A stretch of 64,000 bases of DNA from Candidatus Omnitrophota bacterium. Its GTDB lineage: Bacteria > Omnitrophota > Gorgyraeia > Gorgyraeales > Gorgyraeaceae. The notes under the pieces were generated by a model that was not told the DNA's origin, did no database searches, and saw only the letters and a list, made by a program, of their open reading frames with translations. Where the stretch lies: assembly GCA_042570105.1 (NCBI GenBank), contig JBHPHW010000001.1:19932-83931 (forward strand), read 5' to 3'. Within the stretch, counting starts at the first letter, position 1; every line of letters begins with the position of its first letter. Made by a program: the position numbers and the translations under genes. Positions 1 through 64,000 of the stretch are shown here, in pieces.

Positions 1-230
1 TCAAGGATTAAACGATATTATAGGTCGTGTTGAGAAAGTTTTACCCTATATTAATGATAATAGTTTTGATTTGGTGACTATGGTCAATACATTTGGGATT
101 ATGGGGCGCGAGAGGTATGGGGAACCTATTGACCAGGAATGGCTGATGAAAGAAATAGCTAGAATATTAAAACCAGGTTCATTTGTTGCCATATTAGATC
201 CTTTTAGAGATATAACTATTAACAAACAAG
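1..230 (+). other. C-terminal part of a class-I SAM-dependent methyltransferase domain inside the giant protein (FDLV motif II end, then LKPGSFV motif III-like). Implies an MTase domain straddling the window edge.
   Basis: Translation ...NDNSFDLVTMVNTFGIMGRERYGEPIDQEWLMKEIARILKPGSFVAILDPF matches the canonical F-D-x-V ... L-K-P-G-G region of Rossmann-fold MTases. Confidence 0.5.
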
Positions 231-3200
231 AAGAATCAGCCATAAAAGCAGGATTGGATATTGTCCACAGTAAAATCCACTCGCACCCTCATCATTCAGA
301 AAATGTTCTTGTCGCATGCAAGTTCCCTCTAGTAACTCAGGAGGGGCAAATAGAAGATGGTAAGGTCGAAGTCGCCTTTGACTATCTATTTAATCTAGTT
401 GGATTTTCCACTAAATTACGTCGAGTTAGAGAATATGGCAAGACATTGAGAGATTTAATCGATAATCTCGAAGTAAAATATTCTGACATAAGACGTAGAA
501 TTTTAGATAGCGAAGGAGATCTTAGAGAGGTGATAATTATTTCCCGTAATGGAGAGGTGCTTGAAAGAGCTAAGGCCTTGGATACAGAGCTTAATCCTGG
601 CGATGTGGTACAGATTTTTCATAGGGTAGGTGGCGGATCAGGCACTGAGCTTGAAGCGGATTTGACCGAATCGCTTTATGAACTGACAGGTATAGAAAAA
701 CGTATTTGGCAGCACGCCATTAAAGAATTAAAACCTGAAGAGATAGCCCTATTGGACGAAAGGCTTAATTCCCCAGGTTTAGTAGGCCCCTTGCTTATTC
801 ATTTCTATCTGGATACTTATGTTGCAAGAGATAATGGTATTGAGAAGTTAGCAGTACTAGCATTAGATTATCTTGCACAGGAAGATATTGATATAGAAGC
901 TGTCATTAGAGACGAGCACAAAGAAGAATTTGAACAGGTCAGAAGGTTATACTTATGGTATCAATGGAGGATAATAGATGGTAAATACATTGAATATTAT
1001 AATTCTGAGGAAATTGCAAGGATGAGTGGAGTAAGTGTGGATATAGTCAATAGTTATAAAGATATGATCCGAAGGCATCTTGTTTGGATGTACAGTTTGA
1101 ACTGGGTTGTTAGGTGCAGGGAAAGGATTAGAGCCAAAGCAAGGACTAGAGGATGGAGCGAAGAGAAACTTCGAGAAGAATTAGGGGTTTCTGAAGAAAG
1201 ATATGGATATATAGGTTGGGTGGCTGAAAGGATCTGGCCTAGTTATGTTAAGAAAGCTAGTGAGATATTTAGAAAAGAGGTTTCTTTCCTGATGTATGGA
1301 GGTGGAAGGGCCGAGGTGCTCGATAGACTACCTATAGGTAGTCGAATCAGACTATTAAGGTATGAGAAAGGCTTAACTCGAGAGGAATTGGCATTGAGAT
1401 ATGAAGGTAACGCTCGGCTAATAGGAGACTGGGAAAGTGGAATAAGAATACCCAACCCTAACAATATGAAACAATTAGCAGAGGCATTAGGCGTAGAAGT
1501 GAGTGAGGTAATGTATGGTCTAGAGAGAAGCGAGGCATTAAAGGTATTGACCATGGGTGGTCGGATCGAACTATTTAGGTATGAAAGAGGCTTAAGCCAA
1601 AGAGCGCTGGAATCGGAATGTGACATCAGAGTGAATGGTACAGTAGGGGCGTGGGAAAAAGGAAGGGGTATTCATAGAGCCGATGAAGTGAAAAAATTAG
1701 CAGAGGTATTAGGCGTAGAGGTAAGTGAGATTTTGCATGGCCTAGAGAGAAGTGAGGCATTAAAGGTATTAACCCCAGGTGATCGGGTCGAACTATTCAG
1801 ACATGAAAAAGGCCTAGCTAAGGGTAAGTTGGCATCGATGATGAAAGGCATCCCTCTCCCTGAGCGAACGAAAAAGCTGGCAGAAATATTAGGCGTAGAT
1901 GTAAGTGAGATTTTGTATGGTTTAGAGAGAAGTGAGGTATTAAAGGTATTAACCCTCGGTAAGCAAATTAGATTATTTAGGAATGAAGAAGGTTTGACTC
2001 AGGGAATGTTGGCATCGAGATGTGATGTTAATGACTCGACAGTAGAACGCTGGGAAATGGATATAAGAACACCTGAACCTGACAATATGGAGAAGCTAGT
2101 AGAAATATTCCCAGAGCTATCTCAAATTGGTGAGTCGGGCACTGATGGTTCGCCAATAGTTATTGCTGATTGGGATACCCAAGTCGAAGAAGGTCTCAAA
2201 CGTTTATTGTTCACGCCGGTATTTGAAGATAACGAGGCGCTTTGGCAGAAAGCCCTTACGCTATTGCGCACTGATCCGCCACATAGCTTACGATCTCTAT
2301 ATCAAACCTTTCAACGCGTGTTGAATAAAAAAGGATTTCCATTTGGCAAATTCCAAGAAACCTACCGTGGTCGCATTAACTTTACCGAAGAATTGCAGCC
2401 TCCAGTATTAAAGCCATGGCAGGAAACCGAACGCCCATCACTAGATACCATAGCCTATGTAAAGCTACAACAGCGCAAGTTGCTTCATGCGGTCTGGCGG
2501 AGATTACCTTATATATTACATGCTGACCCCGAGAGTCAGTTCGAGATCGTTATTTCAACTATGGGAGAAAATGATATCTTAGATTTACCTCGTAGGGAAG
2601 ATGTACTTTGGGTTGATGTACTTTTGAAGGGAGATACGCCCCTCTATAGAGAACTGAATGCCAAACTGCCAGGGCTAGATTATGAACAACTTCAAGGATC
2701 TCTTGGGATCATTAAACTGATTGCTGCAACCAATGAGCATAATGAACCTGTTTTGATCGCTCCCTGGATAGGAGTAAATCCAGGTATATGGAAATGGGCA
2801 AGTAGAGAGCGGAGTCAGGTTGAAGGGTGGCATCGTGAAGCGCTAACAGCATTAGAACTTCTTAAGGATCAGATTGGTGTAAAGGAAATCCTAATTCCTA
2901 CAAGCACACAGATGAAGGCTCTGCCGCCGTTACAGCAAAAGATTAACGACCATCCACCCTTCGAAAATGTCTTGGGTTTACATTACAGTCGACCATCACC
3001 CCAACACAAGGAAGTTACTCGGACCGTTACTTTATGGAATAACGAGGCAGAAATGACAGCAAAATTCTGGAGTACTGTCTCTGATGGTTCAGAGGGAAGA
3101 GTTGCTCCTTTGATTCCGCAGTGGAAACCGCACCACATAGATGAACGCATTACGGCATTCACACGCAAGGCAAAACTGCATATGTCCGGCATTTTTACAG

Positions 3201-6200
3201 AAAAAGAGATTGATAGCGTCATTCAACGGTTTGAGATTATAGACGAATCCTTGTATCGTAGGCATTTTAGTTTGATTACCGTTGAGTCTAGCTCACCGGG
3301 GGATGAAGAGAGTCCTTCAGAGAACGCATTGTACTTGTTGCAGGTGGCACCTACCCTTCTTGGCGTGAGACCCAAGAGTTATGTCTTAGTAGATTGGCGA
3401 GCAGGGGAGAGTTTTAGTGACATTGAAAAATGGATTTTACAACTCAATGCACTTGCTCCATTGCTATTGCACGTTAATAGAGAACTTGCTCTTAATGTGC
3501 CGTTTGGACAGAGCTTGATTGTTGTCCGTGATTCTGTGATTAATGAACGATTAAATGACCTTATTCGCTCATCAGGATGGGGTCGCGGTATAAGTTATAA
3601 GGAAGAAGAATACGAGTATTGGGCAAAAGAAGGGTTTCCTAGTTTATATGTGGACTTGATGAGGGAGAGAACGAGGCTAGACCAGTCAAAGCCTTCTACA
3701 GGTATTTGGTCTCGTTGGTTAGAAGGAGTTGGCGTGCCGGAGATTGATACGTTGAGCGATGCGGAAACTGTATTATTACAGAGAGAGCTTGATCGATTTG
3801 ATGCAACACTCGAGCTTATGGCTGACTACCTCAGAGAAGTCTGGGGTGTTCCCATAGACTTTCGCAGACTTCCACGATTATTAGGCAAAACAGCTACACG
3901 AAGACGAACTAGAGTAGTTCCGAGGATTTCACTGCCTAAGCAGCAAACGTCTGATCCTGTAACTGACTCATCGGAATCTTCTTATTCAAGACTTAGTTCA
4001 GATCGAAGATTTAGCGTAGATAGCATTCTTATAGATAGCCACCAAGAGCAAGTACGTGAAATCCTGGCAGGATTTATACTTGGTGAGATAAGTGAAGTAG
4101 AGGCAATAGATAGAATTATAGCTTTAGGAATTGACAGAGGTTTGGCAGAGGCGTATACACTGCAGGTTCAAAGCCCTCTTATGATGCTCGGTGGGAAAGA
4201 ACCAGACCCTGCCGGTGGGACGATAGGTACTGCGGTTGTGCCGTTAGATATCCTACCAGACACTGCAGGTGAGCCTGAGACTGATTTTAGCGATTCTAGC
4301 GAATGGGAAACGCCTCTACTTTGGTTAGGGCATGTATTAAATTTATATGATAGTAAAAGTTTTATGAGAAAGGGTAGAGATGTTTCAGATCGGCGCATAT
4401 CGGAAACTGCTCATGGATTTGATGGTCTGCATTTTGATAAAAATAAAGAAGATGCCCTTTATGAATATTATAAGCTTTGCTTGGAATGGGAGCAGGGCTT
4501 GGTGGATTCAGAAGCGATCGATAAGTTTCTGTCTGAGCTTTGGGAAAAAGAGAAACTCATAAAAGAATTAAGCAAAGAGGATAATTGGTATTTGTTTAGC
4601 GCTCTACGTGATGAGAGACAACGTTTTATTTCGATTTCTTGTGCAGAACATTGGTATAGGAATATGGGAATACGTTTGGGTGGGTTGGAAAATAAAATTG
4701 CCAAGACATGTCTTGAGATGATGAAGAAAGATATGGGATCTTTTTCCATGGTTATTCTCCCATTAGTGACAAGTATTATTTCTCACATGCCGCCTCCAGG
4801 GTTGGAGGATTCCGAAGGCTTGGCTGTTATTAGTGAGGTTTCTTTCTGGCAATCGTCTTCTCAAGATAGGCGCTTACGCAGTATTTTTATGCAATTTTAT
4901 CATTTTGTTCCTCATGGGATTTGGGCAGATTATTTAGAAAAACTGTCAAAACACCTTTCTCCTAATGAGGCCCGTCCGATTATTAAGAGGGCTGTAGATA
5001 TTCTAGAAAAGATTTGGAGAGGCCAGCAGAAAATAGATGAAGATTTAGAAGGCCAAATATTACCTCTTTCAGAAGAAGAATGGAGTCGAGAGGTTTTTAT
5101 GTTCTATCTTTTTTTAGCACTAGAAGAAGGTTGTAGTCGGGGTGACATAGAACGCCTTGTGGTAAGGACTATTATTAATCCTGAGACATTACGTATATTC
5201 CCACAAAAAGAATTAGAAAGATTGGAAGCTATTTTAAACGAGATAAAAGAAAGAGGAGTTCCGCCAAAATGGGCTGAGGGTTTACTTGAAAGACAAACTC
5301 ACCTAGAAGCTGAGATTAATAGACGTAGTGGCAAGAGTTCTCAGGATAACGTTTCGGCACAAGAGACCCCTGATGGATTTGTAGTTAAAGGTAAAGCATT
5401 TTTTAATATAGCTTGGAGACATCAATTTGTTCAAAAACTCGATGTAATTTTTGAAAAACCTATACGACACGCAACACGAGAAGTGATGCTAAAGAGTTCC
5501 CTTGAATTTTTATCTGAGGTAGTCGAAAAACGTTCCCTTGACCCTGTTGAAAGAGGAAGTTTACTTGAATGGATGAATGCACCTTACCTCAGTTTAAGCA
5601 GCCATTACTTAATTGTATCGGTATTCTTAAAGGATTTCAAAGCTCGCGCGAAAGAAAGAGCCATTCCAGAGGAAAATATACCATCGATTATTCAAGATAT
5701 AAGAGAAAGAAATACTCTAGTTGCTGACTTACCAGGTTCAGATGTAACAGCAAATGATAGACTAGAATATTTTCGCCAGAACTTGGGTGAATCCTCAGAT
5801 CTCATTCCTTTTGGCTGGGGATATGTGGCCTGTAGTGGAATCCAGGATCCTACGATATATTTCTTAGATCCTCAAGGTTACATAAGTCTACAAAGTTTCA
5901 ATCTTAAATGGGCCTTGGAGAAGAATTTTGATGTACCTTATCCGGTATTACAAGCTTATCCTGAATGGGATATAGGTAGTCTATCGGGCTGGTGGATTGA
6001 AGCAGAAGATTTTGAAAAGCTGGTTCCCAAATTATTAGAAGTGAAAGATTCTGCACCAGAAGAAATCAAGGAGCAATTGGAGAGACTCAGACAGGAGATT
6101 ATAGAAAGATGTAATGATTCGCCTTATTTAACTTGGGAAGGGTCGATTGGAGTAATACATGGTCTTTTGCGCCAGTATCCAGGCTGGAAAGATGGCGAAG

Positions 6201-9200
6201 GCCTCCTAAAGGAATTAAGAGAAATGCCAAGGGCTCCAAATGGAACGCAGGATAACGAGATAGCCTTCTTCCATATTTTTGGAGATGGTCACGCACAACG
6301 CTTACCCGATGTTTTAAATATGAAACACTGTAGTCGTGATTGGCGACTTTATGGTCAGATGGGGAAACCTAAATTTAAAATTGAAGCTCGGTGGGGATTA
6401 GATGGTAGATGTAGGGCAACTTTAGGTGGAAGGGCTTATATTGGAGGATCAGGACCTAGGACTTACAGGTTTAGTTTTAAAGACGGAGATTTTACTACAG
6501 AGAAGACCCTTGATGCAATGTGGGTCAGATTATGGCCACATGAGAAGGAGCATAAACTTTTGGTCACCTCTAATAGGGGTATGACCCTTTTTGTTAGAGA
6601 TGAGCAAGATGTAAAAGTTTTATGGGAGCTTCCTTTAGCCATGCAGGTTGTTGATAGAGTCAGATGGATTGGAGAAGGAGATCGTCTATCGTGGCTATTA
6701 GTTGAAACTCCAGATAAAGTTTTTATTGTTGATGCAAGAACTGGAGAAATAAAAGAAAGGTTCCACTTACCTATTAAGGGAGTAGATATCGAATGTGATT
6801 TTGAGGATGAGGATTATAAATATCTATATTTAACAGTACATACCCATAATCTAGCTGGCGGACATATTACTGAAGAAGGTATTCAGTATGGACCAGTCTG
6901 GTCGGTTGATCTTTTAAAAATGGCAGAGGAGGAGGGAGAAGTACGGCAGAGCCCTCTACCGGTTACGCCGCGTGTCATTGAGAAGTTGCGACAAGCGCTA
7001 AAAGAGGTCAACGTAGATACGACGTCACTTACCGATGAACAGATCGAGCAGTTATACAGGATCATTCGCCACCGGGAGAGAAGGCCTAAACAGCATCTGC
7101 GTCAGATTGCAGATCTTACGCGGGGGAGTAGTTTGGGATGGAATGTTAGTATGCGCCAGCGCGTGAGAGACGTATTGGCAGATTTTGCGAAGACAGCTCT
7201 TACGGAAAATCTTACAGGTAGACAGTTACAGGAGATTGGGGCTGGACAACAGGTGAGGGTGTTGACCGGGCAGGGTCTTGATTACGTCATCAAAGTTCAG
7301 AGGTATAGGGAGGAAATCAGAGCCACGTACGACAGAATGGACGTTGATCCCCAAAGCTTCGAATATCAATTTGCGGTCAGGAGAACATTTGAAGGCTATC
7401 AAGAGGGCAATCGGACCGCAGAGGAGATTCTGAAGGACACTGGGACGATTTTGGAAATTGAGTCACTTGCCAGTCACGGTGTTTCGCTGACGTTTACTAA
7501 TAAAGCCGGTGAGCAGGAAACCGTTTCTCCTGACTCCTTTGAAGTGCAAAAGCGGGCTGACTACACAGGTGGTGAGATGTTGGAACGATTGATTAATGAA
7601 GGACGAATCGATGAAGCGAAGCAACTACTTACGGACTTCTTTGAACTCAATCACAAGCTCTGGCGTCTCGGTGTGTTGCTCTATGATTTTAATATCCTAG
7701 AAAACATCGGAGTGATGGTTGATGCCGATGGTCAGTTCCAGCTGTATTTGATGGATTTTGGGGCTACATTGCGCGAATCACCACTAACGCATCGATGGGT
7801 AAACACACTCTTTCCTACAGGGTTTTTTATGGGAGGAGATACCATCTTTGGAAGGTCACCACATATTGTAGTGTTGAAGGATGAATTGCGGCGCTTCGGG
7901 GATACGAACGGCGAGGTGTTCAGTCACTGGGTGAAGTTGGTTAGAGAGTATCTCACTATTGGACAGTTTAATGCTATCTGGCGCATCGACGTTGTTGATC
8001 AGGGGATAGTAGATGAGAAGCATCCTATCTCTAGCAGCTGGACGCGGAAGGCTATGGTCACTTCAGGATTAGGTGCTGTTATTTCAGCTGGTCTAATTGG
8101 ACTAGCATCGCAATTACCCGAATTAAAGAATATCCTCTATATTATACTTCCTGTGTTGGGAGTGAGCTTTATCTTTACTAACGGTATCCTTTATGCCCTT
8201 CATCGTAATCTCAGGAGGCTGGAGGATCAGATTTCCACTGGCACTATCCGTGCTGGGCCGCATTCCTTAATAAGACCTTTCCACAATGCCCTTCCCAGTG
8301 AAGAAAATTCGCCTTATCTTGCTTATGCAAACTCAGGCATCCTTTATGTAAATAAAGGAGCGCTCACCAATCTTAATCCTATTTTACAATACGCAGTTTA
8401 CCTACATGAATTAACCATACATATTATTCCTTATATTCTTTGGGGGATCTTCTGCGATTTGCTGTGGATTAAAAGAGGAATTCGAGAGGTTAAGATAGGC
8501 CAAGTTCATTTAATAACTGCTAGACATTTTGATAATAGAACTATCAACGAATTTCGACTTGCTTTAGATAAATGTCAGAATAAAAAAGAGGTTCTTGGAC
8601 TTTTGGAGAAATATCAACCTCTTCTGGAAGGGACTGAAAGGGCTGTAGAGCAAATCCTTCAATATGTAAAGCAGGGTAAAAAAGTAGCCGTCGGCGTAGA
8701 GCAAGATCCTTCTGCCTTAAAAGAAATTTTACAAGAAATGCCAGAAAACATAGCAAATTTAAGAATAATAATGCAGAGGAAAAGAATTGATTGGACTGAT
8801 GCGAATTCCGATATCTTTGAAAAAATAATTTCCATTTATTCAAAGATCGCAGGTGTCTTGTATTTCAGCCACAAAGAATTACTCGACAGTGGTCAAGTTG
8901 AATTAATAGGACTAGATTCAGACCGCTTAAGAAATGTACCAAGCATAGTTACTGATGATGCGAGGGGGCAAGCTATTGCGCTCTTAGGAACTCTTTCTCA
9001 GATGAGCATGGAGGTCGTCGAGGAAGAACTGGAGATAAGAGATGCTCATATGTCAAAAAAGATTTTGTCCTATTATAAAAATCCAGATAAAAGCGATGTT
9101 ACGTTTGTAGTGCTTCTTGGTTCAAGACATTTTAGGCGAATGAAGAACAATTTGATTGTACTAGGTTTACACGAATTAGTCGATTGGTACGCTCTCCAGC

Positions 9201-12200
9201 CAGGTGAAGTATCAGCTAGGTGGATTCGTAAAGCAAAAGATTTGTTGTTAGAATTAAGTCAATATGGCTGGTTAGGTATGGGATATTTAAAGGATTTATC
9301 CCCCGATGTAATTATAAAGCTTTCCAGAGCAATCTATGTCCACAGGAAGAAAGAATCTAACGATTTTGAGGGATCAGAGGTTGTTGAGAGGTTTTGGAAA
9401 AACAGTCATATTACATACGAATATGCAGAAAGATTTGGTGAGGTTTATGCTTATTGGTATGCGCAGCTCGATGATGCCAAGAAAAGCGGGAAATTAATAA
9501 AACTACCTACTTTTGGAGAAGATGATGAAGTACTTGATATAGGTTCTGGTTTGAGCGGGCTTAATATAATAGAAAATTGGGATAGTCCTGCAAGAATAAC
9601 ATTACTGGGCAATGACCCATTTGTTATAGCTATGTTAATGACTGCCAAACGTATCTACGGTAGAAATAATATCAAAATAGTTTATTCATATGTTAATGAA
9701 TGGAGATTTCCAGAAGATACGTTTACCTATATCCGCGCAGATAAGATTTTACCGTATCTCTCAGAAGAAGAAAGGGAAAGGCTTTTTGAAGAAGTTTATT
9801 CTGCTTTACGAAATGGAGGTACATTTGCTTCAGTAAATATAACAGACGATTTGGATCTCCCAGAGGAATGCGCAAGCAGTTTAAGGGAATTAGGTTTAGA
9901 TGCTGTAGTCCGTCCTTTGCCGTATGAATTTGATGAAATATCCGATGCTATAAAAGTTGGTATTTTTGCAGTTAAAAAATCGGGAGGTATAATCGATTCG
10001 CAGCTGAGTGAGCGTGGACGAAAGTTAGTGGAGTGGGTCGAAGAATCCCAGGGCGTTGATGTTACCGAGCTTCGGGAATGGCTAGACTTTACAAAGATTC
10101 GGAACGAAGCGCAAGGGGGATTTGTCATTCTGGATTGGACGACGTTCTGGGGATTGTCGTGGGGATCATTGTCTAGTTTGATCAAGACAATTGTCAGTGA
10201 CAATCTGGAGCCTCTTGATGATGCATTGCGAAGAGAGAAGCAGTACATTGTTTCGAGCGCTGAGAAGGCATTGCACGAAGCCATTAAGAATGCCGAGATA
10301 TGGGGCAGCGACCACCTACCAGGACATTTAGCCATTGTCACGTGGCATATCGCGCCAGACGGACTGACATTTCATATTATTGATGAAGCGGTGGGACAGT
10401 CAGATACAGAGCTGGAATCCCCCAGACTGGTTCCAGGCTCCAGACCTCTTCCATCTGATGGATGGATAGGTGATGGAGAAGGTATTCGACAGATTGAGCA
10501 GTTGGGTTTCAGTGTTGAGGCCCATGCGATCGTTAAGGATGGTAGCCGTCTCGGGACGGATGTGATACTTCGAAAGAATTTCGTAGCTCGCAAGGGACAG
10601 ATTTCTAGCAGGCTCAAGAGATTTTTAATTGTTCCATCAGTTGTAATAGCTGGTTTGTTTCTGTCGGGATTCACTGGTGACTATGAGGATGTTTTAAATT
10701 TAGTACTGGGTATTTTTTCTGCAGTAGTGCTTATAGGTGCATGGGGATATATCTTGTCGCCAAAACTGGTAGAGTGGTGGGGACACTTCTGGGATTGGTT
10801 TAAGGGATATTATCTTCAGATAGGAATCGTACTCTTAGTAATTGGCGTCTCTTTTCCTATTTTTCTATATCAGGGTAATATAAAGGAGGTAATGGGAGAG
10901 TTTGGTTATCTGGGAGCATTCCTCATCTCAATGGTTAATAATTTGACAGTAATTGTTCCTGGACCGGGTATTTTAGCAGCTATTTCTTTAGCCACAGAAT
11001 TCAATCCTTGGCTAATAGCTTTTTTGGCTGGACTGGGAGCAACTTTTGGTCAGGTTACAAGTTATGGCCTTGGTTACAGTAGCGAGCCAGTAGTTAAGAA
11101 AGTATGGGGATATAAAAGAATATCTGGTGGGATGCGAAGATGGGGAGGTCCATTTATCTTTCTTATGTATTTGCTGCCTCCTGTGTTTCCTTTCGCTGAT
11201 ATTGCAGGCATAATAGCGGGTACCTTAAGGTACCCGCTATTAAAATATTTTCTATATTGTATGCCGGGGAATATTCTAAAACATATATATCTTGTCTGGG
11301 GTGGCGTTTTGGGATGGGATGCCTTAAGTCCCTTTCTCCCTGATATATTCAAATTAGGATCTAGTTCAATCGAAAGTAACATGATGGCCTTTTTGCCATT
11401 TGCAGGCCTTTTCATGGTCGGAGGAGTTTTATCCGGACCCACAACAAAGATAGCAGCAGAAAGAGATGAAAATGGCGTGACAGTAAGCTTACCAGGAAAT
11501 GGAGGGAAGAGTAAGGTAAGATTTTCAAGAGAAGAGGTGCTTATATTGACTGCTCGTGGACAATCTAGCGAAGAATTGGCCGAAGAGACCGGCATAGATC
11601 TACCTAGTAGGATACTATTATTAAAAAGGAGTATTTTTTCCAAGCTAAAAGAGGCCTGGGTAGCGTTTGATACACTTGATGATGCAAGAGATATGTATCT
11701 TAGCGCAATAAAGAGAGAGTTATTAAAGAAAGGGTATCCGGAAGCCATAGTTAATGTGGCGGCCATGAGCGAGACTCCCTGGAAGGAGGCAAGAAGAGTT
11801 CTCAATGAAATACAAATACGCCTCGATGAAGGACGTTCACCGAGTTTAGCCCTTCCGTGGGCAATTATATATCGCTCACCTAGACAAGCAATAAATCTGG
11901 GCACAGAGATAGCTATGCAGGAATTTTTGAATGAGGCATCTTCCCCTGAAAGGAGAAATGAATCTATAAGATTTCTTAGAGAACTAGAAAGGGTAGCTCC
12001 TGAAGAAGATATTAATATGGAGATAATAAGGATTTGTTCTCTAAGTCCGGAAACGATAGAGATGTTTGCTAGAGAAAAGAGTTCGGATGTATTCGGAGAT
12101 TTAATTAAAGATGCACTCTCGAAGCCTCTTCTTACGCCAAACCAGAGGAGGATCTTAAACACGGTTAAGGAAAATCCTGGTCTAATAGAAGCAGAAATTT

Positions 12201-15200
12201 CCAGAAGAACGGGATTTATGGAGAGTACAGTTACCCGAAATATAAGGATACTTGAATCTAAACGCCTGGTTCAGACAGCGAGGGTAAAAGGAAGGGTTGA
12301 GGTATATCTCTATGGACAGGTTCCAGAAGATGCCCTACTAACCATAGATAGGATCTTAGCTTTACTCAGGAAAAACCCACAACAGGGTTTAACAATAAAA
12401 GCGATTGCTCGCAGAATAGGGGTTTCGAAATCAACTGTTAGAAGGAATGTAGACGTTCTTAAATCCAAAGGATTAGTTAAGATAGTGAAGGAAGGAAGGG
12501 GTTTTAGAGTCTATTTGCCAAGTAAATTTCAAGAGACAGCCAGGGAAAAGATCCTAAATGCACTCAGAGAAGATCCCGAAAAGGTCTTAAGAAAGAGTAC
12601 GATAGGCAGAAAGGCAGGGATCCCTAAAACCACAGTCAAGCGACATATAGATATCCTTGAGTCCGAAGGATTAGTCAGGACAAAAGAGGTAGTGGGAGGG
12701 ATTGGTGTCTATTTGCCAGATGAGGTTCCAGAAGATATTTTGACAACCGATGAGAAGATCCTAAAAGCACTTGGAGAAGAAAATGATCTGACGCAGGAGG
12801 CACTTTCCAAGAAGACAGGCCTACATGTAGACACAGTGGGTAGCGCAGTAAAGAGGCTTGAAGCTAAAGGATTGCTTAAAATAGAGAAATCAGGTATCAG
12901 AAATGCGAACAGGGTGCACCTTAAAACTGATAAAGATGCAAGTCTGATTAAACCTGCAATTTCAGGTGGTTCGGAGGAAAGTTTTGTACTTCAACTGCCC
13001 GATGGTACAGCTCATATTTTTGCCCCTGGGGACAGAATTAGGCATCCTCTTTACGGCAATGGGATAATCTTAGAAGTGGTTCCAGACAAAGATGGTGTTC
13101 CTGGGGTTAATATTGAATTTAGTTATAGCAAAGAGGGACAAGCAAAGCTATCGTTATGCCTTGAACTTAGTGCTCTTCAAGGGAAGCTTTCTCCTCTCGA
13201 AAGGGAGAGTGGGAGTTTAGTAAAGAGAGAAAATGAAGACTCTTTAGATGATACAGAGAGGAATATATTAGGTTTAATGGCAAAGGGCAAGACATATCGA
13301 GAGATAGCTGAAGAAACAGAAATTCCAGTAAAAAAAATTACTACCTCGATTTTTTCAGCTATACGCAGGAAATTTAAAACAACTAGCCGCGGTGACCCAG
13401 ATCTTAGACTAAGGACCATAATAATCGGAGCCAAGAGAGGTGATATCGAAGACTTAAACATAGCAAATTTTGTACGCAGAATAGATAGGTTACTCATTAT
13501 AACCAGGACCCTCTTAAATGGACAGGAAGATGCTATAGTAGCATTTATGGATGAGGGTTTTTCAAATAGAGAGATAGCCAGCGAATTAGGCATAGAAGAA
13601 GGTGAGGTAGAGGCGCATATCTCTAATATAAACAGGGAATTAAAAGAATCGATAGAGGAAATTACAGAAGAGTCAATCCTGAACCTAGAGGAAACAGGGA
13701 CAATTCTTCCTTTGTCAGATCTTGAGAGAGAGATATTGAGGGCCAATGGAGATTCTCCTAGAGAGGTAGCAGAAGAGTTGGATAAGGCAGGTGGGCAAAT
13801 CGAGAGTTATTGGAATAGTATCTTGGTTAAATTCAATGTAAGTACAATAACTGAGGCAAGAAAGATATTTTTCGTGAAGATAAGGGGAGGACTCTTAGAA
13901 CAAGGATACCCTGAGCTTATAGCCGATGGAGTAGCCAGAGACAAAAATCCCGTAAAAGAAGCTAGAGAGCTTTTAGGCAGACAAGAAGGCTTTATCGAAG
14001 ACGGATATCCGCCAAGATTGGCTTCTCTCCTGGCGCTTAAGGAAAGAGACCCCGAAAATATAATAGAGCTAGGGATAGAAATAGCCATACAAGAATTCCT
14101 AGAAGGCAGAAATTCTAAGTGCATAGAGTTTCTTGAAGGATTGATGGAGGAAGTTTCTATAGAGGATATAACCGATAAGATAAGGAATATTTGTTTAAGA
14201 GACCTAGAAATACTAAAAGGATTTTCTAGAATAAAACAATCAACTAGATTTGGGGACTTGATCAAAAGCATAATTCCAGACACGCCAAACCAGGAAAAGA
14301 CCCTAAAAATAGTACAAGAAAACCCAGGATTAACAGCAAGAGAAATTGCAGGAAGGACACAGGCTGCAATACGCACGGTTAATCGGCATGTAAAAGAGCT
14401 TAAGGACAAAGATCTGATCGAGACTCGGAGGGTAGGGAGAGAAGTTAGAGTTTTTCTGAAAGGTGAAGTCCCGGCAGATGTTCTTACGTACCGGGAAAAG
14501 ATCCTAAAAATAGTACAAGAAAACCCAGGATTAATAATAACAGAAATTGCAAGAAGGACGCGGATTCCAGGAACCACGGTTAGGCGGCATGTAGAAGAGC
14601 TTGAATCCAAAGATCTGATCGAGACTCGGAGGGTAGGGATAGAAGTTAGAGTTTTCCTGAAAGGTGAAGTCCCGGCAGATATTCTTACATCCCGGGAAAG
14701 GATCCTAAAAATACTAAAAGAAAACCCAGGATTAACAACAACAGAAATTGCAAGAAGGACGCAGATTCCAGGAACCACGGTTAGGCGGCATGTAAAAGAT
14801 ATTGAATCCACTGATGCTGATAGAGAAGACGCGGGTGGTGAGGAGAGTACGCCTCAGCCTCTAGTGGCTGTTGCTGGACCAGGTACCTGGGCCCCCGAAG
14901 GTGAATTGGTTGCGCTAGTGGATAGTGAACTGCCACGAGGTGCCAGACAACACCATCCGGAGAATCTGTTTGATGATCAGATAGAGCGCATGCTGTATCC
15001 GGAACATCAGCAAAGGGGAGGCGGCAGCAATGCCACTGAATCTCATATGACAACGCTCGTTGACCAAGTGCGTGAGGGAAATCCAACAGCCATCCAAGAA
15101 GCTATTGCGTTATTGAAGAAAACTTCGTCTAGCCTGCTAGATAGCCAGATGAATGAGTTAGAACAAGCTGTATGTGAATCGCTCGAGATATTTTTCCATG

Positions 15201-18200
15201 AGATCAACCCAGCTTTTCAAGAGGCGTTGCGTGAGGGGACTTCATTCATTGAGCCAGCGACCCCACCAATAGGGAGGTACAGCTACCCCATAAAGAGGTA
15301 CCGCTATCCCATTTGCTGTATGGCGTCTTCAGGCGCGATGTTACAGATTGTTAAGGAGCGTTTCGGTAAGGACATTGAAATCTCAGCCGTCCGAGCCGAC
15401 ATACACAAGGGTAGCTCAGAGAAACATGACTGGAACGAGCTAAAGATAGGTAGTAGGCGGTTCTATTTGAGTTTCACAGACCACCAGTTTGATAGGAGGC
15501 TGTGGGTACACAATCCGCGCGATAGGAGTAAATGGTATGTCAATGAGCGCGATGTTCAAGACTACGATGATTTATCAGCAGAAGAACGCGATAGATTGGT
15601 CGTTTTTGAGGAGATTACCGGAATAGAAGAGGCATTTTATAAAGATCATGGCCTGACGTTCGTGGAGCCCAATTTCAACAAGTTTGACAATGAAGACGAA
15701 ATCCAACGTGTCATCGCGTTTTTCTATGAAATAAGTGATCAGAAAGAGCTCGAATCCACAGCAGCTGGCGAGTCAAGAGATGAGTTAGCTATTGCGCCAC
15801 GCATCTCAGAAGGAATCCAGGAGAGAAAATCCCTTACTCCCTTAGGTCAAAAGATGTATGACTGGTGGGTTGCTCTAATTCACGAAAACCCAGAAAAGGT
15901 CTATCAGATACAGCTCAAGAAAACGATCGCCCAGGCAGTAGAAGTCGATCCAAAAACTGTTTTCAATAACCGGGCAAAAGTCAATCAGCATTTGAACGCT
16001 GACGGTTATCCTATCATTCCCAATAATGTGGCAGATGTTATTTATAACTGGTGGGTTGCCTTGATAAAAGAAAATCCAGAAAAGGCTTATCAAGTACAGT
16101 TCAAGGAAGCGATCGCCAAGGCAATAGGAGTCCAGCCAAAAACTGTCTCTCATAACCTGGCAGGGATCAACCGGCGTCTCAAGGATGACGATCATCTGGT
16201 TATTCCCAATAAAGTAGCAGATGCCGTTTACAATTGGTGGCGTATCGCAATAGAGGAAGATCCAGAAAAGGTCTATCAGATACATTACCGAAAAGTAATA
16301 GCTCAAGCTGTAAGCGTCAAAGAAAATACTATTACCCATTACCTTACAGAAGTTAATCAACGTTTGAAAAATGACGGACATCTTATCATTCCCAATAATG
16401 CTGCAGATGCTATTTACAATTGGTGGTTTGTCCTAATCGCGCAAGATCCAGAACAGGCTTATCAAAAACAGTCCCGGGAAACAATAAGAAAGGCTACAAG
16501 GATCAATATACACAGCGTCTCAACAAATAACCTTGCAAAAGTCAATCAGCGTCTTGAGTCTGAAGGCCGTCCTCAGATTAAGGTAGGGAGAAGGAGTAGG
16601 GCAGAAGAATCCGAACAACCTGAGCGGCCTTTAGCCATCACATCCGCACGTGGACGCGAATTCCATAGATTAGAAAATGGAATGTTGCTACCCGGACCGT
16701 TTACACCTCAAGACATTGACCCATTATCTCTCTTATTCGGCAATAGAGGGACGACCACTCCTCACACAAATCGTGGAGTGCCAGATGTTTTATCTTTAGA
16801 CTTTTTGGGATTAGGGGGAGGAAGAGCACGCGGATATCAGAGGAAAAAATATCCCTCTATAGCTCAGAGCAGTCACCGCCCAGGTGGAGACCGTAAATTT
16901 CCGATCATCACAGGTGGTTCTGAGCCTAGAATACAAGGAAGATCTATCCCCTACTCAGATGAAGAAAAAGAAATATTAATGGCTTATGGAGAAACAATAG
17001 AAACTATAAATAAGGAGTTGCCTCATATAGTAAGTAGGAGGATCGAACTTCTTATTAGTAGTATCGAGGTTAAATCTGACAGAAGTCTCCTGGAGGCAAG
17101 AGAAGATTTTCTACCAATAGGGGACAAACTTTCAAGAAAAGGGTATTCTTCCAATATAATCGAATCAGTAAATCAAAAGATTGAAGAAGGATACCCTGAA
17201 AGCTTAGCTTTCCCTGGAGCAATTATGGCACAGGACCCTAAGAGGGCAGCAGAACTAGGGGTAGCGCAAGCCTTTCGAGAATACTGGCAAACCAGAAACC
17301 CTAAATGCATGGAATTCATTAGAGAACTTTCAGTAATTTCTGAAGAAGATGTTGATAATGAGATATGGAAGATCTATCAAACAAAGACAAGAGAGATGCT
17401 TAGATTTATCCGGATAATCGTGATGATATTCCCTGCATTTATACCTAGAGCAAGAAAGAGGAAAATCCTGGGATTTGTTAAAGAGAATCCTGGAGCAGAG
17501 CAGAGAGAGATTGAAAAAGAGCTAAAGATTCCCAGCTCTTCACTTTCCAAGGACATAGATGAATTAGAAGAAGAAGGTTTAATTGAGAAAAGAAGAGCAG
17601 GTGGACAGAACAGGATCTATCCAAAAGGTAAAGTGCCTGATATTGTCCTCCCAAGAATACAGGAAAGGATCCTAAATGTCATTAAAGAAAAACCAGGACT
17701 AATCGGCGCAGACATTGGAAGGGAATTAGATATCCCCTGGTTTAATGTAGGTTACAACATACGTAGGTTGGAAAAAAGAAGATTGATTAAAAAAGTAGAA
17801 GTAAGAGGAGAGGCTAGAATTTATCTTGAGGGCGAGACTCCAGAGACGGCTCTTACAAAAAGAGAAGAGGAAATACTCAGACTAGTAAGGGAAAAGCCAG
17901 GATTAACGCATGCAGAAATTGCAAGAAGGATAGGATTAACGCCAATCACAATAAAAATTAATACAGAAAGACTAGAAGAGTTAGATTTGGTTGAAAGAGT
18001 AAAACTATTAAAGTGGGACAGGATCTATCCCAAAGGTGAAGTCCCCGAGGTACCTCTTATTGAAAGACAGAAGAGAATCTACAGAGCGATCCAGGATAAC
18101 CCGGGAATATCTCAAAGAGAACTTGAGGAGAAGGCAAAAGTTACCGAAGGTACAGTCAGAAGAGATCTAAAAAAATTAAAAGAGGTGGGTTTAGTAAGGA

Positions 18201-21200
18201 TGTTTAGGGTAGGTAGGGGTTATAGGATATATCCGGAAGATAAGGCTCCTGAAAGCCCTCTTACAGTAATACAAGAGACGATTCTAGAAGATGTTAAGAA
18301 AAATCGTGGCACAACGCAAGCAGCCATTGCAAAAAGGACAGGATACAAAAACGGTGTAGTTAGCTCTAATTTAAGAAAATTAGAAGAAATAGGGAAGGTT
18401 GAGATACTGAGGACAGGATTAGGTACCAGGGTCTACTTAAAGGGTAGAGCTCCGAAGGTTTCTCTTACGCAAAGAGAAGAAAGAATACTCAGGCTAGTAA
18501 GGAGAAATCACGGATTAACGTTAAAAGAGATTGATGAAAGGCTAAGAATCCCTCGGGGCACAACTAACTATAATGTAAAAAAGTTAGAGCAATCAGGAGA
18601 GGTTGAAACAATAGAAGTAGAAGGAAAAATAAAGGTCTATCCAAAAGGTAAAGTTCCCAAGGTCGTTCTTTCCAAAAGGCAAAGTGAAATTTTTGATATA
18701 GTTAAAGAAACCCCTGGAATCACACGCCCAGAACTTGCAAGAAGGGTAGAAATTACTGGAGCAGCATTAGATAAGCATAGAGCCAGATTAGAACAAAAGG
18801 GTTTGATCGAAATAGTGAGGGTTGAAAAGGAAATTAGAATCTATGAAAAAGGAAAGGCTCCTAAAACCCCTATTACTACAAACCAGGAGACTATCCTGGA
18901 AGTAGCCAGAGACTTCCCTGGGCTGACATATGAAGAAATTTTTCAGTTAGGGTTATTCGCATTTATAAATACCGTTGGAGGAGTTGCAAGAAGGTTAAGA
19001 GCAAAGGGCTTGGTCAGGATAATAAGAGACGGACAAACAATGAGGGTTTATTCGACTGAAGAAGGGGAGACGATTTTAGAACATTTGAAACCTATTAAAA
19101 GTCTTCCTGCATCAGTTGTCTATCATGGACTTTCTATAACTGTGAGAGAATTTATAGATACTTTAGAAATAAAAGATAAGATCTTAGACGACCAGGGTAA
19201 TCTTAAAGTTAATATTTATATTAACGATGAAGCAGCAAGGCTTGATAGTCTTATTGAAAACGATGATAAGGTAAGCATTATGTCGATTGGGGCCAAAAGT
19301 GATAAAGGTTCCTCTGCGACATTTAGTTTAGGAGGCACCTGGATGCTTGTAAGACTTATTTCTTTAGCTGCAATGATTGCGTTGTTCACATTACCTGTAT
19401 CATGGCGTGGCTTAGGATTTGCTACAATAATAGCAATGGTTGACTTAGATCAGTTTTGTGCTGCTGTAGATCCCCGTATAGTGCGTTTATTCTCAGGCCG
19501 TGGAAATCGAGGTCTCTTGCGTCCCTTTTCAAACGCAGAGCCCTTGGACCAACTCGAAGTTTCTGAGCGGACAATAAAGCATGGTATCTATAATGGAAAG
19601 CCTACTATCTCTCTTGTTAAAGATGGAAAGATATATGCTGATAAAGACAAACTCAGCCACATAGGTCCTTACAACCAGCTCTTAATATATATTCACGAGC
19701 TCTTCCACAAGTTGTTGTGGTTTGGGGAAGGACGACATTGGAAAGAACTATTCGCAAATATAGGTGTTGCTAGTTTCTTACTTGTAAAGAATGTAGCGCC
19801 GCTCCTTCTTATTCTCATCTTTACAGACATAACAAATATGTTGGCCCTTATTCCTCTCATTATAACGCCCATCCTTTCACATAAGTTCTTCAGTGCGATT
19901 GCAGCTAGGTGGACTGTGGGGCGCGTTACACTTATAGCTGGAAAGGATTTAGAAGAGAAGATCAAGGAAGTTGTGAGTCTAATGAAGTCAAGGGAATATG
20001 ATCGTGCGCTTCAGATTATTAATCCACTAATCGAAGAGCACAGAAGATACATCCTTTCAGAGTTACGCGCTGAAGCTTCAAATGGACTCCAAAGAAGCAT
20101 TGCTGAAAGATTGTCCAGCGAGATAGACTTTAATTTACCCCTTAAAGACCAGGCAGTATTCGATGCGGTATCGATGATGGCAAGACACGGAGCATATTCA
20201 CGATACTCTAGTGTTACTATGGAGAATTTAGGTTCTCTTATGGTTTTTCATGATCTTTCTTTACATCTTAAAGAGAACGGCATGATATCTAACAGCAATG
20301 ACTTAAAGGAACTCTATGATGGATTTCTCCAGCCCTATCGATATGCAACAGCAGGAGTGCCAGTTCTCAATATTGCCGCACGAATAAAGCCTTTTAGCTT
20401 GGACTTGATGAACCACATGTCGGAAGAATTTTACATGTATTGCTGGAGAGCAATAAGAGCTCAAAGAAATTATATTTTGCGTGCAGTGGATCATATATGG
20501 AATAGCCTGGTGGGCGTCTTTTTGGTCGTAAGGAATCTTATTCAGGTAAGCTTGGTCTCGCATAAGATTCGCCGTAAGATAGAAGAGCGTAACGCCATGG
20601 TTGCTCAAATCTTGTTATCGCATCTGGGGGAGGATTCAGGATTTAAGACACGTATCTCCCGCCTTAAGAATGCGCCAGATGTTCTCGGGAGTCTTTATAA
20701 AAGTGAGCCCATAGATTTTGCAGCATTGCTTGCGCTGGTTGACACAAGCGGGTTTTATTACTCGGCACCAAGCGTGGCCACCGAACACGAAAAGGGACAA
20801 ATAGTCCGAAAAGGGAAGGAGATTGTTAATATCGGTGTGGATGCCAGTATGTATCACCCATTAGACGTAGATTATTTATCACTCTTAGAAGAAGGACATA
20901 ATAGGGATGATGCAAACATGGTTCTTATCCATGACAGCTCAAAGGTCAGCATTAAGAAGGTAAATGGTAAAAAGGTTATCTCTGTGAGTGAAGGTATTAT
21001 GTTTCATAATAGAGCGTTAAAGCTAGTGAGGTTTGATGAACCTCTGACATTACATTACATTGCAAATTTCCAAGGCGGAATTGATGGATACATTAGTAAA
21101 GTGAATGTTCCTAGTTGTGGCCATAGTAGTATTACAGATTACACTGAAGAAAAAGATATATCAGACCTCATTCTTAGAGAGAGCGGCATAAGCTTGCCAG

Positions 21201-24200
21201 AGACTTCTGCGATCATAGTGAGAGATAGTGGGGTCGCTAGCCTTGTTGAACGACGCAAGAACGCAGATAATGTCTATATCATGACCCAAGAGGATCATAA
21301 AGAGATGAGAGAATTTGACGATCCCACTTTTAGGGGTCGTATAAAAGAGATGTTAATAGGATTCTTAAAAGGACATAAACTTGAAGAAGCTGTTTTAAAG
21401 CCTAATCGAGCAGCTCACGGAGACGATGTATTATTTTTCGATGAACAAAATCTGGATGAAGCTACTGATAAGGCACTACAACTTTTACAGGCAGGGCAAA
21501 ACATAATCATGCAGGAGCGCATTAAGCCTCCCTTTGTGATGGAAGAAGATGGACCAAAAGACTGGAACCTCAGGATCTTTGTCTCGCACGATCAACACGA
21601 TCAACCTATTGTTAGTGATATGGATAATATGCTTGTACGCATTGATAAAGAAGGAGATGCTGTTAATATCAGTAAGACAGCTAAAGTGTGCACAATTGAG
21701 GAAGTCGCGTCTCAATTGGGTATCTCCGAGATCGAACTAGGAGAGATAAAAGAGCAGGTGGAAGAGATTTCAATAAAGGCATTTCAGGCAATTGAGAATG
21801 CTATGAGAGATGATAAGGTATTAGGTGATTCTGAACATTCTACAGATTTAATGGGAGTCGATGTGATGGTAGTTAAGGAAGAAGGAAAATGGGTTGTGTA
21901 TATGATCGAGGTAAATGATTTTCACTCAGGAGGTCAGGGTTTCTTGGATAGACATTTACGTGAACTCCAGGCGCAGGGCGTTACAATCGCAAAAGATAGT
22001 ATAGGGAAGGCAAATCGTGACTTTGTAGCTACTATGGTTCGCCGAGCGCAGAAATACGCTGGAGTCGTTGATTTTAATCCCTCTATATACCGTAAAATCA
22101 GAGCCCAGTTAAAGCGCCTTAGATATTCCGACGCCTATAGTAATAAAGTTTTCGGAGAGCTAATATCGAGGGATAGACACATGCCAAATGGAGATGCATC
22201 AAGGCCTGATGCTTCTAGTATGGAAGATCAGTTAGAGCTTATAAAGAGAGATATCGAAGAGCTTGTCAGAAAAAAGACAGACCGATCGGATAGAACGTTC
22301 AATATCTACTGTGTTGGTATTGGTCAAGATACTATTGGAACAACCACTATACTTCAAATACTCTACGAAACGCTCCTCGGGAGGCAAAAGGTGTTGTCGG
22401 AATCAGATAAGCCAAAAGCAGATCCAGAAAATTGCACTGTAAGAATATTCCGGATAGACCCAAGAGAAGAAGTTGTTGAAAAGGCACAGGCCTACTTTGA
22501 TGAGGTTATGGCTAATCCACTTGAGAGTATTGGCGTAAATTTTGGCACTTTGGTAGTAGAAGCACATTGTGCTAATGCGCTTGATCCTGATCAACTGAGT
22601 GAAGTTAAAAGGCATATTCGCTCAAGTCATAAAAAGAGATGGTACCAGAGAAACTTTGACGCTGATTATGTTTTTCATCGTAGTCTGTCATATCCAAATA
22701 GTATGGCCCAAGACCCAGAGAGCGCTCTTTATAAAGATCTTAGATCTATGAGCGTTGAGGATATGGCGACTTTTATAGATATGTTTTTACAAAGTTATAA
22801 TGTTTTACTTGCGTTTGGAAAGAATGGTACACATTACATTGTTGAGCCAGGAGGCATTGGTCATTCTCGACATCTTAAAGATGATCGTGAAAGTTATGAA
22901 GTTGGAGTCTATCGAGTTCCTGGGACAAAGATAATAACTAGACGTGAGTTAATGTCAATGACTGATGACCAAGACCCACAGATCCCCTTGGGAAGCATAG
23001 GAGATCGCGCAACAGGGATACTTAAAGTAAATAATATAAATGCTGTTAGAAAGATGAAACTCCAGAACTTTCAACAGGCAATAGAGGATAGCAAAGCGAA
23101 GACAGTTAAAAAACTACTTGATGCAGCACCTCTCATTAAAACAGAAGGACTACTGCCCGATGGTACTGAATGGCGCATTGAACCATTTGAAAAATCCGAT
23201 AAACGTTTGCTTAATGAATGGTTCGCTTACGAGAATAGAAGCTTACTAATCCCAGTTACTACACATTATCTTAGATCTTTTTTAAGGTCTGGAGGTTTTG
23301 ACTATAAATTTATAACGATAAATTCTGAAGGCGAAGAGAGAATCGAAGGAGTATTAGGACATAGCCATAGGTTTCCTTCTGGTTGGAGGTATGATCTTAA
23401 GGGATTTAAGGCATGGTGGCCTTATATAGATATAGTAGAACTTGCTTCTTGGAATAGAGGTCGAAAAAGACAAATAAAAGGTATTGCATCAAGACTTATG
23501 GCAGTAACTATTAGGGATTATCTATTCCAAGGCTTTGATGGTAGGACGCTAGTATGTGCTGAAACTAGGGATGGTCGACGTTTAGTAAGTAGAATTGGAT
23601 TTGAACCAATAAGCCATAGAGGTTTCTTCCCTCACTGGTATGAACTTACTCCAGAGAAGGCCTTAGAATTTCTTGAGCAACAGATTAAATTAGAAAGCGA
23701 TAAAGGTGATAGCGCTGTAAACCAGACTACAGAGGCAAAGGAATTGGTTGAACCAGTTGATCCTAATGAAATTCAAACTTCTCCTATCGGACCATCCTAC
23801 CAATTTGTAGGAGATTTTTCGGAAAAGGGCTCTATGCTCAGGGCTCAAGTTAAAAGTGAAGTAGGGCTTCAGTATGAGTTAAGTATTGAGAGAATACCGG
23901 CTGAGTCAAGTATCGAGAGTATACTAATACATAGAGATTCTTATGATTACAACCTCCGGTATAACGGTAGTCAAGTTATGAATATTAGAGTTACCAATGT
24001 AGATGGCAAAATTTATATTGGATATATAGGGCGAGCAGATCGCGATAGAATTCATGACGGCGTATATTATATGCTTTTTAATATTATGCTTTGCGACCTA
24101 AAAGATAGAGTTGGCTTGGACTTTAATGGATTAAAAGTAGGAGGTGTAATGGGACTTAGATATTCAAACCCGAGAATTGCAGCAGGCTCAAATAGGTTTG

Positions 24201-25861
24201 GAATTGAGTTATTAGAAGAAGAACAAGAGAGGGTTTTGGAACTTATCGAGAGAGAAGTTGAAAGCGGTGTTTCTATTAAATATGTTGCAGAGAGAGCAGA
24301 AGAACCTTATTTAGCCGTAGGGTCATGGAAACCTTTTAAGATCTTTTTGAGAGGTGCTGATGGTAAGTCCATTACTGATTTGAAACCTTATAAAGAATTA
24401 GAAGACTTAGCTAATAGGGATCCAGAAAAGTTTTTACAGGAACTCAAGAAGCTCATCGCCCAAGGAGAAGTCTTTCTGGGGGGATGGCGCCTAGATTACG
24501 AATTGAATCCTGAAAAACTTAACTGGTTACAGTCTTATGTATCAGGCCTGCCGCAGCTACCGTGGCGCGTGGAGATTGATAAACTTCCTGCCAGAAAGAT
24601 CCTTGCATCACTCAATCTTTTAGAATCCGAAAATATACCTGGCGTAACACTTGAACGTGAATGGGAAGAGGAAGAGATGGGCTTGCAAGTTAAGAGGTTT
24701 AAGCTTCCCAAAAGGCACACTGTCGAAGTAGCTACAGAAGGAATTGAAATCCTCCAACAAGAACTGGCAGATCCAAGAAAAGTACAACTTACAACCTTTG
24801 ATTTCCTTTATAGCCCTGAAGGCTATCTAGTTGCAGTCTTCCCAGTTATTTCTCAAGAAAGGACCAGCTTGTCTCCTGCGGACAAAGAGATCAGTGATAT
24901 GAACCTCAGGTATCTTAATCTTTCTCGATATTACTTTGAAATTCCTCCGCTTAAAGGCCCTAGGGCAGAAGAATTATGGGCAAAATATGTAAAAGAACAG
25001 CCTGAATTAGAAAAGAAGATACAGGTCTATCGAGACTCAAACTTTGGATCACTTGATATAATAGATCTACCTTCAGGTACGTCGCTTCATATTCCTTACT
25101 TAGTATTAAGTGCTGATATATCGGAAGGAGAAGTAATGCTAGATGCATTTGATCCTGATTTTGAGTCTGAAGAAGAGCCAGAAATTAAATACGAGAAGAC
25201 TATGATATTACCATTTCCTACAACTTGCGAACTTAATATTGATGAGGATGAAGGATATTTTAGGGCACTTCTCACGAGACTCGGATTGTACGAAGGAGCA
25301 GATGTTCTAGTGGTAGGACCTGGGACAGGGATTGATACGTGGCTTGCATGGCTTAAGACAAAAAATAAGATTGATGTTATTGGAATAAATCCACTCGAGG
25401 TTGCAGATACAGAATTGACCGCAGAATATTCAGGATTTGAAGTTGAGACAATTGTTGGCGACAACATAATTGATGAAAAAGGGGATCCGCGTTTTAATCG
25501 GAAATACGATTTTGTAATCTGGAACATGCCTGCATTTGGATCACTTTCAGGAATACGTAATGGATCGATTGAGAAAACTTCCTTGTTGCAATACCATGAT
25601 GGTGATGTAGATGGAGCAATGTTACGTCGTTTTGCAAAAGGTCTTCATAAAGTGCTTAAACCAGGTGGTAGAGCCTTGATATGGAATGCATTTGAAACTT
25701 TAGAACCTTTTGAAATTCTCAAATCAGAAGGGATTAAGGTTGAAAAACTTAATAGAGATGCATATTTACTTACTATTAATGAAGAGGCATTTACGCATAT
25801 AAATAGCGAAGGTATTGGTGAAAAAGTTACCAGAACCGCTGAAAGGAGAACATGCATATAA
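1..25861 (+). CDS. Giant multidomain membrane protein, 5'-partial. Reading frame 2 is open from nt 2, so the gene starts upstream of the window. At least 8619 aa are encoded here: MTase tail, Cro/C1-HTH repeats, kinase-like motifs, DedA-like TM domain, about 16 winged-helix plus 4 LuxR-type HTH, 62-aa NWW repeats, ATP-grasp-like, GNAT-like, C-terminal SAM-MTase.
   Basis: Six-frame track ORF 71..25861 (8596 aa); my translation of nt 2-70 in the same frame (QGLNDIIGRVEKVLPYINDNSFDLV...) has no stop; stop TAA at 25859-25861. A 25.8-kb open frame in roughly 40% GC DNA cannot arise by chance. Domain calls are from motifs read in the translation (see sub-features). Confidence 0.9.
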   Translation, partial: QGLNDIIGRVEKVLPYINDNSFDLVTMVNTFGIMGRERYGEPIDQEWLMKEIARILKPGSFVAILDPFRDITINKQEESAIKAGLDIVHSKIHSHPHHSENVLVACKFPLVTQEGQIEDGKVEVAFDYLFNLVGFSTKLRRVREYGKTLRDLIDNLEVKYSDIRRRILDSEGDLREVIIISRNGEVLERAKALDTELNPGDVVQIFHRVGGGSGTELEADLTESLYELTGIEKRIWQHAIKELKPEEIALLDERLNSPGLVGPLLIHFYLDTYVARDNGIEKLAVLALDYLAQEDIDIEAVIRDEHKEEFEQVRRLYLWYQWRIIDGKYIEYYNSEEIARMSGVSVDIVNSYKDMIRRHLVWMYSLNWVVRCRERIRAKARTRGWSEEKLREELGVSEERYGYIGWVAERIWPSYVKKASEIFRKEVSFLMYGGGRAEVLDRLPIGSRIRLLRYEKGLTREELALRYEGNARLIGDWESGIRIPNPNNMKQLAEALGVEVSEVMYGLERSEALKVLTMGGRIELFRYERGLSQRALESECDIRVNGTVGAWEKGRGIHRADEVKKLAEVLGVEVSEILHGLERSEALKVLTPGDRVELFRHEKGLAKGKLASMMKGIPLPERTKKLAEILGVDVSEILYGLERSEVLKVLTLGKQIRLFRNEEGLTQGMLASRCDVNDSTVERWEMDIRTPEPDNMEKLVEIFPELSQIGESGTDGSPIVIADWDTQVEEGLKRLLFTPVFEDNEALWQKALTLLRTDPPHSLRSLYQTFQRVLNKKGFPFGKFQETYRGRINFTEELQPPVLKPWQETERPSLDTIAYVKLQQRKLLHAVWRRLPYILHADPESQFEIVISTMGENDILDLPRREDVLWVDVLLKGDTPLYRELNAKLPGLDYEQLQGSLGIIKLIAATNEHNEPVLIAPWIGVNPGIWKWASRERSQVEGWHREALTALELLKDQIGVKEILIPTSTQMKALPPLQQKINDHPPFENVLGLHYSRPSPQHKEVTRTVTLWNNEAEMTAKFWSTVSDGSEGRVAPLIPQWKPHHIDERITAFTRKAKLHMSGIFTEKEIDSVIQRFEIIDESLYRRHFSLITVESSSPGDEESPSENALYLLQVAPTLLGVRPKSYVLVDWRAGESFSDIEKWILQLNALAPLLLHVNRELALNVPFGQSLIVVRDSVINERLNDLIRSSGWGRGISYKEEEYEYWAKEGFPSLYVDLMRERTRLDQSKPSTGIWSRWLEGVGVPEIDTLSDAETVLLQRELDRFDATLELMADYLREVWGVPIDFRRLPRLLGKTATRRRTRVVPRISLPKQQTSDPVTDSSESSYSRLSSDRRFSVDSILIDSHQEQVREILAGFILGEISEVEAIDRIIALGIDRGLAEAYTLQVQSPLMMLGGKEPDPAGGTIGTAVVPLDILPDTAGEPETDFSDSSEWETPLLWLGHVLNLYDSKSFMRKGRDVSDRRISETAHGFDGLHFDKNKEDALYEYYKLCLEWEQGLVDSEAIDKFLSELWEKEKLIKELSKEDNWYLFSALRDERQRFISISCAEHWYRNMGIRLGGLENKIAKTCLEMMKKDMGSFSMVILPLVTSIISHMPPPGLEDSEGLAVISEVSFWQSSSQDRRLRSIFMQFYHFVPHGIWADYLEKLSKHLSPNEARPIIKRAVDILEKIWRGQQKIDEDLEGQILPLSEEEWSREVFMFYLFLALEEGCSRGDIERLVVRTIINPETLRIFPQKELERLEAILNEIKERGVPPKWAEGLLERQTHLEAEINRRSGKSSQDNVSAQETPDGFVVKGKAFFNIAWRHQFVQKLDVIFEKPIRHATREVMLKSSLEFLSEVVEKRSLDPVERGSLLEWMNAPYLSLSSHYLIVSVFLKDFKARAKERAIPEENIPSIIQDIRERNTLVADLPGSDVTANDRLEYFRQNLGESSDLIPFGWGYVACSGIQDPTIYFLDPQGYISLQSFNLKWALEKNFDVPYPVLQAYPEWDIGSLSGWWIEAEDFEKLVPKLLEVKDSAPEEIKEQLERLRQEIIERCNDSPYLTWEGSIGVIHGLLRQYPGWKDGEGLLKELREMPRAPNGTQDNEIAFFHIFGDGHAQRLPDVLNMKHCSRDWRLYGQMGKPKFKIEARWGLDGRCRATLGGRAYIGGSGPRTYRFSFKDGDFTTEKTLDAMWVRLWPHEKEHKLLVTSNRGMTLFVRDEQDVKVLWELPLAMQVVDRVRWIGEGDRLSWLLVETPDKVFIVDARTGEIKERFHLPIKGVDIECDFEDEDYKYLYLTVHTHNLAGGHITEEGIQYGPVWSVDLLKMAEEEGEVRQSPLPVTPRVIEKLRQALKEVNVDTTSLTDEQIEQLYRIIRHRERRPKQHLRQIADLTRGSSLGWNVSMRQRVRDVLADFAKTALTENLTGRQLQEIGAGQQVRVLTGQGLDYVIKVQRYREEIRATYDRMDVDPQSFEYQFAVRRTFEGYQEGNRTAEEILKDTGTILEIESLASHGVSLTFTNKAGEQETVSPDSFEVQKRADYTGGEMLERLINEGRIDEAKQLLTDFFELNHKLWRLGVLLYDFNILENIGVMVDADGQFQLYLMDFGATLRESPLTHRWVNTLFPTGFFMGGDTIFGRSPHIVVLKDELRRFGDTNGEVFSHWVKLVREYLTIGQFNAIWRIDVVDQGIVDEKHPISSSWTRKAMVTSGLGAVISAGLIGLASQLPELKNILYIILPVLGVSFIFTNGILYALHRNLRRLEDQISTGTIRAGPHSLIRPFHNALPSEENSPYLAYANSGILYVNKGALTNLNPILQYAVYLHELTIHIIPYILWGIFCDLLWIKRGIREVKIGQVHLITARHFDNRTINEFRLALDKCQNKKEVLGLLEKYQPLLEGTERAVEQILQYVKQGKKVAVGVEQDPSALKEILQEMPENIANLRIIMQRKRIDWTDANSDIFEKIISIYSKIAGVLYFSHKELLDSGQVELIGLDSDRLRNVPSIVTDDARGQAIALLGTLSQMSMEVVEEELEIRDAHMSKKILSYYKNPDKSDVTFVVLLGSRHFRRMKNNLIVLGLHELVDWYALQPGEVSARWIRKAKDLLLELSQYGWLGMGYLKDLSPDVIIKLSRAIYVHRKKESNDFEGSEVVERFWKNSHITYEYAERFGEVYAYWYAQLDDAKKSGKLIKLPTFGEDDEVLDIGSGLSGLNIIENWDSPARITLLGNDPFVIAMLMTAKRIYGRNNIKIVYSYVNEWRFPEDTFTYIRADKILPYLSEEERERLFEEVYSALRNGGTFASVNITDDLDLPEECASSLRELGLDAVVRPLPYEFDEISDAIKVGIFAVKKSGGIIDSQLSERGRKLVEWVEESQGVDVTELREWLDFTKIRNEAQGGFVILDWTTFWGLSWGSLSSLIKTIVSDNLEPLDDALRREKQYIVSSAEKALHEAIKNAEIWGSDHLPGHLAIVTWHIAPDGLTFHIIDEAVGQSDTELESPRLVPGSRPLPSDGWIGDGEGIRQIEQLGFSVEAHAIVKDGSRLGTDVILRKNFVARKGQISSRLKRFLIVPSVVIAGLFLSGFTGDYEDVLNLVLGIFSAVVLIGAWGYILSPKLVEWWGHFWDWFKGYYLQIGIVLLVIGVSFPIFLYQGNIKEVMGEFGYLGAFLISMVNNLTVIVPGPGILAAISLATEFNPWLIAFLAGLGATFGQVTSYGLGYSSEPVVKKVWGYKRISGGMRRWGGPFIFLMYLLPPVFPFADIAGIIAGTLRYPLLKYFLYCMPGNILKHIYLVWGGVLGWDALSPFLPDIFKLGSSSIESNMMAFLPFAGLFMVGGVLSGPTTKIAAERDENGVTVSLPGNGGKSKVRFSREEVLILTARGQSSEELAEETGIDLPSRILLLKRSIFSKLKEAWVAFDTLDDARDMYLSAIKRELLKKGYPEAIVNVAAMSETPWKEARRVLNEIQIRLDEGRSPSLALPWAIIYRSPRQAINLGTEIAMQEFLNEASSPERRNESIRFLRELERVAPEEDINMEIIRICSLSPETIEMFAREKSSDVFGDLIKDALSKPLLTPNQRRILNTVKENPGLIEAEISRRTGFMESTVTRNIRILESKRLVQTARVKGRVEVYLYGQVPEDALLTIDRILALLRKNPQQGLTIKAIARRIGVSKSTVRRNVDVLKSKGLVKIVKEGRGFRVYLPSKFQETAREKILNALREDPEKVLRKSTIGRKAGIPKTTVKRHIDILESEGLVRTKEVVGGIGVYLPDEVPEDILTTDEKILKALGEENDLTQEALSKKTGLHVDTVGSAVKRLEAKGLLKIEKSGIRNANRVHLKTDKDASLIKPAISGGSEESFVLQLPDGTAHIFAPGDRIRHPLYGNGIILEVVPDKDGVPGVNIEFSYSKEGQAKLSLCLELSALQGKLSPLERESGSLVKRENEDSLDDTERNILGLMAKGKTYREIAEETEIPVKKITTSIFSAIRRKFKTTSRGDPDLRLRTIIIGAKRGDIEDLNIANFVRRIDRLLIITRTLLNGQEDAIVAFMDEGFSNREIASELGIEEGEVEAHISNINRELKESIEEITEESILNLEETGTILPLSDLEREILRANGDSPREVAEELDKAGGQIESYWNSILVKFNVSTITEARKIFFVKIRGGLLEQGYPELIADGVARDKNPVKEARELLGRQEGFIEDGYPPRLASLLALKERDPENIIELGIEIAIQEFLEGRNSKCIEFLEGLMEEVSIEDITDKIRNICLRDLEILKGFSRIKQSTRFGDLIKSIIPDTPNQEKTLKIVQENPGLTAREIAGRTQAAIRTVNRHVKELKDKDLIETRRVGREVRVFLKGEVPADVLTYREKILKIVQENPGLIITEIARRTRIPGTTVRRHVEELESKDLIETRRVGIEVRVFLKGEVPADILTSRERILKILKENPGLTTTEIARRTQIPGTTVRRHVKDIESTDADREDAGGEESTPQPLVAVAGPGTWAPEGELVALVDSELPRGARQHHPENLFDDQIERMLYPEHQQRGGGSNATESHMTTLVDQVREGNPTAIQEAIALLKKTSSSLLDSQMNELEQAVCESLEIFFHEINPAFQEALREGTSFIEPATPPIGRYSYPIKRYRYPICCMASSGAMLQIVKERFGKDIEISAVRADIHKGSSEKHDWNELKIGSRRFYLSFTDHQFDRRLWVHNPRDRSKWYVNERDVQDYDDLSAEERDRLVVFEEITGIEEAFYKDHGLTFVEPNFNKFDNEDEIQRVIAFFYEISDQKELESTAAGESRDELAIAPRISEGIQERKSLTPLGQKMYDWWVALIHENPEKVYQIQLKKTIAQAVEVDPKTVFNNRAKVNQHLNADGYPIIPNNVADVIYNWWVALIKENPEKAYQVQFKEAIAKAIGVQPKTVSHNLAGINRRLKDDDHLVIPNKVADAVYNWWRIAIEEDPEKVYQIHYRKVIAQAVSVKENTITHYLTEVNQRLKNDGHLIIPNNAADAIYNWWFVLIAQDPEQAYQKQSRETIRKATRINIHSVSTNNLAKVNQRLESEGRPQIKVGRRSRAEESEQPERPLAITSARGREFHRLENGMLLPGPFTPQDIDPLSLLFGNRGTTTPHTNRGVPDVLSLDFLGLGGGRARGYQRKKYPSIAQSSHRPGGDRKFPIITGGSEPRIQGRSIPYSDEEKEILMAYGETIETINKELPHIVSRRIELLISSIEVKSDRSLLEAREDFLPIGDKLSRKGYSSNIIESVNQKIEEGYPESLAFPGAIMAQDPKRAAELGVAQAFREYWQTRNPKCMEFIRELSVISEEDVDNEIWKIYQTKTREMLRFIRIIVMIFPAFIPRARKRKILGFVKENPGAEQREIEKELKIPSSSLSKDIDELEEEGLIEKRRAGGQNRIYPKGKVPDIVLPRIQERILNVIKEKPGLIGADIGRELDIPWFNVGYNIRRLEKRRLIKKVEVRGEARIYLEGETPETALTKREEEILRLVREKPGLTHAEIARRIGLTPITIKINTERLEELDLVERVKLLKWDRIYPKGEVPEVPLIERQKRIYRAIQDNPGISQRELEEKAKVTEGTVRRDLKKLKEVGLVRMFRVGRGYRIYPEDKAPESPLTVIQETILEDVKKNRGTTQAAIAKRTGYKNGVVSSNLRKLEEIGKVEILRTGLGTRVYLKGRAPKVSLTQREERILRLVRRNHGLTLKEIDERLRIPRGTTNYNVKKLEQSGEVETIEVEGKIKVYPKGKVPKVVLSKRQSEIFDIVKETPGITRPELARRVEITGAALDKHRARLEQKGLIEIVRVEKEIRIYEKGKAPKTPITTNQETILEVARDFPGLTYEEIFQLGLFAFINTVGGVARRLRAKGLVRIIRDGQTMRVYSTEEGETILEHLKPIKSLPASVVYHGLSITVREFIDTLEIKDKILDDQGNLKVNIYINDEAARLDSLIENDDKVSIMSIGAKSDKGSSATFSLGGTWMLVRLISLAAMIALFTLPVSWRGLGFATIIAMVDLDQFCAAVDPRIVRLFSGRGNRGLLRPFSNAEPLDQLEVSERTIKHGIYNGKPTISLVKDGKIYADKDKLSHIGPYNQLLIYIHELFHKLLWFGEGRHWKELFANIGVASFLLVKNVAPLLLILIFTDITNMLALIPLIITPILSHKFFSAIAARWTVGRVTLIAGKDLEEKIKEVVSLMKSREYDRALQIINPLIEEHRRYILSELRAEASNGLQRSIAERLSSEIDFNLPLKDQAVFDAVSMMARHGAYSRYSSVTMENLGSLMVFHDLSLHLKENGMISNSNDLKELYDGFLQPYRYATAGVPVLNIAARIKPFSLDLMNHMSEEFYMYCWRAIRAQRNYILRAVDHIWNSLVGVFLVVRNLIQVSLVSHKIRRKIEERNAMVAQILLSHLGEDSGFKTRISRLKNAPDVLGSLYKSEPIDFAALLALVDTSGFYYSAPSVATEHEKGQIVRKGKEIVNIGVDASMYHPLDVDYLSLLEEGHNRDDANMVLIHDSSKVSIKKVNGKKVISVSEGIMFHNRALKLVRFDEPLTLHYIANFQGGIDGYISKVNVPSCGHSSITDYTEEKDISDLILRESGISLPETSAIIVRDSGVASLVERRKNADNVYIMTQEDHKEMREFDDPTFRGRIKEMLIGFLKGHKLEEAVLKPNRAAHGDDVLFFDEQNLDEATDKALQLLQAGQNIIMQERIKPPFVMEEDGPKDWNLRIFVSHDQHDQPIVSDMDNMLVRIDKEGDAVNISKTAKVCTIEEVASQLGISEIELGEIKEQVEEISIKAFQAIENAMRDDKVLGDSEHSTDLMGVDVMVVKEEGKWVVYMIEVNDFHSGGQGFLDRHLRELQAQGVTIAKDSIGKANRDFVATMVRRAQKYAGVVDFNPSIYRKIRAQLKRLRYSDAYSNKVFGELISRDRHMPNGDASRPDASSMEDQLELIKRDIEELVRKKTDRSDRTFNIYCVGIGQDTIGTTTILQILYETLLGRQKVLSESDKPKADPENCTVRIFRIDPREEVVEKAQAYFDEVMANPLESIGVNFGTLVVEAHCANALDPDQLSEVKRHIRSSHKKRWYQRNFDADYVFHRSLSYPNSMAQDPESALYKDLRSMSVEDMATFIDMFLQSYNVLLAFGKNGTHYIVEPGGIGHSRHLKDDRESYEVGVYRVPGTKIITRRELMSMTDDQDPQIPLGSIGDRATGILKVNNINAVRKMKLQNFQQAIEDSKAKTVKKLLDAAPLIKTEGLLPDGTEWRIEPFEKSDKRLLNEWFAYENRSLLIPVTTHYLRSFLRSGGFDYKFITINSEGEERIEGVLGHSHRFPSGWRYDLKGFKAWWPYIDIVELASWNRGRKRQIKGIASRLMAVTIRDYLFQGFDGRTLVCAETRDGRRLVSRIGFEPISHRGFFPHWYELTPEKALEFLEQQIKLESDKGDSAVNQTTEAKELVEPVDPNEIQTSPIGPSYQFVGDFSEKGSMLRAQVKSEVGLQYELSIERIPAESSIESILIHRDSYDYNLRYNGSQVMNIRVTNVDGKIYIGYIGRADRDRIHDGVYYMLFNIMLCDLKDRVGLDFNGLKVGGVMGLRYSNPRIAAGSNRFGIELLEEEQERVLELIEREVESGVSIKYVAERAEEPYLAVGSWKPFKIFLRGADGKSITDLKPYKELEDLANRDPEKFLQELKKLIAQGEVFLGGWRLDYELNPEKLNWLQSYVSGLPQLPWRVEIDKLPARKILASLNLLESENIPGVTLEREWEEEEMGLQVKRFKLPKRHTVEVATEGIEILQQELADPRKVQLTTFDFLYSPEGYLVAVFPVISQERTSLSPADKEISDMNLRYLNLSRYYFEIPPLKGPRAEELWAKYVKEQPELEKKIQVYRDSNFGSLDIIDLPSGTSLHIPYLVLSADISEGEVMLDAFDPDFESEEEPEIKYEKTMILPFPTTCELNIDEDEGYFRALLTRLGLYEGADVLVVGPGTGIDTWLAWLKTKNKIDVIGINPLEVADTELTAEYSGFEVETIVGDNIIDEKGDPRFNRKYDFVIWNMPAFGSLSGIRNGSIEKTSLLQYHDGDVDGAMLRRFAKGLHKVLKPGGRALIWNAFETLEPFEILKSEGIKVEKLNRDAYLLTINEEAFTHINSEGIGEKVTRTAERRTCI
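1340..2110 (+). repeat. Array of about 4 Cro/C1 (XRE)-type HTH repeats (62-75 aa units: LFRYEKGLTxxELA ... KKLAEvLGVEVSEILYGLERSEALKVL) within the giant ORF. Repeat cores are near-identical at DNA level (1505-1552, 1727-1774, 1907-1954).
   Basis: Protein repeats LLRYEKGLTREELALRYEG / LFRYERGLSQRALESECD / LFRHEKGLAKGKLASMMKG / LFRNEEGLTQGMLASRCD followed by conserved LAEALGVEVSEVMYGLERSEALKVLT. DNA 48-mers gag(g/a)t(a/t)(a/t)tgtatgg(t/c)(c/t)tagagagaag(c/t)gagg(c/t)attaaaggtatt(g/a)acc recur three times. Confidence 0.6.
7570..7790 (+). other. Protein-kinase-like (APH/choline-kinase-type) catalytic motif region inside the giant protein: DFNILENIGV (catalytic-loop-like D-x-x-x-x-N) followed 20 aa later by LMDFGATL (DFG-like).
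   Basis: Translation ...WRLGVLLYDFNILENIGVMVDADGQFQLYLMDFGATLRESP at about nt 7684-7770, compared with the PKL-fold pattern HgDlhpgNil...vIDfg.a. Confidence 0.35.
10620..11460 (+). other. Integral membrane region of the giant protein with a DedA/VTT (SNARE-associated, TVP38/TMEM41-like) domain preceded by 3-4 TM helices.
   Basis: Hydrophobic helices FLIVPSVVIAGLFLSGF, LVLGIFSAVVLIGAWGYIL, IGIVLLVIGVSFPIFL. Then YLGAFLISMVNNLTVIVPGPGILAAISLA ... FGQVTSYGLGY ... GGPFIFLMYLLPPVFPFADIAGIIAGTLRYPLLKYFLYCMPGNILKHIYLVWGG, collinear with YqjA/DedA motifs (N..F.PGD, G..VSY.LGR.LG, RF...R...P..AG). Confidence 0.5.
11540..11650 (+). other. LuxR/GerE-type HTH module 1 in the giant protein (LTARGQSSEELAEETGIDLPSRILLLKRSIFSKL).
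   Basis: Pattern L(T/S)xRExEvLxLxAxGxSnxEIAxxLxIsxxTVxxHxxNIxxKL read from translation. Confidence 0.5.
12150..12930 (+). repeat. Winged-helix (MarR/TrmB/ArsR-like) HTH array A: 4 tandem units of about 63 aa (ILxxVKENPGLxxxEIAxRxGxxxxTVxRxxxxLExKGLVxxxxxGRxxxxYL).
   Basis: Translation ILNTVKENPGLIEAEISRRTGFMESTVTRNIRILESKRLVQTARVKGRVEVYLYG; ILALLRKNPQQGLTIKAIARRIGVSKSTVRRNVDVLKSKGLVKIVKEGRGFRVYL; ILNALREDPEKVLRKSTIGRKAGIPKTTVKRHIDILESEGLVRTKEVVGGIGVYL; ILKALGEENDLTQEALSKKTGLHVDTVGSAVKRLEAKGLLKIEKSG. Confidence 0.6.
13255..13850 (+). repeat. Three further LuxR/GerE-type HTH modules (ERNILGLMAKGKTYREIAEETEIPVKKITTSIFSAIRRKF; DAIVAFMDEGFSNREIASELGIEEGEVEAHISNINRELK; EREILRANGDSPREVAEELDKAGGQIESYWNSILVKFN).
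   Basis: Three spaced copies of the ExxILxLxAxGxSxxEIAxxL...v...i...KL pattern in the translation. Confidence 0.5.
14285..14815 (+). repeat. Winged-helix HTH array B: 2.6 tandem copies of a 201-bp (67-aa) unit that is more than 90% identical at the nucleotide level. The unit encodes ILKIVQENPGL..EIARRT.IPGTTVRRHV.EL.SKDLIETRRVG.EVRVFLKGEVPAD.LT.RE.
   Basis: The DNA string cctaaaaata(g/c)ta(c/a)aagaaaacccaggattaa recurs at 14303, 14504 and 14705 (period 201). Downstream ...aaagatctgatcgagactcggagggtaggga(g/t)agaagttagagttt(t/c)tctgaaaggtgaagtcccggcagat occurs twice. Confidence 0.85.
15857..16600 (+). repeat. Four tandem copies of a 186-bp (62-aa) repeat encoding YNWWVALIxENPEKxYQxQxxxxIAxAxxVxxxTVxxxLAxxNxRLxxDGxxxIPNNvADaI. 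A possible additional HTH-like module of unknown family.
   Basis: ta(t/c)(g/a)a(c/t)tggtgg recurs at 15857, 16043, 16229 and 16415 (exact 186-bp period). The translation shows four collinear copies, each beginning NWW or DWW. Confidence 0.75.
17455..19090 (+). repeat. Winged-helix HTH array C: about 8-9 tandem units of 60-70 aa (RILxxVKEKPGLTxAEIARRxGLTxxTxxxxxxxLEExGLVExxxxxxxxRIYPKGxVPExxL).
   Basis: Translation shows successive ...KENPGAEQREIE..., ...KEKPGLIGADIG..., ...REKPGLTHAEIA..., ...QDNPGISQRELE..., ...KKNRGTTQAAIA..., ...RRNHGLTLKEID..., ...KETPGITRPELA..., ...RDFPGLTYEEIF... Each is followed by a basic wing (RxGRGxRIYP/VYL) and a (K)GxVPxxxLTxRExxIL linker. Confidence 0.6.
19330..19900 (+). 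other. Second transmembrane block of the giant protein (at least 3 predicted helices), followed at about 19660-19740 by an HExxH-like motif (IYIHELFHKLLW).
   Basis: Hydrophobic runs MLVRLISLAAMIALFTLPV, GFATIIAMV, IGVASFLLVKNVAPLLLILIFTDITNMLALIPLIITPIL. HELFH read at about 19690-19705. Confidence 0.4.
21400..21960 (+). other. ATP-grasp-like (RimK/glutathione-synthetase-type) domain inside the giant protein.
   Basis: IIMQERIKPPFVMEEDGPKDWNLRIFVSHDQ...ISEIELGEIKEQVEEISIKAFQAIE...DLMGVDVMVVKEEGKWVVYMIEVNDFHSGGQGF. The ending (GvD.mv...G...v.EVN..pg) is the characteristic ATP-grasp C-terminal strand-loop. Confidence 0.45.
23440..23640 (+). other. GNAT-acetyltransferase-like motif A region inside the giant protein.
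   Basis: WNRGRKRQIKGIASRLMAVTIRDYLFQGFDGRTLVCAETRDGRRLVSRIGFEP resembles the GNAT motif A (R/Q-x-x-G-x-G/A ... l.l.v...N..A..lY...GF). Confidence 0.3.
25290..25700 (+). other. C-terminal class-I SAM-dependent methyltransferase domain of the giant protein. Motif I is VLVVGPGTGID. The motif IV variant DFVIWNMPAF resembles the (D/N)PP(Y/F) of amino-MTases (N6-adenine / N5-glutamine type). Post-motif LKPGGRALI.
   Basis: Translation ...YEGADVLVVGPGTGIDTWLAWLKTKNKIDVIGINPLEV...RKYDFVIWNMPAFGSL...GLHKVLKPGGRALIWNAFE. Confidence 0.5.
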
Positions 25862-25943
25862 AAAACTTTAGAAAAAACTTTAAAAATTTGAAACATTGTG
25901 GTAGACTTGTTGCATTAAGTAACGCCACGGAAGGAGGTGAAAC

Positions 25944-26282
25944 ATGAGATCAAGTGATTTTGCAGAGAAGAGGAGATTTAAAAGGTTAGATCTGTCTCTT
26001 CCTATGACACTCAGGCGTACTTCAGATAATGGGAAAGAAGAAGCCCAGGATGGAGTTACGATCAATGTGAGCTTTAATGGGGCATATGTAGTAGATATAG
26101 ATATAGGAAGCATAAAGCCCAATGATAGCTTACATATATCCCTATCAGTGCCAAGGGACGATACAAGGGATTTCCCATTTTCCCGTCTTACAGGAAAGGC
26201 AGAGGTAGTAAGGGTAGATAAAGATGGCCTTGCGCTTGAATTTACGGAAGATATAAATAGACTTTTTGTCGCTTCTAGCTGA
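25944..26282 (+). CDS. Single-domain PilZ (c-di-GMP-binding) protein.
   Basis: RxxxR (KRRFKRLDL) and (D/N)xSxxG (INVSFNGAYV) motifs; strong RBS ggaaggaggtg 6 nt upstream of ATG. Confidence 0.55.
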   Translation: MRSSDFAEKRRFKRLDLSLPMTLRRTSDNGKEEAQDGVTINVSFNGAYVVDIDIGSIKPNDSLHISLSVPRDDTRDFPFSRLTGKAEVVRVDKDGLALEFTEDINRLFVASS

Positions 26283-26316
26283 TTTTAAAATTTTTTAAAC
26301 TTAGAAGGATAGACAG

Positions 26317-27657
26317 ATGAGAGAGTCTCTCTATAAGAAAATTTGTCTTTTTTTTATACCTTGTTCATTCATTGTTTTTTTAAGTGTTTTTTTAGTCAGC
26401 TGTTCTTCTCAGGAAAAAGGTCCCGAGATAGAGACTATTACGATCTGGCACTGGATGAGTGATAGAGAAGATGCATTTTTGGAGCTTGCTAAAAAATATG
26501 AAGATGAAAAAGAGATAAGAATAAATTTTGAGCTTTACGCCCCCTCCGAGGCTTATACGCGAAAGATACGCGCAGCAGCCCAGACCAATACCTTACCTGA
26601 TATATTTGGGATCTTCGGAGAAAAAATAGACTTTGCAAGTTTTATAAAGGCAGGACATATTTATAACCTTACAGGCTATATGGATGAGGCTGAAGGCGAT
26701 TGGAGAAATAAGTTATTCAGTAAGGCCCTTGCACTCAATGAATTTAAAGTAGGGAATAGTTTTAATGTCGAGCCGGGGATATATGGAGCGCCGATAGATG
26801 TTACGAATATCCAGATGCTTTACAACAAGGATTTATTAAAAAATGTAGGTTGGACATCCCGCAGGCCTCCCGAGAGTTGGGGAGAATTTTTAGAAGTAAA
26901 CATGCTTCTTAAAGAAAAAGGTATTCAGGGCCTTGTGAGCGGTTGGGGAGAGACCTGGATGATAGATTGTTTTGCGTCTAACTACGCATTTAATATTATG
27001 GGTGAGGAAAAGGTGCTGGATACTATACGGGGAAGAGTCCCATATACGGATCCTGACTGGATAAGGGTCTTTGATCTATTTCGCCAGATGCGCGATGAAG
27101 GGGTTTTAGCAAGCGGTGTCGTGACGATGGTCAATAAGACCGCAGAGCAGCTTTTTTCAAATAATCGCGCGGCGTTTGCATTTAATGGATCATGGTGTGT
27201 AAATGTCTATCAGGGCATGAACCCTGATTTAAATTATGGGGCGATGATGCCTCCCAGGGTTTCAGATGATTTTCCAATGATGATCTGGGGAGGGGCAGGA
27301 TCTAGCTTTATGATAAATAAACGTTCTCCAAATAGAGAGAAGGCAATCGGATTTTTAAAATGGCTCACAGATACTGAGCAGCAAGTCTTTTTGGCCCAGG
27401 AAACACTAAACCTTCCTTCTAATAAAAATAGTTTGGGAAAGATATCGAATGTGCTCTCAGAGTTTGCAGATGATATGGATAATATTACGCATCGAAGCGC
27501 ATGGGAGGTAGCGGAATTTCCTATAGTGATAGAGACGTTTGATAAAGGGATTCAGTCTATCATAATAGGCGAAAAGACCCCGGAGGAGTTGGCGTCCGAG
27601 GTTCAGGCAATAAAAGAAAGGGAGCTAAGGAAGGTTCAGGGTAAAAGGACACTATGA
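26317..27657 (+). CDS. ABC transporter extracellular solute-binding lipoprotein (family 1, sugar/oligosaccharide type).
   Basis: Signal peptide with lipobox LVSC-SSQ. Length and composition typical of SBP_bac_1 (MalE-like). Immediately followed by two MalFG-type permeases. Confidence 0.75.
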   Translation: MRESLYKKICLFFIPCSFIVFLSVFLVSCSSQEKGPEIETITIWHWMSDREDAFLELAKKYEDEKEIRINFELYAPSEAYTRKIRAAAQTNTLPDIFGIFGEKIDFASFIKAGHIYNLTGYMDEAEGDWRNKLFSKALALNEFKVGNSFNVEPGIYGAPIDVTNIQMLYNKDLLKNVGWTSRRPPESWGEFLEVNMLLKEKGIQGLVSGWGETWMIDCFASNYAFNIMGEEKVLDTIRGRVPYTDPDWIRVFDLFRQMRDEGVLASGVVTMVNKTAEQLFSNNRAAFAFNGSWCVNVYQGMNPDLNYGAMMPPRVSDDFPMMIWGGAGSSFMINKRSPNREKAIGFLKWLTDTEQQVFLAQETLNLPSNKNSLGKISNVLSEFADDMDNITHRSAWEVAEFPIVIETFDKGIQSIIIGEKTPEELASEVQAIKERELRKVQGKRTL

Positions 27658-28541
27658 GGACCAAATCCACTATTGAAAATTATCTTTTTATACTGCCCGC
27701 GGTATTGATATTTTCTATATTTTATATCTACCCTTTCTATAAAGTTTTTACACTTTCCCTGTGCCAATGGGATGGCATAATCTCTTTTAATTTTACCAAG
27801 CATTTTGTAGGCCTGAGAAATTTCAAGGAATTGATATTTGAGGACAAGGTTTGGTGGCAGGCAATGAGCCATGCCGGCTACATTACCCTCATTGCGCTCA
27901 CTTTTCAGAATGTCCTTGCGTTGGCATTGGCCTGGGCGTGCGATAGAGACATAAAAGGCGGTAATATTTACAGGGTGATATTTTATTTGCCTCCTGTCCT
28001 TTCTGCGGTAGTAGTAGGTCTAGTCTGGAGATGGATATATGACGGTAACTATGGGCTTTTAAATTACTGGCTTAATAATGTAGGGTTGTCTCATCTAGTA
28101 AGGGATTGGCTTTCAGACCCCAAGACTGCCTTGACATGCGTTGCGATAATACACTCGTGGAAGGGTTTTGGCTGGGGATTTATTATATTCCTGGCAGGAT
28201 TGCAGACCATACCTAGGCAGTTATATGAGGCTGCAAGAGTGGACGGGGCAAATTCATGGGAGATCTTTAAAAAATTAACCATACCTTTAATGATCCCTGT
28301 ATTTATATTAGTCTCGATCTTGACAATACTTGGCACGATGCAGGTCTTTGTTTTGATACTTTCCATGACAGGGGGCGGGCCCGGGTATCATACTGAGGTG
28401 CCTGTAACACGGATACTGACCTCTATGATAGGGTCTTCCAGGTTTGGGTATGCGTGTAGCCAGGGCATTATATTCGGGGCGATACTTTTAGTAGTATCAT
28501 TTATGCAGATCCGACTGTCAAAATATATGAATAAAGCGTGA
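27654..28541 (+). CDS. ABC sugar transporter permease (MalF/UgpA-like).
   Basis: 6 TM segments; EAA loop EAARVDGANSWEIFKKLTIPLM. Confidence 0.85.
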   Translation: MRTKSTIENYLFILPAVLIFSIFYIYPFYKVFTLSLCQWDGIISFNFTKHFVGLRNFKELIFEDKVWWQAMSHAGYITLIALTFQNVLALALAWACDRDIKGGNIYRVIFYLPPVLSAVVVGLVWRWIYDGNYGLLNYWLNNVGLSHLVRDWLSDPKTALTCVAIIHSWKGFGWGFIIFLAGLQTIPRQLYEAARVDGANSWEIFKKLTIPLMIPVFILVSILTILGTMQVFVLILSMTGGGPGYHTEVPVTRILTSMIGSSRFGYACSQGIIFGAILLVVSFMQIRLSKYMNKA

Positions 28542-29404
28542 ATAGAAGGACTAGCATGAGGGAAGGGACAAAATATAAAATAGAACGGTTTTTTAAGGAT
28601 TCATTGATACATGTATTTCTGATCAGTGTAGCGCTGACTTGTATCTTTCCTTTATTGTGGATGGTGGGTTCTGCGCTGAAGACACAAAAGACCGTATTTT
28701 CAGATATGAGCATAATCCCCGCTCATCCTGTCTGGAGCAATTTTTACCAGGCCTGGACAAAAGGCGGATTTGGTATGTATTTTCTCAACAGTGTGTTTTA
28801 CACTGTTTCGGTTGTTTTTGGGATAGTGATTGTCTCATCCCTGGCAGCCTTTGCATTTTCACGTCTGAAATTCCCTGGGAAAAATGTTCTCTTTTATATG
28901 TTTCTTGCGGCTATGATGATACCACTTCCCGGGAGCTTTGTCCCTCTTTATGTATTGATGACAAAGTTGCACCTTGTAAATACAAGGATAGGTTATATAT
29001 TGTGCATGATCAATGTGGGGCTTTCTTTTAGCATATATCTATTGAAGACATTTTTCGACAAGATGCCTCCTGCGCTTGAGGATGCTGCTCGTATAGATGG
29101 CTGTTCAAAGCTTGGCATCTGGTGGAATGTAGCGCTGCCTCTTGCCAGGCCCGCAATAGCAGTGATCGTGATATTTAATTCCTTGAATGTGTGGAATGAA
29201 TATATATTGGCAACACTGATTTTTTCATCCAAGTCTCTAATGCCTCTTCAGAGGGGCCTTATGATATTCCAGGGTACGCATATCACAAACTATCCTCTCT
29301 TGATGGCAGGCATTACAATAACAGTGCTTCCGATAATTTTAGTATATTTATTTATGCAGAAACATATTATTAAAGGCATAACAGCAGGGGTGACGGTTGG
29401 CTAA
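28538..29404 (+). CDS. ABC sugar transporter permease (MalG/UgpE-like).
   Basis: EAA loop EDAARIDGCSKLGIWWNVALPLARPAI; ATGA-type start/stop overlap with the preceding gene. Confidence 0.85.
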   Translation: MNRRTSMREGTKYKIERFFKDSLIHVFLISVALTCIFPLLWMVGSALKTQKTVFSDMSIIPAHPVWSNFYQAWTKGGFGMYFLNSVFYTVSVVFGIVIVSSLAAFAFSRLKFPGKNVLFYMFLAAMMIPLPGSFVPLYVLMTKLHLVNTRIGYILCMINVGLSFSIYLLKTFFDKMPPALEDAARIDGCSKLGIWWNVALPLARPAIAVIVIFNSLNVWNEYILATLIFSSKSLMPLQRGLMIFQGTHITNYPLLMAGITITVLPIILVYLFMQKHIIKGITAGVTVG

Positions 29405-31712
29405 TAGGACGTCTACAAAACCCGGACTTATTATAGGTTTAATATTACTTCTTTCGATGGCAGCTCTCTCGCGCTTTGGGCTATGTGAAACGGAAGAACT
29501 TTCTCCTAGTCAGATGTTGCTGCAGGCGTGGGATGCATGGGGCGCAAAGGACCATGAAAAGACTTTTTATTGGACGAATAAGTGCATAGAGTTGTATTCT
29601 GAAGAGGCTAAAAAGGAACAGGCATCTTTGACGGGTTTACCGAAGACTGAAGCGATACCCCAATATGAAGCCTTGAATTCAGTCGGGACAAGCTTTTTTA
29701 TTCAAGGGGAGGCGTGCCTTTCTAAAGGGAATAGAGAAGCAGCAAAAAAGGCCTTTACTATAGCCATAGAAGATTATAGTTTCGCTCAAAATTGGGATCC
29801 GCGTGGATGGTTCTGGAGCGTAAAAGAGAAGAGCGAAGCAAGCCTTGAAAAGCTTGAAGCGGAAAAAGAAGAACGAGTGAAAGAAAGGCCAAAAGTAATA
29901 AGACCAGCGACAAAGATATCACTTTATGATCCAGGGAAGGAGTATGTAGTTGATTACGGAAAATATGGATATTTTAAAGGAGCCGGGACTGATAAATATA
30001 GATATGTTGTAAAAGACCCGGAAGGGTTGGCTGAGGCAACAGGAGAAGGGATTTACCCAAACACATCTGGGGTTATCTGGGATCCTCGTTATCAAATAGT
30101 TAAAGAAAAAGGCAGGTTAGAAGGTAATCACTGGGATTTTGTAAATACGGATGATCTGGAAGCCAATTTTTATAAGTGGGCACAGGCGCCGGAAGCAAAG
30201 GGGGTGAAGCTTTTTTATACTGCCTTAGCCCTTGAACGTTCAGGCCTTATAAGGCATGCTATAAAGGCCTATTACGCCATAGTCGTGCATTTTCCTAAAT
30301 CAGTCGGCTGGACCTATTTTCACACGCCATGGTATATTGCTCAGGTAGCTATTGATAGGATTGATTATTTATTGAGGTATCATCCTGAACTAAATTTGGA
30401 ATTGAGGGGGGCTAAGGTATTTGTTGAAAATGGATTTGATAATAGCTTAACAAACGATAGATTTCTTGTAAATCCAGGGAGATTAGTTAGGATAAGTTTT
30501 TTTGAACGCATAAAAAGGAGTTTATTTAAGAATAGGCCAGTAAAAACAGGCAATGTAGTAAACGAGATAGGTGACGGAAGAGTGGATCTTGTAAAGTATA
30601 AGAATGGACACTGGCAGCTAAGGGTCGAAGGTAAGCCCTATATAATAAAAGGTATTGCTTATTCGCCGAGCAGGATAGGCGAGAGTCCTGATGAAGGCAC
30701 TTTAAAAGACTGGATGCAGGCAGATTATAATAATAATGGAAGGATAGACAGCGCTTATGACAGCTGGGTAGATAAAAATTACAACGATATACAGGATCCG
30801 GATGAAGAGGCTATAGGGGATTTTGAATTATTAAAAAGGATGCACTGTAACACCATGCGTCTTTATCATCATGCCTCAAATAAAGAACTTCTCAATGATC
30901 TATATGAGGAGTTCGGGATCATGGTGATCATGGGAGATCTATTGGGCGCATATACTGTAGGGTCTGGGGCAGACTGGTATGAAGGCACAGACTATGGAAA
31001 TCCTGAACATAGAAAAAACATGATGGAAAGCGTCCGGGGAATGGTAGAAGAGTTTAAGGATGAACCATATGTATTATTCTGGATGCTTGGGAATGAGAAT
31101 AATTATGGAGTCGCGAATAACTCAAAAGAGAACCCGGATTTATATTATGAGTTTGTCAATGAAGTCAGTAAGATGATAAAGTCTTTGGATCGAGACCATC
31201 CTGTTGCAGTATGCAGCGGTGATTTATTATTTCTGGATAAATTTGCTAAGCTTGCTCCGGATGTTGACATCTATGGTTCAAATGTATACAGGGGGAAATA
31301 CGGTTTTGGTAAAAGCTTCTGGGAAAATGTAAGGGATGTGAGTGACAAGCCTATCATGATCACAGAATATGGATGCCCGGCTTATATGTACGGCCGCTCA
31401 AGGACAGTCATAGAGGAAAGACAGGCCGAGTATCTGAGGGTTAACTGGGAGGAGATTGTTTATAATTCAGCAGGCCATAGGGGCGTTGGCAATTCAATAG
31501 GAGGTATACTTTTTGAATGGATAGATGAATGGTGGAAGTCATACGAACCATTGCTACACGATACAGCGAGTAATTGGGCGGGGCCGTTTCCTGATGGTTG
31601 GAATTATGAGGAATGGCTTGGGATAGTTGGGCAGGGTGATGGGGAGAGTAGTCCATTTTTGAGGCAGCTCAGAAAGGCATATTTTGTGTATCAGGAAATA
31701 TGGGAAGAATGA
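29397..31712 (+). CDS. Secreted clan GH-A (GH2-like TIM-barrel) glycoside hydrolase with an about 350-aa N-terminal extension.
   Basis: Signal peptide. Acid/base motif WMLGNENNYG and nucleophile motif MITEYGCPAY, spaced like GH2/GH5 (NE(P) ... TE(Y/F)G). Paralogue of 32625..33830. Confidence 0.6.
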   Translation: MANRTSTKPGLIIGLILLLSMAALSRFGLCETEELSPSQMLLQAWDAWGAKDHEKTFYWTNKCIELYSEEAKKEQASLTGLPKTEAIPQYEALNSVGTSFFIQGEACLSKGNREAAKKAFTIAIEDYSFAQNWDPRGWFWSVKEKSEASLEKLEAEKEERVKERPKVIRPATKISLYDPGKEYVVDYGKYGYFKGAGTDKYRYVVKDPEGLAEATGEGIYPNTSGVIWDPRYQIVKEKGRLEGNHWDFVNTDDLEANFYKWAQAPEAKGVKLFYTALALERSGLIRHAIKAYYAIVVHFPKSVGWTYFHTPWYIAQVAIDRIDYLLRYHPELNLELRGAKVFVENGFDNSLTNDRFLVNPGRLVRISFFERIKRSLFKNRPVKTGNVVNEIGDGRVDLVKYKNGHWQLRVEGKPYIIKGIAYSPSRIGESPDEGTLKDWMQADYNNNGRIDSAYDSWVDKNYNDIQDPDEEAIGDFELLKRMHCNTMRLYHHASNKELLNDLYEEFGIMVIMGDLLGAYTVGSGADWYEGTDYGNPEHRKNMMESVRGMVEEFKDEPYVLFWMLGNENNYGVANNSKENPDLYYEFVNEVSKMIKSLDRDHPVAVCSGDLLFLDKFAKLAPDVDIYGSNVYRGKYGFGKSFWENVRDVSDKPIMITEYGCPAYMYGRSRTVIEERQAEYLRVNWEEIVYNSAGHRGVGNSIGGILFEWIDEWWKSYEPLLHDTASNWAGPFPDGWNYEEWLGIVGQGDGESSPFLRQLRKAYFVYQEIWEE

Positions 31713-31763
31713 AAAGGAGGGGGTGATGGCGATATAGTTGAATAACGTAAAAGTTTAAAGGCA

Positions 31764-31816
31764 AAAGGTCTTTATAAGGTTGGCAGATTTCAATCTGCCT
31801 TTTATGAAAGACCTTT
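31764..31816 (+). terminator. Rho-independent terminator after the glycosidase gene. Inner 7-bp stem ggcagat/atctgcc with ttca loop and ttttat tail, nested in a longer imperfect hairpin aaaggtcttt...aaagaccttt.
   Basis: Read directly: aaaggtctttataaggttggcagatttcaatctgccttttatgaaagaccttt. Confidence 0.55.
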
Positions 31817-31887
31817 GTGACAAATAAGTAGGACAGACTTTAGTCTGTCAAAGACTAAAAAATAAAAAAAAGGAGGGAAAAGAAGTC

Positions 31888-32586
31888 ATGAGGAAGAGTT
31901 TAAGCTTTACATTTCTTATAATAATAGGAGTGGTGTTATTTAGTATAGCAAGCTGCGGCGGTTCTAGTGAAAGGCAGTTGGCAGATACTGATTCTGAGGA
32001 TGCGAGAGAATACGCTCAAGTAGAGGAAGAGCTATACGATACCCACGAGGAAGAAGAAGTTGTAAATAATTTTAAAACATTTCCGATTTACACTGATGCT
32101 AGATCTCCAGACAATCATTATATTGCTTCAGGATATATGGGGGATTCCGCTGATGTAAGTGTTGAAATGGCATCATTTGAGGAACCTCACTCTGGAACAA
32201 CTTGCATAAAGACAGTTTATGCGAATGCCATAAGTCAAGGTGCAAGATGGAGTGGAGTCTACTGGCAGAATCCAGCGAATAATTGGGGAGAGAGAGAGGG
32301 TGGTTTCGACCTTACAGGAGCGAGTAAGCTTACATTCTGGGTAAGGGGAGAAAAAGGCGGCGAAAGGATAGAAGAATTTAAAATGGGTGGATTGGCTGGC
32401 TTATATCCAGATTCGGATATAGCAGGTATAGGGCCTGTGCTTTTAACTAGCGAGTGGAAACAATACGAAATAGATTTAAGAGGCAAGGACCTGAGTTATA
32501 TCAGTGGTGGATTTGCCTGGGCAACTAATATAGATGTTAATCCAGATGGGGTTACTTTTTATCTGGACGATATAAGGTACGAATAA
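31888..32586 (+). CDS. Lipoprotein with putative beta-sandwich carbohydrate-binding (CBM-like) C-terminal domain.
   Basis: Lipobox IASC-GG. Acidic linker. C-terminal aromatic-rich GVYWQNPANNWGEREGGFDLTGASKLTFWVRGEKGG...TFYLDDIRYE, typical of CBM-like modules. RBS aaggagggaaaag upstream. Confidence 0.4.
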   Translation: MRKSLSFTFLIIIGVVLFSIASCGGSSERQLADTDSEDAREYAQVEEELYDTHEEEEVVNNFKTFPIYTDARSPDNHYIASGYMGDSADVSVEMASFEEPHSGTTCIKTVYANAISQGARWSGVYWQNPANNWGEREGGFDLTGASKLTFWVRGEKGGERIEEFKMGGLAGLYPDSDIAGIGPVLLTSEWKQYEIDLRGKDLSYISGGFAWATNIDVNPDGVTFYLDDIRYE

Positions 32587-32624
32587 ACTAGAAGTCTCTC
32601 TATAACTATCGGGAATGAGACGAT

Positions 32625-33830
32625 ATGAAGAAGATATTGATAGCTGTAGTTTGCCTTATGCTATTAGCGGGTTTTCTGTCTTTTTTTATATATAAGATTA
32701 GTTCAAAAAAGGTTTATATAAAAAAACTGGATCGTAAACGCTTTCAGTTAATAGTGGATAATAAGCCATATATAATCAAAGGTGTTGTATATAGTCCTGT
32801 GCCTATAGGGAAAGATCATGCGTATGATTTTTGGAGCGATACTTTAAGGCCGCACCTTTATGACGGGAAGCTTATGAAGGAGGCGGGAGTAAATACTATA
32901 AGGGTTTATCAGCCGGGGAAGGACTCTTTAAAGACGAAAAAGGTGATGCGAGAACTTTATGACAAATTTGGCATTCGAACAGGTATGGGCCACTGGCTTG
33001 GTTTTTGGGATAGTCCGAATTATGCAGATCCAGATTTCCGGGAAAGTGTAAAAAAAGATGTAGCGGAGATGATAAGGACATATAAGGATGAAAGAGGAGT
33101 GTTATTCTGGATACTTGGGAATGAGAACAATGTTTCTTTTTTTCGGGGGTCTCAGACGCTAAACTTCTGGACTACAAAAGAGATAGAAGATCTGGAAGAT
33201 CCATATTTAAAGAGAAAGGCAAGGGCTAAGATCTATTATTCATTTGTAAATGAAGTCAGTAAAATGGTTCACAAGATAGACCCTGATCGTCCTGTGGTAT
33301 TGGCGAACGCAGGGTTTGACGATATAGATGTAGCTAGTAAGGTTGCTCCAGATGTTGATATACTTGGTTGTTCGGTATACAAAGGCAAGACCTTTGGAAG
33401 TTTTTTTCGTGAGGTTAATAGGCTATTTAAAAGACCTGTCTTCATAACCGAATTTGGCTGTGATAGATATGACGCATTTTTAGGTAAGGAGGCCCAAGAA
33501 GTCCAAGCAGAATTTATCGGGGCGCAATGGAAGGAGATAGAGAAAAATACATTCAATGGCAATGGGGTTGGAAACAGTTTGGGCGGTTTTGTATTTGAAT
33601 GGACAGACGAATGGTGGAAGCTTAATCAGGACAATGAGGCCGGTTGGTATGTTCATGACACACAGGCAAGCTGGTCTAATGGCGCGTACTATTTTGACAT
33701 AAAGGCGCCTCAAAATTTTAACATAAATGAGGAATGGTGGGGGATATGTTCGCTGGAAAGAAAAGGAGACAAACTTGACGAACGTAGGCCCACCAAGGCA
33801 TACTTTACTCTAAAGGAGCTATGGAAGTAG
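32625..33830 (+). CDS. Clan GH-A (GH2-like TIM-barrel) glycoside hydrolase, short paralogue, N-terminally membrane-anchored.
   Basis: N-terminal TM/signal anchor. WILGNENN and FITEFGCDRY catalytic motifs. KPYIIKGVVYSPVPIG is shared with KPYIIKGIAYSPSRIG of the 771-aa paralogue. Confidence 0.6.
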   Translation: MKKILIAVVCLMLLAGFLSFFIYKISSKKVYIKKLDRKRFQLIVDNKPYIIKGVVYSPVPIGKDHAYDFWSDTLRPHLYDGKLMKEAGVNTIRVYQPGKDSLKTKKVMRELYDKFGIRTGMGHWLGFWDSPNYADPDFRESVKKDVAEMIRTYKDERGVLFWILGNENNVSFFRGSQTLNFWTTKEIEDLEDPYLKRKARAKIYYSFVNEVSKMVHKIDPDRPVVLANAGFDDIDVASKVAPDVDILGCSVYKGKTFGSFFREVNRLFKRPVFITEFGCDRYDAFLGKEAQEVQAEFIGAQWKEIEKNTFNGNGVGNSLGGFVFEWTDEWWKLNQDNEAGWYVHDTQASWSNGAYYFDIKAPQNFNINEEWWGICSLERKGDKLDERRPTKAYFTLKELWK

Positions 33831-33831
33831 G

Positions 33832-36555
33832 ATGGGAAAGATAGCAAGGCCCTATAAGATTATAATACTAGTGAGCGCTACTTTGGTACTCTTCTGTGTC
33901 CACGGGGCCTCATACTCTTATGCCCAAGAGCAAAATATCATTGAAAGTTTTGGATTCTATAGTAGAGGCATAGAGTATTATTATGCCGGAAGACTTGAAG
34001 AGGCAAAGGAGGTACTGGAGAGATCCTTGAGGCTTGATCCGAGAAACGATGAGGCATTGGGCTATTTGGATTTGATCAATGCAGAGATTAGGATGGGCGC
34101 AGAAAGAAGATTAGAATACGAGTATGAGGTAGAAGAAGAGCCAGAATATTATTATGAAGAAGTCGATTATGAGCTAGAAGATCTAGATGCCGAATATAGA
34201 TACTTTGGGTCTGGTAAGGAGTACCCGGAAGAACCGCGACCCAGCGAGGATAAAATAAAGGCCATATCCGATGCGCTAAATGATGCGCTTTATCCCAGCC
34301 AGATAAGCGGTGAGTATAAAATGGCCTTTGGGATTACAGCTGAAGATATGATCTGGAAAAGGGCAAATGGCGACTACAATGAACGTAATTTCAGGATGAT
34401 AAACAATGATTTTCCCAAGACAAACACGTTTGACGCAAGGGTGTATGATAGATTTAGAGTAGAATTTGATACAAATAAGGATGAAGAAGGTTTAAATTTC
34501 CACTCTAATATTACTGTAGACCCCTGGAGCTTTGTAGGCAAGACAGAAAAGTTTACAGTTGCCAGTAATGCAGCTCCAGCTGACACGATCGAGTTAGAAC
34601 TAAAGTATTGGTCCGGCACAAGAAGGACTATTAACGAGACCTTTTTTACGCTGGGTCTGGGTAATTCACTTGATACCTCAGAGCTTAAGGTCACAGATGG
34701 CAAAATACCAGCATTTACAGCTTCAAGTATGCAGGCTGAGACTGGGATAAACGCATTTGCAATACCCGAACAAGATGTAGACTTTACATTCCAGCCTGTC
34801 AGGGAGTTGTGGTTTGATTATAATAAGGATGATTACAACTTAAAGGTGTTTCCTCTTGGATTAGAAGACCAGGCCCTTTCTTCGGATGATCCAATGGGTC
34901 TCTCAAATCATCACATTTATTGGCAGCCGAGCCCCTGGCTTGACGACTGGATACCAGGGGAGGTGATAGAAGGAGAAAACCCTGATCAGTTCTGGCGGGG
35001 TCAATGGTCAGATGATCTATCATTTTTTACAAGGGACAGTGATCTGAAAAGACTTACTGCATTAAGAGGTGTTTCTTTTGAGGGAAATTTTTTCGATAAT
35101 ACTGACCTTTCAATGACTGTCGCAAGTCCCAAAGGACTATGGCAGGATTATGAAAGCGTTACTGCCATTCCGGGTGCTGTAAGGACAAAGACTCAATTAA
35201 CCGATCAATTAATGATAGGCACGATAGATACATTTAGAATAGGATATAATGACGGCAAAACAGATTCTTATAATTATACATCAGGTCTTGATATAAGTTA
35301 TGATCTGAGCGACGCTACGAATATAGCCGGAGAAGTTGCTATAAGTAAGAGTGAAGACGATAGAAACAGTGCTTATGAGACGGAGAAAAAGGGGACAGCA
35401 GGGCATATTGCTCTTAAGAAGGAAACGGCTTTAGGAGATGCAAGAATTGCCTATACACATATGGATGAAGGATTTGATCCGGGGCTTGCGGATTACAGGG
35501 AGACAAGAAGGGATACATTTTGGGGGAGGCATATTCACTTTAAGAAGCCGCTTGAGGCAAAAAGCTCTGGAGCGGTTAAATATGAAGATATCGAACCTTT
35601 TAGAATAGGTGATGGAGTAGATGTAGGCAGAAAGGCGATTAACTTTAGGCTCGATACAAAAGATGCCTTTACCAAGAAGATGGATAACCTAATAGATTAT
35701 AGATACGTGAGAGACAGTAATCATAAGTACGTAGAAGGTGTTTTTAGAGAAGAGAATACCTTTAGATTTACCCCGGATTGGACTTCGAAATTTTTATTCA
35801 TAAATCACGACCTTCCGAAGACCAAAGGGGCCATAGATCCTATAGCATATGATACAGATACAGGAGAATTTTTTAATAATGCCGATATTGAGGACGGTAA
35901 GGATCCATCTGTTTCTACATATTCTATAGGCCTGGAATATGCCCCAGAAGACTGGATAAGCCTTTTCGGGATATACGAAAATACAAACGATTTTACCTTT
36001 GCCACGGGGACTCACCCCAATGGCCTTTTGAACAATTTTAATTTTAATACCGAGACTATAGAAGGAAAAGTGTATAGGGAAAGGTGGCCCCAGTTATATG
36101 GCCAGGATTTTTTTGACCTGCCACCGTACGAACGTTTTAATATATACAGGACAGGCGTTTCCCTAAGACCAACAAAAGATCTCGGTATAGACCTTGACTA
36201 TACCAAGAATGACTTTAAATTTGCGCAAAGTATAGACAATAATATGAATCACTTTGGCGCAACCCTAAGCTATAATTTCACTCCTAGATTGACAGGATTT
36301 TTAAAATATACATTTTCAAAGGCATATAATCTATATCGCTTGAATACAAGCGGCGATTTAAATTATGAAGACCACCACAATGTATTTATGGAGCTGGATT
36401 ATAATGTCACAGAATTTGGACTTTTGACGATACAGTTTGGAGAGGGAAACGTTGTATCACCTGTGTGGGGTGCTACTGCGAGTCCTTTTGGGGATTTTTA
36501 TCCTACGCTTGACACGCAGCACATACTACGTGTTTATTACCAGGGGATATTTTAA
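33832..36555 (+). CDS. Large outer-membrane protein: signal peptide, TPR-like segment, acidic Tyr/Glu-rich linker, and C-terminal beta-barrel ending in aromatic Phe (putative substrate-specific porin).
   Basis: Signal LVLFCVHGASYSYAQE. TPR-like YYYAGRLEEAKEVLERSLRLDPRNDEALGYL. Alternating amphipathic beta-strand-like segments through the C-terminal 600 aa. C-terminus ...LRVYYQGIF (terminal F is an OMP signature). Confidence 0.5.
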   Translation: MGKIARPYKIIILVSATLVLFCVHGASYSYAQEQNIIESFGFYSRGIEYYYAGRLEEAKEVLERSLRLDPRNDEALGYLDLINAEIRMGAERRLEYEYEVEEEPEYYYEEVDYELEDLDAEYRYFGSGKEYPEEPRPSEDKIKAISDALNDALYPSQISGEYKMAFGITAEDMIWKRANGDYNERNFRMINNDFPKTNTFDARVYDRFRVEFDTNKDEEGLNFHSNITVDPWSFVGKTEKFTVASNAAPADTIELELKYWSGTRRTINETFFTLGLGNSLDTSELKVTDGKIPAFTASSMQAETGINAFAIPEQDVDFTFQPVRELWFDYNKDDYNLKVFPLGLEDQALSSDDPMGLSNHHIYWQPSPWLDDWIPGEVIEGENPDQFWRGQWSDDLSFFTRDSDLKRLTALRGVSFEGNFFDNTDLSMTVASPKGLWQDYESVTAIPGAVRTKTQLTDQLMIGTIDTFRIGYNDGKTDSYNYTSGLDISYDLSDATNIAGEVAISKSEDDRNSAYETEKKGTAGHIALKKETALGDARIAYTHMDEGFDPGLADYRETRRDTFWGRHIHFKKPLEAKSSGAVKYEDIEPFRIGDGVDVGRKAINFRLDTKDAFTKKMDNLIDYRYVRDSNHKYVEGVFREENTFRFTPDWTSKFLFINHDLPKTKGAIDPIAYDTDTGEFFNNADIEDGKDPSVSTYSIGLEYAPEDWISLFGIYENTNDFTFATGTHPNGLLNNFNFNTETIEGKVYRERWPQLYGQDFFDLPPYERFNIYRTGVSLRPTKDLGIDLDYTKNDFKFAQSIDNNMNHFGATLSYNFTPRLTGFLKYTFSKAYNLYRLNTSGDLNYEDHHNVFMELDYNVTEFGLLTIQFGEGNVVSPVWGATASPFGDFYPTLDTQHILRVYYQGIF

Positions 36556-36572
36556 AAAAAAGGAGGGCAACC

Positions 36573-37802
36573 ATGCCTGTTAGAAAAGAAAGGGTGTTCG
36601 AAAGTCAGTCGCTTTCGGACCACGAAAAGAAAAATTTTTCCATATTAGAGCTTATTCGTAGGAACGGTCCTATTACGAGAGCTGATATTTCAAAGACAAC
36701 AGATCTAAATATAGTAACGGTCTCAAATTATATAAATACCTACATTGACGAAGGATTGGTCATTGAGGGCGGGATGGAGGCATCTTCAGGCGGCAGGAAG
36801 CCGTCCCTTGTCAAATTAAACGAGGGGAACTCTTGTGCCATAGGACTTGATCTCGGGCATATGGGCGCAGGGGGCGCGAGTATGATAGGAGTGGTTACAG
36901 ACCTTTCAGGCAAGGTAATAACAAGGATTGAGAAAAAAAGAGAAAAAGACAGCATGGATAGGATCATTGATAAATCCCTTGACCTGATAGACGAATTAAT
37001 AAATAAAAAAGGTGTTAATAAAGACAAGGTCAAAGGGGTCGGTATAGGTCTGGGTGGGATCATAGATGAGAACCTCGGCACAGTAAGGGACTCTTCAAAA
37101 AGCGGCATACGCACAAGCTACGTATCCATAAAAGGCCTTATTGAAGAGAGGTTTAGTTTGCCTTCTTTCTTAGGCAATGATGCTACGTTTGCTGCATTTG
37201 GCGAGAAGATGCATGCCCTTCCTATGGATGTGGAGGATGTTATCTATATGTATTCTGACGTAGGAAGCGGTATTATAATAAAAGGCGGCATCTATTGTGG
37301 CGCCAGCGGCTCAGCAGGAGAGATCCGTATTAATTATCCAAGAAATGGAGATTATATGAGATCTTCAAAGGACCTTTCATTTTTACTGCCTATGGGCCTG
37401 GACCTTGGGCTTATAGCTAATGCAAAGAAATTGATAGAAGATGAAGGGATCTCTTCGACTATAGCTAAAAATGGCACAGAGAATATAACAATGAATGATA
37501 TAATGGAGGCAGCGAAATCTAGCGATACCCTTGCAATAGAGTTACTGGAGGATGCAGCTGTTAATTTAGGGGTGAGGATCGCATATTTAGTAAATCTGTT
37601 TAATCCGGAGATAGTTATAATAGGTGGTGGCATTGAAAAGGCAGGGAGTTTATTTCTAGAGCCATTGAGAAGGACAGTGAGAAAGTGGGCCTTTGAGGAA
37701 CCCGCTAATATTGTAAAGATAATACCTGCGTATCTTGGTAATGATGCTGTGGCATTAGGCGCAGCCAGTGTTGTAATAAAGAATGTTTTTATAAAGGCAT
37801 AA
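36573..37802 (+). CDS. ROK-family transcriptional regulator (N-terminal wHTH plus sugar-kinase-like domain).
   Basis: HTH ILELIRRNGPITRADISKTTDLNIVTVSNYINTYIDEGLV. ROK motifs GLDLGHMGAGGASMIGVV, GIGLGGIID. RBS aaaaaaaaggagggcaaccATG. Confidence 0.8.
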   Translation: MPVRKERVFESQSLSDHEKKNFSILELIRRNGPITRADISKTTDLNIVTVSNYINTYIDEGLVIEGGMEASSGGRKPSLVKLNEGNSCAIGLDLGHMGAGGASMIGVVTDLSGKVITRIEKKREKDSMDRIIDKSLDLIDELINKKGVNKDKVKGVGIGLGGIIDENLGTVRDSSKSGIRTSYVSIKGLIEERFSLPSFLGNDATFAAFGEKMHALPMDVEDVIYMYSDVGSGIIIKGGIYCGASGSAGEIRINYPRNGDYMRSSKDLSFLLPMGLDLGLIANAKKLIEDEGISSTIAKNGTENITMNDIMEAAKSSDTLAIELLEDAAVNLGVRIAYLVNLFNPEIVIIGGGIEKAGSLFLEPLRRTVRKWAFEEPANIVKIIPAYLGNDAVALGAASVVIKNVFIKA

Positions 37803-37808
37803 CCGTAT

Positions 37809-37868
37809 CAAAACTGTATCAAAATCTTTGTAACTGTATATTGACAAAAGAGTAATCGTATGATATAC
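37809..37868 (+). promoter_or_regulatory. Sigma70-type promoter (-35 TTGACA, 17-bp spacer, extended -10 TGaTATACT) preceded by tandem direct repeats CTGTATCAAAA x2 and a third CTGTATATTGACA overlapping the -35. Candidate operator for the efflux operon.
   Basis: Read directly: accgtatcaaaactgtatcaaaatctttgtaactgtatattgacaaaagagtaatcgtatgatatacttc. The gene start is about 22 nt downstream, with RBS aaggagaag. Confidence 0.45.
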
Positions 37869-37890
37869 TTCTCGCTTACAAGGAGAAGCC

Positions 37891-39714
37891 GTGCAGATAA
37901 AGCGTATCATATTGTTATATCTTGTTACAATTATTACAGTTATAGTAATATATCCCTCCGTATCACTTTCTTATCCAACCTCAGATGAATCTGTTACTCA
38001 ATATATACTAGACTTATCAAGAGATATTACTAAATCTATCCAGAAATCAGATAAGTCTATAATATATAGTTCAAGAGGAGAGCTTGTTTTAAAGCTTCTC
38101 CTTTCTCCATGGGGCGAATTAAAGGATGTTTACATCTCTGAATCTTCAGGCAATGAAGAGCTTGATGGCCTCTTTCTAAAGACAGTTTGGATGTATGACA
38201 GGTACCAACCTTTTCCTGAAGATCTTGGTGAGAATGAGCTCTGGATAGATGTGCCTATAATATTAGAGATCGATAGTCTCAGGGCCACGCAGGATAAGGT
38301 ATGGAGCTACTCTGAAGATGTCAAGACGCAATTCATTGGGCCTGAGGGTTTAGGTATAGATGAAGCAGTTGACATCGCATTGGAGAATCGGGAGGCCTTA
38401 AAGATAGCTCATGAAGAGATGGAGCTCTCTAATCTTAAAATCAGAGAGGCCAGGCGAGCGCTTTATCCTACTGCAAGTCTTAATTTTTTAGAGACAGTTG
38501 GAAGGGTTAGTAGCGCGGTGCAGGATTTTACTGACAAAGAGTATAAAGTAAAATTTGAATACCCTCTGTATTATGGGTGGAGGCTTAAATATGCGGTTGA
38601 CCAGGCAGTCAGTAATATGAAGGCTTCTAAACATAACTATGATAAGGTCATGCAGGATTTAAGGATCGGAGTAGAGACAGCATTCTACTCATATATAGCG
38701 ACTAAGTCTAATGTAAGGTTACAAAGGGCCCTTTTAGATGAGGCAGAGGGAATTTTTGATGTCGCAGAAAAAAGATTCAGGCTTGGATTGACCACAAAGG
38801 CTGAATTTTTACAGGTAGAGTCTCAACTAAACCAGATTATTTATCAAGTAACTTCGAGTGAGAATGATATGGAAATAGCAGCCCTTACTTTGGCGCAGGC
38901 AATGGATGCTAAAGATCCAAATAACTTGGAAGATCTGATAGATATAGACAAGGATTTTATGGATCTAGAGCCTATAGATATAAGTGTGACATTGGAAGAG
39001 TGTATGGAGTTGGCATACAAGAATAGGCCTGATAAGAAGGAAAAAGAGCATATGGTGGAATTTAATGACTACGGACGAAAGATCGCGAAGAGCAAGGACC
39101 AGTTAGCGCTTGACTTCACCGGCACTTATGGAAAATCCGGGGGCGCATTTGAGTCTGAAACATTAGAGCTGGATGAGGATTGGTACCTGGGCCTAAAAGT
39201 TTCAAAACCTTTAGGCGGCAATACACTTTCTACTACCTATACAAAGGAGGAGACAAGCCCAAAGCACGGCCAGTCAACAAATACAGAGACAGTCAGTAAG
39301 TCGGTAGAATTGGGGCTGCTTGATAATCTTCAGAGTTTTTCTGAGAAGAAATCCAGCGGCATTGCATTAAAGAAGGCCAGAGAGGAGTTGTGGCAGGTTA
39401 AAGAATCCATTTTTAAAGAAGTAAAAGAGACCTTCCTGAATTATACAAAAGGATTGGTCCAGATAAGGTCTAATATAAATAAGATCAGATATAGAGAGGA
39501 AGAGCTAAAGATCACAAAGGCGCGGAGTGAGTTAAATGAGATACCATCCTCAGGGCTTTTAAAGGCGCATATAGATTTGACCGATGAAAGGTCATTTTAC
39601 ATCGAGGCGGTTGGCAGCCTATATCAGTCTCTTGTAAAGTTAAATAAGGCCACAGGTTATGCCCTGTTTTTAGATAACGAAAGTTTTATGTTGGCGAACG
39701 TAGGAAAACAATGA
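37891..39714 (+). CDS. Outer-membrane efflux protein (TolC/OMF family) with an N-terminal extension.
   Basis: Signal peptide. Two OEP-like repeats with coiled-coil-prone segments (…LYPTASLNFLETVGRVSS…, …LALDFTGTYGKSGG…). Located upstream of MFP plus two RND genes. Confidence 0.6.
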   Translation: MQIKRIILLYLVTIITVIVIYPSVSLSYPTSDESVTQYILDLSRDITKSIQKSDKSIIYSSRGELVLKLLLSPWGELKDVYISESSGNEELDGLFLKTVWMYDRYQPFPEDLGENELWIDVPIILEIDSLRATQDKVWSYSEDVKTQFIGPEGLGIDEAVDIALENREALKIAHEEMELSNLKIREARRALYPTASLNFLETVGRVSSAVQDFTDKEYKVKFEYPLYYGWRLKYAVDQAVSNMKASKHNYDKVMQDLRIGVETAFYSYIATKSNVRLQRALLDEAEGIFDVAEKRFRLGLTTKAEFLQVESQLNQIIYQVTSSENDMEIAALTLAQAMDAKDPNNLEDLIDIDKDFMDLEPIDISVTLEECMELAYKNRPDKKEKEHMVEFNDYGRKIAKSKDQLALDFTGTYGKSGGAFESETLELDEDWYLGLKVSKPLGGNTLSTTYTKEETSPKHGQSTNTETVSKSVELGLLDNLQSFSEKKSSGIALKKAREELWQVKESIFKEVKETFLNYTKGLVQIRSNINKIRYREEELKITKARSELNEIPSSGLLKAHIDLTDERSFYIEAVGSLYQSLVKLNKATGYALFLDNESFMLANVGKQ

Positions 39715-40901
39715 AGAAATCAAAGACATTTCTAATAGGTTTTATACTTTTATGGGTGTTGGGATTTTTAGTTATATGGGGCATTACAGCATCTAACAGA
39801 TTTTCCATAAAGAAGGCTATTTTGGGCGTAAAGACAGAAGATAAAGAAGTGGACGCTGAGCGAGGGCTAGATTCTGATAGAGCTCCAAGAAGCGATGCAG
39901 TGCCGGTCAGATGTTTCAGAGTAGGATTGACAGACTTCAAGGATGATCTGCCTGTAATGGGCACAGTAAAAGCGGCATTGGAGATAGGACTTAAGTTTGA
40001 GATCAATGGCGTAATAGAATCCATTGGTTTCAGAGAGGGTGATGTTATTTATAAGGGGGATTTAATAGCTATTTTGAACAAAAAGGATGTGCAGTTAAAA
40101 GTAGATTATTCCAAGAGTAAATTAGAGACCAGTAAAACGCAGTCTCTTGCAGCTAAAAAGAAACACCAGATCATTGAAGATCTTTACGAGATAGGCGGTA
40201 TTATAAAGGCAAAATTAGAAGAGGCAGAGTTGGAGGCAAAGGGCGCTGAGCTTCAGGTTGCATCAGCCGAAGTAGAACTTCGATCAGCAGAGGCAGAGTT
40301 TTTAAAGACAGATCTTTATGCGCCACGTGATGGAGTCTTGGGATCAAGAGATGCCGAGGCGGGAGAATTTGTTACGCCACAAGATAAGATCGCCACCCTA
40401 TATGATACAGTAGAGGTGTTTGTGGAACTTGGCATAGTGGAAAAGGATATAGATAAGATCGCGCTTGGTCAGGACGTAACAGTTACAGTAGATGCATATC
40501 CAGGGGCGGCCTTTACAGGCACAATAGACAATGTTTTTCCTATTATCGAAGGAAAATCCAGGACACTTACTGTCAGGGTAGGGATACAAAACCCAGACGC
40601 ATTGCTCTTGCCGGGTATGTTTGCCAGGGCCATGATTACTGTTGCTGAATTTTATAACGCAATAGTCGTCCCTAGTATGAGCCTAAACATGGTAGACGGA
40701 GATTATATAATTTTTAGCGTTGACGAAGGTAATACTGTTTCCTCGAGGCCTGTAGAGGTGGCCTATGTGACTACTGACTACACTGTGATAGCTTCCGGCC
40801 TGTATGAAGGTGAGGTGATAGTAACTGATACGCCGCAGGAACTTAAAAATGGGATGCCTGCAGAGATCATAGAATTGCAGGAGAGTATCATAGAGGAATA
40901 G
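39711..40901 (+). CDS. RND efflux periplasmic adaptor (membrane fusion protein, HlyD/AcrA family).
   Basis: N-terminal TM anchor. Biotinyl/lipoyl-like halves (GDLIAILNKKD ... YAPRDGVLGS). Long coiled-coil hairpin. Beta-barrel domain (TLTVRVGIQNPD). Confidence 0.75.
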   Translation: MKKSKTFLIGFILLWVLGFLVIWGITASNRFSIKKAILGVKTEDKEVDAERGLDSDRAPRSDAVPVRCFRVGLTDFKDDLPVMGTVKAALEIGLKFEINGVIESIGFREGDVIYKGDLIAILNKKDVQLKVDYSKSKLETSKTQSLAAKKKHQIIEDLYEIGGIIKAKLEEAELEAKGAELQVASAEVELRSAEAEFLKTDLYAPRDGVLGSRDAEAGEFVTPQDKIATLYDTVEVFVELGIVEKDIDKIALGQDVTVTVDAYPGAAFTGTIDNVFPIIEGKSRTLTVRVGIQNPDALLLPGMFARAMITVAEFYNAIVVPSMSLNMVDGDYIIFSVDEGNTVSSRPVEVAYVTTDYTVIASGLYEGEVIVTDTPQELKNGMPAEIIELQESIIEE

Positions 40902-40904
40902 ATA

Positions 40905-40984
40905 GCAGGCGTCCTATTTTGGTACACCCTACTTTTTGCTTTCGTAAAATCTGATTGTAGGGTGTACCAAAATAGGACGCCTGC
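40905..40984. repeat. 28-bp perfect inverted repeat (gcaggcgtcctattttggtacaccctac / gtagggtgtaccaaaataggacgcctgc) separated by a 24-nt loop, between the MFP stop and the RND start.
   Basis: Left arm 40905-40932 and right arm 40957-40984 are exact reverse complements (checked base by base). Spacer tttttgctttcgtaaaatctgatt. Confidence 0.9.
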
Positions 40985-41013
40985 AAAGGCTTGCTCTGAA
41001 GGCTAGATGAATA

Positions 41014-44000
41014 ATGAGACTCTCAGAATTTTCAGTAGATCGGCCTGTTACAATCTCAATGTTTTTTCTTGGGGTGCTGATGCTTGGCCTGATATCCTTG
41101 ACCAGGCTTCCCCGAGAGCTTTTTCCTTCCATTACCTATCCCCAACTTACAGTAATTACCGCATATGAGAATGCTGCACCAGAAGAAGTAGAGACCCTTA
41201 TTACAAAAATAATAGAAGAGACAGTCGGCACCGTAAGCAACTTGAAGCGCATAAGCTCTATATCAAAAGAAGGGGTCTCGATCGTCACTGCTGAATTTGG
41301 CTGGGGCGTTGATATGGATTTTGCATCTTTGGGCGTGCGTGAAAAAATAGATCTTATAAAGGAAAGACTTCCTCTTGGCTCAACCGATCCAATAGTAATG
41401 AAATTCAATCCTTTTGAACTACCCATCATGACACTCAGCGTTACAGGAGATAAGACGCCCTCAGAACTTCTCAGGCTTTCGAGAAAGTTCATAAAAGACG
41501 AACTCGAAAAGGTTGAAGGGGTAGCGTATAGCAATATAAGCGGCGGTTTAGAAAGAGAGATACTTGTGTCTATAGATGAAGGTAGGCTCTCGGCATCCCG
41601 CGTATCCATAACTAAAATAGTTGAGGCATTGAAATCATCCAATTTAAATTATCCTGCAGGCACAATAGAAGAACATTTTTATGAATATCTCATTAGAACG
41701 ATGGGAGAATTTAAGATAGTGCCGGAGATAGAGAAGACTATTGTGGGGAAGGATGAATCAGAGAAAGACCCCCGCGTAAATAAGGCCTCCTCTTACGAAC
41801 AGGAAGGAAGAGCCCGTCTTATATATTTAAAGGATATCGCAGAGATAAAGGATACATTTCAGGAACGGAGTAGCATATCACGTTATAACGGAAAGGAGAA
41901 TATATCAATCGCGGTGCAGAAACAGGCAGGGATGAATACTCTGCAGGTTGCCCAGAATGTAAGGAAGAGGCTTACAGAGATAAGAGGAGATCTACCCCGC
42001 GGCATGGATGTAAAAGTAGTATATGACCAGTCGATATTTATAAAGAGATCGATACGCGGCGTGATGAAGGCAGCTATTCAGGGCGGGATCCTTGCATTTT
42101 TAGTGCTTTTTGTTTTTCTAAGAAATATAAAGGCCTCCTTGATAGTAGCGTTTTCTATGCCGATATCTATTATGGTTGCCTTTAGTCTTATGTATTTTAA
42201 CGGGATTACCTTAAACATGCTTTCTCTGGGAGGGCTTGCGCTTGGCATAGGGATGCTCGTGGATAATGCAATAGTTGTAATCGAGAATATATACAGTCAT
42301 TTTCAGAGAAAAAAGGATATAAAAGAATCCTCAAAATCCGGGGCAAGCGAGATGCAGGGCGCCATATTCTCTTCGACCCTCACTACTGTAGCAGTATTTT
42401 TGCCGATGATATTTGTGGTGGGCGTGGCAGGCCAGTTATTTAAGGAGCTGGCTTTCACTGTGTCATTTTCACTCCTGGCTTCCTTAATAGTGGCGCTCTC
42501 TTTAATACCCCGTCTGACTGCAGTAGGTGGCCGGGTGAAAGCTTCGGATAGAGGCCCTCTCTCGAGTGCTACGGCCTCAAGCGCTGTTTCTCTATCGAGC
42601 GCCGAGGACACCAAAAATAAATATTTTACGTTTGGATTGGACCGTCTTTATTCAAAGGCGATACCCAAGATATTGAAGCATAGATGGCCTTTTTTAGGGG
42701 GCATACTTCTGATATTTACTTTGAGCATAGGCCTATTTACATTGATAGACAAAGAGTTTATGCCTAAGGTAGACCAGCGTGAATTTATCATAAAGGTAAA
42801 TATGCCAGGCGGCACGAAACTAAAGGTCACAGATAATGTCATAGAGAAAATAGAAAGAGAACTTTTTGATATGGAAGAGCCCGGGGGTGTGGCTGTAAGC
42901 ATAGGTTCCAGCAAGAAACGTGATTTTACCCAGGGCCTTGAGACGATGGGTTCTCATCAGGCCCAGATCATAGTGACCTTGAGGAAAGGAAAAAAATGGA
43001 AGGCGACTTCTAAGATAGTAGATAGATTAAAAAATAGACTGGATAGGTTGGATTTAGAAGGCGCAGAGATAGAGTATATTTTGCAGGAAAGTGTTTTTAA
43101 AACAGCGCTTCAGGGGAGCGCTCCTATTGTCATTGAAATAAAAGGAAAAGACCTCAAGAAGATCGAAGAAGTCTCCGAATATGTTAAAGATGGCCTCTTG
43201 GATATAAAAGGTATCTACGGAATACGCACAAGCCTTACTAAGCCTTCCCCCGAAACAAAGGTAAATATTCTAAAAGATAGAGCTAGTCTTTACAATCTTT
43301 CAACAGCTGTGATCGCGCAGGCAGCGCATACTGCAATAAAAGGTGTAGTCGCCACTAAATTTAAAGAAGAAGGGAGAGAGGTAGATATAAAAGTGAGACT
43401 AAGAAAAGAAGGCCGGAAAAGGCTTTCGCAGCTTAGGAATATCCTTATCCATTCTCCGCTTGATATAGAAGTACCGCTCTCAGAGGTCGCTTATATCGCT
43501 CAAGGAGTCGGGCCGAGTGAGATAAAAAGACTTGATCAGCAAAGGGTAGTCCTTGTAACGGCAAATATCGCGGATAGGGCATTGGATAAAGTGATCTTGG
43601 ACATAAATCTATTATTGGAACGGATCGAAGAGGCGCATATTAGAGATCTGGATATGTTAAAGGATAGAGAAAAGGATATCGATATGTCTCTATCAGGAGA
43701 AAGCCGAGAGATGAGAGAATCTTTCAGGTCTCTTAGATTTGCGTTGCTTTTATCGATACTTTTGGTATACATGATAATGGCTGCACAGTTTGAATCTTTA
43801 TGGCAGCCGTTTATTATTATGTTTACAGTACCTTTGTCCCTTATGGGTGTATTTGTCGCATTATTTTTAACGCGCACTCCTATAAGCGTTGTTGTGATGC
43901 TCGGGTTTATAATACTGGGGGGCATTGTTGTCAATAATGGGATTATTTTAATAGACGGTATAAATAGATTGCGCGCTAAAGGAGTAGAATTAATCGAGGC

Positions 44001-44637
44001 TGTTATTGAATCCAGTAAAACCAGACTCAGGCCAATACTCATGACGACCATGACTACAGTGTTAGGTCTTTTGCCTCTGGCATTGGGGATAGCCGAGGGT
44101 TCAGAGCTTCAGAGCCCGATGGCTATAACAGTAATGGGCGGACTTATTGTCTCCACTATCCTGACCCTTTTCGTGATACCGTCTCTTTATACTATTATTG
44201 CGAGCATCATTGCTCTGAGACCAGTCTTAAAGCCAGTGTATGCGGAAGCGCTCAAGCCAACTTTAGTGGGGCTAGCTATTCAAGAGGAAAGAGTGATACC
44301 ATTGCCTCCGCCGCCGCAAGTTGCGCTAGAACTACCAAAGCCAGAGTCAGAACCGCCAAAACCAGAGATAAAACCTGTGGTTCCAAAGCCGAGCATTGAG
44401 CCAAAAGAATTACCAGGCCCTGAGCCAGAAAAACCGCCTTTACAAGAGTTGAATAATCGACAGAAACAGCTAGTGGAGCATTTGAAAACAGTAAAAAGGA
44501 TCACGCGCAAAGAATACGCCAAAGTTTTTAAGATATCCGTACCAACAGCAGCCAGGGATTTAAAGGAGTTATTGGATAAAGGAATGCTTATTGCCCATGG
44601 CCCCCTGGGGCCGGGCAGGTGGTATGAGCTGAAGTGA
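41014..44637 (+). CDS. RND efflux transporter (HAE1/AcrB family) carrying a C-terminal Pro-rich linker and a cytoplasmic winged-helix DNA-binding domain.
   Basis: 12-TM AcrB architecture with two large periplasmic loops. After the last TM: PLPPPPQVALELPKPESEPPKPEIKPVVPKPSIEPKELPGPEPEKPP, then QKQLVEHLKTVKRITRKEYAKVFKISVPTAARDLKELLDKGMLIAHGPLGPGRWYEL (Fic/AlbA_2-associated wHTH-type motif ...TAxRDLKELvxKGil...G.GrgtxY.L). Confidence 0.8.
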   Translation: MRLSEFSVDRPVTISMFFLGVLMLGLISLTRLPRELFPSITYPQLTVITAYENAAPEEVETLITKIIEETVGTVSNLKRISSISKEGVSIVTAEFGWGVDMDFASLGVREKIDLIKERLPLGSTDPIVMKFNPFELPIMTLSVTGDKTPSELLRLSRKFIKDELEKVEGVAYSNISGGLEREILVSIDEGRLSASRVSITKIVEALKSSNLNYPAGTIEEHFYEYLIRTMGEFKIVPEIEKTIVGKDESEKDPRVNKASSYEQEGRARLIYLKDIAEIKDTFQERSSISRYNGKENISIAVQKQAGMNTLQVAQNVRKRLTEIRGDLPRGMDVKVVYDQSIFIKRSIRGVMKAAIQGGILAFLVLFVFLRNIKASLIVAFSMPISIMVAFSLMYFNGITLNMLSLGGLALGIGMLVDNAIVVIENIYSHFQRKKDIKESSKSGASEMQGAIFSSTLTTVAVFLPMIFVVGVAGQLFKELAFTVSFSLLASLIVALSLIPRLTAVGGRVKASDRGPLSSATASSAVSLSSAEDTKNKYFTFGLDRLYSKAIPKILKHRWPFLGGILLIFTLSIGLFTLIDKEFMPKVDQREFIIKVNMPGGTKLKVTDNVIEKIERELFDMEEPGGVAVSIGSSKKRDFTQGLETMGSHQAQIIVTLRKGKKWKATSKIVDRLKNRLDRLDLEGAEIEYILQESVFKTALQGSAPIVIEIKGKDLKKIEEVSEYVKDGLLDIKGIYGIRTSLTKPSPETKVNILKDRASLYNLSTAVIAQAAHTAIKGVVATKFKEEGREVDIKVRLRKEGRKRLSQLRNILIHSPLDIEVPLSEVAYIAQGVGPSEIKRLDQQRVVLVTANIADRALDKVILDINLLLERIEEAHIRDLDMLKDREKDIDMSLSGESREMRESFRSLRFALLLSILLVYMIMAAQFESLWQPFIIMFTVPLSLMGVFVALFLTRTPISVVVMLGFIILGGIVVNNGIILIDGINRLRAKGVELIEAVIESSKTRLRPILMTTMTTVLGLLPLALGIAEGSELQSPMAITVMGGLIVSTILTLFVIPSLYTIIASIIALRPVLKPVYAEALKPTLVGLAIQEERVIPLPPPPQVALELPKPESEPPKPEIKPVVPKPSIEPKELPGPEPEKPPLQELNNRQKQLVEHLKTVKRITRKEYAKVFKISVPTAARDLKELLDKGMLIAHGPLGPGRWYELK

Positions 44638-44650
44638 GGGCAATTTTGTT

Positions 44651-47600
44651 ATGAATCTATCCGAATTTTCAGTTAAAAGACCTATTACGATATTTATGAT
44701 ATTCCTCGGAATATTGCTGCTGGGATTCGTGTCTTTGTTGCGTCTCCCTGTAGAATTAAAGCCTAACATAGCATATGGAGATATAAGCATAATCGTGGCT
44801 GTAAGAGGAGGCATGCCTCCTCAGGAAGTAGAAGCGCTTGTTACAAAACCTATAGAGGAGGCAGTAAGCACTGTAAGTTATTTAAATAATATATATTCGA
44901 CATCGAAGGCAGGAGAGTCCAGGATATGGCTTGAATATGAACCAGGCACAAATATGGATTTTGCCGCGCTCGAGGTAAGAGAGAAATTTTCAAAAATAAG
45001 GGATAAGCTTCCGCGGGAGATAGAAAAGCCTATTATCGCACAGTATAAAGAGTCTGATATGCCGATAGTTATTTTAGCAGTCACAGGGGAAGGTTATACA
45101 CCTGAAGAGTTAAGGAAGGTCGTTGATATAGAGATAAAGGAAAGGATACTGCGCGTGGAAGGCGTTGCAAACGTCGATATCTATGGCGGCAGGGAACGTA
45201 AGATCTTAGTCGAGGTTGATAAAAATAAGCTGTATCAGTACCGGATACCCATGGAGCATGTTGTCAATCTACTCGGCGCAAATAATTTAAATCTGCTCGC
45301 AGGGGACATTGAGCGCAGAAAAAATAAATATCTTATAAGGATAATGGGAGAATTTGAATCCCTCGATGATATTAAAGATATAGGGATCACCCTCACCCCT
45401 CAGGGTTCTATTATTAAGCTTAGAGAAATCGCAAAGGTAAAGGATTCTTTTCTAGAACCCACAAATTATGCCCGGACAGATATAGAGCCTGTAGTCTCTA
45501 TTTATATACAGAAGGAGTCAACGGCAAATACACTGCAAGTAGTCTCGAGCTTACAGGAAGAGATAAGGCGCTTAAAAAGGACATTAGACAAAGACATATT
45601 AATAAAGGCTACCCTGAATCAATCAGATGCGATAAAAGAGGCTATAAACGCTGTTAAGACCTCTCTTCTTTACGGAGCGATACTAGCAGTGCTAGTCCTA
45701 TTATTATTTTTAAAAGACCTTAGGGTTACTTCGATAATAGGTGTCACGATCCCAATATCGGTCATGGCTACATTTATACTGATGTATTTTCATAAGATAT
45801 CCTTGAATGTCATGACCCTCAGCGGTCTGGCGCTTGGTATAGGGATGTTGGTAGATAATTCTATTGTAGTTTTAGATAATATAGATAAAAAGAAGAGGGC
45901 GATGAGGGCTTCTGAAAGAGATTCAAAAACAAGATATGCGGAGACAGTTGTAAATGGGGCCAACGAGATGGGCCTGGCAATATTCGCCTCTACCATAACT
46001 ACGGTAATAGTTTTTTTGCCTTTTATTTTTGTAAATAAAGCGACCCGCATGCTCTGGAGTGGGCTGGCATTGACTGTGACGTATTCTCTTTTAGGTTCTC
46101 TCTTTGTCGCATTGACACTTGTGCCCATGTTGTCAAGCCGGATAAAACTAGCGCCTTACAGCGTAAAGCCAAAAAAATCAATGTTTAAAAGGGATTTTTT
46201 TTCAAATATAAAAAGCTATTATAGGAAGATACTTGTTATTGGCCTGAAGTTAAGGTATGTATTTGTGCTTGGCTCTTTCGGGATTTTAGCGCTGGTATTA
46301 CTATTAGGATCCAGGATAGAAAGAGAGTTTATGGCAGAGGCAGAGGAAGGGCGCTTTACTATATTTGTAGAATTAGAACCAGGCGCAAAGCTTGACATAA
46401 CAGACGAGATGGCGAAGGAGATAGAGATATTAATTTCTGGTATCCAGGAGGTAAAGACCTTTACTTCACGGGTCGAGCCATGGTCAAGCAAGATATATGT
46501 GAAACTTTTGCCCCTTGCCGGTAGAAAACGCACGACTAAAGCTATTATCGAAGACATACGAACCCGGGCGCAGGCAGTTGAGCGGAAATACAAAGGAGGT
46601 TTTATCTATTTTTCAGAGATAGAAGAGAAGGGCTTAAAGGAGATCATACTGGACCTCTATGGTTATCAATATGAGATATTAAAGGAACTAGCAGTTTCAG
46701 TGGCTACCAGGCTCGGGGCTATAGAAGGTTTTGAGGATATCAGGATGTCCAGGATCAGCGGGAGACCTGAATGGGGCATTACGGTTGATAAAGAAAGGGC
46801 AGGGATGTATGGTTTGAGCGTAAAGGATATAGCTGAAACACTGCATTCTGAGATAAGGGGCTTGCGCGCTACATTATACCATACAGAGTCGAGAGAAATA
46901 GAGACCGTATCCCGTTTGAGAAAAGAAGATAGAAAGCGGCTGGATGACTTAAGAAAACTTGTCCTTTTTTCAAGCGATGGGAATCCAATACTCTTGGAAC
47001 AGGTGGCTGATTTTACGCCTCAGATAGGCGCAAGCGAGATCATTAGAAAGAATAAAATGAGGGTTGTCCATATAACGGCCCTTCTTACAAAGGACTCACT
47101 TATAAATGCCGCAAAAAAGATCAAGGAAAATATTTCTAGTATGGAGTTTCCGAAGGATTATTATTATAGGATAGGCGGTAATTATGAAAGAAATATTGAG
47201 AACGAAAAAGAACTCTGGGCGCCTCCTACGGGAGTGTTGTGGATAACAATATTTTTAGTTTATCTAGTGCTTGCCTCCCTATTTGAATCGTATGCCCAGC
47301 CATTTATTATAATGATATCGGTCCCTCTGGCAGCCATAGGAGTAATAGTCGGATTAAAGATCGCAAATAAACCGATAAGCCGCGGAGTGATCATAGGGGG
47401 CATCATGCTTGCAGGGATCGTCGTTAATAATGCGATTGTTTTAGTGGATAGGATAAATTTTTTAAGGAGGAAGAAAACGGGTGGCGGAGGACGGAGGACG
47501 GATTTATTACGCTCGCTCGTAGAAGCGGGTGAGGACCGCTTGAGACCAATAGCCATGACAACTTCAACGACTATATTGGGCCTTATCCCAATGGCATTTG

Positions 47601-47833
47601 ATAAGAGTGAGTCGGCAAATTTATGGTCCCCTCTTGCGATCACTGTGATAGGGGGGATAGCGTCTTCAACTATACTGACACTGTTTTTACTCCCCAGTAT
47701 TTATTTGGTCTTTGAAGATCTGAAGGATATAGGAGGCCGTTTACTAAGGATCCCTAATATTCTGAGACACCCTATGATTATACAGATCTCTAAGAGATTA
47801 AACATCCCGCTTCGCCAAGGGAGAAATCTCTAA
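44651..47833 (+). CDS. Second RND efflux transporter (HAE1/AcrB family), tandem paralogue (MdtB/MdtC-like arrangement).
   Basis: MNLSEFSVKRPITIFMIFLGILLLG... and the conserved TM4 region GLALGIGMLVDNSIVVLDNI, parallel to GLALGIGMLVDNAIVVIENI in the first pump. Confidence 0.85.
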   Translation: MNLSEFSVKRPITIFMIFLGILLLGFVSLLRLPVELKPNIAYGDISIIVAVRGGMPPQEVEALVTKPIEEAVSTVSYLNNIYSTSKAGESRIWLEYEPGTNMDFAALEVREKFSKIRDKLPREIEKPIIAQYKESDMPIVILAVTGEGYTPEELRKVVDIEIKERILRVEGVANVDIYGGRERKILVEVDKNKLYQYRIPMEHVVNLLGANNLNLLAGDIERRKNKYLIRIMGEFESLDDIKDIGITLTPQGSIIKLREIAKVKDSFLEPTNYARTDIEPVVSIYIQKESTANTLQVVSSLQEEIRRLKRTLDKDILIKATLNQSDAIKEAINAVKTSLLYGAILAVLVLLLFLKDLRVTSIIGVTIPISVMATFILMYFHKISLNVMTLSGLALGIGMLVDNSIVVLDNIDKKKRAMRASERDSKTRYAETVVNGANEMGLAIFASTITTVIVFLPFIFVNKATRMLWSGLALTVTYSLLGSLFVALTLVPMLSSRIKLAPYSVKPKKSMFKRDFFSNIKSYYRKILVIGLKLRYVFVLGSFGILALVLLLGSRIEREFMAEAEEGRFTIFVELEPGAKLDITDEMAKEIEILISGIQEVKTFTSRVEPWSSKIYVKLLPLAGRKRTTKAIIEDIRTRAQAVERKYKGGFIYFSEIEEKGLKEIILDLYGYQYEILKELAVSVATRLGAIEGFEDIRMSRISGRPEWGITVDKERAGMYGLSVKDIAETLHSEIRGLRATLYHTESREIETVSRLRKEDRKRLDDLRKLVLFSSDGNPILLEQVADFTPQIGASEIIRKNKMRVVHITALLTKDSLINAAKKIKENISSMEFPKDYYYRIGGNYERNIENEKELWAPPTGVLWITIFLVYLVLASLFESYAQPFIIMISVPLAAIGVIVGLKIANKPISRGVIIGGIMLAGIVVNNAIVLVDRINFLRRKKTGGGGRRTDLLRSLVEAGEDRLRPIAMTTSTTILGLIPMAFDKSESANLWSPLAITVIGGIASSTILTLFLLPSIYLVFEDLKDIGGRLLRIPNILRHPMIIQISKRLNIPLRQGRNL

Positions 47834-47839
47834 TAATGT

Positions 47840-47868
47840 TTGTTTTAAAAAAAATATTATGGTATAAT
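47840..47868 (+). promoter_or_regulatory. Sigma70-type promoter: -35 TTGTTT, 17-bp spacer, extended -10 TGgTATAAT, about 48 nt upstream of the coiled-coil/T2SS-like gene cluster.
   Basis: Read directly: tttgttttaaaaaaaatattatggtataataaaaaag. Confidence 0.4.
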
Positions 47869-47916
47869 AAAAAAGAAAAAGATAATTTTCATTCTATAAA
47901 GCAAGAGGGGTGAAAA

Positions 47917-49191
47917 ATGGATAAAACATTACGGTCAATACTGTGGATATTGATAGCATTAGTGCTAGTAAGCAGCTTTAGCACCGGCTGGTTTTTTGTA
48001 GCGAAAGAGAGACTTCATAATGAATATGTGAGTTTAGAGAGCCTTTTTAAAACCAGCACGGAGAAGTTAAACAGAGAACTTGCATCTTCGGATAAGAAAA
48101 ATATAGAACTGAGGACAAAGCTGGAGGTAGCTGAAAAAGAAATGGATTCCTTGCAATCTCAAAACAAGCGCTTAGAAGCTCAGCACAGGGAACTTTTAGA
48201 GGAAAATGATGATTTGGATAAAGAGCTTGCCACGGTGAAGAGAGGTAAATTCTCTCTCGAGGAGAGAATAAAAGATATGTCCTCAGAGAAGTTTTTGGCA
48301 GGGCTTTTGAAAGAAAAGGTCTCGCTGGAGGTGGCATTAAAAAGCTTGAAGGAAACTCTGGTGCCCAAGGATTTAGAGATAGAGGGACTGAAGAAAGATG
48401 TCGCGGATCTAAATACGGCCATTTCTAGGGTTGAAGAGGAAAAAGATTTTTTGGAGCAAAAGGTCAAGGATTCCAGCAAGGTCGCAGATATATTAAGCAG
48501 AGATCTATTGAAGGAAAAGGATAAAAGCAAAGGACATAAGCGAGAAGTCGCAAATATAAACAGAGAGAGTCGTTTTTTAAAAACCAGGATATCATCGCTC
48601 GAGCAAATCTCCGATAAGTTCAACAAGGCGCTTTTAGAGAACGAAGATATGAAATTTACGCTATCCAGTCTAAAAAGAGACCTTGAGTATAAAAGAAATG
48701 AGGTCAATGAGGTCCTCAAAGAGAGAGAAAATGAGCGGTTAAGGGTGTCTAGCCTGGAAAAAGAGCTGGAAAATAAAAGAACGGAATTCGATAGATTGAG
48801 AACTTCCATGGATCGTAAAACACAAGAACTGGAAGGATTCAGGGCTGAGGCATATCACGCTCCAGAGGAGGTAGAGTTACCCCCTATTATTTTAGAGAAA
48901 AGGGATCATGGAGCGAGTCGAGTTACTGCTTCTCCCCTTGAACAAATAACCGAGAGTCGAGCCCCAAAAGGCAGGGTCCTCACCGTAAATAGAGAATATA
49001 GTTTTGTGGTCATAGATGTGGGGATGCAGGATGGAATTAATGGAGGGGCCAACTTTAATGTCTATAGAGGCGGGACGCTTATTGGTTCCATAGAGGTGAT
49101 TCAAACTCGAGAAAGGATCTCCGCTTGTGATATAAAAGATGTAAATGAAGGATTTAAAATAGAGATAGACGATGTAATTGCAAGACGATGA
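47917..49191 (+). CDS. Membrane-anchored long coiled-coil protein with a small C-terminal beta-rich domain; possible pilus/secretion assembly factor.
   Basis: N-terminal TM ILWILIALVLVSSFSTGWFFV. About 300 aa of heptad-rich sequence (E/K/L-rich). C-terminal RVLTVNREYSFVVIDVGMQDGINGGANFNVYRGGTLIGSIEVIQ. Directly upstream of gspF/pilC-like gene. Confidence 0.4.
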   Translation: MDKTLRSILWILIALVLVSSFSTGWFFVAKERLHNEYVSLESLFKTSTEKLNRELASSDKKNIELRTKLEVAEKEMDSLQSQNKRLEAQHRELLEENDDLDKELATVKRGKFSLEERIKDMSSEKFLAGLLKEKVSLEVALKSLKETLVPKDLEIEGLKKDVADLNTAISRVEEEKDFLEQKVKDSSKVADILSRDLLKEKDKSKGHKREVANINRESRFLKTRISSLEQISDKFNKALLENEDMKFTLSSLKRDLEYKRNEVNEVLKERENERLRVSSLEKELENKRTEFDRLRTSMDRKTQELEGFRAEAYHAPEEVELPPIILEKRDHGASRVTASPLEQITESRAPKGRVLTVNREYSFVVIDVGMQDGINGGANFNVYRGGTLIGSIEVIQTRERISACDIKDVNEGFKIEIDDVIARR

Positions 49192-49194
49192 ACA

Positions 49195-50274
49195 ATGGAG
49201 CTTTTGAAAAGAAATCTACCATTCTTAAATCTCAAAAGAAGGGTCAGCAACAAATCCCTTGTAGTATTCACCAGGCAACTCTCCACGCTTATTGCCGCAG
49301 GCCTGCCGCTTGTAAAGGCGCTTAAAACTTTATACGACCAGTTAGAACAGGGCGCGCTAAAGGATATTATAAAAAACGTAGCCAATGAAGTAGAAAGCGG
49401 CACAAAATTTTCAGAAGCCCTCTCGCGTTTCCCAAAGGTATTTCCAGAATTCTATGTCAATATGATGAAGGCAGGGGAGCTTGGAGGTATGCTGGAAGGC
49501 ATCCTCAAGCGGCTTTCTGAATTTTTGGACAAGAGCCAAAAACTCAGGGACAAGATAAAATCAGCGCTTATGTATCCTGCCTTTGTGCTTATTGTAGCAG
49601 TACTTATACTTATCATGCTCATGGTATTTGTCATACCTACGTTTACAAACATGTTTTCAGAATTAGGAGGGGCGCTGCCTCTGCCCACAAAGATACTAAT
49701 TGCTACAAGCGAGATCATTAGGAAAATGTGGTATCTTATTCCTCTTATTCCTGTTGCAATAGTTGCAGCATATAAGTGGCTGGTAAGAAACCCTGACAGA
49801 AGATGTGTGGTCGACAGGCTTAAATTACATATTCCCGTAATAGGCAACCTCACGCAGCAGGTCTCGGTTTCTAGATTTTCCAGGACGCTGGGTACATTGC
49901 TTTCGAGCGGCGTGCCAATATTAAGCGCGCTTCAGACTGTAAAGGATACGGTGGGCAATGAGTTTATTGCGCGTGCGGTTCTACAAGTGCGCGACAGTAT
50001 CAAAGAGGGGGAAAGCGTATCTGGGCCGATGGAGGCCAGTAAGGCCTTTCCGCCGCTTGTTGTAAAGATGATAAATATAGGCGAAGAGACAGGAGAGCTT
50101 AATAAGATGCTTATCCAGATAGCTGATAATTTCGAAGAGGAAGTGGATGTCGCAATAAGCGGGCTCACGTCTCTTTTGGAGCCGATGCTTATAGTATTTA
50201 TGGGGCTTGTCGTAGGCTTTATTGTTATTTCGATGTTCATGCCATTATTTTCACTTGCCAAACTTATAGGGTGA
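49195..50274 (+). CDS. Type II secretion / type IV pilus platform protein (GspF/PilC family).
   Basis: Two repeated cytoplasmic domains with 3 TM segments. Motifs LSTLIAAGLPLVKALKTL and LGTLLSSGVPILSALQTV (duplicated T2SSF signature). Confidence 0.75.
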   Translation: MELLKRNLPFLNLKRRVSNKSLVVFTRQLSTLIAAGLPLVKALKTLYDQLEQGALKDIIKNVANEVESGTKFSEALSRFPKVFPEFYVNMMKAGELGGMLEGILKRLSEFLDKSQKLRDKIKSALMYPAFVLIVAVLILIMLMVFVIPTFTNMFSELGGALPLPTKILIATSEIIRKMWYLIPLIPVAIVAAYKWLVRNPDRRCVVDRLKLHIPVIGNLTQQVSVSRFSRTLGTLLSSGVPILSALQTVKDTVGNEFIARAVLQVRDSIKEGESVSGPMEASKAFPPLVVKMINIGEETGELNKMLIQIADNFEEEVDVAISGLTSLLEPMLIVFMGLVVGFIVISMFMPLFSLAKLIG

Positions 50275-50684
50275 AGAAAGTGCACCAGCCGACCAGAACA
50301 TCAGAGCTCAAGAGGGGATTTTCACTTTTAGAATTGATTATAGCGATAGGTGTATTGGCAATCGGGCTTGTAGGGGTATTGCAGATATTTCCTGTTGGTC
50401 TCAGGGCATCGTACCGTTCAGGTATGATGACAAAGGCAGCGCTTTTAGCTAAGAATAAAATAGAGGAAGTAAAGATGGCCGGCTTTCTAGTAATAATCGA
50501 GGAGCTTCCTAAGATACCGCTTTCAGGAACAGAAGGGGATTTTGACTGGGAGATATTTATAGACGAAGTTGACCTGGATGGATTGGGATCCAGTGACGAT
50601 ATCAGAAAACTTACGGTAACGGTAAGCTGGGCAGAACGCAATAAAATCAGATCGAAGGATTTTATGACCTATGTTACGCGGTAG
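50271..50684 (+). CDS. Pseudopilin / prepilin-type N-terminal cleavage-methylation domain protein.
   Basis: KRGFSLLELIIAIGVLAIGLVGV: G/F-S/T-L-x-E class III signal peptide plus hydrophobic helix. Confidence 0.7.
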   Translation: MKKVHQPTRTSELKRGFSLLELIIAIGVLAIGLVGVLQIFPVGLRASYRSGMMTKAALLAKNKIEEVKMAGFLVIIEELPKIPLSGTEGDFDWEIFIDEVDLDGLGSSDDIRKLTVTVSWAERNKIRSKDFMTYVTR

Positions 50685-51297
50685 AACATTTTTTTTACAA
50701 TCCCCTGCTTTTACCCTCATAGAGATCCTTATAGCGCTGGCTATACTTACCATGATCGTTATGTCTACCTTTGCAATCTTTAAGAGCTCATCAAGTGCAT
50801 GGCAGAAAGGTGAAACGAGGTCCGAACGTTACCACAATGCAAGGATTGCAATGGGTAAGATGGGTATGGAGATTTCTCAGGCAGTAATAAACGAGAGTGA
50901 GGTATGTAAATTTATCGGGGAAAGGAATGAAGTAAAGTTTGTTTCTTTTGTGTCGACAGCTAGCAGCGTATTTGAGCTGGTGGAGATAGAATATTGGCTG
51001 GACAAAGACGAGAGGCTTCTCATGCGCAACGAAGATATCGACCCTGATTATGACTTTTTAACGCAGGACTATAGTGATATTTTGGCTGAGAATATCTCCA
51101 AGCTAGAATTTTCATATTATGACGGTCTAATCTGGAGCTATACATGGGATTCGGATTTAGCCGGAGAGAGCGCTGAACCCCAGGAGAGTCAGGGGGGGAT
51201 TTTACCAAAGGCAGTCAAGATAAAGCTGGAAGTGGAAGATAAAAAAGGTAAAGAAAGCGAAGCATTTGAAATCATAACCCACCTCAAGACCGCTTGA
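50671..51297 (+). CDS. Pseudopilin-like protein with prepilin-type N-terminus.
   Basis: SPAFTLIEILIALAILTMIVMSTF (A-F-T-L-I-E motif then TM helix). Confidence 0.6.
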   Translation: MLRGRTFFLQSPAFTLIEILIALAILTMIVMSTFAIFKSSSSAWQKGETRSERYHNARIAMGKMGMEISQAVINESEVCKFIGERNEVKFVSFVSTASSVFELVEIEYWLDKDERLLMRNEDIDPDYDFLTQDYSDILAENISKLEFSYYDGLIWSYTWDSDLAGESAEPQESQGGILPKAVKIKLEVEDKKGKESEAFEIITHLKTA

Positions 51298-51298
51298 A

Positions 51299-52303
51299 AT
51301 GAAAATAGGCATAATCGGTTCTCCTCAAAGTGGCAAGACCACTATATTTAAGATTTTATTGCATAAAGACGTATCAGGAAATATAGGTATTTTCAAGATC
51401 ATAGATAGTCGCGTAGAAGAGATCTCTCGAATATTTTCTTCCAAGAAAACGACCTATCCTGAATTTACCTTTGTGGACCTAGGGCCTACGTCGGGTTTTA
51501 ACAAAAAGTATTTATCCCAACTGCAGGATATAGATCTATTTATATGTGTAGTAGGCGCATTCTTCAGCGAAGACCCTAAAAAAGATTTTGAAAATTCTCT
51601 TACAGATGTGATCCTCTCAGACCTGGAAGTCATACAAGATAGGATCGCGATATTAAAAAAGGGAGGTAAAAAAGGCGACATATCTCGAGAGATTAAGATA
51701 TTGGAGAAGTCCCAGGCATTTGTTTCCGAAGGCAAGCTTCTAGGGAATGCCGGGTTGGATGCGAATGAAGAGATGCTACTTTCCGGATTTATACTTTTGA
51801 GTTTGAAGCCATTGATCTTGGCGATAAACATGCCTGAAGAGGGGGCGGAGGCTTTAGGGAGTAAGATAAAACTTCTTGAGGATTACTGTAGTTCAAAGGA
51901 TATACGCTATATCCGGTTTTTTGGAAAAACAGAATCCGAACTTCTGGAATTGGGATCAGAGGAAAGGAAAAAATTTTTGATAGAGTTAGGGCCCGGTTAT
52001 AACTTCAGAGAAGATGTCTCGAGATTAATATCCAAAGAGCTGGACCTTCTCACATTTTTTACGACAGGGGAAAAGGAAACGCGAGGATGGTATTTAAAAT
52101 CAGGCTTGCCTGTGATAGAGGCAGCTGGTAAAATCCATTCTGATATGAAGAGGGGTTTTATAAGGGCAGAGATTGTAAATTATGAAGATTTTATTAAACA
52201 TGGTTCGATGCATAAGGCACGAGAGGCAGGTGTATTAAAAGTAGAAGGGAAGGATTATATAGTCAGGGACGGGGATATGGTCAATGTGAGATTTAACGTG
52301 TAA
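51299..52303 (+). CDS. ychF: Ribosome-binding ATPase YchF (Obg-family P-loop NTPase with TGS domain), short N-terminal variant.
   Basis: P-loop IGIIGSPQSGKTT. C-terminal TGS region AAGKIHSDMKRGFIRAEIVNYEDFIKHG...VEGKDYIVRDGDMVNVRFNV is collinear with E. coli YchF [24 protein letters not shown]...GKDYIVKDGDVMNFLFNV. Confidence 0.8.
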   Translation: MKIGIIGSPQSGKTTIFKILLHKDVSGNIGIFKIIDSRVEEISRIFSSKKTTYPEFTFVDLGPTSGFNKKYLSQLQDIDLFICVVGAFFSEDPKKDFENSLTDVILSDLEVIQDRIAILKKGGKKGDISREIKILEKSQAFVSEGKLLGNAGLDANEEMLLSGFILLSLKPLILAINMPEEGAEALGSKIKLLEDYCSSKDIRYIRFFGKTESELLELGSEERKKFLIELGPGYNFREDVSRLISKELDLLTFFTTGEKETRGWYLKSGLPVIEAAGKIHSDMKRGFIRAEIVNYEDFIKHGSMHKAREAGVLKVEGKDYIVRDGDMVNVRFNV

Positions 52304-52319
52304 TTAGGAGGTATGTTAT

Positions 52320-53939
52320 ATGAAGTTACAGGGGGTAGAGGGTAGAAGTCAGCGGGGTAATATGCGTAAGATTAAGAGGGCGCTTGTAAGTGTATCTGAT
52401 AAAAGCGGATTAGAAGAGTTTACTAAAGGCCTTAATGAGCTGGGGGTAGAGATACTATCCACGGGCGGTACTGCAAAACTTATAAGTAGCCTCGGAATAC
52501 CTGTTAGGCGCGTAGCAGACTATACTGGTTTTCCAGAGATGCTGGATGGTAGAGTAAAGACGCTGCATCCAAAGATCCACGGAGGCCTGCTGGCCCTTCG
52601 TGAAGATGAAGACCATATGAAGCAGGTCAAGGAACACGATATAGAATTGATCGATATGGTCGTTATCAATCTATATCCATTTGAAAAAACAGTGGCGAAG
52701 AAAGGGGTCAGACTCGAAGAGGCCATTGAAAATATAGATATAGGTGGTCCAAGCATGCTGCGTTCGGCAGCAAAGAATTATAAAGATGTTGTAGTTGTGT
52801 GTAATCCCAGTCGGTATAAAGAGGTATTGGAGGAATTGAAGAAAAATAAAGGAGTTCTATCAGACAAGTTGCATTTTAGGTTAGCTCTAGAGGTGTTTAG
52901 TAAGACTTCAAGCTATGACAATGCTATATATGAATATCTCAAAGGATGTTTAGATGCTGAAGGCCAGATACCGAAGAGCGAAGAGTCTGGATTTCCAGAA
53001 GCAGTAGATCTAAAATTTAGCAAGGTGCAAGGCTTGAGATATGGGGAAAATCCGCACCAAAAGGCAGGTTTTTATAAGGATAAGAGTATAAATGTAGTCG
53101 GGATAGCAAATGCCAGGCAATTGCATGGAAAAGAACTTTCCTTTAATAACATCATAGACCTTGATGCAGCCCTTGAAATAGTAAAACAGTTTAAAGGGCC
53201 GGCAGCGAGTGTGATCAAGCACACGAATCCATGTGGAGCAGCTCAGGATGAAGATCTAGGAAAGGCCTATATTAATGCGTTGGATTGTGATAGGACTTCA
53301 GCTTTTGGAAGCATTGTCGGGCTCAATAGAAAGGTAGACGCAGGGACTGCAGAGGCAATAGCCTCGGCAGGTTTTACTGAATGCGTCATTGCTCCCGGAT
53401 ATAACGAAGATGCCCTGAAGATTTTTAAAGGGAAAAAGAATCTGAGATTGATAGAAGTAGGAGATTTAAAAGGCGTGGAAAAAGACTATGATCTAAAAAA
53501 GGTTGTGGGAGGTATCCTGGTTCAGGATAGAGATATCCTGGATATAGGAGAAAAAGATCTGAGGGTAGCCACTAAGAAGAAGCCAACGGAAAAGGAGATG
53601 AAGTCTCTCCTTTTTGGCTGGAAGATAGTAAAGCATGTCCGCTCTAATGCAATAGTATTGTGTCAAGGTACCAAGACAGTTGGCATTGGCGCGGGTCAGA
53701 TGTCGAGAGTGGATTCGATGATAATAGCCATAAGAAAATCAGGAGGCCGCTCTAAAGGAGCTACATGCGCAAGCGATGCATTTTTCCCCAAAGAGGATGC
53801 TATAGAAGAGGCAAAGAAAGCAGGCATAACCAGTATAATACAACCTGGCGGTTCTATACGTGATGAAGATGTTATAAAGGCGTGTGACGAAGCTGGTATA
53901 AGTATGGTTTTTACCGGCGCCAGGCATTTTAAGCATTGA
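52320..53939 (+). CDS. purH: Bifunctional AICAR transformylase / IMP cyclohydrolase PurH (possible N-terminal extension; alternative start at Met15).
   Basis: ALVSVSDKSGLEEFTKGLNELGVEILSTGGTAKLI (MGS-like IMPCH domain), KTLHPKIHGGLLA, C-terminal AICARFT domain. Strong RBS aggagg upstream of 52320. Confidence 0.9.
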   Translation: MKLQGVEGRSQRGNMRKIKRALVSVSDKSGLEEFTKGLNELGVEILSTGGTAKLISSLGIPVRRVADYTGFPEMLDGRVKTLHPKIHGGLLALREDEDHMKQVKEHDIELIDMVVINLYPFEKTVAKKGVRLEEAIENIDIGGPSMLRSAAKNYKDVVVVCNPSRYKEVLEELKKNKGVLSDKLHFRLALEVFSKTSSYDNAIYEYLKGCLDAEGQIPKSEESGFPEAVDLKFSKVQGLRYGENPHQKAGFYKDKSINVVGIANARQLHGKELSFNNIIDLDAALEIVKQFKGPAASVIKHTNPCGAAQDEDLGKAYINALDCDRTSAFGSIVGLNRKVDAGTAEAIASAGFTECVIAPGYNEDALKIFKGKKNLRLIEVGDLKGVEKDYDLKKVVGGILVQDRDILDIGEKDLRVATKKKPTEKEMKSLLFGWKIVKHVRSNAIVLCQGTKTVGIGAGQMSRVDSMIIAIRKSGGRSKGATCASDAFFPKEDAIEEAKKAGITSIIQPGGSIRDEDVIKACDEAGISMVFTGARHFKH

Positions 53940-53943
53940 GATA

Positions 53944-55308
53944 ATGGATTACAATACTACACTTAACTACATAGATTCCTTCGTAAATTTTGAAGATATA
54001 CCAAGGTATGATTATGCCTCCAGTTTTAGACTGGAGAGGATGCATAGCTTTTTGCAGGAATTAGGGGATCCTCACAAAGTTCTTCGCGTAATACACATAG
54101 CGGGCTCTAAAGGCAAAGGCTCTACTTGCAGCATAATCGCTTCTATTTTAAGACAAGCTGGATATCGTGTGGGATTATATACTTCGCCGCATCTTTTAGA
54201 TGTGAGGGAGAGGATCAGGGTTTTGGTTAGAGGTCCCAGGTGGGAGACCGAGCGCTCAGGGGAATTTGAAGGCGTTATAAAAAAGGATGAGTTTATTAAA
54301 TTGATCGAGAAGATAAAGCCAGTTGCTGAAAGATTTAGAGACCATAAAGAGTTAGGCAGATTATCGTTTTTTGAAATCCTTACGGCCAGCGCTTTTTTGT
54401 ATTTTAAAGAAAAAAAAGTCGATGTCAGTGTTATGGAAACAGGCCTTGGGGGAAGACTTGATGCTACAAATGTCACAGAACCTATTGTATGCGGAATAAC
54501 GAATATCAGCCTGGAGCATACTGATAAATTGGGCGATTCCTTGGAGTCTATAGCTAAAGAGAAGGCAGGGATTATAAAGGCTCACGGTATTATGGTTTCT
54601 AGCGCACAAGAAAAAGTAGTAAGGGATGTTATAAGGGATGTATGTAAAGAAAAAAAGGTGCGATTATATGAAATTGGGAAGGATGTGAGGTATAAGATCA
54701 TTGAGTCGGATATAGATAAAGAGATTTTTGATATCAAAGGGCCTGACTTTTCATGTAACGATTTAGAGATAAATTTGATCGGTGAACATCAGGCAGAAAA
54801 TGCAACTCTTGGTGTAGCTATAACAAAACTTATAGATAAGGGTATACTCAGGATAGATGAAGAAGATATAAGAGCGGGTATAAAAAATGTTTTTTGGCCT
54901 GGCAGACTGCAGGTTATCCGTTACAATCCCTATATAATCCTAGATGGGGCCCATAATGTATCAAGCATAAGAGTAGTTTTAGCGTCAATAAAAAGGATAT
55001 TTAATTACAAGAGACTTATATGTATATTTGGCGCTTCAAGCGATAAAGATACTGAAGGCGTAAGTAAAGAATTGGAAGCGGCTTCTAGTATAGTGATTTT
55101 GACAAAGTCCAAGAATGTACGCGCAAAAGAAGTCTCTGATTTAAAAAAGAATTTTTCTATCGCTAGTCTCATAATAAGTAATAATGTAGAAAAGGCATTA
55201 AAACATGGGCTTGAGATATTGGATACCGAAGACCTGCTGTTAGTTACAGGATCCCTATTTGTCGTTGGTGAGGCAATGAAGGCATTAGAATACACATGGG
55301 TAGCATAA
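53944..55308 (+). CDS. folC: Folylpolyglutamate synthase / dihydrofolate synthase FolC.
   Basis: P-loop IHIAGSKGKGST; Mur-ligase-like middle domain ...DVSVMETGLGGRLDATNV...; C-terminal domain. Confidence 0.85.
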   Translation: MDYNTTLNYIDSFVNFEDIPRYDYASSFRLERMHSFLQELGDPHKVLRVIHIAGSKGKGSTCSIIASILRQAGYRVGLYTSPHLLDVRERIRVLVRGPRWETERSGEFEGVIKKDEFIKLIEKIKPVAERFRDHKELGRLSFFEILTASAFLYFKEKKVDVSVMETGLGGRLDATNVTEPIVCGITNISLEHTDKLGDSLESIAKEKAGIIKAHGIMVSSAQEKVVRDVIRDVCKEKKVRLYEIGKDVRYKIIESDIDKEIFDIKGPDFSCNDLEINLIGEHQAENATLGVAITKLIDKGILRIDEEDIRAGIKNVFWPGRLQVIRYNPYIILDGAHNVSSIRVVLASIKRIFNYKRLICIFGASSDKDTEGVSKELEAASSIVILTKSKNVRAKEVSDLKKNFSIASLIISNNVEKALKHGLEILDTEDLLLVTGSLFVVGEAMKALEYTWVA

Positions 55309-56693
55309 AGTTAGATGATACAATTGCGGCTGTTTCAACACCTGTGGGTGAAGGTGGGATAGGTATTGTTCGTCTGAGCGGCAAGGAATCACTCAAGATC
55401 GCAGATAAGATATTTGTATCAAAAAATGGTAAGAAGCCATCTGGTTTTAAGACCTATACAGTCCATTACGGACATATTATAGACAGAAGACAAAATGTAG
55501 TGGACGAAGTGATTTTAACCGTAATGCGCGCGCCAAAGAGTTACACAAAAGAAGATGTGGTCGAGATAAATTGCCATAACGGCATAGTGCCGCTCAGAAA
55601 GATTTTAGATCTTGTTTTGATGAATGGGGCCAGGCTTGCCGAACCAGGTGAATTTACAAAAAGGGCATTTTTGAATGGCAGGATCGATATACTACAGGCA
55701 GAATCAGTGTTGGACATAATCAAGGCAAAGACAGATTTGAGTTTAAAGGAGGCAGTAAATAATCTAGAAGGTTTGTTTTCAAAGAAGATCGGGTATATAA
55801 AAGATGAGTTAGTAGATATATTGGCGCACCTCGAGGCATCTATAGATTTTTCAGAGGAAGAGGACGTGGATACAGTAAGGAGAAAGGATATTCTTAATAG
55901 ACTCAAGGGGATCAAAAAAGAAATAGAGAAATTGATAAAGACTGCTCGCGAAGGAAAGATTTTGCGCCAGGGTATAAAGACAGTAATATGCGGAGGACCT
56001 AATGTGGGCAAGTCCAGTTTAATGAATGCCTTACTGAAGCAGTCTAGGTCTATTGTCACGCATATACCAGGCACCACCAGGGATACGGTGGAAGAGATTA
56101 TCAATATCAAAGGTATACCTATAGTCCTCATAGATACAGCTGGTATAAAGATGACCAGCCATCCTGTGGAAAAAGAAGGCGTGAGGAGAAGCCATTTCTC
56201 TATAGAGAAATCAGATTTAATCCTGCTTGTCCTGGATCATGGAAGAAAATTGAAAAAGAATGATATGGATACAATGCATAATATTAAAAACAGAAGTAAT
56301 GTGATTGTAGTCATCAATAAAAAGGATTTAAAGAGGCGTATAAATATTAACGTCGTCAGAAAATTTTTCCCACAGGCCTCTATAGTATATACTTCCGCAA
56401 TCGATCTATTAGGCATTGATAGATTGGAGAACACGATTCAAGACATTGTATTCAAAGGTAAGGCCCCAACAGCAGATTTTGCAAGTGTTTCTAATGATAG
56501 ACAGTTAGATATCTTACGCTGCTCATATGAGGATGTAAAAGAAGCGGAATCTTTTATGAGAGGGAAGCTTTCTATGGATTGCGTCAGCATATTTGTACGT
56601 TCATCTATTGAGAACATGAGCGAGATAATAGGTCACAGCATAACCGAAGAGGCGCTGGATAGAATATTTTCAGAGTTTTGTATTGGAAAATAA
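55296..56693 (+). CDS. mnmE: tRNA modification GTPase MnmE (TrmE).
   Basis: N-terminal DTIAAVSTPVGEGGIGIVRLSG. G-domain GGPNVGKSSLMNALL...DTAG. C-terminal CIGK (conserved C-x-G-K tail). Confidence 0.9.
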   Translation: MGSIKLDDTIAAVSTPVGEGGIGIVRLSGKESLKIADKIFVSKNGKKPSGFKTYTVHYGHIIDRRQNVVDEVILTVMRAPKSYTKEDVVEINCHNGIVPLRKILDLVLMNGARLAEPGEFTKRAFLNGRIDILQAESVLDIIKAKTDLSLKEAVNNLEGLFSKKIGYIKDELVDILAHLEASIDFSEEEDVDTVRRKDILNRLKGIKKEIEKLIKTAREGKILRQGIKTVICGGPNVGKSSLMNALLKQSRSIVTHIPGTTRDTVEEIINIKGIPIVLIDTAGIKMTSHPVEKEGVRRSHFSIEKSDLILLVLDHGRKLKKNDMDTMHNIKNRSNVIVVINKKDLKRRININVVRKFFPQASIVYTSAIDLLGIDRLENTIQDIVFKGKAPTADFASVSNDRQLDILRCSYEDVKEAESFMRGKLSMDCVSIFVRSSIENMSEIIGHSITEEALDRIFSEFCIGK

Positions 56694-56738
56694 GTTGGTG
56701 CTACGCACCAGTCGGTGGTACCATTGAAGGGGGGATGT

Positions 56739-57296
56739 ATGGATAAAAAAAAGATACAAAAAGCTATAAAATTGATTTTAGAGGCGATTGGAGAAAATCC
56801 TAACAGGGCAGATTTAAAAAAGACTCCCAAGAGGGTCAGTGATATGTATGAGGAGATATTCAGCGGTATTTCAAAGGACCCCTCCAAGGAAATAGAGGTG
56901 CTTCTGGCTGAGAAGCACAATGAGATAGTACTTTTAAAAGGCATACCCTTGTATTCAGTATGCGAACATCATCTCTTGCCATTTGTAGGTAAGGCCCACA
57001 TAGCGTATGTTCCTAAGAATAATAGAGTTACTGGATTAAGCAAATTGGCTAGGATAGTAGAGATCCTTTCTAAAAGACTGCAGGTTCAAGAAAGATTGAC
57101 TACTGAAATAGCTGAGGTAGTGATGAAAAGAGTTAAGCCTATGGGTGTTATGGTGATCATTGAGGCAGAACACCTTTGTATGAGTATGAGAGGGGTCAAG
57201 AAACCTGGCGTTTTAACAGTCACAAGCGCTGTCAGGGGACTTTTTAAGGAGAACTCAAAAACAAGGGCAGAAACAATGGCTTTAATAAAGGATTAA
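56739..57296 (+). CDS. folE: GTP cyclohydrolase I FolE (the track ORF starts at GTG 56715; ATG 56739 with RBS aaggggggat is the preferred start).
   Basis: [20 protein letters not shown] (canonical CEHH zinc motif) and QVQERLT. Confidence 0.9.
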
Positions 57297-57307
57297 AAGA
57301 AGAAATT

Positions 57308-57892
57308 ATGGAGGTTTTTATGAAAGGAAAATTTTATAGTATCTTGATTTTTTGTTTCATTTTTTCTTTTTTTATAGGATGTTCGTCCGCTAGCGATGAA
57401 GGTGATACTCGTATAGTCGCGGAGGTGAACAGATACGAGATGATGGTAAAGGATTTAGAATATGAATTAAAAAATGTACCTTTTGATGAAGTGGAGTTTT
57501 TAAAGACAGAAGATGGCAGGAAAGCATATATAGACAGATTGTTAGAAAAAGAGATCTTGCTTCAGGAGGCGCAGCGGCAGGGCCTTGATAGAGAAAAGGA
57601 TTTTATGAAGAGTATTGAAAATTATTGGGAACAGGCGCTTTTAAAGATTTTAGTTCAGAAAAAAAGCAAAGAGATCTCAAGCTCAACCCATGTATATAGT
57701 AATGAGATAGAAAAATATTATAAAAATTCTGGAGAAAAATTGCCGCTTTCAAAGGTGACTTCAGATATAAGGAGGCGCGTAAGACAGGAAAAAGAAAGGG
57801 AGGCAATGGAGAAATGGGTAAAGGACTTGAGAGAACGTTCCCACATAAAGATAAACGAAGGGCTTATCGAGGAGATTTTTTCCAGAGACTAA
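57308..57892 (+). CDS. Lipoprotein with SurA-N-terminal-like chaperone domain.
   Basis: Lipobox FIGC-SSA. Helical, charged sequence resembling the SurA N-terminal domain (YEMMVKDLEYELKN...KAYIDRLLEKEILLQEAQRQGL). Confidence 0.4.
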   Translation: MEVFMKGKFYSILIFCFIFSFFIGCSSASDEGDTRIVAEVNRYEMMVKDLEYELKNVPFDEVEFLKTEDGRKAYIDRLLEKEILLQEAQRQGLDREKDFMKSIENYWEQALLKILVQKKSKEISSSTHVYSNEIEKYYKNSGEKLPLSKVTSDIRRRVRQEKEREAMEKWVKDLRERSHIKINEGLIEEIFSRD

Positions 57893-57908
57893 AAAAGAGG
57901 GGGAGATC

Positions 57909-58505
57909 ATGAAAATAAAACGGAAAAATTATTTTATAAACAAGGCTTTTCAGGTAGAGTTTATGCTAAAATTTTGCGGTTTGGTTGCTTTTGGGTGCAT
58001 AATTTTCGGAATAATACTTTATGTGTTTTCAAGGGGCGCGCTTACTACATCTTTTGAGAATTCAAGATTGGTGGTAAAAAGCACAGCTAGTTATCTTATT
58101 CCCGGTTTATTATTCGGCGGCCTTATAGCCGGCTTAGTGACAGCAATAGCCTCATCCATCGTGGTGCTTTTTATGACACATAGAGTGGCAGGGCCTATGT
58201 ACAGATTCGAGAGATTTGCCCAGAAGATCGGTTCCGGCGAGCTTGGTTCAGATTTAAAGATTAGAAGAAGAGACCAATTTCAAAATATGGTAACCTCTTT
58301 TAACAGAATGACACACGATCTACGGCTAGGATTTTTAAAGATAATCGGGGTTTCGGAAAAACTAGGCAACTTAATAGATGAGCTATCCGACGGCGCAAAT
58401 AATGAACTGCTCTTAAAAGAAGACATAAAAAGGATAGTTTCTGAATTAAAAAAAGATAAACAGAATCTCAAAAAGGCCCTTTCGCATTTCAAGATTAATA
58501 GTTAA
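57909..58505 (+). CDS. Small two-TM membrane protein with a HAMP domain and no output domain.
   Basis: TM1 LVAFGCIIFGIILYVF and TM2 LLFGGLIAGLVTAIASSIVVLF. Then HAMP-like RVAGPMYRFERFAQKIGSGELGSDLKIRRRDQFQNMVTSFNRMTHDL. Confidence 0.5.
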   Translation: MKIKRKNYFINKAFQVEFMLKFCGLVAFGCIIFGIILYVFSRGALTTSFENSRLVVKSTASYLIPGLLFGGLIAGLVTAIASSIVVLFMTHRVAGPMYRFERFAQKIGSGELGSDLKIRRRDQFQNMVTSFNRMTHDLRLGFLKIIGVSEKLGNLIDELSDGANNELLLKEDIKRIVSELKKDKQNLKKALSHFKINS

Positions 58506-58508
58506 ATA

Positions 58509-59072
58509 ATGATAGCTAAAATAGTTTTTGGTCTATTGATAATGATATGTTTAGTATATAGTGGTCCTCACGATGTATATTCGCAAGAGGAAGAGGGGGG
58601 CATATTCTCAACCAGATTTTGCACTGTCTTTTATGAAGAAGGAGTCGAATTGGCTTTAGTCAATAGGCTCATCAATTTAAACTTTTCTGATTTTTACAAT
58701 CCGAGAGGATTTAGAGAAGATGTAGATTTAAGGGTAGAGGAGATCTTATCAGAAAAATTTGATGCGATCTTCAGTAGGGCTGAGGATATCCTGGACATGT
58801 TCCCTCCTAAAATACATGTAAGGATCAATATCTATAGAGCGAGGGAAGGATTGGATGCGGCATACGAGGAGATCTTTGATGCGCCAAATGAAGCGGTTTC
58901 TTTTTATATCTATAAGACAAATACCATTTATATGACCCAGGACGCTATAAGCGAAGACATACTTGCGCATGAAATAGCGCATTGCATAATAGATCACTAT
59001 TTTGTTATCCTGCCTCCGAGGAAGATCCAGGAAATGTTGGCAGCATATGTAGATGTGCATTTAGAGGATTAA
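58509..59072 (+). CDS. Small secreted protein with HExxH motif (putative minimal zinc metallopeptidase-like protein).
   Basis: Signal peptide IVFGLLIMICLVYSG; HEIAHCIIDH near the C-terminus. Confidence 0.35.
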   Translation: MIAKIVFGLLIMICLVYSGPHDVYSQEEEGGIFSTRFCTVFYEEGVELALVNRLINLNFSDFYNPRGFREDVDLRVEEILSEKFDAIFSRAEDILDMFPPKIHVRINIYRAREGLDAAYEEIFDAPNEAVSFYIYKTNTIYMTQDAISEDILAHEIAHCIIDHYFVILPPRKIQEMLAAYVDVHLED

Positions 59073-59088
59073 AACAAATTTACCCTTC

Positions 59089-59117
59089 TTGAAGTATGTT
59101 ATATAGTATGATAAAAT
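59089..59117 (+). promoter_or_regulatory. Candidate sigma70 promoter (-35 TTGAAG, 17-bp spacer, extended -10 TGaTAAAAT) whose predicted TSS falls at or within a few nt of the ATG of the sensor kinase gene (possible leaderless mRNA).
   Basis: Read directly: cttgaagtatgttatatagtatgataaaatccttcttATGcgt. Confidence 0.3.
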
Positions 59118-59124
59118 CCTTCTT

Positions 59125-61791
59125 ATGCGTATAAGTAGAAAGATCGGGCTTAGTTTTTTTATAACCTTCCTTTTAGTCATACTTCTCGGTATATTTTCCA
59201 TCTATAGTCTGAGGCATATATATAGAGGCCTGAGTCAGGTGTTTGCGAAAGACTTGCCAGCTTCCCGTTCTGTCCACCAGATCGCTATTTCTATGGAGAA
59301 ACTCCTTTCTGAATTAAATAATTTTCTAGTAACGGATAATGAAAATTTTAAGGTAAGCTTTGAGCGCTCGTATAAAAAAATGCAGGATGATATTTCAGAC
59401 CTTAAAAGATTTATTGTCAAAGAAGAGGAAAAGGTCCTTTTTGGACAAGTAGAAGATTTAACCGGGGATATAAATAAAGTCAGCGGGAGTATATTTGAAA
59501 AGAAGATCAAGATAAAGGCTTTATTTAAAGACATAAGGGCAGTAGAAAAAGAATACAGGCTGAGATTAGATAAGCTCTTTGACTCTGAAGAATCTAAGAT
59601 GTTAGATGAAAAAGATCTCTTGTTGATACAGGCGCAATACATCCCCTCTTCAGCGCTTATAATGGAGGCAGAACTAAGATTTTCAAATTTGCTTGATGAG
59701 ATTGTCGAACATGTAATCAAAGACGAGGATGTATCGGCATCTTTTATGAATGAGATCTCAGCGCTTGATAGGTCTATCAGCGATTATAAAAATTACCATG
59801 GCTATTTTCTTTCTGATAAAGAACGTTCTTTAGCGAGCGAGCTCATAGATTTATCTAGTAAAGTAAAATCTATCATTAACTCCATAGTCGATGTAAAAAG
59901 GGAGATAAAGACTCATTTAGCCGCGCTTTTAGGTAAAGAAAAAGAATTTATGGAAAGCATAGATAGATTGATTTCCCTCAAAAAAAGCGGGATCTCTTCT
60001 AAATTGGGAGTGGGGGCAGCCCTTACAGAAGATATACCAGCAATACACAATATCTCTAAAATGGAAAAGGATATGGTAGAATCCTGGAGACTCAGCGGCA
60101 AGTACATATTAACGGGGGATGAGTCTTACAAAAATCTATATTATCAGCTAAGGCAGAATATTGATAAAGAACTTAAGGATTATGGAAGGCACGCACGACT
60201 CAGGGGTACAGAGAAATTCTTAGAAGATATCGTAGGATCTGATGATACTATTTTAGAAGCGATAAATTCCAATCTCAAGATGTTCGACAAAAAAGAGACA
60301 GATCTAACTGATTTGGTTTCAGTGAGAACGGGGCTCGAGAAGAAGATCGACGGATTACTGCAACACAAAGACTCTCTTATAAAGAAAGCGCAGGATCCAG
60401 ATAAGGTTTTGAATGATACTGTGCCTGCGAGATGGATACTGATGGAGCTAAGAAATGAACTTTCTGAGGCATATAGGCTTACTATAAATTATTTGAATGA
60501 ACAGGAGCCGCAGTACAAGGATATCTACTCAGAGGTATATTTTAATATGAAAAAATATGTAAATAGATACAGAAATCTTTCTTCCTCGGATAGAGATTCA
60601 GTATTTATAAAAGAAGTAGAGTTCGACCTAGATAGATTTAACAAAGCTATTTTGACTGTCATAGATAGTCATGATAGTATCATGAAAGAAAGGGGATGGA
60701 CACTTGTAAAGCTGGAGGAGGATTTAAAGGAAGGATTGGACAGGGCAGTGGAAGTCGAGCTTTCTCAGATAGAGAAGAACAAGATAGATCTGAAAAATAG
60801 AATAGCAGTGATTAACGCCTTGATATTTCTTATAATAGGAGTAGTCGCCTTAATCGCGGTGTTTATTATCTTTTATACTACAAATTCTATAACGAATCCT
60901 ATTCAGAAACTTTACAATGGGGCTGAAATAATAGGAGGGGGTAATTTAGATTATAGGTTAGATATAAAAACAGGCGATGAAATACAAGATCTTGCAGAAG
61001 GATTTAACAGGATGGCAGGAGAGCTTAAGGAACTTTATACGAACCTTGAGAATAAGGTTAGAGAAAGGACTGCCCAGCTTGGTGAGGCAAACAAGGCGCT
61101 GGCTTCAAAGAATAAAGAGCTGGATGATTTTACATATATTGTGTCTCACGACTTAAAAGAACCGCTGCGGGGCACCAAGGCATTTACAAAAATGTTGATG
61201 GAGGATTATTCGAACAAACTGGATAAAGAAGGCAAGGAGCACCTTAAGACCATATCGGATTCTAGCATAAGAATGGCACGTCTTATCGAAGATCTTTTGA
61301 ACCTGTCGCGCATAGGAAGGATTAAAAATATTAAACGAGATATAGATCTAAATGAACTTCTTTCAGATGTGAAGAAGAATCTGGTATATTCATTGGAGGA
61401 AAGGAATGTGGATCTAAAAGTTATGGAAAACCTTCCAACGCTCACGTGTGATAATATAAGGATATCGGAGGTATTTTCAAATCTCATTTCAAATGCCATT
61501 AAATATTCAAAAAAGGATATAAGGCCTGTTATTGAGATCGGATATAGAGATAAAGGGGATTTCTATGAGTTTTACGTAAAGGATAACGGTATCGGTATAG
61601 ACGAGGAATATTATGATAAGGTCTTCCAGATATTTCAGCGGCTCCATGCTAAAGGAGAGTACGAAGGTACTGGGGCAGGCCTTACAATTGTCAAAAAGAT
61701 TATAGAAAATCACAGCGGCAAGATCTGGGTTACATCAGAAGTTGGTGCCGGCAGCACGTTTTATTTTACGTTACCAAAGAGCAGTGTCTGA
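59125..61791 (+). CDS. Sensor histidine kinase with a large (about 550 aa) extracytoplasmic helical sensor domain, HAMP, HisKA and HATPase_c.
   Basis: TM1 GLSFFITFLLVILLGIFSIYSL. TM2 IAVINALIFLIIGVVALIAVFIIFY. HAMP NPIQKLYNGAEIIGGGNLDYRLDIKTGDEIQDLAEGFNRMAGEL. H-box YIVSHDLKEPLRG. N/G1/G2 boxes (NLISNAIKYS, DNGIGID, GTGAGL). Confidence 0.85.
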   Translation: MRISRKIGLSFFITFLLVILLGIFSIYSLRHIYRGLSQVFAKDLPASRSVHQIAISMEKLLSELNNFLVTDNENFKVSFERSYKKMQDDISDLKRFIVKEEEKVLFGQVEDLTGDINKVSGSIFEKKIKIKALFKDIRAVEKEYRLRLDKLFDSEESKMLDEKDLLLIQAQYIPSSALIMEAELRFSNLLDEIVEHVIKDEDVSASFMNEISALDRSISDYKNYHGYFLSDKERSLASELIDLSSKVKSIINSIVDVKREIKTHLAALLGKEKEFMESIDRLISLKKSGISSKLGVGAALTEDIPAIHNISKMEKDMVESWRLSGKYILTGDESYKNLYYQLRQNIDKELKDYGRHARLRGTEKFLEDIVGSDDTILEAINSNLKMFDKKETDLTDLVSVRTGLEKKIDGLLQHKDSLIKKAQDPDKVLNDTVPARWILMELRNELSEAYRLTINYLNEQEPQYKDIYSEVYFNMKKYVNRYRNLSSSDRDSVFIKEVEFDLDRFNKAILTVIDSHDSIMKERGWTLVKLEEDLKEGLDRAVEVELSQIEKNKIDLKNRIAVINALIFLIIGVVALIAVFIIFYTTNSITNPIQKLYNGAEIIGGGNLDYRLDIKTGDEIQDLAEGFNRMAGELKELYTNLENKVRERTAQLGEANKALASKNKELDDFTYIVSHDLKEPLRGTKAFTKMLMEDYSNKLDKEGKEHLKTISDSSIRMARLIEDLLNLSRIGRIKNIKRDIDLNELLSDVKKNLVYSLEERNVDLKVMENLPTLTCDNIRISEVFSNLISNAIKYSKKDIRPVIEIGYRDKGDFYEFYVKDNGIGIDEEYYDKVFQIFQRLHAKGEYEGTGAGLTIVKKIIENHSGKIWVTSEVGAGSTFYFTLPKSSV

Positions 61792-61834
61792 GGCTAAGCC
61801 CTCGAAACACTAGGGCCTAGAGCTAGCGGGAGAG

Positions 61835-62986
61835 ATGATGGCTAAAGAAAAACTTAAAGTTTTACTCGTAGAGGATAATCCAACAGATGCCCTCATCGTG
61901 AAAAAGAAGCTACAGAGAGACAAGGCCTTTGACTATGAGGTTTTGCATCTTACATCAGGGGAAGAGGCTATTTCTACTTTGGAAAAAGAGTTATATCACA
62001 TAGTTCTTCTGGATTATAATCTCCCAAAAAAAAGTGGGCTTTGGGCCCTGCAGGAAATTAAGGCAAAAGATCTAAAGATACCAGTTGTTATGATAACAGG
62101 ACAAGGCGATGAAACAATCGCTGTAGAGCTTATCAAAGAAGGCGCATTTGATTATTTACCAAAAAGAGAGAATTACGAAGATTCAGTACCTTTGATGATC
62201 AGGAAGACAATAGCGGAATTTAGGGCGAGGTTTGAACGTGAACGACTACAAAAGGAGATTGCTTTAAAGAAAGATGAACTTGAAAACACAAATCAAAGGC
62301 TTAGAGAATTAGATAGGATGAAGTCAGATTTCGTGGCAAACGTAGTCCATGAACTGAGGACGCCTTTCACCATAATAAGAGGGAATCTAGACAATATCGG
62401 GAAGGGTTTTGCAGGAGAGATCCAGCCAAAGCAGAAAGAGATATTGACCGATGTCTTTAAGGTATTGGACAGGCTTACTAGACTAGTGAATGACTTATTG
62501 GATCTTTCCAAGATAGAATCAGGTAAAATGGAACTCAGTAAGGAAGAGCTGGATATAGTGGGATTGGCGAAGGAGGTCGTGAATGATTTCCAGAAGCTGG
62601 CCAGCGATAAGAACATAGGTATAAAAAAAGAATTTCCCGAATCTAAGATTATCATACCTGCAGACAGGGATAAAATGACGCAGGTTTTTGTAAATTTAAT
62701 AGGAAATGCTTTAAAATTTACTGATAAGGGAGATGTTACTATAAGGATAATCAAGCTTCAAGATGAAGTGCAGGTAGAGATACAGGATACTGGGCCAGGG
62801 ATGGACAAAGATATGATAGGTAATATTTTTGATAAATTTGTCAGGGTTATGGCAGAGAAAAAAGAAGGCACAGGATTAGGCCTTCCGATAGCAAAGGATA
62901 TAATATCTCTCCACGGAGGCCGCATAAGAGTAAAAAGCTCTCCCGGAAAAGGCTCTACGTTTATATTCAACCTTCCAAACATTTAA
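61835..62986 (+). CDS. Response-regulator receiver / histidine kinase hybrid (REC-HisKA-HATPase_c).
   Basis: REC KVLLVEDNPTDALIV...LDYNLPKKSG...VVMITGQGDE. H-box VVHELRTPFTIIRG. NLIGNALKFT, DTGPGMD, GTGLGL. Confidence 0.8.
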   Translation: MMAKEKLKVLLVEDNPTDALIVKKKLQRDKAFDYEVLHLTSGEEAISTLEKELYHIVLLDYNLPKKSGLWALQEIKAKDLKIPVVMITGQGDETIAVELIKEGAFDYLPKRENYEDSVPLMIRKTIAEFRARFERERLQKEIALKKDELENTNQRLRELDRMKSDFVANVVHELRTPFTIIRGNLDNIGKGFAGEIQPKQKEILTDVFKVLDRLTRLVNDLLDLSKIESGKMELSKEELDIVGLAKEVVNDFQKLASDKNIGIKKEFPESKIIIPADRDKMTQVFVNLIGNALKFTDKGDVTIRIIKLQDEVQVEIQDTGPGMDKDMIGNIFDKFVRVMAEKKEGTGLGLPIAKDIISLHGGRIRVKSSPGKGSTFIFNLPNI

Positions 62987-62987
62987 A

Positions 62988-63015
62988 GTAGGGGAGGTTT
63001 AACCCCCCCCCCTAC
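62988..63015. terminator. GC-rich hairpin (gtaggggagg tttaa cccccccccctac) between convergent genes; contains a 10-nt poly-C tract (63003-63012). Likely bidirectional terminator.
   Basis: Read directly. Lies between the TAA of the + strand kinase (62986) and the stop of the - strand comM (63024). Confidence 0.45.
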
Positions 63016-63023
63016 AATCACTC

Positions 63024-64000
63024 CTACATCCATAGATTTCGGTCCAAGCTTCTATATTGTATTGCTTCAGATACATGGTCGGGTTTAATCCTCTCCTTTC
63101 CTTCTAAGTCTGCAATAGTTCTTGAAAGTTTCAATATTTTATCGTAACACCTGGCGCTGAAGCCAAGTTCGGTAATGGCTGTTTTTAGAAGATCCCGCGA
63201 AGTTTCATCTAGCTTACAGTATCTCCTGATGAGTTTATAGTTCATCGCCGAATTTGAGAATATCCCGATATCTTTTGTGAACCTAGCAAGTTGAATTTGC
63301 CTAGCGCCCTCAACCCTTTCTTTTATCTTTTCCGATTTTTCGCTGAGACCTTCATTCGAAAGTTCTTTATATCTAAGGGGCGCGACTTCTATGTGGATAT
63401 CTATTCTATCAAGTAATGGACCAGAGATCTTTGATAGATACTTTTGTATTCTTTGGGGGGTGCAGTGACATTCCTTTTTGGGATCAGTGAGGTATCCGCA
63501 CGGGCATGGATTCATGCTGCATACCAACATAAACTTAGATGGAAATTTGACGCAGCCATTTACTCTTGAAACAATTACATAGCCGTCTTCCAATGGCTGC
63601 CTTAATGATTCTAAAGCATTTCTATGGAATTCAGGAAGTTCATCCATAAATAAAACTCCATTATGGGCAAGGCTTACCTCTCCTGGTTTTAGCATAGTTC
63701 CTCCGCCAATAAGAGATGCGTCTGAAGAAGTATGATGAGGCTCCCTAAAGGGCCTTGAGGGCAGTATCGAATTTTTTGCTGAAGTCAATCCGGATACACT
63801 GTAGATCTTTGTAGTCTCAATGGATTCTTCAATATTCATTTCAGGCATAATAGTCGGAAGTCTTTTTGCGAGCATTGTTTTTCCGCTTCCTGGCGGGCCC
63901 ATCATTATTATGTTATGACCTCCTGCTGCTGCGATTTCCATGGCCCTTTTGGCGTAAAATTGTCCTTTTACATCTGAAAAATCCAGCTCATAAGTTTTAT
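63024..64000 (-). CDS. comM: YifB/ComM-family Mg-chelatase-like AAA+ ATPase, 5'-partial. The reading frame continues past the track's Met at 63941 to the window end.
   Basis: Minus-strand translation upstream of the track ORF reads ...KTYELDFSDVKGQFYAKRAMEIAAAGGHNIIMMGPPGSGKTMLAKRL, the canonical ComM/YifB Walker A context. Walker B VLFMDELPEF. C-terminal wHTH-like tail. Confidence 0.85.
   Translation of the reverse strand, partial: KTYELDFSDVKGQFYAKRAMEIAAAGGHNIIMMGPPGSGKTMLAKRLPTIMPEMNIEESIETTKIYSVSGLTSAKNSILPSRPFREPHHTSSDASLIGGGTMLKPGEVSLAHNGVLFMDELPEFHRNALESLRQPLEDGYVIVSRVNGCVKFPSKFMLVCSMNPCPCGYLTDPKKECHCTPQRIQKYLSKISGPLLDRIDIHIEVAPLRYKELSNEGLSEKSEKIKERVEGARQIQLARFTKDIGIFSNSAMNYKLIRRYCKLDETSRDLLKTAITELGFSARCYDKILKLSRTIADLEGKERIKPDHVSEAIQYRSLDRNLWM

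Follow-up and report, generated by a model that had tools for sequence, protein, structure and literature searches.

A 28-bp perfect palindrome that separates adaptor and pump genes in an Omnitrophota efflux operon resembles a head-to-head doublet of a short dispersed repeat

The 80-nt element at positions 40905-40984 of the 64-kb stretch of DNA that we analysed (the window) is a perfect palindrome lying between the adaptor and pump genes of a tripartite efflux operon. We consider it probable (roughly 0.6) that the element pairs two head-to-head copies of a short, asymmetric repeat that is dispersed in Omnitrophota, that this doublet occupies a permissive intercistronic gap and that, as RNA, it would uncouple the adaptor from the pump. 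It looks like a REP/BIME- or MITE-like insertion that forms an RNA hairpin, rather than an operon-specific control site, and we would class it with the short dispersed repeats that make an intercistronic hairpin as head-to-head dimers, a kind of element that is already known.

The two arms of the palindrome, at 40905..40932 (plus strand, GCAGGCGTCCTATTTTGGTACACCCTAC) and 40957..40984 (a unit copy on the minus strand, reading GTAGGGTGTACCAAAATAGGACGCCTGC on the plus strand), are exact reverse complements of each other and pair at 28 of 28 positions, as seen by reading the sequence and in agreement with a repeat search. They enclose a 24-nt spacer (40933..40956, TTTTTGCTTTCGTAAAATCTGATT) that begins with TTTTT, and the first arm is oriented with its AGGCGTCC end toward the gene for the membrane-fusion adaptor (MFP) and its CCCTAC end toward the loop. 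An inverted-repeat search stretched the arms to 41 nt at 85% complementarity (40892-40997). The gap between the end of the MFP ORF (40901) and the start of the RND pump ORF (41014) measures 112 nt, and the stem begins 3 nt past the MFP TAG stop codon and ends 29 nt short of the RND ATG. Across the whole window no other inverted repeat reaches 20 nt and exceeds 80% complementarity with its arms within 200 nt of each other; when up to three mismatches were allowed, the two arms were the only matches to the arm sequence in the 64 kb, and 100 shuffles gave none. The 112-nt gap folds as RNA at -61.1 kcal/mol (z -10.75) and a 136-nt stretch at -62.3 kcal/mol (z -8.7), while a 101-nt DNA fold of the palindrome region reaches -34.6 kcal/mol (z -10.6); no shuffle equalled these folds, either as RNA or as DNA. 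The sequence read, the repeat search, the shuffles and the folds together exclude chance or mis-transcription as the source of the palindrome. An assembly artefact, in the form of a fold-back chimera, was also rejected, as the operon is collinear with its orthologs on both sides of the element and the repeat unit is present in independent assemblies. The only ORF that overlaps the 80 nt, one of 67 aa on the minus strand, was taken as spurious.

These results bear out the sequence-only reading in its description of a perfect 28-bp stem of very high stability with a 24-nt loop, set in the 112-nt gap between the MFP and RND genes. That reading had also remarked that no U-run follows the stem, although the loop opens with TTTTT, and here the sequence and the terminator scan agree: the bases after the stem are AAAGGCTTGC, and a consensus scan of 40902-41013 for terminators and promoters placed no site. 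Intrinsic terminators have a short loop of 3-8 nt and a U-run directly after the stem. With a 24-nt loop, no U-tract and essential pump genes downstream, the palindrome was rightly judged to exceed a simple terminator in length and perfection, and since its stem has no U-tract, transcription would be expected to read through it. A search of Rfam at the gathering score returned no match in the window, and none at the unit in the fourteen other loci that carry it (L001-L014, described below).

The operon is preceded by a gene for a ROK-family regulator with an HTH (36573-37802). Its best sigma-70-like promoter (37841..37869, plus strand; TTGACA-17-TATACT with a TG) lies upstream of the outer-membrane factor (OMP) gene (37891..39714, plus strand), which encodes an OEP protein with an N-terminal TonB_C-like stretch and overlaps the start of the MFP gene by 4 nt. 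The MFP gene (39711..40901, plus strand; HlyD_D23; TAG stop at 40899-40901) encodes a protein identical (100%) to one from a Candidatus Omnitrophota MAG in NCBI, the next relatives being at ~74%. From the stem, a 29-nt stretch (40985..41013, plus strand) ending in GATGAATA leads to RND pump gene 1 (41014..44637, plus strand), for which the candidate ribosome-binding site is GAAGG at 40998-41002, outside the stem. The RND1 protein begins MRLSEFSV, compared with MRLPEFSV in its orthologs, and carries a C-terminal HTH_DeoR-like stretch (E 1.4e-4); RND pump gene 2 (44651..47833, plus strand), with which it forms an MdtBC-like pair, starts 13 nt past it. Since no convincing promoter could be assigned to the pump genes themselves, transcription that starts at the operon promoter probably continues through the palindrome. 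The rest of the window is of a housekeeping character, with a giant ORF of 8596 aa, an ABC sugar transporter, glycosidases, parts of a T2SS, purH, a Mur ligase, mnmE, folE and histidine kinases. A domain scan of 25 window ORFs of at least 150 aa, which excluded the giant ORF and another of 187 aa, found no transposase or integrase domain, as would fit an isolated small insertion. GC skew is positive throughout the window; a replication terminus (Ter-like polar site) was rejected on this uniform skew and on the spacing of two direct copies of the unit at another locus (L009), which are only 57 nt apart.

Both arms are copies of one asymmetric unit of 26-28 nt, (GT)AGACGTCCTATTTTGGTACACCCTAC, and 22-26 nt of the core recur at each of the loci L001-L014. 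The 26-nt core, AGACGTCCTATTTTGGTACACCCTAC, frequently takes the form GTAGACGTCC...CCCTAC, and in a subset of copies it is followed by an extension of ~17 nt (CAAnnnnnAATTATAC). When 185,579 species genomes were scanned for exact matches to a 20-mer of the arm, one other genome was found, an Omnitrophota MAG (L001), in which two directly oriented single copies lie 2.9 kb apart amid toxin-antitoxin, XRE and acyltransferase genes; the second has one mismatch and is invisible to the exact scan. The corresponding scan of metagenome contigs with a 21-mer found 13 contigs among 241 million records, and one of these encodes a Thi4 protein that clusters at at least 90% with proteins of Omnitrophota MAGs. 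Both scans count exact matches only, so that diverged copies go uncounted in these numbers. When the loci were compared by all-against-all blastn and by nhmmer, similarity between them was confined to the 26-45-nt unit, whose copies occupy unrelated intergenic sites beside genes for an acyltransferase, MazE, a nitroreductase, Thi4, TylF, an SDR, a kinase, pilins and an AAA ATPase. As L001, L005 and L002 are partly homologous, and likewise L004, L011 and L014, the copies represent about ten independent loci.

The unit occurs singly in L003, L006, L008, L010, L013 and L014 and as direct pairs in L001, L002 and L009. Head-to-head doublets able to form hairpins are found in L007, L009 and L012, with loops of 3-10 nt and a 4x4 T/T internal loop, and inverted pairs of opposite polarity surround one gene in L004 (a TylF methyltransferase) and L011 (an unknown 228-aa protein). 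The lone 28-nt unit has no self-complementarity and, at 0 to -0.3 kcal/mol, folds no better than its shuffles. No transposase adjoins any copy in L001-L014, and no protein recurrently accompanies the unit among the loci checked. A profile search (nhmmer --max) of the window and of the orthologous operons revealed no further copies, and searches of genomes, metagenomes, viruses, plasmids and phages revealed neither a second complete 80-nt element nor a parent IS. We did not find the motif in the literature that we searched. Two other origins for the repeat were rejected. A phage or plasmid source does not fit the absence of matches in viral contigs, plasmids and phages, bar a chance 28-nt match at E 0.9, and a CRISPR-like array does not fit the two or fewer exact 21-mer matches per contig or the lack of regular spacing even when diverged copies are counted.

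Among the candidates put forward from the sequence alone, the evidence favours a MITE- or REP-like repeat, with a qualification: the arm does recur at unrelated Omnitrophota and metagenome loci and three orthologous operons are gapless at this junction, but the many genomic copies by which such a repeat was to be recognised were not seen (the 64 kb contain a single doublet, and counts were low at every place that allowed one), and it is the arms that recur, never the whole 80 nt. Classical REP sequences form intercistronic hairpins that stabilise mRNA and bring about differential expression within operons, as at malE-malF, and doublets of REPs mobilised by RAYT transposases have been termed REPINs. 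Like the REP/BIME dimers of Enterobacteria and Pseudomonas and like REPINs, the repeat described here is short and intergenic, of a kind that lies mostly just past stop codons between co-directional genes, is found singly, in clusters and as dimers of head-to-head or tail-to-tail orientation, and forms one large hairpin as a dimer. It differs from them in that a REP unit, of 20-40 nt, is itself an imperfect palindrome and the unit here does not fold, in its low copy number (a REP has tens to hundreds of copies per genome, compared with two arms in 64 kb here and, by exact match, one 20-mer copy in the L001 genome), in the absence of any RAYT (HUH Y1) gene among the window ORFs scanned and beside the copies in L001-L014, and in the perfect pairing over 28 bp. 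The unpaired GTAG (or CGTC) tag at one end of a REP may have a counterpart, in that the reverse complement of the unit starts with GTAGGG in most copies and the form GTAGACGTCC...CCCTAC, seen in many, contains CGTC, although without a palindromic body the meaning of such a tag is undefined.

In the way it is distributed, in its dimers and in its location past stop codons, the family behaves like REP/BIME dimers, and it especially resembles the "TIR repeats" that accompany TIRYT tyrosine transposases, as set out by Di Nocera, De Gregorio and Rocco (2013, PMC3733652). These authors describe REP and TIR repeats as occurring singly, as dimers and in groups, mostly downstream of ORFs and between co-directional genes, with dimers that can form large RNA hairpins, and describe the TIR repeats as moderately abundant, not necessarily self-complementary and found in phyla outside the Proteobacteria (PMC3733652), traits of the TIR repeats that have parallels here. 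TIR repeat families are, in contrast, defined by a flanking TIRYT gene, for which our search covered the 64-kb window, and their shared motif GGGGWSAS is absent from the unit.

The 28-bp perfect arms around a 24-nt non-coding core also have the form of a MITE, and they recall the Correia elements (CREE/NEMIS) and other MITEs such as ERIC and RUP, a group with a review of its own (PMC10969869), with their ~26-bp terminal inverted repeats and short core. Correia elements are likewise found in transcribed intergenic DNA, including the Neisseria mtrCDE locus for an RND pump. They measure 100-155 bp, duplicate a TA target and recur as whole elements tens to hundreds of times in a genome, whereas here there is no duplication at the ends of the arms, which are flanked by GATA and AAAG, and it is the arms that recur and not the 80-nt element. 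The lack of a target duplication, of a second whole copy and of a parent IS with the same ends means that the element is not a demonstrated MITE. An imperfect 10-nt repeat does surround it (TAGAGGAATA at 40891-40900 and TAGATGAATA at 41004-41013), but its copies are offset from the arms by 4 and 19 nt and the right-hand one is ancestral, being common to the ortholog L022, so we rejected it as a target-site duplication. These features (the low copy number, the arms without an abutting target duplication, the single sighting of the 80-nt element, the absence of an adjoining transposase and the lone unit that, unlike a true REP, is not self-complementary) are among the points that count against the favoured reading.

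To place the palindrome in its operon family, ten distinct orthologous operons of the same gene order, the window's included, were compared at the adaptor-pump junction; identity among the adaptors ranges from 66 to 77%, and with the window's adaptor from 70 to 74%. The palindrome itself is absent from the other nine. Three operons (L017, L018/19 and L024/25) are gapless, with a 4-nt overlap of the MFP and RND genes (ATGA; GAAGAATGAGAC), and two have a short gap without a hairpin (9 nt in L023 and 30 nt in L020/21). In every case in which the gap exceeds 30 nt (5/5), a hairpin nearly fills it: besides the window's own (112 nt, z -10.8), such hairpins are found in L015 (111 nt, -45.9 kcal/mol, z -9.4), L016 (75 nt, -26.7 kcal/mol, z -4.2), L022 (129 nt, -69.4 kcal/mol, z -8.1) and L027-29 (70 nt, -20.3 kcal/mol, z -4.2). 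The five hairpins, in gaps of 70-129 nt, are mutually unrelated in sequence, start 0-9 nt past the stop codon and are followed by a U-run in none of the five cases. One further junction, L026, was left unscored, its contig stopping 29 nt past the MFP stop. The L016 hairpin has an arm-identical second copy after the ROK gene at the same locus and is thus itself a member of a repeat family.

The sequence at the RND start bears on the age of the gap. GATGAATA+ATGAGAC, of which the first part is the last 8 nt of the gap, is exact in the window and L022, and at the corresponding junction L016 and L027 have GTGAAGA+ATGA, and L020 and L023 have GTGAAAA+ATGA; this end of the gap, common to L022 and close to L016 and L027, is thus older than the palindrome. 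The three operons with an overlap fall together in an NJ tree of star-like shape, in which gap operons with and without a hairpin are interleaved. We read this pattern as suggesting that the gap arose once in the branch to which the window's operon belongs and that the hairpins in it have been replaced since then, with a pre-existing gap being filled by different palindromes in different lineages.

The same observations lend themselves to a credible, if on balance unlikely, alternative in which the palindrome is a neutral passenger, a selfish or accidental repeat parked in a tolerant gap that was already uncoupled, with no selected effect on the operon. This alternative is favoured by the gap that predates the palindrome, by the retention of a gap without a hairpin in L020 and L023 and by the position of the ribosome-binding site outside the stem. 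Hairpins also fill OMP-MFP gaps of 46-57 nt in L016, L024 and L027, so the tendency is not limited to the MFP-RND junction, and a neutral tendency of palindromes to enter whatever gap there is accounts for the recurrence no less well than selection. On the other hand, the occurrence of a hairpin without a U-run in five of five gaps longer than 30 nt is the pattern to be expected of selected, read-through-compatible hairpins. A perfect 28-bp palindrome would moreover be expected to be unstable in replication unless it is recent or maintained (PMC3733652), an expectation that is also consistent with an insertion that is simply recent.

Comparison of the orthologs also speaks to whether the palindrome is a dedicated regulatory site, either an operator for the HTH tail of the RND protein or for the ROK protein, or an attenuator or terminator that sets pump levels. 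The HTH_DeoR-like C-terminus of RND1, the ROK-HTH regulator in front of the operon and the perfect dyad would all suit such a site, and the sequence-only reading had raised the possibility that the pump's wHTH tail binds the palindrome. That proposal fares poorly, since the operons L018, L024 and L017 have the same tail and the ROK gene and are gapless, and the hairpins of the others are unrelated in sequence; the palindrome is, in other words, not co-conserved with either putative regulator in the orthologous operons. Elsewhere the unit occurs as non-palindromic single copies beside unrelated genes, and the missing U-tract argues against an intrinsic terminator. We therefore regard a dedicated regulatory palindrome as very improbable.

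If the favoured reading of a repeat doublet in a permissive gap is correct, the element would be co-transcribed from the operon promoter, would form a 28-bp RNA stem and would be read through. Coupling by the ancestral stop/start overlap (ATGA) would have given way to independent initiation at the pump's ribosome-binding site. The hairpin could then act as a barrier to 3'-exonucleases that protects the OMP-MFP mRNA after downstream cleavage, as a site of cutting by RNase III, or as both, and either way the levels of adaptor and pump would become uncoupled. Known RNase III sites, such as those of phage T7 early mRNA and rpsO-pnp, are long, near-perfect intercistronic duplexes of more than two helical turns without a U-run. 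The palindrome is like them in being a long intercistronic duplex that lacks a terminator U-run, but they are dedicated and conserved in place, and the palindrome is built from a repeat and is absent from orthologs. A role as an intra-operon stabiliser or attenuator or as an RNase III site, which had been among the initial suggestions, would be plausible and gains some indirect backing from the unrelated hairpins without a U-run that four of the other orthologous operons have in this gap. Tripartite pumps contain more adaptor than pump protomers (6:3 in AcrAB-TolC), so a modest surplus of the upstream message would make sense. In E. coli, however, a REP less than 15 nt from a stop codon reportedly lowers expression of the upstream gene, a finding attributed to Liang, Rudd and Deutscher in 2015, and such a stop-proximal REP acts on the upstream protein through ribosome stalling and trans-translation. 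This counters the logic of excess adaptor, and the direction of any effect here could be either. Correia elements offer a parallel in that they are described as able to supply promoters and as forming RNA hairpins that RNase III binds or cuts (PMC2649163).

Omnitrophota are uncultured and their non-coding DNA is nearly unexplored, and the unit would be the first dispersed repeat described from the phylum. The comparative pattern is that of one junction in a conserved tripartite efflux operon that passes from an overlap to a gap with lineage-specific, unrelated and terminator-less hairpins. If these hairpins are selected, they would represent a simple and testable means of uncoupling adaptor synthesis from pump synthesis; if they are not, they would be an example of permissive intercistronic gaps that gather palindromic repeats. 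Either outcome is incremental beside what is known of REP/BIME and Correia elements. What is most interesting here is the recurrence of unrelated adaptor-pump hairpins without a U-run, together with the slight indication given by L004/L011/L014 and L002 that exchangeable gene modules may be delimited by the unit.

The ability of Correia elements to create promoters (PMC2649163) speaks for a further possibility, that the unit together with its extension is a portable promoter. A -10-like TAAAAT at 40945-40950 in the loop, 6 nt before arm 2, would on that view drive a second transcript from arm 2 and make the pump genes independent of the operon promoter. In L004, L006, L011, L013 and the window, the GTAGGG end is preceded at 6-8 nt by TATAAT, TAGAAT or TAAAAT, and L011 and L013 have a TTGCAC or TTGCAT another 17 nt upstream. 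In the window, however, the -35 is unacceptable (GGTACA, 3/6, at 18 nt) and the promoter scan made no call; the -10 is missing from 13 of 18 copies, and L003, L007, L008 and L014 have clearer promoters on the other side of the unit. Such a promoter is thus distinctly unlikely. With a fixed-offset -10 box in only 5 of 18 copies, and with other copies having promoters beyond the far side of the unit or following terminators, we also rejected the idea that the unit is a conserved mRNA 5' leader. A sigma-54 or ECF promoter was dismissed by eye, the spacing and the key GC and AAC elements being unfitting.

The arrangement of the unit around genes points in another direction, namely that it is a DNA boundary or recombination site, in which the 26-nt unit ends exchangeable modules in the manner of cassettes or MICs and the doublet in the window is a junction or scar. 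The inverted units of L004 and L011 bracket different genes at what is apparently the same tRNA-proximal site, where L014 has a third gene, and in these pairs and in most of the single copies checked the AGACGTCC end faces the body of the adjacent gene. Contig L002 begins and ends with the same 125 nt and holds one unit, so that it may represent a 1.5-kb circle; the direct copies of L001, 2.9 kb apart, sit amid TA and XRE cassettes; and the doublets of L007 and L012 fold with an unpaired bubble between two stems, which gives them a loose likeness to a folded attC. The bracketing of single genes by inverted 26-nt units in L004 and L011, and the TA and accessory genes near other copies, are likewise reminiscent of pdif modules and integron attC sites.

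Yet the unit has no internal dyad, in contrast to the core sites of Xer, invertases or tyrosine recombinases: by inspection, its halves (GTAGACGTCCT and GTACACCCTAC) share only the terminal GTAG/CTAC, unlike those of Xer/dif or hix/gix sites, in which two inverted half-sites around a spacer of 2-8 bp make up 26-28 bp. The integron R box (GTTRRRY) is absent, the arms end in GCAGGCG and CGCCTGC rather than in R''/R' core sites (RYYYAAC ... GTTRRRY), the stem is perfect, unlike the imperfect attC hairpin with its extrahelical bases, and no recombinase gene lies near any copy. The window itself holds no partner unit within 40 kb upstream or 23 kb downstream of the doublet, whose neighbours belong to a conserved core operon and are not cassettes. 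A recombination site is on these grounds improbable, and more speculative still is its specific form, in which the unit would be the recognition site of an undescribed Omnitrophota system for exchanging modules of one or a few genes, swapping them at fixed sites with the AGACGTCC end inward. Were it true, the window doublet would represent two abutting module ends, and the adaptor and pump halves of RND operons would be exchangeable as modules.

Returning to the repeat doublet, two details hint at how it may have been assembled. On the minus strand, the loop of the window resembles the extension seen in single units (L013:4822-4879 against window 40988-40934, 81% over 58 nt by blastn), and the doublet therefore looks like an extended unit joined to an inverted core unit. 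Both window arms also share a G (AGGC, not AGAC) that is absent at every other locus, which makes them each other's closest relatives, as might result from either a local inverted duplication or the maintenance of pairing between the arms.

The asymmetric repeat unit of which the arms of the window's palindrome are copies also occurs dispersed at other loci. Three metagenome contigs with the unit (L004, L011 and L014) are alike on the intron/tRNA side of it, whereas three different genes lie on the opposite side. The features that name this side are a group I intron in L014 (1425-1635, minus strand; 70.7 bits) and a tRNA gene in L004 (1740-1812, minus strand), which are separated from the unit by 190-300 nt.

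Terminator-like hairpins of the form GGGGACGGTTC...GAACCGTCCCC followed by a T-run recur in several repeat-unit contigs, where they adjoin the unit (L009:840-1215, L011:1130-1170 and L001:4151-4194), and these hairpins may constitute a further intergenic repeat common to these contigs. L001, another Omnitrophota MAG, also carries a second palindromic repeat, CTAATGCGACA..TGTCAC..TGTCGCATTAG, in five copies (1349-1404, 1879-1934, 2526-2581, 5000-5055 and 6498-6553), each consisting of two stems flanking a 3-nt A/T bubble. The 8-kb variable region that holds all five contains in addition XRE gene duplicates and a MazE-type TA pair. Parts of L001 are homologous to L002, a contig of 1642 nt on which a single repeat unit lies together with a nitroreductase gene and a truncated fragment of TrpB. 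L002 begins and ends with the same 125 nt, and it may therefore represent either a circle of 1517 bp or a tandem duplication.

The gaps of orthologous efflux operons hold hairpins of other kinds. In L016, a 38-40-nt palindrome, CAACTTTACATTTCTGTCC(A/T)GGACAGAAATGTAAAGTTG, is present twice within 13 kb, 3' of the ROK gene (3946-3983) and 3' of the MFP gene (7182-7219); it is a second palindromic repeat family, unrelated to that of the window, in another Omnitrophota genome. The MFP-RND gap of L022 contains a 129-nt hairpin (1199-1327; -69 kcal/mol) made of runs of the heptamer GACAGAR and of its complement. Hairpins of 10-13 bp are also found in OMP-MFP gaps of 46-57 nt (L016:5955-6000, L024:1444-1500 and L027:1453-1500), and those of L024 and L027 are alike in sequence (GTTCAAGGC...GCCTTGAAC).

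Domain-like stretches were flagged at the ends of two of the efflux operon proteins. RND pump 1 of the window (41014-44637) has an HTH_DeoR-like C-terminal stretch (aa 1149-1193; E 1.4e-4), and the fusion of an RND transporter to a DNA-binding-type domain is unusual. The same stretch was flagged in the orthologous pumps of L015, L018, L022 and L024, and the tail appears to be conserved across this Omnitrophota clade. The outer-membrane factor (window 37891-39714) has a TonB_C-like N-terminal stretch (aa 63-123) that scores slightly under the Pfam cut-off and was flagged in most orthologs as well.

Elsewhere in the window, a single ORF of 8596 aa (71-25861, plus strand) takes up 40% of the sequence. 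It contains internal repeat blocks at 1467-2022, 14289-14826 and 15854-16476, and its coding sequence includes a perfect 32-nt palindrome (11211-11242) with the core AATAGCGGGTACCTTAAGGTACCCGCTATT.

Follow-up and report, generated by a model that had tools for sequence, protein, structure and literature searches.

An RND efflux pump subunit carrying a C-terminal winged helix-turn-helix domain is conserved across Omnitrophota

Within the 64,000-nt stretch of Candidatus Omnitrophota DNA that we analysed (the window), the first of two tandem RND efflux pump genes runs on past its last transmembrane helix, in a single reading frame, into a proline-rich linker and a C-terminal winged helix-turn-helix (wHTH) domain. 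We confirmed that this fusion is real and under selection, and that it is conserved across Omnitrophota. As a tentative reading, to which we give somewhat less than an even chance, we propose that the tail would act as a membrane-tethered DNA-binding regulator, through which the copy number of the pump would feed back on transcription.

Structure and recurrence of the fusion gene

The fusion gene occupies 41014..44637 on the + strand and was read as one unbroken frame of 1207 codons plus stop, with these parts:

41014..44271, + strand: core of the MdtB-like RND permease encoded by the first pump gene, RND1; residues 1-1086 (Pfam, NCBIfam)
44113..44229, + strand: last hydrophobic segment (TM12 region), residues 1034-1072 (Kyte-Doolittle 19-residue scan)
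44230..44436, + strand: juxtamembrane stretch and acidic Pro/Glu/Lys-rich linker, residues 1073-1141 (composition, pI)
44437..44634, + strand: C-terminal wHTH, residues 1142-1207 (PF08220, AlphaFold2, Foldseek)
44539-44577, + strand: predicted recognition helix H3, tail residues 35-47, VPTAARDLKELLD (AlphaFold2 model)
44587-44631, + strand: predicted beta-hairpin wing, tail residues 51-65, GPLGPGRWYEL (AlphaFold2 model)
44635..44637, + strand: stop codon TGA of the fusion gene (sequence)

The core matched ACR_tran (PF00873) over residues 4-1062 of 1207 (E 1e-240, 801.9 bits against a cut-off of 28), covering profile positions 2-1020 of 1021, and is thus an end-to-end HAE1-type RND permease. 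Against NCBIfam it scored 623 bits with RND_permease_2, and its best equivalog-type model was MdtB/MuxB, at 380 bits against a cut-off of 1584. No Pfam match to an AlbA_2, HATPase_c_4 or Fic domain was found in the 1207-aa protein. In AcrB, both termini are cytoplasmic. Since the RND1 tail is placed after TM12, and the hydrophobicity scan found no hydrophobic segment beyond residue ~1072, it is predicted by AcrB topology to be cytoplasmic, in keeping with what the initial annotation had proposed for an AcrB-type core with a tail after its final TM helix. Its description of a pump ORF running on into a Pro-rich spacer and a wHTH was likewise borne out, with both quoted peptide strings found exactly; it was right to place a tail at 44270, although that base sits 2 nt ahead of the in-frame codon (44272).

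To our eyes the strongest evidence for the fusion is its recurrence. In 80 genome loci of Omnitrophota we read 83 frames that encode the tail; 65 of these carried the fusion in a single frame, and most of the remainder were cut by contig ends. When loci were instead found via the adaptor protein, a search that is blind to the tail, all 32 of the 32 complete RND1 orthologues were fused, and the fusion was present in 119 of the 120 best protein-database matches. Of the two tandem RND genes, it was always the first, MdtB-like one that bore the tail, which was confined to that one pump subunit, and RND1-HTH preceded RND2 at every locus. The HTH is also more conserved than the pump: between the window and the type B clade, the cores were ~52% identical and the tails ~68%. 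The same fusion, suggested as something to look for in related genomes, was therefore found widely across the phylum, and the view that an RND-HTH fusion had not previously been described agrees with our literature searches, which turned up no such report and nothing relevant on Omnitrophota efflux regulation.

That a small HTH gene had been wrongly joined to the pump gene by sequencing or assembly error has a negligible probability: our first database search did return mostly short HTH-only proteins (38-116 aa), some titled "DeoR family transcriptional regulator, partial", but these were contig-edge fragments or gene calls from an internal Met within the linker, and 85 full-length fused sequences stem from separate assemblies that differ in assembler and sample. 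There is no stop within the fusion frame, and a frameshift or missed stop is excluded by the dozens of independent assemblies in which the fusion is again intact, evidence far stronger than read pile-ups of one assembly would be.

Split versions occur in L001 and L064. The only in-frame stop that we saw, in L001, is a single TCA-to-TAA change when compared with six close relatives. L064 encodes the HTH on a separate 410-aa protein, directly after an RND gene, that has an N-terminal hydrophobic segment and a ~300-aa coiled coil; that this split HTH protein has a hydrophobic segment of its own indicates that membrane tethering of the HTH matters.

Between core and head, the linker is rich in charge and proline and poor in conservation. 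Residues 1087-1141 of the window protein contain 18 Pro in 55 residues (pI 4.8), and the segment 1073-1141 includes a short hydrophobic patch, ERVIPLPPPP. Across 65 orthologues, linker length ranged from 19 to 513 aa (median 69), with 19% P, 18% E and 11% K, and the sequence was hypervariable; 21 of 35 type A linkers had a patch matching [VIL][IVLM]x[LMI]P.

The C-terminal domain and its relatives

The tail has a predicted winged helix-turn-helix fold, a three-helix bundle with a beta-hairpin wing. A Pfam search, advised in the initial annotation, did find an HTH family, with residues 1149-1193 matching HTH_DeoR (PF08220) above its gathering cut-off of 21 bits (22.0 bits with the whole protein, 25.7 with the terminal 121 aa alone, and 27.9 with the terminal 66 aa), and 46 of 48 orthologous tails matched it too (best E 1e-10). 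AlphaFold2 modelled the tail with a pLDDT of 91.6, placing H1 at 7-19, H2 at 24-30, H3 at 35-47, and strands at 51-54 and 62-65. Foldseek searches with this model gave TM scores of 0.76-0.83 to MarR, CadC/ArsR and AspA, and of 0.80 to CbFic2.

The domain (residues 1142-1207) is strongly basic, with a pI of 10.1 and 14 K+R against 7 D+E (net charge +7). Its invariant residues (R8, Q9, R24, Y27, S34, T37, A38, R40, D41, L42, G55, P56, G60 and R61) fall in H2, H3 and the wing, and the recognition helix, S(V/I)PTAARDLK, is identical in all major clades.

A PDB sequence search with the single tail gave no match below E 0.019, while a profile of the tail matched residues 302-358 of CbFic2 (PDB 8cil; E 2.7e-4). 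Other kin were the C-terminal wHTH domains of AlbA_2/HATPase_c_4 proteins (COG2865, Schlafen-like) P0075, P0102 and P0023, P0075 being 52% identical. In P0075, P0102 and CbFic2, the domain lies at or near the C-terminus, as it does in RND1, and two sigma-54 activators (P0096 and P0106) have the same type of wHTH at the C-terminus in place of a Fis-type DNA-binding domain. The kinship first noted with the wHTH of Fic and AlbA_2/Schlafen proteins thus received support from CbFic2, P0075, P0102 and P0023.

The pump tails themselves form a tight clade of their own, with 60 matches at E<=1e-10 among 1.84 billion representatives. Those of the close matches that also matched the pump core were RND C-terminal fragments, and the others examined were fragments of linker and HTH; neither P0023 nor P0075 is a pump tail. 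We found no match to the DeoR C-terminal effector-binding domain in the fusion protein, in which the HTH is C-terminal with 0-18 residues beyond it, unlike whole DeoR-family regulators with their N-terminal HTH, and the name "DeoR family transcriptional regulator" given to fragments and to P0390 is a domain-level label only. Elsewhere in the window, the same HTH gave only very weak matches (i-E 0.1 or worse) with a profile contaminated with pump sequence, and the suggested echo of a giant protein's HTH theme was not upheld.

Operon, promoter motif and adjacent ROK gene

RND1 lies in an operon that runs TolC-like factor, adaptor, RND1, RND2, downstream of a ROK-family gene:

36573..37802, + strand: ROK-family protein with N-terminal wHTH (ROK E 1e-35, HTH_24 E 1.8e-6)
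37801..37822, + strand: two tandem motif copies at 11-bp spacing, AACCGTATCAA and AACTGTATCAA (motif scan)
37841..37869, + strand: sigma-70-type promoter, TTGACA, 17 nt, TATACT, with TG before the -10 (11/12 consensus matches)
37891..39714, + strand: first operon gene, outer-membrane factor (TolC family) with N-terminal TonB_C-like region (OEP E 1e-45)
37900..37910, + strand: third motif copy, AAGCGTATCAT, codons 4-7 of the outer-membrane factor gene (recurs likewise in many type A loci)
37956..37966, + strand: fourth, weaker motif copy, CTCCGTATCAC, with exact core CCGTATCA (motif scan)
39711..40901, + strand: membrane-fusion (periplasmic adaptor) protein (HlyD_D23 E 3.5e-31)
40905..40984, + strand: perfect hairpin with 28-bp stem at the adaptor-RND1 junction (dG -61.1 kcal/mol, z -10)
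44651..47833, + strand: RND2, MdtC-like, second RND permease, without tail (ACR_tran E 3e-224)

The tripartite partners (OEP and adaptor genes) are directly upstream of RND1 and are kept in type A and related loci, while type B operons run RND1-RND2-adaptor. A protein search with the window OEP returned only type A orthologues (at least 57% identity); its TonB_C match, at 23.2 bits, fell just under the 24.6 cut-off, and orthologues carry PF03544+PF02321. RND1 and RND2 are 38% identical, and RND2 had MdtC as its best equivalog-type model, at 390 bits. We do not regard RND1 and RND2 as orthologues of MdtB and MdtC, because their scores are far under the equivalog cut-offs (380 vs 1584 and 390 vs 1774). 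For the type B leader, Rfam returned no family at gathering score and only spurious hairpin matches at E<=5, and the RNAalifold consensus was weak, since the inner hairpin does not align.

Two targets had been put forward for the tail. The palindrome at 40905-40984 did not hold up and we ruled it out as an operator: the hairpin is present as a single copy in the window and in this lineage only, and in other genomes the adaptor-RND1 junction is an ATGA overlap or has unrelated hairpins or insertions. Some such junctions appear, by sequence resemblance, to hold small genes for four-helix bundles of the rRNA-intervening-sequence type.

The other proposal, the repeats at 37809-37868, fared better, as these are part of a real and widely conserved motif, AACCGTATCAT, for which the binder could be either the tail or the ROK protein. 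The operon promoter is ~90-99% conserved in 26 distinct related loci. The tandem motif copies lie upstream of its -35, the first overlapping the ROK stop codon, and a homologous TACCGTATCAT matches the fourth copy in many type A loci. In 1.48 Mb of related loci we counted 27 exact copies of AACCGTATCAT, where ~0.6 would be expected, a ~45-fold enrichment, and five divergent clades have the 11-bp motif at the promoter of the operon. Most copies follow one another head-to-tail with a spacing of 11 bp, in either orientation, and in L161 and L162 one copy sits between the -35 and -10, a repressor-type position. A motif copy was also seen in L085, upstream of a gene.

We consider AACCGTATCAT a candidate operator of the operon, and its distribution fits the ROK regulator no less well than the tail. 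For a repressor gene, to lie immediately ahead of the operon that it controls is the usual arrangement. Of the five clades with the motif, four have a ROK orthologue beside or close to the operon, and clades without the motif have none in the neighbourhood; the HTH helix of the ROK orthologues, LNIVTVSNY, is invariant. At type B operons, the motif showed no enrichment over shuffles and was not found within 5-10 kb; nor was it found in L160 and L163. It counts against the tail as the binder that its recognition helix is constant, yet type B, L160 and L163 are without the motif. Variants of the HTH helix occur in L160 and L163, which do not have the motif, and in L164, which does. In L164 it is the pump promoter that has the motif, and not the promoters examined beside the distant ROK gene, a point in favour of the tail. 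ROK adjacency and the motif disagree in one clade (L158), as the tail hypothesis likewise has type B to account for.

Possible roles of the tail and comparison with known systems

A DNA-binding role is favoured by the PF08220 matches, the wHTH model, the high pI, the invariant H2, H3 and wing residues, and the contexts of the relatives, and from these we infer the following scheme. The RND1 C-terminus leads through a disordered, acidic, Pro-rich tether to a basic DeoR-type winged-helix head. With the tail on the RND1 C-terminus, each pump complex would therefore have one to three DNA-binding heads leashed under the inner membrane, and two if RND1 and RND2 form an MdtB2C-like trimer. The head would bind DNA and work as a membrane-tethered transcription regulator, its dose equalling the count of membrane-embedded pump subunits, which could give product-counting feedback on the pump operon or a small regulon. 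As the tether is disordered and its length highly variable, pump conformation is a less likely signal than copy number or location. A disordered linker of 19-513 aa cannot relay such conformation, which makes it unlikely that substrate is sensed through the pump.

The best candidate target is AACCGTATCAT, the tandem 11-bp repeats flanking or overlapping the promoter of the TolC-led operon. Its head-to-tail arrangement in either orientation would suit heads that act independently as monomers more than a dimer with two-fold symmetry. In its boldest form, which we regard as possible though rather unlikely, the pump itself would be a transcription factor: RND1 heads would bind the tandem AACCGTATCAT at their own promoter and count assembled subunits, and transcription of the outer-membrane channel, adaptor and pumps would be set by that count.

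The tail might instead tether the pump to the nucleoid through nonspecific DNA binding, positioning pumps or holding the chromosome at the membrane in very small cells without control of particular genes, and AACCGTATCAT would then be the ROK operator. A highly basic head on a long flexible leash would suit such a role, as would an HTH that is invariant in clades with or without the motif near the operon, and four of the five clades with the motif also have ROK, whose own HTH is invariant. Full-length CbFic2, which has the nearest solved HTH relative, binds random-sequence dsDNA, and its HTH drives nuclear localisation; in vitro DNA binding was not reduced in CbFic2 minus the HTH (PMC10628234), so that binding is not credited to the HTH alone, a point against the tethered-regulator reading. 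The phylum-wide invariance of S34, T37, A38, R40, D41 and GPxGxGR exceeds what backbone binding needs, the tail is limited to this one pump subunit, and our literature searches found no such tether on a transporter; we know of no precedent for one. We therefore judge this reading unlikely.

Distinctly improbable, in our view, is that the winged helix is a protein- or RNA-binding module that docks a partner (RNA polymerase, ribosome, ROK protein or a protease) onto the pump. Winged-helix folds also make protein and RNA contacts, and the top Foldseek match of the tail was ribosomal protein eS25; very high conservation would suit a conserved protein partner, no motif is common to all operon types, and the semi-conserved hydrophobic patches of the linker could be docking motifs. 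The sequence relatives, however, all come from settings interpreted as DNA-binding (DeoR HTH, sigma-54 activator C-termini, COG2865-type regulators and CbFic2), and the net charge of +7 also speaks against docking.

Very improbable is a latent transcription factor freed by regulated proteolysis of the linker to become a soluble regulator, in the manner of membrane-bound precursors cleaved under stress. The recurrent hydrophobic patch (VIxLPxPP / IIVMPxKALE) in the exposed linker could be a protease site, and split versions exist in L001 and L064, but the L064 protein retains a hydrophobic anchor rather than turning soluble, the L001 stop is one change in one assembly, the linker sequence is hypervariable, and no protease gene was conserved in the operon at the loci compared.

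Few bacterial transporters have been studied as thoroughly as RND pumps, and control of their expression is ascribed to separate soluble regulators of the TetR, MarR and AraC types and to two-component systems. A DNA-binding domain built into a pump subunit and kept through the history of a phylum would point to a different and very direct coupling of membrane and genome. If the boldest form of our reading, with the pump as regulator of its own operon, is correct, it would constitute an Omnitrophota-wide, covalent transporter-regulator feedback loop, new for any RND pump. Public records name the fusion protein only "efflux RND transporter permease subunit", and hundreds of such entries would conceal a second function. 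The fusion may lend itself to simple tests of how a factor tethered to the membrane reaches DNA inside ultra-small cells, with the 11-bp promoter motif as a concrete reagent for testing regulation.

The fusion resembles ToxR and CadC in its working without being a member of that group. In ToxR, CadC and TcpP, a tethered DNA-binding head functions at the inner membrane, and winged-helix domain and membrane anchor share one chain, as in RND1; in these proteins, however, the wHTH is N-terminal and of the OmpR/PhoB type, with a single TM helix and a sensor in the periplasm, whereas RND1 has a C-terminal DeoR-type wHTH on a 19-513-aa leash, attached to a 12-TM, ~1070-aa transporter of a tripartite efflux system. 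In the trigger transporters, PtsG sequesters Mlc and MalK sequesters MalT, non-covalently and depending on transport state. There too a transporter governs a transcription factor and links expression to transport capacity, and Mlc is a ROK-family repressor, as a ROK gene adjoins the RND operon here, but in RND1 the DNA-binding domain is covalent to the transporter and no state dependence is evident. With MdtBC and MuxBC, the operon has in common two tandem paralogous RND genes and an adaptor; the likeness of RND1 to MdtB (and MuxB) and of RND2 to MdtC consists only in reciprocal model preference and tandem arrangement, both scoring below the equivalog cut-offs, and we know of no Mdt or Mux protein with a C-terminal HTH. 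CbFic2 and the AlbA_2/HATPase_c_4 regulators have only the HTH in common with the fusion. MmpL3, also a transporter of the RND superfamily, has a long, disordered C-terminal extension in the cytoplasm and is similar in this to what is predicted for RND1, but MmpL tails belong to a different RND family, have no DNA-binding domain, and are tied to localisation and phosphorylation.

The fused pump gene and its relatives

The initial annotation had the first pump gene running on into a proline-rich spacer and a winged helix of the kind known from Fic and AlbA_2/Schlafen-type proteins, and both peptides it gave for these parts were found verbatim in one uninterrupted frame. The two tandem pump genes are as follows.

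41014-44637, + strand: RND1-HTH, the fusion, a single open frame of 1207 codons plus a TGA stop
44651-47833, + strand: RND2, the second tandem RND gene, 38% identical to RND1, no tail

Pfam placed an AcrB-type RND domain end to end over residues 4-1062 of the fusion protein (E 1e-240) and a DeoR-like helix-turn-helix (HTH) at residues 1149-1193, which scored above the gathering cut-off of 21 in the whole protein (22.0), in its last 121 residues (25.7) and in its last 66 (27.9). Residues 1087-1141 form a Pro/Glu/Lys-rich spacer (18 prolines in 55 residues, pI 4.8), and residues 1142-1207, the tail domain, are basic (pI 10.1; 14 Lys + Arg against 7 Asp + Glu). In a hydropathy scan the final hydrophobic stretch was at 1034-1072, with none beyond residue 1072. 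Both termini of AcrB are cytoplasmic, and since the tail adds no membrane segment, we infer that it is cytoplasmic as well. The NCBI record of the protein (MFC1623703.1, 'efflux RND transporter permease subunit [Candidatus Omnitrophota bacterium]') carries no annotation of the fusion.

A first search with the 66-aa tail returned short matches throughout (38-116 aa), some named 'DeoR family transcriptional regulator, partial'. We rejected a separate small HTH gene as their source, as these matches consist of a proline-rich stretch followed by the same C-terminal module and are located between two RND genes. In L001, one of the loci with a related pump operon, the pump gene and the 'small gene' share a frame, with proline-rich sequence on either side of a lone in-frame TAA (5890-5892, one metagenome contig) that parts pump from linker and HTH; this codon is TCA (Ser) in six close relatives, and for the TAA the choice is between a nonsense mutation of recent date and a base error.

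Scanning one genome per species with an alignment of the tail gave 115 places, almost entirely in Omnitrophota; some matches are labelled otherwise (e.g., 'uncultured Planctomycetia', 'Patescibacteria group'), and Candidatus Undivivens, also among them, is an Omnitrophota genus. The 80 loci retrieved yielded 83 tail-encoding frames. In 65 of these the tail closes a single frame that runs without interruption for 1143-1659 residues and whose first ~1065 residues align end to end with the window pump, and the remainder are mostly truncated at contig ends. When the neighbouring adaptor protein served as the query, a search blind to the tail, the first RND gene was complete in 32 loci and bore the tail in all 32. 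In the protein database, with a divergent member as the query, the best 120 matches were 1068-1519 aa long and the tail was terminal in 119. Because these three approaches agree, we conclude that the fusion is a conserved feature of the Omnitrophota phylum and that an assembly error is excluded as its origin. The concern raised at the outset, that a stop or frameshift might separate pump and HTH, is answered by the open frame and by this recurrence in related genomes.

In all cases the tailed gene is the first of two tandem RND genes and the second lacks a tail. The best-scoring NCBIfam models were MdtB/MuxB for the first and MdtC for the second; since all scores fell far under the equivalog cut-offs, this likeness is, on sequence scores, one of resemblance and not of orthology. 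The gene order of the window (type A) is a ROK-family protein with an N-terminal winged helix (ROK), a TolC-like factor, adaptor, RND1-HTH, RND2, a coiled-coil protein and a PilC-like protein; further clades (L158, L160-L165) have related TolC-first orders, and type B loci have RND1-HTH, RND2 and adaptor.

Several neighbouring genes were also recorded. The coiled-coil protein (424 aa) and PilC/T2SS-F protein (47917-50274 in the window) lie 3′ of RND2 in nearly all type A loci, and in other clades this place is taken by lnt (apolipoprotein N-acyltransferase) and CBM30/CBM9 genes. A giant gene lies near the pump operon in the window (71-25861, 8596 aa), and giant genes stand directly 3′ of RND2 in L161 (16918-end, 7857 aa) and L165 (17348-end, 9340 aa). 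In the window TolC-family factor (37891-39714), an N-terminal region at residues 63-123 resembles the TonB C-terminal domain (23.2 bits, slightly below cut-off); PF03544 and PF02321 occur together in nearly all of its 120 listed orthologues, and 'TonB family protein' is the name given to some of them. It is unusual for TonB_C and TolC to be fused.

The winged helix and its linker

AlphaFold2 run on the tail alignment predicted a winged helix of three helices and a beta hairpin (pLDDT 91.6), with MarR, ArsR/CadC, AspA and Coxiella Fic protein 2 (CbFic2) as structural neighbours at TM ~0.8. Among 1.84 billion representative proteins, just 267 relatives were found at E<=1e-3 and 60 at E<=1e-10, the closest being mostly pump C-terminal or linker/HTH fragments. 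The family first proposed for the domain was borne out by remoter relatives, which are AlbA_2/HATPase_c_4 (Schlafen-like, COG2865-type) proteins, and by a profile from 48 tails, whose best solved relative was CbFic2 (8cil, residues 302-358; E 2.7e-4); sigma-54 activators among the relatives carry this domain in the C-terminal DNA-binding position. The nuclear localisation of CbFic2 depends on its DeoR-type HTH, and the full-length protein binds random dsDNA, an activity undiminished in vitro when the HTH is removed (PMC10628234). DNA binding by the pump tail is something we infer.

Both sequence and length are hypervariable in the linker (lengths of 19-513 residues, median 69; Pro 19%, Glu 18%, Lys 11%), which has coiled-coil segments in some lineages; of 35 type A linkers, 21 share a short hydrophobic patch, either VIxLPxPP or IIVMPxKALE. 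Between the type B clade and the window, the tail is ~68% identical and the pump core ~52%; judged by identity, the HTH is better conserved than the pump, and it is under stronger purifying selection. The residues that are invariant are located in helix 2, in the recognition helix (S-x-P-T-A-A-R-D-L) and in the wing (G-P-x-G-x-G-R). RND1, a subunit of the pump, thus carries a basic winged-helix domain on a flexible tether, on the predicted cytoplasmic side.

A split variant occurs in L064 (3948-5243; also P0057), where the HTH is part of a separate protein of 410 aa, whose gene comes right after an RND gene and which is made up of an N-terminal hydrophobic segment, a ~300-residue coiled coil and the HTH. 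A palindromic repeat parts the two genes and recurs at 5608-5645, adjoining a small gene that in sequence resembles those of four-helix-bundle (rRNA-IVS-type) proteins. The topology of the 410-aa protein is ambiguous (TTG start at 4011, ribosome-binding site AAGGA), and the arrangement suggests that membrane attachment, rather than a covalent bond to the pump, is what is retained. Other protein relatives include P0023 (2918 aa, four copies of the tail-type HTH, AlbA_2/HATPase_c_4 domains duplicated), P0014 (116 aa, a lipoprotein-type signal peptide, LILSC, then the HTH), and P0038 and P0045, HTH fusions whose N-terminal parts by eye resemble endonuclease III and a ferredoxin and which are possibly rearrangement products.

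Candidate operator sites and their possible binders

Two elements of the window had been put forward as targets of the tail, the palindrome and the repeats at 37809-37868, in the region of the operon promoter.

37841-37869: operon promoter, TTGACA, 17 nt, TATACT, 11/12 matches
40905-40984: palindrome, perfect 28-bp stem, dG -61 kcal/mol

The palindrome was dropped as a conserved target, there being no conservation among relatives: the adaptor and RND1 genes overlap in many of them, and elsewhere they are separated by hairpins or insertions that are unrelated. Hairpins that are long and near-perfect but unrelated in sequence are frequent in these gaps (window, L008, L009, L016, L044, L105, L112, L117, L126) and look like mobile palindromic insertions; in L126 the gap contains, in addition, a small ORF similar to genes for four-helix-bundle (IVS-type) proteins.

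The repeats fared better. The operon promoter is nearly invariant across 26 related loci and is preceded by tandem AACCGTATCA(T/A) copies at 11-bp spacing; for the exact 11-mer there are 27 occurrences over 1.48 Mb of loci, where ~0.6 would be expected. Type A loci carry more copies at codons 4-7 and ~+66 of the TolC-like gene, and the sites remain with the operon promoter where an inserted sugar-transporter gene separates ROK from the operon. The identical 11-mer is found at the operon promoter in four further divergent clades: L158 (one copy upstream, two or three downstream), L161 and L162 (six copies, one between -35 and -10 and an inverted one after -10), L165 (three after -10, two at the RND2 stop) and L164 (five). 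This position inside the core promoter indicates a candidate repressor-type operator.

Copies were also seen away from the promoter: three exact AACCGTATCAT copies between lnt and the CBM9/CBM30 gene cluster in L158 (18369-18426), tandem copies at the RND2 stop codon in L063 (9857-9878) and L165 (16662-16683), and one immediately past it in L085 (8471-8481). All of these copies, at the 3′ end of the operon, hint at operon-end sites or a regulon of small size.

The candidate binders are two conserved winged-helix proteins, ROK (36573-37802, just upstream) and the pump tail. ROK has roughly a little less than an even chance of being the binder. It is in the neighbourhood in four of five motif-bearing clades, is absent from all motif-less ones (type B, L160, L163), and its HTH helix is invariant across these clades; its gene lies directly upstream of the operon, the usual arrangement for a repressor and its own target. 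To our knowledge, the ROK repressors so far characterised bind palindromes as symmetric dimers or tetramers, a preference we counted in favour of the tail; the motif sites are asymmetric and mostly head-to-tail at one helical turn, in either orientation, as fits independent monomeric heads on leashes. The tail is also the sole DNA-binding domain found in every such operon, and in L164, with its five promoter copies, the ROK gene is six genes distant in a sugar cluster and the motif is absent from the two intergenic regions read beside it. Yet the recognition helix of the tail is identical in type B, where no motif lies within 5-10 kb. One clade thus disagrees with each candidate: L158 in the case of ROK, type B in that of the tail. 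The repeats stand as a conserved promoter motif, for which the tail is a somewhat less likely binder than ROK; some other factor is unlikely.

Type B operons have a conserved ~80-90-nt element, within ~80-170 nt upstream of the RND1-HTH start codon, comprising a box (G)GGRCTGGCA(A), an A/T-rich gap, AGGGGGTAA with a variable-sequence hairpin, and CCCC then a T run.

L017: ~1480-1630
L021: ~900-1040
L052: ~430-530
L054: ~570-660
L059: ~1520-1600
L073: ~1350-1440
L022, L023, L025, L032, L062: further loci with the element

A promoter lies immediately upstream of the box in several loci. The element had no matching family in Rfam and looks like a transcription attenuator or riboswitch-like leader.

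A proposed tethered-head model and known systems

The tail would bind DNA close to the membrane. Pump conformation cannot be passed on through a disordered leash whose length varies so much, and therefore dose or location sensing is the simplest model: there would be as many heads as the membrane has RND1 subunits, and these tethered heads would act on target promoters by repression or some other tuning. Were the pair to form an MdtB2C-like trimer, each pump might, purely speculatively, have two heads, in keeping with the tandem sites. As rivals to dose or location sensing, the tail could be a non-specific nucleoid tether, dock protein or RNA, or be released by proteolysis.

As first claimed, no description of an RND-HTH fusion was found in the searchable literature, and public records name the protein just as an RND permease. 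The fusion would bear on efflux-pump regulation and on membrane-tethered transcription. The arrangement would work like membrane-bound regulators of the ToxR/CadC type and is reminiscent of regulators under transporter control, such as Mlc-PtsG, but it is a member of neither: its HTH is DeoR-type and C-terminal, and its anchor is a 12-TM RND permease.
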